Shown piece by piece: positions 1-32,000 of a DNA stretch of 32,000 bases (within the stretch, counting starts at the first letter, position 1; each line of letters starts with the position of its first letter). A model generated the notes under the pieces. The model did not search any database, was not told the DNA's origin, and saw only the letters and a list, made by a program, of their open reading frames with translations. The DNA comes from Dickeya solani IPO 2222 (GTDB lineage: Bacteria > Pseudomonadota > Gammaproteobacteria > Enterobacterales > Enterobacteriaceae). The DNA is taken from positions 3,930,001 through 3,962,000 of the forward strand of contig NZ_CP015137.1 of assembly GCF_001644705.1 (NCBI RefSeq), read 5' to 3'. A program made the translations under genes and the position numbers.

Positions 1-503
1 CGTTCCGCTTCAATGCCCCATTTTTTCAGGTGTTCACCCACTTTAAGCGGGGCGATAAAGCGGGTCGCGGTGTCGCGGAAAGCACGAATGGTCTGCTCGT
101 CGAGGTGGTCGTAGTGATCGTGCGACAGCAGGATGATGTCGATATCCGGCAGTGCCTCGCGCGTCAGCGCCGGCGGTTGAAAGCGGCGGAACATAAAGCT
201 GAATGGCGACACGCTGGCGGAAAACACCGGGTCGATCAGGATACGGGTATCATCCAGATTGAGCAGTAGGGTCGAGTGCCCGAACCAGATAAATTTGAGG
301 CGTTCATCAGCGGCAAGAAACGCATTGAGGTCGGGGGATATCACCGGTAGCCGTGTGTCCGGTACGCGCCCTTTGCGCTGAAAACCAAGCCGCCAAATCA
401 ACGACAGGCTTTGCCACAGGTTCATCCGCGGTGCGGCTGACGGGCGCAGGTTGAAAAAACGCCCGGTTTCGGGGGAGTAGTGCTTCGGGTGCAGGTCCGC
501 CAT
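1..503 (-). CDS. MBL-fold metallo-hydrolase, N-terminal part (gene continues beyond the left edge)
   Basis: Absent from the ORF track because it has no stop in the window. Manual minus-strand translation starts at the ATG that is the complement of 501-503, with GGAG 5 nt upstream. It gives MADLHPKHYSPETGRFFNLRP...KFIWFGHSTLLLNLDDTRILIDPVF...DIILLSHDHYDHLDEQTIRAF. This contains the HxHxDH zinc-binding motif in a beta-lactamase-fold context. Confidence 0.75.
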   Translation of the reverse strand, partial: MADLHPKHYSPETGRFFNLRPSAAPRMNLWQSLSLIWRLGFQRKGRVPDTRLPVISPDLNAFLAADERLKFIWFGHSTLLLNLDDTRILIDPVFSASVSPFSFMFRRFQPPALTREALPDIDIILLSHDHYDHLDEQTIRAFRDTATRFIAPLKVGEHLKKWGIEAE

Positions 504-859
504 AAGGTCTCCGGATCGGTGTCACAGAACGGTGACTACAGGTTATATCAGCGTATGCGTATTGATGTGGTGCCAAAAGCGGCAGGATTCAAGGCGCGGC
601 CGACATTTTTGCCCGGTTTTCAATGCAAGGCCGCCCACCTGCGGTTAGCGGCGAAACCCGGCTGTTGACGATATGTTGCAAAATCGCGTCAGGCAGGTGT
701 ATTCAGCTTCTGGCTGAACGTTTGGATTGTTACGCATTCGTGGCGATAGGTTACCGACATGAGTCAATGCTGGTGGGGCGTGATAAGAGGAGAGGCTTTA
801 CTGCCGAAATAACCAAGGGTGGAACCGCGCTAATATGTCGATTAAATAAGCATATTTAT

Positions 860-883
860 CGTTATGTATTTAATTACATAACG
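860..883. promoter_or_regulatory. Perfect 9-bp inverted repeat CGTTATGTA-N6-TACATAACG in the AT-rich fdn upstream region (unknown binder)
   Basis: Read directly from the sequence: cgttatgta tttaat tacataacg. It lies about 65 bp upstream of the FNR box. Confidence 0.3.
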
Positions 884-899
884 AAAATCCACCTGCCAA

Positions 900-915
900 T
901 ACCCATAAAGGGGGT
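900..915 (+). promoter_or_regulatory. NarL/NarP-type heptamer pair (7-2-7-like)
   Basis: TACCCAT (900-906) matches the TACYYMT heptamer consensus 7/7. After a 2-bp spacer comes AGGGGGT, whose reverse complement ACCCCCT matches 5/7. The pair is centred 40 bp upstream of the FNR box of a formate dehydrogenase-N type operon. Confidence 0.35.
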
Positions 916-940
916 GAATGTACTATTAAAACCGTAATTT

Positions 941-954
941 TTGATTTTGCTCAA
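941..954 (+). promoter_or_regulatory. FNR box (TTGAT-N4-CTCAA) of the fdn promoter
   Basis: ttgattttgctcaa matches 9/10 to TTGAT-N4-ATCAA. A -10-like TAGATT at 976-981 sits where a class II FNR promoter (site centred near -41.5) would place it. The fdnG ATG is at 1023. Confidence 0.55.
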
Positions 955-1022
955 AATCTCCTCGTGGCGTGTTGTTAGATTTCCCGCAACAAAAAAAATA
1001 CATAAATTCTATAGGGAAAAGC

Positions 1023-4000
1023 ATGCAAGTTAATCGAAGGGGCTTTTTTAAAGTCTGTGCCGGGGGAATGGCTGGGACTACACTCGCTGTTTTAGGATTT
1101 ACACCAACGGAAGCTATGGCCTCGGTCCGTCAGTACAAGCTGCTGCGGGCGAAAGAAACGCGTAATAACTGCACTTACTGTTCCGTCGGTTGCGGGCTGC
1201 TGATGTACAGCCTGGGCGATGGGGCAAAGAACGCCAAACCCGCCATCTTTCACATCGAAGGGGACCCGGATCACCCGGTCAGTCGCGGCTCTTTATGCCC
1301 GAAAGGCGCCGGTCTGGTGGACTACATCCACAGCGAAGGCCGCCTGAAATTCCCGCAATACCGTGCGCCCGGTTCGGATAAATGGCAGCGCATCGGCTGG
1401 GATGACGCCATTGACCGCATCGCCCGCCTGATGAAAAAAGACCGTGACGCCAATTTCGAGCGCCTCAACGCCAAAGGCGCGCTGGTCAACCGCTGGCTGA
1501 CCACCGGGATGCTGTGCTCTTCCGCCGCCAGTAATGAAACCGGCATTCTCGACCAGAAGTTCGCCCGTTCACTGGGGATGGTCGCCATCGATTGTCAGGC
1601 GCGCCTGTGCCACGGCCCGACCGTGGCTGCGCTGGCGCCGACCTTCGGCCGTGGGGCGATGACCAACAACTGGGTGGATATCAAAAACGCCAACGTGATT
1701 ATCGTGATGGGCGGCAACGCGGCGGAAGCGCACCCGGTCGGCTTCAAATGGGCGGTGGAAGCTCAAACCCACAACGACGCTAAACTGATCGTGGTCGATC
1801 CGCGCTTTAACCGCTCCGCCGCGGTGGCCGACCTGTACGCGCCGATCCGCGCCGGCTCCGATGCCGCGTTCCTGCTGGGGGTCGTCAACTATCTGATCAC
1901 CCACGACAAAATTCACCACGACTACGTGAAGTCTTACACCAGCGCCAGCCTGATCGTGCGTGAGGATTTCAGCTTCGACGAAGGCCTGTTCAGCGGCTAT
2001 AACGCCCAGACCCACCAGTATGACAAGAGCAGTTGGCAGTACGAACTGGGGGCGGACGGTTTCGCCAAACGCGACATGACGCTGACTCACCCGCGTTGCG
2101 TGTGGAACCTGCTGAAAAAACACGTTTCCCGCTACACGCCGGAGATGGTGACCTCGCTGTGCGGCACGCCGGCGAAGGCGTACGAAGAGATCTGTCAGTC
2201 GCTGGCGGATACCTGCGTACCCAACAAAACCGCGACTTTCATGTACGCGCTGGGCTGGACCCACCACACCAACGGCGCGCAGATTATCCGCGCGGCGGCG
2301 ATGATCCAGCTGCTGCTGGGCAACATCGGTATGGCGGGCGGTGGCATCAACGCGCTGCGCGGCCACTCCAATATTCAAGGCTATACCGACCTGGGGCTGC
2401 TGAGTCTCAACCTGCCGGGGTATATGCCGCTGCCGTCCGAGAAACAGGGCGACCTGAAAACCTATCTTAGTCAGATCACGCCGGACGCGCTGCTGCCGGA
2501 TCAGGTGAATTACTGGAAGAATACGCCGAAGTTTTTTATCAGCATGATGAAGAGCTTTTGGGGCGATAACGCGCAGGCGTCCAACAACTGGGGCTATGAC
2601 TGGTTGCCCAAATGGGACCGCAGCTATGACGTGATGGCCCAGACCGAGCTGATGCTGGACGGCAAAATGAACGGCTATATCGTTCAGGGCTTTAACCCGC
2701 TGGCGGCGTTCTCCAACAAGAACAAGGCCACCGCCGCGCTGTCGAAACTGAAATACATGGTGGTGATCGACCCGCTAGCCACCGAAACCTCCACCTTCTG
2801 GCAGAACCACGGCGAGTTCAACGATGTGAACACGGCCGAGATCCAGACCGAGGTGTTCCGCCTGCCGTCCAGCTGCTTTGCCGAAGAAAACGGCTCTATC
2901 GCCAACTCCGGCCGCTGGTTGCAATGGCACTGGGCGGCGGCCGAGCCGCCGGGAGAGGCGTTGCACGACGGTAAGATCCTCGGCCGCCTGATGATGCGCC
3001 TGCGCGAACTGTACCGTGAAGAGGGCGGCGTCTGCCCGGAACCGGTGATGAACATCAACTGGAACTATCAGGACCCGGAAGACCCGACGCCGGAAGAGCT
3101 GGCCCGCGAATCCAACGGCATGGCGCTGGCGGACGTGTATGACGACAAAGGCAATCTGGTGCTGAAAAAAGGCCAGCAGCTGGCGGACTTCTCGCAACTG
3201 CGCGACGACGGCACCACCGCCAGCTTCTGCTGGATTTACGCCGGCAGTTGGACTGAAGCCGGCAACCAGATGGCTAACCGCGACAATACCGATGTCGGTC
3301 TGGGCTGCACGCCGGGCTGGGCCTGGTGTTGGCCGCAGAACCGCCGCATCCTGTACAACCGTGCCTCGGCGGATTTGCAAGGCAAACCCTGGGATAGCAA
3401 ACGCAAACTGCTGGAATGGAACGGCCAGAAGTGGAAAGGCATCGACGTGCCGGATTTCGCCGCCACGGTGCCGCCGGGCAAAGACACCATGCCGTTCATC
3501 ATGCTGCCGGAAGGGGTGGCGCGTCTGTTCTCGCTGGACAAACTGACGGATGGCCCATTCCCGGAACACTACGAACCGATAGAAACCCCGATCGGCACCA
3601 ACCCGCTGCACCCGGCGGTGGTGTCCAACCCGGCGGCGCGCCTGTTTCCGCGCGACGCCAAAACCATGGGCAAGGCGAGCGATTTCCCGTATGTCGCGAC
3701 AACCTATTCCATTACCGAGCTGTTCCGTCACTGGACCAAACACGCGCGCATGAACGCCATCATCCAGCCGGAGCAGTTTGTGGAAATCGGCGAAAACCTG
3801 GCGAAAAGCAAAGGGATTCAGGCGGGCGATATGGTGAAAGTGTCCTGCCAGCGCGGTTACATCAAAGCGAAAGCGGTGGTGACCAAGCGCATCAAGACGC
3901 TGACCGTGGCCGGGAAAGCGATCGAAACCGTCGGCATTCCCTGTCACTGGGGATTTGAGGGCGCCACGCGCAAGGGATTCCTGGCGAATACCCTGACGCC

Positions 4001-4070
4001 CAGCGTCGGCGACGCCAACTCGCAAACGCCGGAGTACAAGGCGTTTCTGGTTAATGTGGAAAAGGTGTAA
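1023..4070 (+). CDS. fdnG: Formate dehydrogenase (N/O type) catalytic alpha subunit, molybdopterin enzyme, Tat-exported, cysteine-type (non-selenocysteine)
   Basis: Taken from ORF 969..4070, with the start moved to ATG 1023. This gives the twin-arginine leader MQVNRRGFFKVCAGGMAGTTLAVLGFTPTEAMA. The 4Fe-4S motif CTYCSVGCG and active-site motif QARLCHGPTVAALAPTFGRGAMTNNW are present. Length is 1015 aa, the same as I recall for E. coli FdnG. Confidence 0.95.
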   Translation: MQVNRRGFFKVCAGGMAGTTLAVLGFTPTEAMASVRQYKLLRAKETRNNCTYCSVGCGLLMYSLGDGAKNAKPAIFHIEGDPDHPVSRGSLCPKGAGLVDYIHSEGRLKFPQYRAPGSDKWQRIGWDDAIDRIARLMKKDRDANFERLNAKGALVNRWLTTGMLCSSAASNETGILDQKFARSLGMVAIDCQARLCHGPTVAALAPTFGRGAMTNNWVDIKNANVIIVMGGNAAEAHPVGFKWAVEAQTHNDAKLIVVDPRFNRSAAVADLYAPIRAGSDAAFLLGVVNYLITHDKIHHDYVKSYTSASLIVREDFSFDEGLFSGYNAQTHQYDKSSWQYELGADGFAKRDMTLTHPRCVWNLLKKHVSRYTPEMVTSLCGTPAKAYEEICQSLADTCVPNKTATFMYALGWTHHTNGAQIIRAAAMIQLLLGNIGMAGGGINALRGHSNIQGYTDLGLLSLNLPGYMPLPSEKQGDLKTYLSQITPDALLPDQVNYWKNTPKFFISMMKSFWGDNAQASNNWGYDWLPKWDRSYDVMAQTELMLDGKMNGYIVQGFNPLAAFSNKNKATAALSKLKYMVVIDPLATETSTFWQNHGEFNDVNTAEIQTEVFRLPSSCFAEENGSIANSGRWLQWHWAAAEPPGEALHDGKILGRLMMRLRELYREEGGVCPEPVMNINWNYQDPEDPTPEELARESNGMALADVYDDKGNLVLKKGQQLADFSQLRDDGTTASFCWIYAGSWTEAGNQMANRDNTDVGLGCTPGWAWCWPQNRRILYNRASADLQGKPWDSKRKLLEWNGQKWKGIDVPDFAATVPPGKDTMPFIMLPEGVARLFSLDKLTDGPFPEHYEPIETPIGTNPLHPAVVSNPAARLFPRDAKTMGKASDFPYVATTYSITELFRHWTKHARMNAIIQPEQFVEIGENLAKSKGIQAGDMVKVSCQRGYIKAKAVVTKRIKTLTVAGKAIETVGIPCHWGFEGATRKGFLANTLTPSVGDANSQTPEYKAFLVNVEKV

Positions 4071-4082
4071 GGGGAGAACGTT

Positions 4083-4991
4083 ATGTCAATGCAATCACAG
4101 GATATTATCCAGCGTTCCGCCACCAGCAGCCTGACGCCGCCGCCACAGGTTCGGGATGATAAAAGCGAAGTCGCCAAACTGATCGACGTCACCACCTGCA
4201 TCGGCTGTAAAGCCTGTCAGGCGGCCTGTTCTGAATGGAACGACATCCGTGACGACGTCGGCCACAACGCCGGGGTGTACGACAATCCGGCCGACCTGAG
4301 CGCCAAATCCTGGACGGTGATGCGTTTCTCTGAAGTCGAGAGCGAAGACCGTCTGGAGTGGCTGATCCGTAAGGACGGCTGTATGCACTGCGCCGAACCG
4401 GGCTGCCTGAAAGCCTGCCCGTCGGCGGGCGCCATCATTCAGTACGCCAACGGCATCGTCGATTTTCAATCCGAACACTGCATCGGCTGCGGTTACTGCA
4501 TCGCCGGCTGTCCGTTCAACATTCCGCGTTTAAATAAGCAGGATAACCGCGTCTACAAATGCACCTTGTGCGTGGATCGCGTCAGCACCGGTCAGGAACC
4601 GGCCTGCGTGAAGACCTGCCCGACCGGCGCTATTCGCTTCGGCACCAAGGACGAGATGAAACAGCTCGCCGCCGAGCGTATCGCGCATCTGCAGAAACGC
4701 GGCTACGACAATGCCGGTCTGTATGACCCGCAGGGCGTCGGCGGCACCCACGTAATGTATGTGCTGCATCATGCGGATAAGCCGTCGCTGTACCACAACC
4801 TGCCTGACAACCCGAAAATCTCGACGCCGGTCAACCTGTGGAAAGGCATTCTCAAGCCACTCTCGACGCTGGGCTTCGTCGCCACGTTTGCCGGGTTAAT
4901 GTTCCACTACATCGGCATTGGGCCGAACACGGAAGAGACCGCGCACCCGCATGAAGGGCAACCGCATGAAGGAGAAGATAAGCATGAGTAA
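4083..4991 (+). CDS. fdnH: Formate dehydrogenase iron-sulfur beta subunit
   Basis: 302 aa. It is near-colinear with E. coli FdnH/FdoH as I recall it ([20 protein letters not shown]...). Four ferredoxin-type Cys clusters are present: [35 protein letters not shown] and CTLC...CVKTC. There is a C-terminal TM helix, and GGGGAGA lies upstream of the ATG. Confidence 0.95.
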
Positions 4992-5625
4992 CCCGAAAAT
5001 GATTGTGCGCACCAAATTTATTGACCGTGTTTGCCACTGGATTGTGGTGATCAGCTTCTTTATGGTGGCGCTGTCCGGCATCGCGCTGTTTTTCCCGACG
5101 CTGCAATGGCTGACGCAAACCTTCGGTACGCCGCAGATGGGGCGCATCATGCACCCGTTCTTCGGTATCCTGATCGTCATTTGTCTGGTGCCGATGTTTA
5201 TCCGTTTCGTCGGTCACAACATCCCGAAACGGCGCGATCTGCCGTGGTTCCTCAATATTATCGAGGTGCTGAAGGGCAACGAGCATGAAGTGGCTGACGT
5301 GGGTAAATACAACCCCGGTCAGAAAATGATGTTCTGGAGCATCATGGGCCTGACGCTGGTGCTGCTGATTACCGGCATCATCATGTGGCGCCCTTACTTC
5401 GCGCCTCTGTTCCCGATCGATGTGGTGCGTTACGCCATTCTGCTGCACGCTACGGCGGCCATCGTGCTGATCCACGCCATCCTGATTCACATGTACATGG
5501 CGTTCTGGGTACGCGGTTCGATCAAGGGCATGATCGAAGGCAAGGTGTCGGAGAAATGGGCGTTGAAACACCACCCGCGCTGGGCGCGCACGGTGATCGA
5601 CAAGGCCGATAAAGACAAGAAGTAA
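4984..5625 (+). CDS. fdnI: Formate dehydrogenase cytochrome b556 gamma subunit
   Basis: The track ORF 4918..5625 begins at a TTG. The real start is most likely ATG 4984 ([19 protein letters not shown]...), preceded by AAGGAG at 4969-4974 and overlapping the fdnH stop by 8 nt. The product is 213 aa with four hydrophobic helices and conserved His residues. Confidence 0.9.
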
Positions 5626-5834
5626 CCTTTCCCGCTGGCGATTATCTTTAATTACAGGATAAAGGTTTTTCCGGCGTTAAAAACTGTGCTGAGGCGGGCG
5701 ACTTCGCCGGGTGAGCCGCATGGATGCGGCGAAAGTCCGTGCCGCGTCAGGAACGCGTCACGGGCGGCCCGAACAGCGAAGGCGAACACCGAAGGTAGCG
5801 CGCAGCGCCACAGTTTAGCCACCAGCCAGTGGTC

Positions 5835-6018
5835 AAGGAGAGGCGGCGTTGAGCCTCTCCTTGTCGTGCGTGCGATGAAGCAGCAAAGAAATTACACCGT
5901 TCATCTCGCACGAAATCATTCACTGCTCAGACAGACATCACCGTTCACAAAACAACTCGGCTGTTTGTCAACAGTCCCTCGACCCCGCGCACCGGCGAGG
6001 TGCGTTGAGCCCTCGCCG
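5835..6018. repeat. Two copies of a hairpin element sharing the core GCGTTGAGCC, inside a GC-rich multi-hairpin intergenic block (about 5690-6020)
   Basis: Copy 1 (5835-5862) is aaggagaggc/ggcgttga/gcctctcctt, a perfect 10-bp stem. Copy 2 (5993-6018) is cggcgagg/tgcgttgagc/cctcgccg, an 8-bp stem. Further hairpins lie upstream, for example gccgcat-gg-atgcggc near 5713-5728. The element could not be named. Confidence 0.35.
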
Positions 6019-6083
6019 TCATACCCCTTGCGGTGATTTGTGGTAGTCTGGCGCGTAACGGAATTCAGGGTGGGTGATGCGCC

Positions 6084-7109
6084 ATGTCACTGAAACAGAT
6101 TGCAAAAACGCTGGGGCTGTCGGTCACTACTGTCAGTCGGGCGCTGAACGGCTACGATGACGTGGCGGCCGAGACACGCCTGCGGGTGGAAGACGAGGCG
6201 CGACGTCTTGGCTATCGCCCTAACACCTTTGCCCGGCGCCTGAAAATGGGCCGTATTGATGCGGTTGGGCTGGTGTTCCCGTTGCAGCCTGCGCCGCTCA
6301 GCAATACCACCTTTATGGAAATGGTGGCGGAGATCAGCCATGAATTGTCGAAGCAGGAGATCGATCTGCTGTTGATCGCCGACGAGGAGCAGGCTGACCA
6401 TCCGGCGTTTTTGCGCATGATTGAAAGCCGCCGGGTGGATGCGCTGATTGTCGCGCATACCCTGCAACAAGATTCTCGCCTGCAATATCTGCAATCGATC
6501 CGCTTTCCGTTTCTGGCGCTCGGGCGCAGCGACCTGCCGACGCCCTATGCCTGGTTCGATTTCGACAATCAGGCCGGTGCCGCGCTCGCCACCCGTAACC
6601 TGATCGCGCTCGGCCACCGTCACATCGCCTTCCTTGGCGAACACCATCCTCAATCATTTATCGCCCAGCGCCGCGCCGGTTATCTGGATGCACTGGCCGC
6701 CGCCGGTATCGCCCGGCGTGATGAGCTGTTGCGTCAGATAGCGCCATCGCGCCGGGAAGGATACCAAACCACCTTGCAGTGGCTGGCACTGCCGCAGCCG
6801 CCCACCGCCATCGTCGTTGACGGCAGTACGCAAGGCGAGGGGGCAGCGCTGGCGTTGCGCGATAGCGGGCGCTTACAGGGCGAGCAGGCGGTATCGCTGA
6901 TCGTCTATGACGGCCTGCCGGCCGACTCGCTGGTGGAGACACCGGTCACCGCCATTACGCAGGCGACTCGCGTGGAGGTGGGGCAGCAGATCGCCGATAT
7001 GGTGTTTCGCCTGCTGGCGGGAGACGCGCCGGCGTCGTTGCAGGCGTTGTGGCAACCGCAACTGCGTGCCGGACAGACCGATAACCCGCCGCCGGCACAG
7101 GCCGGATAG
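6084..7109 (+). CDS. rafR: LacI-family repressor of the raffinose operon
   Basis: 341 aa. The N-terminal HTH is MSLKQIAKTLGLSVTTVSRALNGYDDVAAETRLRVEDEARRLGYRPN. The motifs AWFDFDNQAGA...LIALGHRHIAFLGE are close to E. coli plasmid RafR as I remember it. The gene lies directly upstream of rafA and rafB, with palindromic operators between. Confidence 0.85.
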   Translation: MSLKQIAKTLGLSVTTVSRALNGYDDVAAETRLRVEDEARRLGYRPNTFARRLKMGRIDAVGLVFPLQPAPLSNTTFMEMVAEISHELSKQEIDLLLIADEEQADHPAFLRMIESRRVDALIVAHTLQQDSRLQYLQSIRFPFLALGRSDLPTPYAWFDFDNQAGAALATRNLIALGHRHIAFLGEHHPQSFIAQRRAGYLDALAAAGIARRDELLRQIAPSRREGYQTTLQWLALPQPPTAIVVDGSTQGEGAALALRDSGRLQGEQAVSLIVYDGLPADSLVETPVTAITQATRVEVGQQIADMVFRLLAGDAPASLQALWQPQLRAGQTDNPPPAQAG

Positions 7110-7172
7110 CCGCCGCCACTGGCATGCGCATGCCATCGATCTCATCGTTCGTTTTTTAACCCGATCACAAAA

Positions 7173-7207
7173 CCCAAACGTTTCGGTTCTAATCCGAAAC
7201 GTTTCGG
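7173..7207. promoter_or_regulatory. Two tandem LacI-type operators (putative RafR O1 and O2)
   Basis: O1 (7173-7186) is cccaaac|gtttcgg, 13/14 palindromic. O2 (7194-7207) is ccgaaac|gtttcgg, a perfect 14-bp palindrome that extends to 18/20 over aatccgaaacgtttcggaat. Their centres are 21 bp apart, two helical turns, and lie 40-70 bp upstream of rafA. Confidence 0.65.
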
Positions 7208-7248
7208 AATACAAATAACCTCATCACCCATCATTCAGGAGGATGAGG

Positions 7249-16400: not shown

Positions 16401-16886
16401 TTATGGGAACAGCCGGGACAGATCCGCGTGCATGGCTGCGGCGATCAATCGAAAATCGTGCTCGCTGATGGAGAACAGTCCAAAGCGCAACGCGTAGCCC
16501 CAATTCGTCCGGCCGGCGGTGAAATCAAGCTGGTTCAGCAGCGGCCGGATGGCTGTTTCCACGCTATCCGCCCAGTCGACGTCGCGGCGATGCGGCACGA
16601 AGCCGTCCCCCATGTCGAAACGGTAAGGCTCGCCGCAGTTGATGATGCCGATGGCGGTGAAGCGCTGGTAGCGTTCCTTCCCTTTGAACGTCTGGTTGGG
16701 GGAGTAATAGGCGAACCCGTCGCCGGGCCTGGCGCGTTTCAGGGCGCTGAGCTTGCCGTGGCAGACCTGGATGTAGCCCCCGTCGAGCGCGTACCGGACG
16801 TGTTCGGCGGAAACCACGCCGACCCAGTAGCGGCGCGGCTGGTGCTGGTCATGGGGAGATAGCGTGAATGGTGGATGGGATAACAT
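16401..16886 (-). CDS. EVE-domain (PUA-like fold) protein
   Basis: The start is moved to ATG 16886, with GAAGGA 6 nt upstream. The product is 161 aa. The sequence YWVGVVSAEHVRYALDGGYIQVCHGKLSALKRARPGDGFAYYSP...FVPHRRDVDW...NWGYALRFGLFSISEHDFRLIAAAM matches the widespread ~150-aa family annotated as EVE domain-containing. This assignment is from memory and was not searched. Confidence 0.7.
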   Translation of the reverse strand: MLSHPPFTLSPHDQHQPRRYWVGVVSAEHVRYALDGGYIQVCHGKLSALKRARPGDGFAYYSPNQTFKGKERYQRFTAIGIINCGEPYRFDMGDGFVPHRRDVDWADSVETAIRPLLNQLDFTAGRTNWGYALRFGLFSISEHDFRLIAAAMHADLSRLFP

Positions 16887-17011
16887 GGCGTTTCCTTCTC
16901 GGTTGGGTACCCGAGAAGATACACGCGACCGCTGACAGATCGTGTCAGCAGTGGTGGTCATCCGGTCTTTTGGGCCGCGATTGCGGTTCGCGCCCTCTCT
17001 TGTGCGGCGCG

Positions 17012-18424
17012 CTACTGAATAGTGCGGTTGCGCCCCTCGCGCTTGGCGGTGTAGAGATTTTTGTCCGCCAGCGGAAACAACTGGTGCACCGTGTCCACCA
17101 GATGTTTGCCCTGCGTCGGCGCATGCGCGATGCCGATACTGACGGTGACGGGCACCGGCTGCTGGTTGAACATAAACGCGGTCTGCTGGATGGCCTGACG
17201 TAGCCCATCGGCCAGCCGATAAAACGCTGACGGGGTGTGGTTGAAGCAGACCACGGCGAACTCTTCTCCACCGATGCGGCTGACCAGCCCCTGTGTGGGA
17301 ATGGTCTGTTTGATCACCGTCGCCACTTGACGCAAGATTTCATCGCCGCAGTCGTGCCCGAAGCTGTCGTTGATGTTTTTGAAATGGTCGATGTCGATCA
17401 GCATGATGTTGACCGAGTTCTGCCTTGATTTAACGCTCTGGTCCTGTGCCGTCAGCGCTTCGGTAAAGCCGTAGCGCGACAGCGTTTCGGTTAGAAAGTC
17501 ATGGCTGGCCTGTTGCAGCAGACGGGCGTTCAACAGGCGGATGGTGCGGGCGTTGGTCGCCATCATCAGCGGGCTGAAAATGGTCGCGGCGATACCGATG
17601 CGGGCGATGGTGACTTGATGCATAAACAGCGGGTCTTGCGAACCGTACAGCGCGTAAACATGTTCCGCCGTCAGAATCAGCTCGGCGGACCCGATACACA
17701 ACGTGATCAACCGAATCAGCCACAACGGATAGACGATGGCGCACCAGGTCAGCGCCGGTAACGGAAACGCCAGAATGGCGACCGGGCCAAGCAACGGGGC
17801 CACGCAGATCGACAGCAGCAACAGCAACAACGGCAGCGCGTCCGGCAGCCGCAGCGCCGGGAAACGCAAGGGGATTTGGCTGCGCAGGGTCAACAGCAGC
17901 GGCAGAAACAGCACTGCGGTGTAGAACTGATCGCTGAACCAGTTGAGAAAGTTGCTGCGAAACAGCGCCGCCGGAAAACGGGGCCAGGGTTGCTGCGCCA
18001 GCGCGCCGACGATGCCGCAGGCCAGTGCCGCTATCATGCAGGCGGCGAAGATATACAGCGAACTGATCATGTCGGTTTCCCGGCGAGCAAGGAAACCGGG
18101 CCAGTTGAGCAACTGGGTAAGGACGACAATAAACGCGATATTGGCGGAATTGATGGTAAACGCGGTCAGTCCCCAGCCGTAAAACAGCGAGTCTTGCAGG
18201 ATCATCGCGGCGTAGGATACGGCGTAATACCAGGGATTGTTCAGATACCGGCAGCGGTAAAACAGCGCGGCGACGATAATGTTCACCGGCCAGAATACGG
18301 ACAGATCAAGGTCGGAAAGTCGGGCGTGCGCACCGATATTGCAGCCTACCAGCGTCACCATGAAGACGTTCAGACTATTCAACCCGGTGCTGCCGTTTTT
18401 AAATAAAGCCAAATTCAGATGCAT
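17012..18424 (-). CDS. Diguanylate cyclase: N-terminal multi-pass membrane sensor domain (MASE-like) plus GGDEF domain
   Basis: 470 aa. About 290 N-terminal residues form repeated hydrophobic helices. The C-terminal GGDEF domain contains MLIDIDHFKNINDSFGHDCGDEILRQV...SRIGGEEFAVV...LYTAKREGRNR. The GGEEF active site is intact. Confidence 0.9.
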   Translation of the reverse strand: MHLNLALFKNGSTGLNSLNVFMVTLVGCNIGAHARLSDLDLSVFWPVNIIVAALFYRCRYLNNPWYYAVSYAAMILQDSLFYGWGLTAFTINSANIAFIVVLTQLLNWPGFLARRETDMISSLYIFAACMIAALACGIVGALAQQPWPRFPAALFRSNFLNWFSDQFYTAVLFLPLLLTLRSQIPLRFPALRLPDALPLLLLLLSICVAPLLGPVAILAFPLPALTWCAIVYPLWLIRLITLCIGSAELILTAEHVYALYGSQDPLFMHQVTIARIGIAATIFSPLMMATNARTIRLLNARLLQQASHDFLTETLSRYGFTEALTAQDQSVKSRQNSVNIMLIDIDHFKNINDSFGHDCGDEILRQVATVIKQTIPTQGLVSRIGGEEFAVVCFNHTPSAFYRLADGLRQAIQQTAFMFNQQPVPVTVSIGIAHAPTQGKHLVDTVHQLFPLADKNLYTAKREGRNRTIQ

Positions 18425-18922
18425 GCCGTCAATCCACTTTCAGGTGTTATAGCCTTCCCCTGGCGCTATGTCGCTGTCGGCCTTTGCTGCGCTTTGGCAG
18501 CAGCGGGTCACGCGTAGAGCCGGTATGATACATCGTTATAGATAAAAGGTATGAAAAAAGCCTGTTTAGCGTTGTTTCTCTTCTATTATTCTATTTCTGA
18601 CAATCCGTTACGAGCAAGAAGACGACTATGAGGTAGTGTGTCCTTTTGTTATTCCGGTGCAGAATGATACCCGGCTGTCAGGGCAACCGCGTGACAACCG
18701 TGTGACAACGGCGGGGAGAGCGCGCAACAGGCGTCGGGGCCATCAGTGTCAGGGCGGGCCAGGCATGTCGGAACCGCTAAACCCAGTCCGGCGCTGGCCT
18801 GCTCCCGGTCGCATCGGTATGTGTGGCGATGTGATAAAAAAGGACGGTCGGGATAGGGGATGGCAGGGAAGATATGGCGTGGATTATCGCTTCAACGGGC
18901 ATCCGGGTGTATCGCCGATAGG

Positions 18923-18978
18923 CGTCGCACTATGATCGTCGCATTATGACCGTCGCACTATGACCGTCACACTATGAT
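18923..18978. repeat. 4 x 14-bp head-to-tail tandem repeat (consensus CGTCGCACTATGAC)
   Basis: Read directly from the sequence: cgtcgcactatgat / cgtcgcattatgac / cgtcgcactatgac / cgtcacactatgat. The array is non-coding and lies about 500 bp upstream of the diguanylate cyclase start. Confidence 0.85.
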
Positions 18979-19123
18979 TACGGATCGCTGTACTACGCCC
19001 GCCGTACGGTTTGATGGTTTTCAAGCGTGTCACCGTGATACCGGGCATTAACTTTTGCTCACATTAATTGTTCCGGCAATAAACACACCGTAATGATAAT
19101 CATCAGGTCGCCAGCGGTCCGGC

Positions 19124-19168
19124 TGACGACTTGTTTCTGATGACGACTTGTTTCTGATGACTACTTGT
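19124..19168. repeat. 2.6 x 17-bp tandem repeat (TGACGACTTGTTTCTGA)
   Basis: Read directly from the sequence: two perfect copies (19124-19140 and 19141-19157) plus a partial third copy, tgactacttgt. The array lies about 110 bp downstream of the ABC permease stop. Confidence 0.85.
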
Positions 19169-19279
19169 GCAGCCCAGAGGCGCGCCTGTGGCACAACCGT
19201 TGAACCATACCCAACCAGTAAATAGACCATACCACCGCGGCACATATGCAGCAAAAGACGTCCGAAGGCATGACACGTG

Positions 19280-20866
19280 TCAGTGGACGCGCCAGGCGGT
19301 CAGACGCCGTTCCGCCAGCGTGATGAGCCGATAAAACAGCGTGCTGACCAAGGCTATCAGCAGCACGCCGGCGATCACCCGTTCCGACTGGAACAGTTGT
19401 TGGGCGCGGATCATCATGCTGCCAACGCCGTCGCCGGAGGAGATGAAGTATTCCGCGCCGATGGCGCCGACCCAGGCGTGCATCAGCGACAACCGTAGCC
19501 CGGAAAATAGCGCAGGCAGCATCGCAGGCAGCACCAGCCACCGCAGCCGCTGTCGTGCGCTGAGGCGCAACACGCGCGCGGTTTCCAGCAGCGACGGCGG
19601 CAGATGGCGAACGCCCTGATAGCTAGCCAGCAGCGCCGGGAAAAACGCCGCCAGCGCGATGAACACCACTTTGGCGCTCTCTTCCAGCCCGAACCAGGCG
19701 GTGAGCAGCGGCAACCAGGCGAACAGCGCGACGCTGCGCAGGGCGGAGAGCAGCGGCGTCAGCAGACGATCGGCCACACGGCTGCGACCCAGCAGGCCGC
19801 CCAGCAGGCAACCCAGACCGGCTCCCAGCGCGAACCCCGCCAGCGTGCGGGACAGGCTGGCGCTCAGCGCGGAGGTCAGTTCCCCGCTGCCCAATCCGGC
19901 CAGCAGGGCGGTCACCACCTCACGAGGCGCAGGCAGAAACGCGGCATGCACCCATTGCCGATCCGTGGCAAGTTGCCAGAGCAGGCACAATAGCGCGGGC
20001 AGGATCCAGCCCGCCAGCGCGTGCCAGGCGGCGTGCGGCGTCGGGCTTTCGTGACTCAGCACCGGCGCGGGCCAGAAAATCCAGCGCCGTTCCAGCCGTT
20101 GCAGCGCCTGCTCGCCCGCCAGACCGAACGCGCCAATCACCAGAATGCACACCAACACCAGATCCAGCATAAACAGCTGGCGGCTTTGCACCATCAGGTA
20201 ACCCAGCCCTTCGCTGGACGCCAGCAATTCCACCGCGATCAACGACACCCAGCCTTGCGAGAACGCCAGTCGCGTGCCGGTCATCACGTACGGCAGCATG
20301 GCGGGGATCACCAGCCGACGCAGCCGGGTCGGCCAGGGCAGGCGCAGCGTGCGCGCCATCTCGTAGAGTGTCTGCGGCGTCTGGCGGATGCCGGCGCAGG
20401 TACACAGCGTGACCGGCACCGTCACCGCCTTGATCAGCACCACCAGTTTCAGCGCTTCGCCGATACCCAGCGCCAGCATCAACAGCGGGATCCAGGCCAG
20501 CGTCGGGATTTGCGCCAGCACGTTGAACAGCGGCATGCCGAGCCGGTCCAGCGTGCGACTAAGGCCGAACAGCACGCCGAGCGTCAGACCGAGCGCAATA
20601 CCGCCAGCCAGCCCGATCGCCAGCCGGGCAAGGCTAACCAGCAACTGGGGCGCCAGCTCCTGGGGAATGAAGTCGCGGGCGCTGTCCGCCACCGTGGCGG
20701 GGGAAGGCAGAATTTGTTCCGACATCCAGTCGTAATGGCTGGTTAACCACCAGCCGCACACCAGCAGCAGCGGCATCAGCAGTGCGCTGCACGCCGCCGA
20801 TAGCGGGGCGAACGACCACGGGCGCGGCGGGTTCAGCGTCAGTTTGGGCATCATCGACATCATCAT
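19280..20866 (-). CDS. Fused tandem ABC-transporter permease (two SsuC/TauC/NrtB-type transmembrane domains in one chain)
   Basis: 528 aa with an obvious internal duplication. Half 1 contains ...LYEMARTLRLPWPTRLRRLVIPAMLPYVMTGTRLAFSQGWVSLIAVELL.... Half 2 contains ...LLETARVLRLSARQRLRWLVLPAMLPALFSGLRLSLMHAWVGAIGAEYF.... These are two EAA-loop regions. The start lies 12 bp after the exbD stop. Confidence 0.85.
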   Translation of the reverse strand: MMMSMMPKLTLNPPRPWSFAPLSAACSALLMPLLLVCGWWLTSHYDWMSEQILPSPATVADSARDFIPQELAPQLLVSLARLAIGLAGGIALGLTLGVLFGLSRTLDRLGMPLFNVLAQIPTLAWIPLLMLALGIGEALKLVVLIKAVTVPVTLCTCAGIRQTPQTLYEMARTLRLPWPTRLRRLVIPAMLPYVMTGTRLAFSQGWVSLIAVELLASSEGLGYLMVQSRQLFMLDLVLVCILVIGAFGLAGEQALQRLERRWIFWPAPVLSHESPTPHAAWHALAGWILPALLCLLWQLATDRQWVHAAFLPAPREVVTALLAGLGSGELTSALSASLSRTLAGFALGAGLGCLLGGLLGRSRVADRLLTPLLSALRSVALFAWLPLLTAWFGLEESAKVVFIALAAFFPALLASYQGVRHLPPSLLETARVLRLSARQRLRWLVLPAMLPALFSGLRLSLMHAWVGAIGAEYFISSGDGVGSMMIRAQQLFQSERVIAGVLLIALVSTLFYRLITLAERRLTAWRVH

Positions 20867-20878
20867 GGCGCGCCCGGG

Positions 20879-21280
20879 TCACTTACGGGTTAGCAGCGAC
20901 AAACGGGTGATGCCCGCTTGTTCCAGATCGACCAGCAGCGCGGCCACCGCGCCATAATTAGCGGCGTCTTCCGCCTGCACCTGCACCACCAGCTCCGGAT
21001 TGGCCGCTTTAGCCTGTTGCAGGCGCGCCGTTAGCGCCTCGCGGGGCAGGGCTTCTTTGTCGATAAACAACTGCTGCGACGCATCAAGGCTGATCACCAG
21101 CGGACGCGGCGAATCGGCCGGCGCCACCGCCGCCGTTTTGGGCAGGCGAATCGGGATACTGTTGGTCAGCATCGGCGCGGTGACGATAAACACCACCAGC
21201 AGCACCAGCATCACGTCCACCAGCGGGGTGATGTTCATTTCGCTCATCACCTCGTCATTGTCGCGGGAAGCAAACGCCAT
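20879..21280 (-). CDS. exbD: ExbD/TolR-family Ton-system protein
   Basis: 133 aa. The sequence MSEMNITPLVDVMLVLLVVFIVTAP is the canonical ExbD N-terminal TM segment, including the conserved Asp. The start lies 2 bp after the exbB stop. Confidence 0.9.
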   Translation of the reverse strand: MAFASRDNDEVMSEMNITPLVDVMLVLLVVFIVTAPMLTNSIPIRLPKTAAVAPADSPRPLVISLDASQQLFIDKEALPREALTARLQQAKAANPELVVQVQAEDAANYGAVAALLVDLEQAGITRLSLLTRK

Positions 21281-21282
21281 GA

Positions 21283-21981
21283 TTACACCACCTCCCGGAT
21301 CGTCTGCACCGCATACGGCGCGGCCGGTTGCTCGGTGGCAAGGTGGAACTCCTGCGCCTGCGCCACGCTATAAATGTCATGGGCAAAGTCGTCCATGTCG
21401 GCCACTTCCAGCTTCAGTTGGCGCAGAAAATAGTTGTAAATCAGCACCGCGGGCACGGCCACCGCGATGCCGATGCCGGTGGCGATCAACGCATTGCCGA
21501 TAGGACCGGCGACGGTGTCCAGGCTGGCGGAGCCCGATTGGCCGATCGTCTGCAACGCCGCCATGATGCCCCACACGGTGCCAAACAGGCCGATGAACGG
21601 CGACGTGGTGCCGATGCTGGCCAGCAACGCCAGGCCGTTTTCCAGCGAGCGGCGCTCGCGCTGGATTTGCTGCTGCAACGCCCGTTCTACCCGGTCTTGC
21701 AGATGCGCGGTCGGCGTGATGCGGTCTTTCACCCGTTCCAGCGTCAGCTGTGTGGCGCGCGCCAGGTTCGCCAGCGCGCCGGGATGGGCGACATCGCGCA
21801 GCGCCGCGTCGATGTTTTCCTGCTGCCAGAACAGTTGGCGGAACTGCTGATTACGCCGCCGCTGGCGGGCGTACTGCGCCAGCTTGAGCAGCCCGATGGA
21901 CCAGGTGACGAGCGAGAAAAACAGCAACAACAGGATTACGCCCCCTTCCGGGGACAGCAGAGTGATATGTTCGAGCGTCAT
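21283..21981 (-). CDS. exbB: MotA/TolQ/ExbB proton-channel protein
   Basis: 232 aa with three TM helices. The family signature is LASIGTTSPFIGLFGTVWGIM...GPIGNALIATGIGIAVAVPAVLIYNYF. Confidence 0.9.
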   Translation of the reverse strand: MTLEHITLLSPEGGVILLLLFFSLVTWSIGLLKLAQYARQRRRNQQFRQLFWQQENIDAALRDVAHPGALANLARATQLTLERVKDRITPTAHLQDRVERALQQQIQRERRSLENGLALLASIGTTSPFIGLFGTVWGIMAALQTIGQSGSASLDTVAGPIGNALIATGIGIAVAVPAVLIYNYFLRQLKLEVADMDDFAHDIYSVAQAQEFHLATEQPAAPYAVQTIREVV

Positions 21982-21994
21982 AATAGGGATGCCT

Positions 21995-22843
21995 CTATGA
22001 GTTCAGGGTGAAATCGACAGGAACCACGACCCAGCCGCTTTCCGGCTGGTCGCCCCGGCGGGCCGGTACGAACGACCAGTGCTGTACCGCCTCGCGGGCG
22101 GCGTCGTCCAACGTTGGGTATCCGCTGGAGCGTTGCAGACGAATGGTTTGCACTTTGCCGTCAGGCCGCACCTGGACATTGAGCAACACCGTGCCTTCCC
22201 AGCCGCGGTTAATCGCCACATCCGGGTAAGCGGGTGGTGGGTTGCGCAGATAGGCGGCGCTGGCGGAAGGCGGCGTCACCGGTGCGGCTGCCGTCGGCGG
22301 TGCGGCGGGGGCGGTCGCAGCGGTATTGACCGGCGTAGTCTGAGGCGCTACCGGCTGGCGCGGCGTCGCCGGTTTTTTCGCTATCGGTTTGACCGGTTTG
22401 GGCATCTTCACCTGCGCGGTTTCATGGACGCGCGTTGGTTGCGGCGGCGTCAGCGCCTGCTCATCCACCGGCGGTTCGACAGCAGGCGGCGGTTCCGGCG
22501 GCATGGTTTGGGACGGTATTGCTTCGGATGGTATTGCTTCGGACGGTATTACTTCAGCCGGCGTAGCCTCAGCCGGTGCGGCGGCGAATTCGATGATTAC
22601 CGGCAACGGGCGCGGCGGCACCAGCGTCGGCGACGACGGACGCAGCGCCAGCGGCGCCAGTACTGCGGCGTGCAGCACCAGCGCCAGCGTGAGGGTGAGC
22701 CAGGTTTCCGACCGTCGCCCGGACAAGGCGGCCGGCCAGACCGGCGCAATAGCGCGTGCGGCAGCCGGTCGGGTAGACGCGCCGCTGCCCGATGTGTCCG
22801 GCCAGTTGACGCTGGCAGCCCCGGCGTACAGGGGATGAGTCAT
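21995..22843 (-). CDS. tonB: TonB-family energy transducer
   Basis: The track ORF begins at a TTG (22861). ATG 22843 (MTHPLYAG...) lies 10 nt after GAGGAG and is preferred. There is a single TM helix with a His (LTLALVLHAAVLAPL). A long Pro/Ala-rich spacer follows. The C-terminal TonB domain is AAYLRNPPPAYPDVAINRGWEGTVLLNVQVRPDGKV...GYPTLDDAAREAV. Confidence 0.85.
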   Translation of the reverse strand: MTHPLYAGAASVNWPDTSGSGASTRPAAARAIAPVWPAALSGRRSETWLTLTLALVLHAAVLAPLALRPSSPTLVPPRPLPVIIEFAAAPAEATPAEVIPSEAIPSEAIPSQTMPPEPPPAVEPPVDEQALTPPQPTRVHETAQVKMPKPVKPIAKKPATPRQPVAPQTTPVNTAATAPAAPPTAAAPVTPPSASAAYLRNPPPAYPDVAINRGWEGTVLLNVQVRPDGKVQTIRLQRSSGYPTLDDAAREAVQHWSFVPARRGDQPESGWVVVPVDFTLNS

Positions 22844-23220
22844 GATGGCGTTACTCCTCAAGAAAGCTGGCGCAGCGAATATCCGCGTGGCTGAGCATCG
22901 GTTGGATCGGGTTTTAGCGAAAATACCGGACCATAAAATAGATAACGATTGACCAGGAAAGATAAATAACGGTTTTGTCGATTCTTAATCATTTGCTTTT
23001 GATGTCAAATGCCATATCTCGCTATCAATATGCTGTCTTTTATCAATTGAATCGGCTGAAATTTCTGTGGCGTCAGCCGTTATTTATTATATTCCCCCCG
23101 GTCAGATGGCATTTACCCTAATCGTCGGCGGGAAAAAAAGGCTAATGCATCATCGGTATAGTTTTTTTGCGTTTGCTGCATGAGGCGGGCAACGCCGATA
23201 TTTCCTGTTTTAGTTAATTC

Positions 23221-23245
23221 ATAAAAATACAAATGCCATTTTTAT
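23221..23245. promoter_or_regulatory. Interrupted dyad ATAAAAAT-N9-ATTTTTAT enclosing the AAATGCCAT motif (candidate LysR-type regulator site)
   Basis: Read directly from the sequence: an 8-bp perfect inverted repeat with a 9-bp spacer, about 100 bp upstream of the binding-protein ATG. The shape fits the T-N11-A style of LysR boxes. The assignment of the binder is inference. Confidence 0.35.
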
Positions 23246-23346
23246 ATTAGCCAGTTTATTCCCCACCCTTTAAATGTTGCCGGAGCAAACACAACGATAG
23301 GTCCGCACAATCCGATCCGATGATGACTTTTCACGCTGGGGGAAAT

Positions 23347-24360
23347 ATGAAGCAAATGGGAAAACACTGGCTACTGTCCGGCCTGCTGGCCTTAACGGCG
23401 TTGTGGCACGTGGGAGCACAGGCGACCAGCGCTACCGAGATTCGTATTGCGGTGTCGGATATCGGCGCCGGTTCTCAACCGAGCGGCGGCGGGCTGGTTG
23501 ATCTGATTTTCAGTCAGAAACGGCTGGAACGGGAGTTCGCCCGCGACGGCATTAGCGTTCGCTGGCTGTTTATCAAAGGCGCCGGACCGGTGATTAACGA
23601 AGGCTTCGCCAACCATCAGATCGATATGGCGTATCTGGGCGATTTGGCCAGCATCATCGGCCGTTCGCGTGGGTTGGACTCGGTGGTGATTGGCGCGGCG
23701 GCGCGCGGGGTTAATCATTATCTGGCGGTGTCCCGCGGTTCGCCGATCCACCGGCTGGAGGATTTGAAAGGCAAGCGGGTGGGGCTGTTTCGCGGCACCG
23801 CGGCGGAACTGTCGTTCGTCACCGCGCTGCGCTCCCGCGGGCTGAGCGAGTCCGACATGAAAATCATTAATCTGGACTTCGCGGCCGCCAGCGCCGCGTT
23901 GGCCGCCGGTCAGATTGACGCCACCTGGGGCGGCAGCAACGCGCTGGCGCTGCGCGATAAAGGGCTGGCGGATATCGCGGTATCAACCCGTGATTTGCAG
24001 GGGGCGGGCCAGTTAACCGGGCTGATCCTGGTCGACGGCAATTTCGCCCGCCAGAATCAGGATGTGTTGGCGCGTATTATCAAGATGCAGAAAGAGGCCT
24101 CCACGTGGGCCAGCCAACCTGCCAATCGGGATAATTATATTCAGCTGCTGGCGACGCAATCCGGTTATCCGGAAAAATTTCTGCGCGAAGATTTGGACGG
24201 TATGCCGCCGTTATCCCAATTATTATCGCCGGAGTTGGACCCCGCGTTTGTCGCTATTCTCAAACAGTCCGTTGCGCTGGCGTATGAGGCGAAATTAATC
24301 CGTAAATCCTTTTCGGTGGAGGAATGGCTTGATAGCCAATTTTTAAAACATCAGCGCTGA
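23347..24360 (+). CDS. Periplasmic ABC substrate-binding protein, SsuA/TauA/NMT1 (sulfonate/sulfate-ester/nitrate) family
   Basis: The start is moved to ATG 23347, giving the signal peptide MKQMGKHWLLSGLLALTALWHVGAQA. The product is 337 aa. It has a two-lobe type-II SBP pattern (EIRIAV..., DMAYLGD..., LKGKRVGLFRGTAAE...). It is divergent from the operon that contains the matching permease family. Confidence 0.8.
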   Translation: MKQMGKHWLLSGLLALTALWHVGAQATSATEIRIAVSDIGAGSQPSGGGLVDLIFSQKRLEREFARDGISVRWLFIKGAGPVINEGFANHQIDMAYLGDLASIIGRSRGLDSVVIGAAARGVNHYLAVSRGSPIHRLEDLKGKRVGLFRGTAAELSFVTALRSRGLSESDMKIINLDFAAASAALAAGQIDATWGGSNALALRDKGLADIAVSTRDLQGAGQLTGLILVDGNFARQNQDVLARIIKMQKEASTWASQPANRDNYIQLLATQSGYPEKFLREDLDGMPPLSQLLSPELDPAFVAILKQSVALAYEAKLIRKSFSVEEWLDSQFLKHQR

Positions 24361-24450
24361 TTTGTCTTTTATTCATTATTTATTCTCTCCGCCTTATTTA
24401 TTGTCGCGTGGGCGCGGCAAGGGCGGCTTTATTTAAAAACTGGGGTGGAT

Positions 24451-26757
24451 ATGGGTAATAAAAAAACGATTTTCTGGCGATACCCGGTAGTGATTGGCAG
24501 CGTGCTGGCGATGCAAGGGCTGGCGCAGGCGGCCGATACGCCGACGACAGCGGCCAACGCCGCGGCGACGCCGGATGCCGCGACACGTGCTGAGGCCACG
24601 GCAGCCCCCGCGCAGGCGGTACGGCTCAAGCGGGTACAGGTTAACGCGCAGCGTCGGCAAGCGCAGCAGCAAACCAGCCTGGCGTCGGTGGTGGACGGTA
24701 AGGAACTGGAGCAGGATCGACTCTACCGCTTTGAAGACCTGTCGCAGGCGGTCACCGGTGTGGATATCGCTGCAACGGATGCGCTGGATACCCGGGTGAC
24801 CATTCGCGGCATCGGCGACGGCGGCGGCAGCGAAATCAACATCGGCATGCCAAGCAGCGTCGGGTTGTTTCTGGACGGTGTCTACCTGTCTCGCCCCGGC
24901 ATGTTGTCCAACGACCTGCTGGATATCGATGCGGTCAGCGTGCTGAAGGGGCCGCAGGGTACGCTGTACGGCTTTAACACCACCGGCGGGGCGGTGGATA
25001 TCCGCAGCCGCAGGCCGACGTTCAAACCGGAAGTGTCGCTGGAGCAGTCGTTCGGCCAGCGCGGCTACGTTCAGTCCAAACTGATGGCGTCCGGCGCGCT
25101 CAGCGACAACTGGGCCGGGCGCATCAACCTGTCGCACACCGAAAAGGGCGGCTACGTCTACAACGTACAAAACGGCCACCAACTGGGCGGCAGCAACAGT
25201 AACGGCGTGCGCGGTCAGTTGCTGTACCAGCCGGATGATGGCTTTAGTCTGCGTATCATCGGCGATTACAGCGAAGCGACCAGCTACCCGGTGATGTCGC
25301 TGGTGGACAGCTACCCGGTCGGCGGCGTGGATCAGTTCCGGACCCGCGCGGCGGCGGTCGGGGCGCGAGTGGTGGACGGCCGTCAGGTGGCGCTGGACGA
25401 CGAAACCAAAAACCGCGTCGCGCAGGGTGGCGGCTCGGTGGAAGCCAACTGGCGGCTGCGCAACGGCTATACCCTCAATTCGTTGTCATCGCTGCGTTAT
25501 TTCCGCTTTCTGCCAGGTAGCGCCGATGGACTGAGCATTCCGCTGTATCAGGACAGCGGCGCGGACGCCCGCGACCGCACCTGGGGGCAGCGCTTCTGGG
25601 TGGATTCGCCCAAAGGCGGCCTGGCGGATTATTCGTTCGGGGTGGATTATTGGGGCGAGAATCTGGATACCTTCGCGCATGACCATTACTACAACAACGC
25701 GCGCGTCACCCGCTGGTATGGCAACACCAGCAACACCGGCAAATTCGTACAACGCTTCGGTTCGCTGGAAGATACGGTGTATTCGGCTTTTGCCCGCAGC
25801 ACCTGGCATCTGGGCGACCGGTTCGACCTGACCACCGGCGTGCGGGAAACCTACGAGAAGAAAACCGGCACCTTCCGCCGCATCAACAAAAACGATTTCG
25901 ACTCCGGCGATCTGTCGCAGAGTTATCACCTGCCGTCTGCCACCGTCAGCCTTAACTGGTACGCCACGCCCAATGTGACGCCGTACCTGACGCTGGCCTA
26001 CGGCGAAAAGGCCGGCGGCCTCAACATCTCTTCCGGGGCGGCGAAGCAGGCGGGCGTCGATAGCCTGTATATCAAGCCGGAGAAAACCCGCGCCGTGGAG
26101 CTGGGGGTGAAAACCCACTGGCTGCAACGCCGGGTGGAGTGGAACACTGCGCTGTTCTGGAATGAAGTCAGCGAGTTTCAGACCACCGCCTACGACGAAG
26201 AAACGCTGAGTAGCTATCTGGTGAACGCCGGTAAATTCCGCTCGCGCGGCGTGGAATCGCAACTGGCGCTACGTCCGGTCGATGGGCTGACGGTGAGCCT
26301 TAATGGCACCTTGCTGGACGCCAGCTATCTGGATTTCAAGAACGCCAGGTGCCCGCCGGAAGTGACGCTGGCGGCTAACCCGCCCGCCTCCTGCGATCTC
26401 AGCGGCGAGCGGGTATTCAGTTCGCCGAAGCTGACCTACAACGCCCGCATCCGCTATGAGTGGCAAGCCTTCAATAACCTCCAGGCGTTTGTGGCCGGTC
26501 GCTGGGCCTGGCGCAGTTGGGCCTACGGCACGGTGGATAACTCCGACTTTACCCGCATTCCGGCCTACGGCGTGCTCAACCTGTCCACCGGGGTGAGCGG
26601 CAAACAGGACGGGCATGCCTGGCGCGCCACCCTGTGGCTGAATAACGCGCTGGATAAGACTTACTACCGCACCGTCAAGTCGGGCGATTACGGGTCGGCG
26701 TATGGCGTGCTGGGCGAACCGCGCACGCTGGGGATCACGCTGGGTTATGACTTCTAA
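24451..26757 (+). CDS. TonB-dependent outer-membrane receptor
   Basis: The track ORF begins at GTG 24445; ATG 24451 is preferred. The signal peptide ends at ...LAQA. A low-complexity Ala/Thr/Pro linker follows. The TonB-box/plug start is VRLKRVQVNAQRRQ, and the plug motif is VLKGPQGTLYGFNTTGGAVDI. The protein ends in LGITLGYDF, with a terminal aromatic residue. The product is 768 aa. There is no N-terminal signalling (STN) extension. Confidence 0.9.
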   Translation: MGNKKTIFWRYPVVIGSVLAMQGLAQAADTPTTAANAAATPDAATRAEATAAPAQAVRLKRVQVNAQRRQAQQQTSLASVVDGKELEQDRLYRFEDLSQAVTGVDIAATDALDTRVTIRGIGDGGGSEINIGMPSSVGLFLDGVYLSRPGMLSNDLLDIDAVSVLKGPQGTLYGFNTTGGAVDIRSRRPTFKPEVSLEQSFGQRGYVQSKLMASGALSDNWAGRINLSHTEKGGYVYNVQNGHQLGGSNSNGVRGQLLYQPDDGFSLRIIGDYSEATSYPVMSLVDSYPVGGVDQFRTRAAAVGARVVDGRQVALDDETKNRVAQGGGSVEANWRLRNGYTLNSLSSLRYFRFLPGSADGLSIPLYQDSGADARDRTWGQRFWVDSPKGGLADYSFGVDYWGENLDTFAHDHYYNNARVTRWYGNTSNTGKFVQRFGSLEDTVYSAFARSTWHLGDRFDLTTGVRETYEKKTGTFRRINKNDFDSGDLSQSYHLPSATVSLNWYATPNVTPYLTLAYGEKAGGLNISSGAAKQAGVDSLYIKPEKTRAVELGVKTHWLQRRVEWNTALFWNEVSEFQTTAYDEETLSSYLVNAGKFRSRGVESQLALRPVDGLTVSLNGTLLDASYLDFKNARCPPEVTLAANPPASCDLSGERVFSSPKLTYNARIRYEWQAFNNLQAFVAGRWAWRSWAYGTVDNSDFTRIPAYGVLNLSTGVSGKQDGHAWRATLWLNNALDKTYYRTVKSGDYGSAYGVLGEPRTLGITLGYDF

Positions 26758-26767
26758 GGATACGCCG

Positions 26768-29536
26768 ATGCCACTGCATGATACCTCGCGCCGTCGTTTC
26801 ATCCGTAACGGCGCCTTGCTGGCGCTGTCGGCGCCGCTGTGGAACCGGGCGCTGGCGGCGCGCACGCCGGGTGGTGACGAGCCTGCCGACGCTGCGCCGA
26901 CGGTCCGGCTGAACTGGCTGGAACGGCAACCGCCCGCCAGCTTCGGCGGCGTGACCTGGGGCGTGCCCTGGCCGCAGGGGCAGGTGCCCGCCGACAGCGG
27001 GTTCGTGCTGGGCGAAGACGGCCAGGCGGATCGCGCGTTGCAGAACTGGCCGCTGGCCTACTGGCCGGACGGCTCGCTGAAGTGGTCGGCCCATGCACTC
27101 GGCGCTGAGCGCACGCCCGGTCACGGGCTGTCGCTGCGCCCCGTGCCGGCGACTGCCGCAACGGGGGACGCCATCGTCACCGAAACGGCGCAACACTGGG
27201 TGGTGGATACCGGCCGGCTGCGCTGTCAGGTGCCGAAAAACGGCGAGCGTTTGATCGGTGAACTGTGGCAGGACGGTCGGCTGGCGCTCGGCAACGGTCG
27301 GCTGGTGTTGCAGATCCAGTCCGGTGAAGGGACGGACTGGCCACTGACGGTGGAGACGTTGCAGGGGCAGGCCACGCAGGTCACGCTGGAGCAGAACGGG
27401 CCGCAGCGCGCGGTCATCGCACTGCGTGGGGTGCATCGCCATGCCGCGTCGGGTGGCGTCACTCGTCTGCCGTTTGTGGTGCGGCTCTATTTCTACGCCG
27501 GCTCGGCGTCGCTGCGCCTGCTGCACACCATTATCTACGACGGCGACGAGCAGCAAACCTTCATCAAAGGGCTGGGAGTGGCGTTTGATGCGCCGCAGCA
27601 GGGCGAGCTGCACGACCGCCATGTGCGGTTCACCTCGGCGCAGGGCGGCCTGTTTCGGGAAGCGGTACGCGGCCTGACCGGCCTGCGACGCGATCCGGGC
27701 GAGGCGGTTGTCGCCGCGCAACTGGCCGGAAAGGCTACGCCGCCGGTCGCGCAGTTTCCCCCGGCGGTGGGCAAGCGGCTGGACTACATTCCGGCGTTCG
27801 GCAGTTACCGGCTGACCCAGCATCACCCCGACGGCTACCAGATCCACAAACGCACCGCCGCCGGGCAGGGCTGGCTGCTGTCCGCCACCGGGCAGCGTGC
27901 CTCCGGCACCGGCTATCTGGGGTCACCCACCGGCGGGGTGGCGTTCGGCATCCGCCATTTCTGGCAGAGCTATCCGGCCTGTCTGGAGATTCAGCGGGCG
28001 CATACCGATTTAGCCACGATCACGCTGTGGCTGTGGTCGCCGTACGCGGAACCGATGGATCTGCGCTTCTACCACGACGGCATGGGGCAGGCGAGTTTCG
28101 AACAGCAGCGCGAGGCGCTGGAGATCACCTACGAGGATTACGAACCGGGCTTCGCCACCCCGGAGGGCGTCGCCCGCACCAGCGAACTGTTTCTTGATGT
28201 GCTGCCCGCCACGCCGGACAGCGACACGCTGCTGGCGATGGCTCGGCGCCATCAGCAACCGCCGTTGCTGGTGGCCGACGGCGCCGATTTGCAGCGCGCC
28301 GGCGCGTTTGGTCCGGTATGGTCGCCGGCTACGCCGGGGCATCAGCCGCAACCGGCGCTGGATGCGCAACTGGCGTGGTATTTCGACTTCTATCAGCAGG
28401 AGGTGGAACAGCGGAAATGGTACGGCTTCTGGGATTTCGGCGACGTGATGCACACCTACGATGGCGATCGCCATGTCTGGCGTTATGACGTGGGCGGCTA
28501 CGCCTGGGATAACTCGGAGCTGAGCACCGATTTGTGGCTATGGTACTACTTTCTGCGTAGCGGCCGGGCGGACGTGTTCCGCATGGCGGAAGCCATGACT
28601 CGCCACACCGGCGAGGTGGATGTGCACCATGCCGGCCGCTTCCAGCCGCTTGGGTCGCGCCACAACGTGCGTCACTGGGGCGACAGCGCCAAGCAGTTGC
28701 GCATTTCCACCGTGGCGAACCGGCGTTTTCTGTATTACCTGACCGCGGATGAACGTATCGGCGAGCTGATGGATGAGCAGGTGGAGGCGCTGCGCACCCT
28801 GCAGCGGGTGATGCCGGGCCGCAAGATCGGCCAGCCACCGCCGGCCGACGAGCGGCTGGTCAGCCTCTATTTCGGCACCGACTGGGGCGCGGTGGCGGCA
28901 GCCTGGCTGACCGCCTGGGAACGGCGGCATGATACGGCGATACGCGACCGTCTGCTCAACAGTATGCGGTCGATTGCGGCCCAGCCGCACGGCTTCTTCA
29001 CCGGGCTGGCGGAGATGGACCCCGACACCGGCACGTTCCAGCCGGCAGCGGTCGACCAACTCGTTATTTCGCATCTGAGTGCGGTGTTCGGGCTGGCGGA
29101 GGTGTGCGCCGAACTGTTGCAGGTACTGCCGGACCCGGCGTTCGAGCGCGCCTGGCTGGACTATTGCCGCCTGTACAACGACCCGAAGGCGTTGAGCGCG
29201 TTTGTCGGTCAGCCGGTGAAAAAGCGCAATCTGGTGCAGGGCCATGCCCGGCTGAGCGCCTTTGCCGGCTGGCGTCAGCACGACAAGGCGCTGACCCGGC
29301 GCGCCTGGCGCGAGTTTGTGGACGGCGAGGGCGGTATTGTCCACCCCAACCGGCGGGTACGACTGATAACGCCGCCCGCGGTGCTTTATCCGGTGAAAGA
29401 AGCGGAGATCGACTCGTCGATCGATCAACGTTCCGGCAGCACCGTCGTCACTAATCTGTCCACCAATGCGGTGGCGCAGTGGGGGCTGACCACCATCGCC
29501 ATGCTGGCGCTGGCGGGAGACGCACCGCCCAAATAG
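26768..29536 (+). CDS. Large Tat-exported protein of uncharacterised family (candidate periplasmic polysaccharide/conjugate-processing enzyme)
   Basis: The start is moved to ATG 26768, with AAGGA 7 nt upstream and 10 bp after the receptor stop. The twin-arginine leader is MPLHDTSRRRFIRNGALLALSAPLWNRALA. The product is 922 aa. A conspicuous aromatic/acidic block is present: WYGFWDFGDVMHTYDGDRHVWRYDVGGYAWDNSELSTDLWLWYYF...HTGEVDVHH...RHNVRHWGDS. I recognise no cofactor-binding Cys or His cluster that would otherwise explain the Tat routing. Confidence 0.85.
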   Translation: MPLHDTSRRRFIRNGALLALSAPLWNRALAARTPGGDEPADAAPTVRLNWLERQPPASFGGVTWGVPWPQGQVPADSGFVLGEDGQADRALQNWPLAYWPDGSLKWSAHALGAERTPGHGLSLRPVPATAATGDAIVTETAQHWVVDTGRLRCQVPKNGERLIGELWQDGRLALGNGRLVLQIQSGEGTDWPLTVETLQGQATQVTLEQNGPQRAVIALRGVHRHAASGGVTRLPFVVRLYFYAGSASLRLLHTIIYDGDEQQTFIKGLGVAFDAPQQGELHDRHVRFTSAQGGLFREAVRGLTGLRRDPGEAVVAAQLAGKATPPVAQFPPAVGKRLDYIPAFGSYRLTQHHPDGYQIHKRTAAGQGWLLSATGQRASGTGYLGSPTGGVAFGIRHFWQSYPACLEIQRAHTDLATITLWLWSPYAEPMDLRFYHDGMGQASFEQQREALEITYEDYEPGFATPEGVARTSELFLDVLPATPDSDTLLAMARRHQQPPLLVADGADLQRAGAFGPVWSPATPGHQPQPALDAQLAWYFDFYQQEVEQRKWYGFWDFGDVMHTYDGDRHVWRYDVGGYAWDNSELSTDLWLWYYFLRSGRADVFRMAEAMTRHTGEVDVHHAGRFQPLGSRHNVRHWGDSAKQLRISTVANRRFLYYLTADERIGELMDEQVEALRTLQRVMPGRKIGQPPPADERLVSLYFGTDWGAVAAAWLTAWERRHDTAIRDRLLNSMRSIAAQPHGFFTGLAEMDPDTGTFQPAAVDQLVISHLSAVFGLAEVCAELLQVLPDPAFERAWLDYCRLYNDPKALSAFVGQPVKKRNLVQGHARLSAFAGWRQHDKALTRRAWREFVDGEGGIVHPNRRVRLITPPAVLYPVKEAEIDSSIDQRSGSTVVTNLSTNAVAQWGLTTIAMLALAGDAPPK

Positions 29537-29627
29537 CGAGACTTCAGGCAACGACGGGCCAGATAGCGACAGGCCCGATAACGGCACAATCCGAATAATC
29601 GCGCCCGCTGCGGCGGGCTGCAACCGT

Positions 29628-29691
29628 ACATCATCACGACAGAACATCATCACAACAGAACATCACCACAACAGAACATCATCAGGACATG
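29628..29691 (+). repeat. 4 x 16-bp CA-rich tandem repeat ending 4 nt before a start codon
   Basis: Read directly from the sequence: acatcatcacgacaga / acatcatcacaacaga / acatcaccacaacaga / acatcatcaggacatg. The ATG of the next gene is at 29696. Confidence 0.85.
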
Positions 29692-29695
29692 ATCA

Positions 29696-30484
29696 ATGAC
29701 GGACACAGGCTATAGCGCACAGCGCACGGTTATGGAAAGCCACGCCGGTCAGGCGTGTACCGCCGCCACGGAAGGCGGCTTTCAACGGCAATCAGACGTC
29801 CACCAGGAATCAAACACCCACCAGGAGTCAAATGCCCACCGGGAATCAAATGCCCACCGGGAATCAAATGCCCATCAGTTCGCCCTGCAATGGGCGCAAT
29901 CCGCTGACGGAAAACCGTTGTGCTGGCGGGTGGAGCAGGAGGACCCGGCGCGCACCCGTATCGATATTGACGACCATACGCTGACGCTGGATACCGCTGC
30001 CGGGCTGACGGTGTGGCTCGACCAGCCGCTATCCGGCAGGTATCGCATCAGTTATCTGCGTGAAGTCTTGGTGCAGGGGCAGCCGAACGATCGGCTTTCC
30101 GATCTCAATCAATTTTGGGCGGCGCGGGACCCGGCCCGCGCGTCGCTGTTCACCCGCCACGGGGTGCTGGGCGAATACGATAATCTGGCGCTGTATTACG
30201 TTGGCATGGGCGGCAACTGGAACAGCACCACCCGTTTTCGCTACTACAACGGCCACGGCGAGCGGCAACTGCTGGGGGAGTTCACCGATGAAGCGCATCT
30301 GCTGCGCGCCGGGCAGCGTTATCGGGTGGCCATTGAGGTGGACAGCACCGAAACCCGTTTCCTGATCGATAACCAACTCTACTTTCGCGCCCACTATACC
30401 GAACCGCCGGCCAGCGGCTATTTCGGCTTGCGGACGGTATTTTCACGGCAGGCGATCAGCCAGTTCAGCGTCACACCGCTGTAG
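29696..30484 (+). CDS. YesU/DUF1961-like protein (concanavalin-type lectin/glucanase fold family) with a repetitive His/Glu/Ser/Asn N-terminal extension
   Basis: 262 aa. The C-terminal ~200 aa (LTVWLDQPLSGRYRISY...NQFWAARDP...LALYYVGMGGNWNSTTRFRYYNG...YRVAIEV...YFGLRT) resemble the B. subtilis YesU family as I remember it. There is no signal peptide. No internal Met exists between residue 13 and the domain, so the repeat region must be translated. Confidence 0.7.
   Translation: MTDTGYSAQRTVMESHAGQACTAATEGGFQRQSDVHQESNTHQESNAHRESNAHRESNAHQFALQWAQSADGKPLCWRVEQEDPARTRIDIDDHTLTLDTAAGLTVWLDQPLSGRYRISYLREVLVQGQPNDRLSDLNQFWAARDPARASLFTRHGVLGEYDNLALYYVGMGGNWNSTTRFRYYNGHGERQLLGEFTDEAHLLRAGQRYRVAIEVDSTETRFLIDNQLYFRAHYTEPPASGYFGLRTVFSRQAISQFSVTPL
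29801..29872 (+). repeat. 4 x 18-bp in-frame tandem repeat encoding (H-Q/R-E-S-N-T/A)x4
   Basis: Read directly from the sequence: caccaggaatcaaacacc / caccaggagtcaaatgcc / caccgggaatcaaatgcc / caccgggaatcaaatgcc. The last two copies are identical. Confidence 0.9.
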
Positions 30485-31412
30485 CGTCGGCGGCGCTGGC
30501 GCGATGCGGCGCCTGATCCACCTGCAAAAACATGGCGATCAGCCGCTGTGACAGCCACGACAGGCGGGAGTCGGCGCGGCTGACGATACCGTAATGGGTG
30601 TAAAACTCGTCGGTGTCGTCATCCAGCCCGGTGATTTTCAGCATGTGGATGCCATCCGGCGGCTGTTGTAACGGCCCGTGGCGATGATTGGTGGTACCGA
30701 TGGCGTCGGACTGGCGGATCACGTCCAGCAGGCTGTAGCCGTTTTCGCACTCAATGCTGGTGCGGATATCCTGCTGACCGCTCAGCCGCACCAGCGCCTG
30801 GCGCAGGTTGGGCGGGCGCACGGTGGCCGCCAGCGGATAGCTGAACAATTGCTCGACGCTGATTTCGTCAAACGTAGCCAGCGGATGCCCCTGACGACAG
30901 CAGAAGCCCCAGCGGTGCTGGCTCAGCGGCTGCACGTTGTAGCGGGCGTCCAGCTCGAAATGGCGGGTATCGGCGACGATAAAGGCAAGCTCTTCCGCCA
31001 TCAGTCGTTGGCCCAGCGCCTGCCAGTTATCGACCCGGAACACCAGCCGCACCCGCGGATACTGGCGGGAGAATTCGCCGATCACCTGCGGCATCAGCCA
31101 GGCCGCCGGCGCCGGGCCGCAGCCGAAATGTACCTCGCCGCTCTCTTTTTCGCTGAACTGCTCGATATCGTTGATTAAATCTTGCGCGTGGCGGGTGAGG
31201 CGGCGGGCGTGTTCCAGTACCAGCAGCCCTTTCTTGGTGGGTTCCAGATTATGGTGACGGTCGATCAGCCGCGCGCCCACGCTCTGTTCCAGCGACTGGA
31301 TGCTGCGGCTGAACGCCGACTGTGAAATGTTCATGGCCTGCGCCGCCGAAGTGAAATTTCGGTGCTCGATCAGCGCAATAAAGTGGCGTAACTGACGCAG
31401 GTCGATGTTCAT
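30471..31412 (-). CDS. LysR-family transcriptional regulator
   Basis: 313 aa. The N-terminal wHTH is MNIDLRQLRHFIALIEHRNFTSAAQAMNISQSAFSRSIQSLEQSVGARLIDR. A typical LysR substrate-binding domain follows. The 3' end overlaps the convergent YesU-like gene by 14 bp. Confidence 0.9.
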   Translation of the reverse strand: MNIDLRQLRHFIALIEHRNFTSAAQAMNISQSAFSRSIQSLEQSVGARLIDRHHNLEPTKKGLLVLEHARRLTRHAQDLINDIEQFSEKESGEVHFGCGPAPAAWLMPQVIGEFSRQYPRVRLVFRVDNWQALGQRLMAEELAFIVADTRHFELDARYNVQPLSQHRWGFCCRQGHPLATFDEISVEQLFSYPLAATVRPPNLRQALVRLSGQQDIRTSIECENGYSLLDVIRQSDAIGTTNHRHGPLQQPPDGIHMLKITGLDDDTDEFYTHYGIVSRADSRLSWLSQRLIAMFLQVDQAPHRASAADATAV

Positions 31413-31583
31413 GGCATTCAGGTCAATGGCGGCGGCGGACGGACAGACTGAGCAGGCTACCAGCCTGACGACCTCGTCAACAAATAACCAATACGGCGGC
31501 GATATGACGGGTTGTTATATGTCGCAAACGGTGGGTGCGGGCAGGAACAATGCCCCTCCCGCTGGCGGCAGGAGGGACGGGGA

Positions 31584-32000
31584 TTAGACGTAGGAATCGT
31601 CGTCGTCGTAGGAGTCATCAGCCGCGTAATCGTCGTAGCCGCTGTTCTGCGGTTCGTCGCCGGCGTTGCTGTTCCAAAGGTTGTTGCTGGCGCCGGCGCC
31701 GTTGAACGTATCCAGATTGTCCGCACCGAAATCCCGGAAGCTGTCGCTGACGTTACCCAGCGGATTCTCGTTGAGCACCGGATTTTCGTTGATGATGTTG
31801 ATGATTTCTTCCGGCTGCGAGCGGTGGAACATGCCGGTCAGCATGTCGGCCAACACCACACCGCCCGCCACGCCGGCCGCGGTCTGCAACGCACCGCTCA
31901 GAAAACCGCCTGCGCGGGACGGCGCCGGTTGCGCATAGCCCGGCGCAGGCTGGCCGTAACCCGGTGCCGGCGGCGTATATCCCATCGGCTGACCGTATCC
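31584..32000 (-). CDS. DUF2076-like protein, C-terminal part (gene continues beyond the right edge)
   Basis: The reading frame is open to position 32000 (GYGQP upstream of the track Met). It contains Pro/Gly/Tyr-rich repeats (PAPGYGQPAPGYAQPAP), a Gly-rich hydrophobic segment (GGFLSGALQTAAGVAGGVVLADML), and an acidic tail (DDYAADDSYDDDDSYV). The family name is from memory. Confidence 0.6.
   Translation of the reverse strand, partial: GYGQPMGYTPPAPGYGQPAPGYAQPAPSRAGGFLSGALQTAAGVAGGVVLADMLTGMFHRSQPEEIINIINENPVLNENPLGNVSDSFRDFGADNLDTFNGAGASNNLWNSNAGDEPQNSGYDDYAADDSYDDDDSYV

Follow-up and report, generated by a model that had tools for sequence, protein, structure and literature searches.

The rhiF locus of Dickeya solani: a candidate uptake and degradation locus for rhamnogalacturonan I oligomers with transport parts resembling sulfur-scavenging systems

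The subject here is a Dickeya solani locus, the rhiF locus, found in a 32-kb window (the whole stretch of DNA that was analysed). Judged by its sequence, the 922-aa Tat protein of this locus is a full-length homologue of the PL26 exo-rhamnogalacturonan lyases. The transport parts resemble sulfur-scavenging systems and the enzyme resembles those that cut the pectin rhamnogalacturonan I (RG-I), and the most likely function is import coupled with degradation. The best explanation, favoured with somewhat better than even confidence, is a LysR-controlled carbohydrate-utilisation locus that is centred on a TonB-dependent receptor (TBDR) and dedicated to RG-I oligomers. The enzyme family is already known, and this combination of genes is new to study; a literature search found no paper characterising the cluster.

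Gene layout and control region

The features of the locus are as follows.

18425..19279, no strand: non-coding gap separating the permease stop from a GGDEF gene; an ABC ATPase gene is deleted here in Dickeya
19280..20866, minus strand: fused two-domain ABC permease, 528 aa, with two BPD_transp_1 stretches
20879..21280, minus strand: ExbD/TolR-family protein, 133 aa (PF02472, E 7.6e-30)
21283..21981, minus strand: ExbB/TolQ-family proton channel, 232 aa (PF01618, E 1.4e-34)
21995..22843, minus strand: TonB-family energy transducer, 282 aa (PF03544, TonB_C, E 4.7e-22)
22844..23346, no strand: AT-rich divergent control region with a conserved block and a promoter-like site
23347..24360, plus strand: substrate-binding protein (SBP), NMT1/SsuA family, 337 aa (Pfam NMT1; Sec signal peptide)
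24451..26757, plus strand: TonB-dependent outer-membrane receptor, 768 aa, with Plug and TonB_dep_Rec barrel domains
26768..29536, plus strand: RhiF, PL26 exo-rhamnogalacturonan lyase homologue, 922 aa, with three PcRGLX Pfam domains and a Tat motif
29628..29684, no strand: 16-bp tandem repeat, 3.6 copies, in the spacer between rhiF and the DUF6250 gene (TRF score 100)
29696..30484, plus strand: DUF6250 protein, 262 aa (PF19763, E 2.7e-61)
30471..31412, minus strand: LysR-family regulator, 313 aa, with HTH_1 and LysR_substrate domains

All nine open reading frames were confirmed at these coordinates and strands, in agreement with the gene order, strands and gaps given in a sequence-only reading of this DNA. 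The gaps in the minus-strand operon are 13 bp (tonB-exbB), 2 bp (exbB-exbD) and 12 bp (exbD-permease). On the plus strand, 90 bp lie between the SBP stop and the receptor ATG (24451), 10 bp between the receptor stop and the start of the 922-aa frame (26768), and 159 bp between rhiF and the DUF6250 gene. The LysR gene is convergent with the DUF6250 gene and overlaps it by 14 bp. The SBP start is more likely at 23347, which gives the 337 aa of deposited Dickeya proteins, than at 23320. The TonB protein has an N-terminal anchor with a His residue, a Pro-rich spacer and a TonB_C domain, and a Shine-Dalgarno sequence, GAGGAG, lies upstream of its ATG at 22843.

The control block, at about 23137-23290, has the form CTAATGCAT-N7/8-ATAGTTTTTTT-N8/9-TGCAT ... 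TATATTAG ... TTTAAATGT. Dickeya, Pectobacterium, Brenneria and Enterobacter share it in conserved form, and it can still be recognised in Pseudomonas. This conservation goes together with that of the LysR gene, the putative regulator of the cluster, which is syntenic and 66-98% identical in the same four enterobacterial genera and in three of the four Pseudomonas loci. A promoter-like TTGACA-16-AAGAAT at 23008-22981 faces tonB. When the eight top-scoring sites for each motif were considered, none in the divergent region fitted a KdgR, Fur or CRP consensus. The lack of a KdgR box or any other operator of the pectinolysis type counts against an RG-I role.

RhiF and the DUF6250 protein

RhiF contains all three PcRGLX Pfam domains (E 5e-27, 4.6e-142 and 1.4e-171), and 853 of its residues align with PcRGLX (PDB 5xq3) at E values of about 1e-220 to 3e-220. 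Its Tyr455 aligns with the position changed from Tyr to Phe in the deposited variant 5xqo and is invariant across 25 diverse PL26 homologues. The protein shares approximately 50% identity with the fungal RG lyase and with homologues in bona fide RG loci (PL11, GH105, CE12). In the PL26 alignment, upwards of 150 columns do not vary, an argument for a single conserved activity. To our knowledge, no assay has been made within the bacterial PL26 clade. The twin-arginine motif of RhiF is SRRRFIRNG, and an RRx[FLIVM] motif is present in 111 of 120 PL26 homologues.

The 922-aa protein was previously described as uncharacterised, and the catalytic positions of the locus as held by unknown proteins. 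Both descriptions have to be given up, because PL26 is a structurally and biochemically characterised family, its Dickeya member is listed as rhiF in the pectinase repertoire, and a PL26 homologue supplies the locus with a catalytic enzyme of known type. The name rhiF is already used for the Dickeya gene (PMC10319131; bioRxiv 10.1101/568105). In a published Dickeya table, rhiF is confined to species that also have rhiE (6/6). PL26 enzymes are described as exo-RG lyases that free unsaturated GalA-Rha from the reducing end (PMC13501991).

The PL11 RG lyase recurs in 16 of 80 PL26-family genome loci. GH88/105-type hydrolases, GDSL/CE12-like esterases, GH2, SusC/D and DUF1961 are also recurrent in these 80 loci. 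Within the D. solani cluster there is neither a GH105 unsaturated rhamnogalacturonyl hydrolase, which would carry out the next step, nor another pectinase, and this counts against the RG-I assignment.

The DUF6250 protein is predicted to be a ConA-like beta-sandwich (AF2 model, pLDDT 95.6). Foldseek matches the model to YesU (1oq1, TM 0.69) and also to CBM66, L-type lectins and GH16. The sequence-only reading called this protein YesU/DUF1961-like; the guess at the fold was sound, but the Pfam family is DUF6250, a relative of DUF1961 (hhalign 96.7% probability, E 3e-10). The B. subtilis YesU/DUF1961 protein shares the ConA-like beta-sandwich. The DUF6250 gene adjoins PL26 in many phyla, and in Oxalobacteraceae the domain is fused to the PL26 C-terminus. 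The protein of this locus has no signal peptide. A hydrophobic N-terminus is absent in 43 of the 44 closest homologues (where named, from Dickeya, Brenneria, Pectobacterium and Pseudomonas) and present in 64 of 76 distant ones. The gamma-proteobacterial protein, lacking a signal peptide, therefore probably rides out with RhiF. An in-frame 18-bp repeat at 29800-29878 encodes HQESNA-type hexapeptides in its N-terminus.

In the proposed pathway, RG-I fragments would be made extracellularly (in Dickeya presumably by RhiE, a secreted PL4 lyase) and would pass the outer membrane via the receptor, with energy from the TonB-ExbB-ExbD complex of the locus. Periplasmic RhiF would then remove unsaturated galacturonosyl-rhamnose units from the reducing end. 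The DUF6250 protein may act with RhiF in the periplasm, having been exported bound to it (Tat hitch-hiking). The SsuA-family SBP and the fused permease would take the anionic product across the inner membrane. The two-membrane route for a plant anionic glycan suggested earlier, with a private Ton complex and periplasmic processing, fits this evidence. The usual substrates of the SBP/permease family are small anions (sulfonates, sulfate esters, nitrate, taurine) and not disaccharides, which counts against this pathway.

Distribution of the locus and loss of the ABC ATPase in Dickeya

The arrangement is not due to chance, for it is also present in five Pectobacterium species, Brenneria goodwinii, one Enterobacter sp. 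and two other Dickeya. The linkage of the two divergent units is conserved in related genomes, across the four enterobacterial genera Dickeya, Pectobacterium, Brenneria and Enterobacter. The exbD gene is syntenic in all Enterobacterales loci. The order SBP-TBDR-PL26-DUF6250 is the same from Dickeya through to Pseudomonas, with identities of 52-98%. Pseudomonas loci contain only this core and the LysR gene; most have no Ton/permease operon, which therefore lies outside the invariant core. The SBP of the Pseudomonas loci has no permease partner.

The full ten-gene cluster, in which an ABC ATPase gene directly follows the permease gene, is present in Pectobacterium, Brenneria and Enterobacter. 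The ATPase is lost in all three Dickeya examined. The 32-kb window encodes no ABC ATPase, and tblastn with the L086 ATPase, run to E=10, gave no match there. The same query gave matches of 64-67% identity directly after the permease in loci L001-L005, and the ATPase gene is called in L086 and L088. The gap at 18425..19279 contains short tandem repeats only, and L082 and L087 have the same GGDEF-permease junction. Since all full clusters outside Dickeya keep the ATPase, its absence is a Dickeya-specific deletion. The earlier term "ATPase-less module" is thus accurate for the window but does not describe a design feature. With the gene deleted, the Dickeya permease must either use the ATPase of another system (e.g. 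SsuB or TauB) or overlap in part with RhiT in function.

This loss bears on an unlikely alternative, in which two units merely adjoin: SBP-TBDR-PL26-DUF6250 would be the working part, and the Dickeya tonB-exbBD-permease operon a decaying remnant with no role in the pathway, inner-membrane uptake being done by RhiT or another carrier. Apart from the deletion, this alternative is favoured by permease dN/dS values of 0.21-0.30 in Dickeya versus 0.06-0.10 in Pectobacterium, a 2-3 fold relaxation of constraint. The relaxed permease and missing ATPase of Dickeya, like the unpaired SBP of Pseudomonas, also count against RG-I import as proposed. Three Pseudomonas loci, where a divergent MFS gene replaces the Ton/ABC operon, and the Duganella loci, which have neither, point the same way. 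Against decay, the permease, exbB, exbD and tonB frames are all intact, and dN/dS for exbB, exbD and the permease is 0.06-0.30 between Dickeya that have diverged to a dS of about 0.9-1.4. Four enterobacterial genera share the divergent arrangement, P. flavescens keeps tonB-exbB-exbD adjoining its locus, and a beta-proteobacterial locus (PL9-like lyase, DUF6250, TBDR, PL26) lies beside a NitT/TauT-type ATPase and fused permease.

Relatives of the transport parts

The SBP is related to SsuA (PDB 3uif, E 7e-36), with a score against NCBIfam SsuA_fam of 134.6 bits, under the 163.5 cut-off. Its homologues at 58-93% identity occur only beside TBDR-PL26, and relatives at 37-42% identity occur in ordinary SBP-permease-ATPase loci. 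The permease is of the nitrate/sulfonate/taurine (SsuC/TauC, AtsB-like) type. Its best NCBIfam matches (SaoP, SsuC, NtrB and TauC) are all below cut-off, and source names for it include "sulfate ester permease". One source names the LysR protein "SDS degradation transcriptional activation protein" (SdsB-like).

The analogy drawn earlier with the Pseudomonas ats/sft cluster is apt. The two are alike in receptor, SBP, fused permease and LysR regulator, and automated and community annotation gives the names sftP, atsR and atsB and an SdsB-like regulator. Outside PL26 loci, the nearest relatives found for the receptor, SBP, permease and regulator adjoin sulfatase/FGE or arylsulfotransferase genes. 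From such organosulfur contexts, which extend to the ATPase, we infer that the transport parts were recruited from a sulfate-ester/sulfonate (Ats/Sft-like) lineage.

A present role in sulfur supply is an improbable explanation. The locus would carry out Ats/Sft-type sulfate-ester or sulfonate uptake, induced by sulfur limitation; PL26 and DUF6250 would replace the sulfatase or dioxygenase and process a sulfated uronic-acid glycan or conjugate, and a sulfated product or sulfate would be imported. Consistent with this are the SsuA/SsuC/TauC-like importer and the annotation names above. L093, the closest stand-alone relative of the ABC module with LysR, adjoins an arylsulfotransferase-thioredoxin gene, and a gene of this kind is found roughly 8 kb away from the Dickeya cluster. 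In Pseudomonas, LLM monooxygenases, two TauD-family genes and another SsuA-like SBP are among the neighbours. This recurrence of sulfur genes near the Pseudomonas and Dickeya loci also counts against RG-I. In Dyadobacter loci a sulfatase adjoins DUF6250, and elsewhere a SulP transporter lies beside PL26. However, unlike the Ats/Sft type, the Enterobacterales cluster has no sulfatase, AtsK-type dioxygenase or monooxygenase. The identity of RhiF to RG lyases and the invariant PL26 columns also oppose a sulfur role, and we know of no sulfated rhamnogalacturonan that is a major component of land-plant walls. The receptor relatives at 40% identity divide: one (L171) adjoins sulfatase/FGE genes near a sulfite reductase, and the other (L172) sits beside the PL9-like lyase, DUF6250 and PL26.

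The receptor has a signal peptide and a plug but no N-terminal STN signalling domain. In the PDB it matches the pesticin/yersiniabactin receptor FyuA best, one source calls it "pesticin receptor", and its best NCBIfam subfamily is the TonB-dependent siderophore receptor. These best scores, like the relative with sulfatase and FGE, count against RG-I. Metal or siderophore uptake through the receptor and private Ton complex, possibly of pectin-bound metal, is nevertheless very improbable. All these scores are far under the family cut-offs (153 versus 223.5 bits), and the divergent region has no Fur box, the only 14/19 match being at 19089, near the GGDEF promoter. Nor does the ABC importer belong to the FecCD/FhuD siderophore type. 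The receptor strictly co-occurs with a polysaccharide lyase: among its relatives of at least 47% identity, every one with an organism name belongs to a genus that has PL26 loci. Where the two genes are called next to each other in proteobacterial loci, 0-16 bp always separate the receptor stop from the PL26 start.

The rhiF locus and its conservation

The nine genes around rhiF are best read as a receptor-based carbohydrate-utilisation locus for rhamnogalacturonan-I (RG-I) oligomers, a reading considered somewhat more probable than even. RG-I oligomers would enter through the TonB-dependent receptor (TBDR) with the local Ton complex as the power source, RhiF together with the DUF6250 protein would exo-lyse them in the periplasm, and the solute-binding protein (SBP) and permease would import the anionic product. 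The transport parts would descend from an organosulfur-uptake lineage; Dickeya has lost the ATPase.

By exact sequence matching, the window belongs to Dickeya solani. All nine ORFs of the sequence-only reading are present, on the same strands and with the same gaps. Domain classes were confirmed with Pfam and NCBIfam.

Genes of the rhiF locus, in window positions
22843-21995, minus strand, tonB (TonB_C)
21981-21283, minus strand, exbB (MotA_ExbB)
21280-20879, minus strand, exbD (ExbD)
20866-19280, minus strand, permease of 528 aa (two BPD_transp_1 domains, SsuC/TauC type)
end at 24360, plus strand, SBP (NMT1/SsuA)
24451-26757, plus strand, TonB-dependent receptor (Plug and barrel)
26768-29536, plus strand, rhiF, ORF of 922 aa (PL26 domains PF19501, PF21345, PF21346)
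29696-30484, plus strand, DUF6250 gene, ORF of 262 aa (PF19763)
31412-30471, minus strand, LysR gene (convergent, overlapping the DUF6250 gene by 14 bp)

The minus-strand genes are separated by 13 bp (tonB-exbB), 2 bp (exbB-exbD), and 12 bp (exbD-permease). The remaining genes of the window are formate-dehydrogenase-like, raffinose-type, peptidase, oxidoreductase, DsbC-like, and GGDEF genes. The raffinose/melibiose-type unit (6084-10712, plus strand) consists of a LacI-family regulator, a GH36 alpha-galactosidase, and a LacY-family symporter. The mechanically called GH36 and symporter ORFs overlap by ~80 bp, which probably puts the real symporter start downstream of the called one. A 325-aa ORF at 10833-11810 (minus strand) matches papain-family Peptidase_C1 (E 3.6e-9); to our knowledge, such cysteine proteases are unusual on enterobacterial chromosomes. 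An Rfam scan of the window returned no RNA family, a promoter and terminator scan gave counts no higher than in shuffled sequence, and rhiF-DUF6250 had no megablast match among plasmids.

With the PL26 protein as query, 80 genome loci were retrieved. In five Pectobacterium species, every cluster gene is present in the same order with 47-77% identity. The linkage of the two divergent units, proposed from the sequence, is conserved in related genomes, with synteny in Dickeya, Pectobacterium, Brenneria, and Enterobacter. The Pseudomonas and Stutzerimonas loci contain only the SBP, TBDR, PL26, and DUF6250 genes, with a LysR gene also present in three of four; in three of these loci, a divergent MFS gene replaces the Ton/ABC operon. 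In P. flavescens, tonB-exbB-exbD lies just downstream of the locus. Duganella-type loci consist of an ECF sigma factor, a receptor, and a PL26::DUF6250 fusion, and in the Oxalobacteraceae DUF6250 is fused to the PL26 C-terminus. In Uliginosibacterium, a PL9-like lyase, DUF6250, the receptor, and PL26 lie opposite a NitT/TauT-type ATPase and a fused permease. Wherever the two genes are called next to each other, the receptor stop and the PL26 start are 0-16 bp apart, which suggests co-transcription.

PL26 and DUF6250 genes are adjacent in many Bacteroidota loci. The Actinomycetota PL26 loci are without DUF6250, and some of them contain DUF1961 instead. Across phyla, a PL11 rhamnogalacturonan lyase is a recurrent PL26 neighbour (16 of the 80 loci), as are GH88/105-type hydrolases, GDSL/CE12-like esterases, GH2, DUF2264, LacI regulators, and SusC/SusD. 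These recurrent neighbours place the family in a rhamnogalacturonan setting. That homologues lie near PL11, GH88/105-type, CE12-like, and PL9-like genes lends indirect support to the predicted PL26 activity.

In three Dyadobacter loci (L011, L018, L022; about 1800-3950), the DUF6250 gene is ~7 kb from PL26 and adjoins a sulfatase inside a SusC/SusD locus. In three other loci (L006, L007, L083; about 7800-9350), a SulP sulfate-transporter gene directly precedes PL26, with no glycoside hydrolases nearby.

RhiF and the DUF6250 protein

The 922-aa protein, previously set down as unknown, belongs to a known family, the PL26 exo-rhamnogalacturonan lyases, as indicated by three PcRGLX domains and full-length homology. 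The family is described as cleaving off unsaturated galacturonosyl-rhamnose at the reducing end (PMC13501991). The Pfam domains cover RhiF nearly full length (PF19501, E 5e-27; PF21345, 4.6e-142; PF21346, 1.4e-171). Residues 46-898 align end to end with residues 8-895 of Penicillium chrysogenum PcRGLX (PDB 5xq3 chain) over 853 residues with roughly 50% identity (phmmer E ~1e-220 to 3.3e-220). RhiF has the same three-domain architecture as PcRGLX (5xq3, 5xqg, 5xqj, 5xqo), with an N-terminal RIFT barrel, a central beta-sandwich, and a C-terminal alpha/alpha toroid, and the same Tyr in the ITYED motif. The sole difference between PDB 5xqo and the wild type is ITYED to ITFED. This Tyr is kept in RhiF (Tyr455) and is invariant in 25 aligned PL26 homologues from the Proteobacteria, Bacteroidota, Actinomycetota, and Verrucomicrobiota, an alignment with >150 invariant columns. 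Judging from the deposited Tyr-to-Phe variant, the Tyr is probably catalytic. On architecture, homology, and Tyr conservation, RhiF is assigned to PL26 and is predicted to release unsaturated GalA-Rha exo-lytically from RG-I.

PcRGLX is fungal, secreted, and stand-alone, whereas RhiF is bacterial, predicted to be exported to the periplasm by Tat, and paired with the DUF6250 protein and a receptor. The N-terminus of RhiF carries the twin-arginine motif SRRRFIRNG. The PL26 gene is named rhiF in Dickeya "pectinasome" gene lists, and in the published Dickeya table it is confined to species that bear rhiE (PMC10319131, bioRxiv 10.1101/568105). No biochemical or genetic study of rhiF was found in the literature, and literature searches on PcRGLX and DUF6250 returned nothing useful.

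The product of the last plus-strand gene had been described as YesU/DUF1961-like. Its kinship with DUF1961 and its fold agree with this description, but its Pfam family is DUF6250 (PF19763) and not PF09224. In a profile comparison with DUF1961/YesU, hhalign gives 96.7% probability (E 3e-10). Searching the PDB with the DUF6250 sequence, alone or in profile form, returned only noise; a fold comparison was needed. The high-confidence structure model, built with database homologue sequences, is a ConA-like beta-sandwich (pLDDT 95.6) whose best Foldseek neighbours are CBM66, B. subtilis YesU (1oq1, TM 0.69), L-type lectins, and GH16. The protein is a cousin of YesU that falls outside the YesU/DUF1961 family proper.

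Among the 44 closest DUF6250 homologues (where named, from Dickeya, Brenneria, Pectobacterium, and Pseudomonas), 43 have no hydrophobic N-terminal segment. Sec or lipoprotein signals are found in 64 of 76 more distant homologues, which where named are mostly from Bacteroidota. A twin-arginine motif is present in 111 of 120 PL26 homologues. The signal-less close DUF6250 proteins, the motif in PL26, and the natural fusions together suggest that in gamma-proteobacteria RhiF and the DUF6250 protein may be exported jointly via Tat as a folded pair. The fusions also point to a possible physical association of the two proteins.

An in-frame 18-bp tandem repeat at 29800-29878 (4.4 copies, HQESNA/HRESNA hexapeptides) extends the DUF6250 N-terminus, and a 16-bp repeat (3.6 copies) lies at 29628-29684 in the spacer upstream of the gene. 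Deposited Dickeya DUF6250 proteins are 232, 244, and 250 aa long, compared with 262 aa in the window, and the exact 262-aa sequence is absent from the protein collection. Given this variation and the unmatched form, the 18-bp repeat appears to be length-polymorphic.

Transport genes and their relatives

The Ton set consists of one gene each for TonB, ExbB, and ExbD, contiguous and co-oriented. The N-terminal anchor of TonB contains a His, and the protein also has a Pro-rich spacer. ExbB and ExbD fall below the NCBIfam equivalog cut-offs for Exb and Tol models alike.

No ABC ATPase is encoded within the 32-kb window. In Pectobacterium, Brenneria goodwinii, and Enterobacter sp. 10-1, a 244-252-aa ABC ATPase gene directly follows the permease. 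In three Dickeya genomes, that of the window included, a GGDEF gene occupies this position, and no ATPase remnant is detectable at the GGDEF-permease junction of these three. With the ATPase in sister genera and the GGDEF gene in its place in three Dickeya, the missing ATPase is a Dickeya-lineage deletion; that the system is ATPase-less by design is contradicted by the sister genera. Two tandem arrays lie in the ATPase-less gap at 18425-19279, one of 14 bp x 3.9 at 18923-18977 and one of 17 bp x 2.6 at 19124-19168.

The permease dN/dS is 0.21-0.30 within Dickeya versus 0.06-0.10 within Pectobacterium, at similar dS. The Dickeya permease is under purifying selection, which is relaxed. That the permease is a pseudogene is ruled out by the intact ORF and a dN/dS of 0.2-0.3. 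An explanation in which the two units are merely juxtaposed and the permease operon is decaying in Dickeya is considered unlikely; the relaxed selection in Dickeya speaks for it, and the syntenic linkage of both units across the four enterobacterial genera speaks against it.

The receptor belongs to a narrow clade, in which named matches with at least 47% identity are all from genera with PL26 loci. Two receptor relatives with 40% identity were examined; one lies in an ECF-FecR-TBDR-sulfatase-FGE locus and the other in a Uliginosibacterium PL26 locus. SBP relatives with 58-93% identity occur only in PL26 loci, and those with 37-42% identity occur in ordinary SBP-permease-ATPase loci. In X. citri SsuA, most sulfonate contacts are made by main-chain NH groups. 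One of the latter, the metagenome locus L093, combines an ATPase gene with those for a fused permease (48%), a LysR regulator (41%), and an arylsulfotransferase-thioredoxin. Outside PL26 loci, the nearest relatives of the receptor, SBP, permease, and LysR genes lie beside sulfatase/FGE or arylsulfotransferase genes. The source annotations are sulfate-ester binding protein, sulfate-ester permease, and SdsB-like activator. In D. dadantii 3937, the locus genes go by sftP, atsR, and atsB in the ASAP annotation, and a machine-learning study flags most of the cluster genes as putative factors of host interaction in two soft-rot species, D. dadantii and P. carotovorum (PMC4079955). The flags in two species make an in planta phenotype plausible.

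In Pseudomonas silvicola (L171, 9001-13894), an ECF sigma factor, FecR, a TBDR, a sulfatase, and a formylglycine-generating enzyme (FGE) are encoded in order. The receptor paralogue there (40% identical) carries an STN domain, and upstream are genes for a sulfite reductase and an SsuA-like SBP. The arrangement resembles a locus for scavenging sulfate esters that is built on a receptor and signals across the envelope. L093 (metagenome contig Ga0209281_1000024, 1558-9997) holds a stand-alone relative of the ABC module with its SBP and LysR genes; the adjoining genes include, besides the arylsulfotransferase-thioredoxin gene, a MetE-like gene and one for a MesX-type oxygenase. In two Dickeya loci (L082, 15984-22769; L087, 16041-22769), the region past the LysR gene, beyond the window, encodes a 2OG-Fe(II) oxygenase, a MetQ-like lipoprotein with an ABC ATPase and permease, and an arylsulfotransferase-thioredoxin. 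This neighbourhood is sulfur-flavoured.

The Pseudomonas AtsRBC/SftP/SftR cluster serves sulfate-ester utilisation and includes the ATPase AtsC, the arylsulfatase AtsA, and the dioxygenase AtsK. It shares with the rhiF locus a TonB-dependent receptor, a LysR activator, and, at the family level, an SsuA/NMT1 SBP and a large fused two-domain permease. The locus differs in having its own tonB-exbBD, a polysaccharide lyase and DUF6250 in the enzyme positions, and no ATPase in Dickeya; a counterpart of AtsC is present in the orthologous loci of Pectobacterium, Brenneria, and Enterobacter. Neither a Sulfatase nor a TauD domain was found by Pfam in any cluster gene, and the cluster has no desulfating enzyme of the AtsA or AtsK kind. 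The analogy that had been drawn to this system is thus well founded at the lineage level, through the relatives and the names in use, and does not extend to the desulfating enzymes that define it. A true sulfur-scavenging role, for which the sulfur-linked relatives speak and against which the missing sulfatase speaks, is improbable. In a more specific version, considered rather less likely still, the PL26 beta-elimination enzyme and DUF6250 would replace the Ats/Sft sulfatase in sulfur or anion scavenging that is not carbon-catabolic. They would act on host sulfated uronic-acid glycans or conjugates, with RhiF carrying the signal-less DUF6250 protein by Tat hitch-hiking.

Known pectin systems and regulation

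Xanthomonas CUT loci are said to have been described by Blanvillain et al. in 2007 as carbohydrate-utilisation loci with TonB-dependent receptors. CUT loci and Bacteroidota PULs share the logic of grouping in one locus the genes for an outer-membrane receptor, a CAZyme of the periplasm or cell surface, a transporter of the inner membrane, and a regulator, and PL26 homologues occur in the SusC/SusD loci of the latter. The rhiF locus likewise combines a receptor, a carbohydrate-active enzyme, an inner-membrane transporter, and a regulator, syntenic across genera. It is unlike these loci in its Enterobacterales host, in encoding the Ton motor within the locus, and in its nitrate/sulfonate/taurine-type ABC inner-membrane step in place of an MFS or sugar ABC transporter.

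The B. subtilis yes operon for RG-I encodes the PL11 lyases YesW/YesX, YesU (DUF1961, 1oq1), and the YesOPQ importer, which has no ATPase of its own and uses MsmX. The two systems have in common a rhamnogalacturonan lyase with a small ConA-like companion of unassigned role and an ABC importer whose locus encodes no partner ATPase. The yes operon differs in its PL11 rather than PL26 lyase, its SBP/permease family, its Gram-positive host, and the absence of a receptor or Ton complex.

Pectin oligomers are classically taken up in Enterobacterales via KdgM-type porins. Dickeya has a rhiE-rhiT-rhiN rhamnogalacturonan pathway, and its PelX is a periplasmic exo-pectate lyase for oligogalacturonides. 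By analogy, RhiF would be a periplasmic exo-lyase for RG-I. The rhiE-rhiT-rhiN pathway concerns the same organism and polymer, but rhiF is in a separate locus with a LysR regulator, a receptor, and a Ton system of its own, and no KdgR box is among the best-scoring sites of its divergent region.

No paper characterising this gene combination was found. The PL26 family, the logic of TBDR loci, the Ats/Sft-type transport parts, and rhiF as a named gene are already known. The combination, found here in Enterobacterales, joins a Ton motor private to the locus, an ABC importer of the nitrate/sulfonate/taurine type, PL26, DUF6250, and a dedicated LysR regulator. If the locus serves RG-I oligomers, soft-rot Enterobacterales would have an energised receptor route for RG-I fragments, unlike the porin uptake of oligogalacturonides, and RhiF, an orphan "accessory pectinase", would gain a defined pathway place. 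An organosulfur-type ABC importer and a TonB-dependent receptor would have been re-tooled for an acidic sugar. The locus would also offer a first way to study by experiment the widespread DUF6250/DUF1961 (YesU) proteins, companions of rhamnogalacturonan lyases from Bacillus to Bacteroidota, and the ATPase loss in Dickeya would be a natural experiment on the survival or decay of an ABC system without its motor.

Upstream of the SBP gene, the block CTAATGCAT-N7/8-ATAGTTTTTTT-N8/9-TGCAT ... TATATTAG ... TTTAAATGT (23137-23290) is conserved in four enterobacterial genera and is recognisable in Pseudomonas. The LysR gene is conserved with 66-98% identity, and this parallel conservation points to the block as a putative LysR operator and promoter. 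In KdgR, Fur, and CRP consensus scans of the window, none of the eight best-scoring sites per motif lies in the AT-rich divergent region between the tonB operon and the SBP gene. Metal or siderophore uptake, which would also call on a receptor and a Ton complex, is very improbable, with scores under the cut-off, no Fur box in the divergent region among those best-scoring sites, and the wrong ABC type. The best Fur-like site of the whole window (14/19) is at 19089-19107, within the ATPase-less gap and upstream of the GGDEF gene.

Follow-up and report, generated by a model that had tools for sequence, protein, structure and literature searches.

The window analysed here, a 32,000-nt stretch of the Dickeya solani IPO 2222 genome (contig NZ_CP015137.1), carries a lyase gene for a 922-aa protein, with a TonB-dependent receptor gene on one side and a gene for a DUF6250 protein on the other. 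The features of this locus are as follows:

19280..22861, minus strand: divergent operon TonB-ExbB-ExbD-permease (Pfam, NCBIfam), comprising the next four genes
19280-20866, minus strand: fused double SsuC/TauC-type ABC permease, no ATPase gene following
20879-21280, minus strand: ExbD
21283-21981, minus strand: ExbB
21995-22861, minus strand: TonB
22862..23319, no strand: AT-rich control region separating the divergent tonB and binding-protein genes (from alignment)
23320..24360, plus strand: SsuA-like (NMT1/THI5 fold) periplasmic substrate-binding protein, annotated atsR, with a Sec signal (Pfam NMT1, Phosphonate-bd)
24445..26757, plus strand: TonB-dependent outer-membrane receptor, 770 aa, with a Sec signal peptide and plug and beta-barrel domains
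26768..29536, plus strand: rhiF-like gene, 922-aa PL26 (PcRGLX-type) exo-rhamnogalacturonan lyase family protein
29696..30484, plus strand: DUF6250 protein, predicted YesU/CBM66-like lectin-fold beta-sandwich (PF19763, E 1.6e-61 to 2.7e-61)
30471..31412, minus strand: LysR-family regulator (HTH_1 + LysR_substrate), convergent with the DUF6250 gene

Translation of the plus-strand frame 26768-29536 gave 922 aa and no internal stop. The receptor stop codon (TAA, 26755-26757) is separated by 10 nt from the lyase ATG at 26768, in agreement, for both translation and coordinates, with a sequence-only reading that had placed a 922-aa frame 10 nt past the receptor stop. A candidate Shine-Dalgarno sequence, AAGGA (26756-26760), lies 7 nt 5' of this ATG. 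The same reading had described a twin-arginine leader, and indeed the translation runs from S7-R-R-R-F-I-R13 through the hydrophobic GALLALSAPLW to A28-L-A30 and then A31, showing the RR motif, the moderately hydrophobic h-region and the A-x-A cleavage site of Tat substrates:

26768..26857, plus strand: predicted Tat (twin-arginine) signal peptide, residues 1-30 (SRRRFIR, hydrophobic stretch, ALA, with A31 next)

An alignment of 16 sequences from Proteobacteria and Bacteroidota shows no variation at R8 and R9, and among the 120 best homologues 111 have RR-x-hydrophobic-hydrophobic within their first 45 residues. The other nine are apparently N-terminally truncated or mis-started. A mis-assigned start codon, with a lyase that is not Tat-exported, might be suspected from a second in-frame ATG at 26702, 66 nt upstream and inside the receptor gene; however, with a start there the RR motif would be kept, some 30 residues into the protein, and a Shine-Dalgarno sequence comparable to the one ahead of 26768 is absent at that ATG. 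Homologues begin at the same Met, the closest one (P0001, 94% identical) opening with MPLHDTSRRRF exactly as the window protein does, and the alignment supports no in-frame start 3' of the leader, conservation resuming only at about residue 45. We consider such a mis-assignment very improbable.

Judged by its sequence, the 922-residue protein is RhiF of Dickeya, a member of the PL26 rhamnogalacturonan lyase family, and both the family and the gene name were already known. Three PcRGLX domains, for which the Pfam cut-offs are about 22-24 bits, matched with 94 bits (PF19501, E 4.9e-27), 473.8 bits (PF21345, E 4.3e-142) and 571.9 bits (PF21346, E 1.3e-171), jointly spanning residues 45-919 in the three-domain PL26 architecture:

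26900..27139, plus strand: N-terminal RIFT-barrel domain, residues 45-124 (PF19501)
27176..28243, plus strand: central beta-sandwich domain, residues 137-492 (PF21345), holding Tyr455
28259..29524, plus strand: C-terminal (alpha/alpha) toroid domain, residues 498-919 (PF21346), holding the block 551-584

By phmmer, residues 46-898 matched residues 8-895 of the chain in PDB 5xq3 (E 3.3e-220). This structure, together with 5xqg, 5xqj and 5xqo, belongs to PcRGLX of Penicillium chrysogenum 31B, the founder of PL26 and its only solved member according to the citation of Kunishige et al. 2018 in PMC7596534 (ref. 33). The sequence-only reading had called the function unrecognised while recalling PL26 as a lead; the lead was borne out by the Pfam domains and the 5xq3 alignment, and the novelty fails because of this confident match of all three domains to a defined family in a gene already named rhiF. 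The two proteins share the RIFT barrel, beta-sandwich and (alpha/alpha) toroid over a full-length alignment at 42% identity (42.3% over 906 columns, BLASTP), and when the fungal enzyme is aligned with 16 bacterial sequences, 204 residues do not vary. PcRGLX is fungal and ER-secreted, whereas the window protein is bacterial, has a Tat leader and is predicted to be periplasmic; its gene, unlike that of PcRGLX, sits between a TonB-dependent receptor gene and a DUF6250 lectin-like gene. Since identity to the only characterised PL26 member is 42%, there is room for a different uronate-containing substrate.

NCBI and UniRef label close homologues "exo-rhamnogalacturonan lyase family protein", and the nearest are Dickeya proteins, 94% and 74% identical and encoded in the same locus. 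Dickeya pectinase tables list rhiF, the same gene as the window frame, as PL26 in D. dadantii, D. solani, D. dianthicola, D. fangzhongdai, D. chrysanthemi and D. lacustris, grouping it with RhiE under the rhamnogalacturonate lyases of the 'pectinasome'; all six rhiF-positive species of the table also have rhiE. Among Pectobacteriaceae, PL26 is confined to the soft-rot genera, and the family as a whole is large: more than 4000 database proteins match it, and in species-representative genomes it turned up in at least 597 stretches. The identification itself is thus routine, given a curated CAZy/Pfam family and an existing Dickeya name. Published mentions of RhiF are gene inventories, with no biochemical, export or regulatory study in the searchable literature, and to our knowledge no bacterial PL26 enzyme has been assayed so far.

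An aromatic and acidic block noticed in the sequence-only reading as conserved-looking, WYGFWDFGDVMHTYDGDRHVWRYDVGGYAWDNSE (residues 551-584, nt 28418-28519), proved to be mostly invariant and, from WYGFWDFG to AWDNSE, to be the family's most conserved stretch in the alignments; the signatures WYGFW[DN][FY]G and GG[YF]AWDNS, used to find loci of the family, were taken from it. PcRGLX has the block as well. Tyr455 (codon 28130-28132) lies in the motif EITYEDYEPGF of the central beta-sandwich domain and does not vary among PcRGLX and 16 bacterial homologues. The PDB entry 5xqo differs from wild-type PcRGLX by a single change, Y to F in ALEITYED, at the position aligned with Tyr455, and from the existence of this variant entry we infer that Tyr455 is catalytic.

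A core consisting of the SsuA-like binding protein, the TonB-dependent receptor, PL26, DUF6250 and LysR, often with TonB-ExbBD, is conserved in Dickeya, Pectobacterium and Pseudomonas. More specifically, every annotated beta- or gamma-proteobacterial locus (Dickeya, Pectobacterium, Pseudomonas, Stutzerimonas and Pseudoduganella) has an orthologous receptor gene, 4-100 nt upstream of PL26, and a LysR copy 63-76% identical to that of the window holds the equivalent position in the Pectobacterium and Pseudomonas loci. The proposal that a glycan enzyme is paired here with a sulfonate-type ABC module was therefore sound: the pairing is conserved in the same three genera, among solved structures the binding protein comes closest to SsuA (PDB 3uif, E 7.4e-36), and the permease is SsuC/TauC-like. 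The binding protein scored 134.6 bits against NCBIfam SsuA_fam, under the 163.5 cut-off, and the permease likewise fell under the SsuC cut-off, so that specificity for sulfonates or sulfate esters is not established. Pectobacterium has the same divergent operon with an additional SsuB-like ATPase. ABC ATPase genes and their remnants are absent from the window and from a second Dickeya, and the Pseudomonas loci have no permease, which makes the ABC step doubtful. Dickeya and Pectobacterium share conserved blocks of the control region at about 23140-23290. No KdgR-type box was found in the control region 22862..23319, which counts against an RG-I role, since pectin genes of Dickeya are usually regulated by KdgR.

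Across the homologue loci, 37 of 76 have an RG-I gene (PL11, GH88/105, GH2, GH42, GH43, GDSL esterase or DUF2264) within four ORFs, a point in favour of an RG-I link for the family. In the beta- and gamma-proteobacterial clade that holds the window gene, an RG-I CAZyme within this distance was found in none of 11 loci, and the neighbours resemble a sulfate-ester (ats-sft) uptake cluster. In soft-rot bacteria and plant-associated pseudomonads, PL26 is thus tied to a receptor and a sulfonate-type binding protein, not to pectin genes, which implies either an unexpected transporter class for the uptake of pectin fragments or a clade that feeds on a non-RG-I substrate.

The link to YesU-type genes raised in the sequence-only reading held for the predicted fold of the downstream gene product and not for its sequence. 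An AlphaFold2 model of the DUF6250 protein (pLDDT 95.7) was searched with Foldseek, matching CBM66 4b1m (E 3e-9) and YesU 1oq1 (E 1e-8), the latter with TM 0.70 as the best whole-domain structural match; as modelled, the protein has a galectin/concanavalin-like beta-sandwich (lectin) fold. YesU and DUF6250 are both encoded among RG-I genes, but their identity is only 17-18% and they form separate Pfam families; DUF1961, the family of YesU, gave no match to the DUF6250 protein at E up to 10, and phmmer against 1oq1 found nothing significant. YesU of Bacillus subtilis (1oq1, DUF1961) has a galectin fold, is encoded in an RG-I region and is reported to bind fucosylated glycans (PMC6120924).

We consider it likely that RhiF is a PL26 (PcRGLX-type) enzyme acting in a pathway of five steps, namely Tat export, receptor uptake, periplasmic beta-elimination, action with a lectin partner and product import. 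The Tat system would export the folded three-domain RhiF to the periplasm, the family-conserved motif suggesting that the leader is cut after Ala30. Secreted enzymes, for example the PL4 endolyase RhiE, would generate RG-I oligosaccharides extracellularly, and the conserved gene order points to their entry through the co-transcribed TonB-dependent receptor, energised by the locus's own TonB-ExbB-ExbD. By homology to PcRGLX, periplasmic RhiF would then release unsaturated galacturonosyl-rhamnose from the chain end by beta-elimination via Tyr455. The DUF6250 protein may be a lectin-like carbohydrate-binding partner that either hitchhikes with RhiF via Tat or stays in the cytoplasm. More speculatively, the products might be imported by the locus's SsuA-type binding protein and permease or by RhiT, encoded elsewhere in the genome, and the locus would probably be under the convergent LysR regulator. 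The periplasmic, receptor-coupled role is supported by the RR leader, the receptor immediately upstream and the adjacent TonB-ExbBD. TonB-dependent carbohydrate loci such as the CUT loci of Xanthomonas and the PULs of Bacteroidota have in common with this locus the close linkage of a receptor gene with the gene of a periplasmic enzyme that cleaves glycans; unlike them, the window locus has no SusD-like protein, and its inner-membrane step would be of the SsuA-type ABC class and not MFS or CUT1.

A different substrate was also considered, in which the beta/gamma subfamily has shifted to sulfur scavenging of the ats-sft type: lyase and lectin would replace the sulfatases, a sulfated or anionic uronate oligosaccharide would enter via an SftP-like receptor and be trimmed in the periplasm, and the SsuA-like protein would pass the sulfated product to the permease. 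The architecture resembles that of the Pseudomonas cluster for sulfate esters, atsACBR-sftR-atsK-sftP (Kahnert et al. 2002, as cited in PMC7711191 and PMC3596284), in its TonB-dependent receptor, SsuA-family protein, SsuC-type permease and LysR, with an ATPase in Pectobacterium, missing in Dickeya; orthology to the Pseudomonas proteins is suggested only by the curators' names, those of the lyase's neighbours in the D. dadantii 3937 annotation being sftP (the receptor), atsR and atsB (PMC4079955). Unlike ats-sft, the window locus has no arylsulfatase AtsA and no alkylsulfatase AtsK, the enzyme slots being occupied by PL26 and DUF6250; sulfatase and TauD-family domains were absent from the Pfam-scanned long ORFs of the window, a set that leaves aside ORFs 4918-5625 and 16401-16961. 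An NtaA/DmoA-type flavin monooxygenase gene adjoins Pseudomonas core copies, another Pseudomonas core (P. flavescens) lies near a pair of TauD-family dioxygenases and a further NMT1 binding protein, and Dyadobacter copies adjoin a SulP sulfate permease and an APS kinase, although this last adjacency is a single event in Bacteroidota. The missing RG-I CAZymes of the clade fit sulfur scavenging as well, and Met+Cys make up 0.9-1.6% of TonB, ExbB, receptor and lyase against 3-5% in most other window proteins; however, all of PL26, and exported proteins in general, are likewise low in sulfur. The catalytic-type invariant residues are all common to the RG-specific fungal enzyme, and the confinement to soft-rot genera, the co-occurrence with rhiE and the sub-threshold SsuA and SsuC scores also argue against a shift. 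Overall, we regard the sulfur-scavenging explanation as improbable.

The DUF6250 protein of the window lacks a signal peptide, which leaves either Tat hitchhiking with RhiF or a cytoplasmic location. By N-terminal analysis, its reading frame cannot encode a signal; the same applies in Pectobacterium and Pseudomonas, and the signal is also absent in Brenneria. A cytoplasmic protein that binds or acts on the imported product, with Tat export serving only the folding needs of the lyase, is a serious possibility that falls somewhat short of even. The lyase of Bacteroidota has a Tat leader even though their DUF6250 has its own Sec signal, so that the leader did not evolve for co-export, and docking is not confident in the AlphaFold2 model of a natural PL26-DUF6250 fusion (pLDDT 76.6, pTM 0.78, moderate confidence), a model that offers no support for lyase and lectin forming a fixed complex. 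On the other hand, all other lineages put DUF6250 outside the cytoplasm: in Bacteroidota and Verrucomicrobiota it carries a Sec or a lipoprotein signal, a relative encoded next to a PL22 lyase has its own RR signal, and in Oxalobacteraceae it is fused to the PL26 C-terminus through a linker of about 8 residues. Of 17 Bacteroidota loci, 9 have DUF6250 in the neighbourhood of PL26. A carbohydrate-binding lectin fold has no obvious role in the cytoplasm, and throughout the clade the PL26 gene is followed, after a short gap, by the DUF6250 gene.

A signal or a fusion to PL26 in other lineages, against no signal in this clade's proteins, suggests but does not prove Tat hitchhiking, as in the hydrogenase small and large subunits or MelC1/MelC2 of Streptomyces, where a signal-bearing protein is likewise followed by a signal-less partner. 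The fuller version, in which RhiF would be the Tat-signal carrier, the DUF6250 lectin would fold and dock onto RhiF in the cytoplasm and be co-exported, and the pair would work within an ats-sft-derived route (SftP-like receptor, TonB-ExbBD, SsuA-family protein), seems to us unlikely. If it is true, polysaccharide lyases, among which we know of no Tat hitchhiker, would gain their first such pair, and an SsuA-family binding protein would for the first time be dedicated to a fragment of a glycan, acidic or sulfated. With four export solutions across lineages, the DUF6250 lectin is a natural test case for Tat hitchhiking. As a separate observation, the N-terminal tail of the window's DUF6250 protein contains HQESNA repeats.

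RhiF, the 922-aa product of the ORF at 26768-29536, matched the Pfam domains defined on PcRGLX, the exo-rhamnogalacturonan lyase of Penicillium chrysogenum: PF19501 (E 4.9e-27), PF21345 (4.3e-142) and PF21346 (1.3e-171). Residues 46-898 aligned with the PcRGLX crystal-structure chains with an E-value of 3.3e-220, and BLASTP identity was 42.3% over 906 columns, a value that the HMMER display would suggest to be higher. CAZy family PL26 was founded on PcRGLX (reference in PMC7596534), and RhiF almost certainly belongs to this family. The sequence-only reading had called the function unrecognised, a description overturned by these confident HMM matches, the outcome it had itself set beforehand as decisive; its PL26 lead was essentially right, given the domains and the full-length alignment. 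An NCBIfam scan of RhiF gave zero family matches, which we take as a gap in that library and no sign of novelty, because Pfam, the PDB and NCBI names all identify the protein. Close homologues are named either "Tat pathway signal sequence domain protein" or "exo-rhamnogalacturonan lyase family protein" in the databases, the nearest being found in Dickeya fangzhongdai (94% identity), other Dickeya (74%), Brenneria and Pectobacterium (about 70%) and Pseudomonas (61-65%), a ranking that places the window in Dickeya.

As an annotation, the gene is not new. Papers on Dickeya name it rhiF, a rhamnogalacturonate lyase of PL26, and report it in D. dadantii, D. solani, D. dianthicola, D. fangzhongdai, D. 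chrysanthemi and D. lacustris, all six of which have rhiE, the gene of the PL4 endolyase, as well; within the Pectobacteriaceae, PL26 is confined to the soft-rot genera according to a 2026 preprint. Our literature search found no assay of RhiF or of another bacterial PL26 enzyme. We picked the catalytic-type tyrosine from the single-residue difference between PDB entries: 5xqo differs from the wild-type PcRGLX chains at one position, a Y to F change in ALEITYED, and Tyr455 of RhiF (EITYEDYEPGF) aligns with this site. In an alignment of PcRGLX with 16 diverse bacterial homologues, Tyr455 and 203 further positions did not vary. A pseudoenzyme reading was dropped since all catalytic-type residues are retained. 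The aromatic/acidic block singled out from the sequence (residues 551-584) indeed showed the highest conservation within the family. An identity of 42% over about 900 residues, with 204 invariant positions, links a secreted fungal enzyme to periplasmic bacterial ones, and judging from the sequences an inter-kingdom transfer of PL26 is plausible; in our rough PL26 tree, rooted on the fungal sequence, the place of the latter relative to the bacterial clades is set by the rooting.

The genes surrounding rhiF are arranged as follows.

22861 down to 19280, minus strand: tonB-exbB-exbD and a fused double SsuC/TauC-type permease, divergent
23320-24360, plus strand: SsuA-like binding protein
24445-26757, plus strand: TonB-dependent receptor
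26768-29536, plus strand: rhiF, uninterrupted 922-aa ORF
29696-30484, plus strand: DUF6250 gene
30471-31412, minus strand: LysR regulator, convergent with the plus-strand genes

The ORF and its adjacency to the receptor gene were borne out, with 10 nt between the receptor stop (26755-26757) and the rhiF ATG (26768). This ATG is preceded at 7 nt by an AAGGA, and the same Met is used as the start by the 94%-identical homologue. There is a second in-frame ATG at 26702, overlapping the receptor gene, and a start there would leave the twin-arginine motif in place. The translated leader (S7-RRRFIR-13, GALLALSAPLW, A28-L-A30) is, by its sequence, a textbook Tat signal. It is no chance feature, as RR followed by any residue and two hydrophobic ones occurs in the first 45 residues of 111 of the 120 best RhiF homologues, the remaining 9 appearing truncated; in the alignment, R8 and R9 are invariant from Proteobacteria through Bacteroidota. 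The promoter and terminator scan, whose overall counts were at chance level, placed no terminator-like site in the gaps from the receptor gene to rhiF or from rhiF to the DUF6250 gene.

The entire gene arrangement is repeated in another Dickeya and in Pectobacterium, where an SsuB-like ATPase gene follows the permease. Pseudomonas (P. cichorii, P. capsici and P. flavescens) also has the core set of genes, namely those for binding protein, receptor, PL26, DUF6250 and LysR; in Stutzerimonas this core is found with no LysR gene next to it, and Duganella and Pseudoduganella have the receptor and a PL26 protein fused to DUF6250. In all seven annotated cases the receptor and PL26 genes are separated by 4-100 nt, and a neighbour-joining tree groups these receptor-linked loci in a single clade, whose sister clade, of Bacteroidota, is DUF6250-linked as well. 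Among solved structures, the binding protein is most closely related to an SsuA (PDB 3uif, E 7e-36), so that the sulfonate-type ABC module recognised earlier was essentially correct, also by its SsuC/TauC-type permease. The recurrence of the arrangement across Dickeya, Pectobacterium and Pseudomonas means that the pairing of this module with a glycan enzyme, described before as unusual, is a real and conserved feature. A siderophore-related function was dropped because the receptor scores well under the siderophore-receptor cut-offs and is linked to the lyase across three orders. An Rfam scan of the window returned nothing.

We then considered 80 PL26 loci from species-representative genomes, with ORFs called and neighbours sorted by clustering and Pfam. 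Among the 76 loci with an intact homologue, 37 carry at least one RG-I-type enzyme (PL11 RG lyase, GH88/105 unsaturated glycuronyl hydrolase, GH2, GH42, GH43, GDSL esterase or DUF2264) within four ORFs, therefore the PL26 family as a whole is embedded in RG-I degradation. Such neighbours were found at 10/14 loci in Actinobacteria, 11/16 in the Verrucomicrobiota group (which takes in one Phycisphaerae MAG), 11/22 in other Proteobacteria and 5/17 in Bacteroidota. At the 11 loci of the RhiF clade itself, no RG-I CAZyme was found nearby. On the whole, we consider it probable that RhiF is a Tat-exported periplasmic PL26 exo-lyase that, with a lectin-like accessory, processes rhamnogalacturonan fragments imported by the receptor.

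The accessory would be the DUF6250 protein. Phmmer against the PDB gave chance-level matches only, and its AF2 model (pLDDT 95.7) had as best PDB matches CBM66 (E 3e-9) and B. subtilis YesU (1oq1, TM 0.70, 17-18% identity). The modelled protein is a lectin-type beta-sandwich, so the YesU-type neighbour proposed from the sequence holds as a fold and fails as a sequence family. In B. subtilis, the YesU gene adjoins an RG acetylesterase gene. DUF6250 lies near PL26 at 9 of 17 Bacteroidota loci and is fused to the PL26 C-terminus in Oxalobacteraceae through a linker of about 8 residues. It bears Sec or lipoprotein signals in Bacteroidota and Verrucomicrobiota, and one relative with its own RR signal adjoins a PL22 lyase: at compared locus L088 (2126-4175), DUF6250 with the twin-arginine-like leader MRAERCAGRRSFLRGFGLLAGALPLL directly follows a PL22-type (Pectate_lyase22) gene, indicating that DUF6250 partners more than one lyase family.

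The DUF6250 reading frame leaves no room for a signal peptide in Dickeya, Brenneria, Pectobacterium or Pseudomonas, where the stretch back to the prior stop spans 39-74 codons (299 in P. flavescens) without a hydrophobic segment. Because every other lineage places DUF6250 outside the cytoplasm, and because its gene here immediately follows that of a Tat-signal protein, co-export with RhiF as a folded complex by Tat hitchhiking is an attractive explanation. A cytoplasmic role in the RhiF clade is about equally likely. Hitchhiking is not the original reason for Tat export, because RhiF homologues keep the leader also in lineages whose DUF6250 bears a signal of its own. The AF2 model of a natural PL26-DUF6250 fusion, used as a proxy for the complex, reached only moderate confidence (pLDDT 76.6 and pTM 0.78, with the DUF6250 part at about 60-80) and lent no structural support to a fixed complex. 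Two tandem repeats lie in this region: a 16-bp repeat of 3.6 copies at 29628-29684, in the rhiF-DUF6250 spacer, and an 18-bp repeat of 4.4 copies at 29800-29878, encoding HQESNA/HRESNA repeats in the non-conserved DUF6250 N-terminal tail. Copy number and tail length vary among Dickeya species (homologues of 232-250 aa).

The layout of the locus resembles the Pseudomonas sulfate-ester cluster atsACBR-sftR-atsK-sftP, and in the curated annotation of D. dadantii 3937 the neighbours bear the names sftP, atsR and atsB; ABF-0019116 and ABF-0019115, numbered just before sftP and left "hypothetical", are presumably the PL26 and DUF6250 genes. The pairing with sulfonate-type transport genes may point to a sulfur-related substrate. 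Sulfur scavenging or assimilation-type genes adjoin PL26-type loci in unrelated lineages: Pseudomonas copies have either an NtaA/DmoA flavin monooxygenase (L082 5102-6409) or two TauD-family dioxygenases with a second NMT1 binding protein (L085 537-4707, P. flavescens), and a SulP permease (L083 7802-9346) is joined in Dyadobacter by APS kinase. The locus proteins are also low in Met plus Cys; however, the whole PL26 family is likewise sulfur-poor, no sulfatase was found among the Pfam-scanned long ORFs of the window, the transport proteins fall under the SsuA and SsuC cut-offs, and RhiF shares its active-site-type residues with the RG-specific enzyme. Follow-up is worthwhile only for the ats-sft-like setting of transport genes, which is conserved, and for the partner that lacks a signal.

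The SsuB-type ATPase gene (1779-2558 in Pectobacterium locus L001) is absent from the window and from the second Dickeya locus, L081, with no recognisable remnant in either; tblastn with the Pectobacterium ATPase gave no match in the window. Its slot (18425-19279, 855 bp) has no ORF of at least 100 aa (longest 99 aa) and contains short tandem repeats, e.g. at about 18925-18975 and 19120-19165. Given this absence, the ABC importer of the locus may be defective or may depend on a borrowed ATPase. In the divergent control region (22862-23319), alignment of 23140-23290 with L081, L001 and L002 revealed long blocks conserved between Dickeya and Pectobacterium, e.g. GCTAATGCAT...ATAGTTTTTTT...CTGCAT and TATTAG.CAG...TTAAATGT, which are likely promoter and operator elements and possibly serve the LysR regulator. 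The KdgR box TGAAAYNNNRTTTCA, searched with up to 2 mismatches, had no match in the control region and two weak ones elsewhere, no more than expected by chance.

Elsewhere in the window, a formate dehydrogenase-N-like operon (969-5625) encodes a molybdopterin subunit, with an uninterrupted catalytic-subunit ORF of 1033 aa, and a 4Fe-4S subunit with a Form-deh_trans anchor. A raffinose-type cluster (6084-10712) comprises a LacI-family regulator, a GH36 alpha-galactosidase and a LacY-family permease (649 bits to LacY_symp); as called, the permease ORF shares about 80 nt with the end of the GH36 gene and hence probably has its true start further downstream. Papain-family (C1) peptidases are uncommon in enterobacteria, and a homologue (E 3.6e-9) is encoded at 10833-11810 on the minus strand, adjoining a trio of FAD oxidase, GNAT and 2-hydroxyacid dehydrogenase genes.
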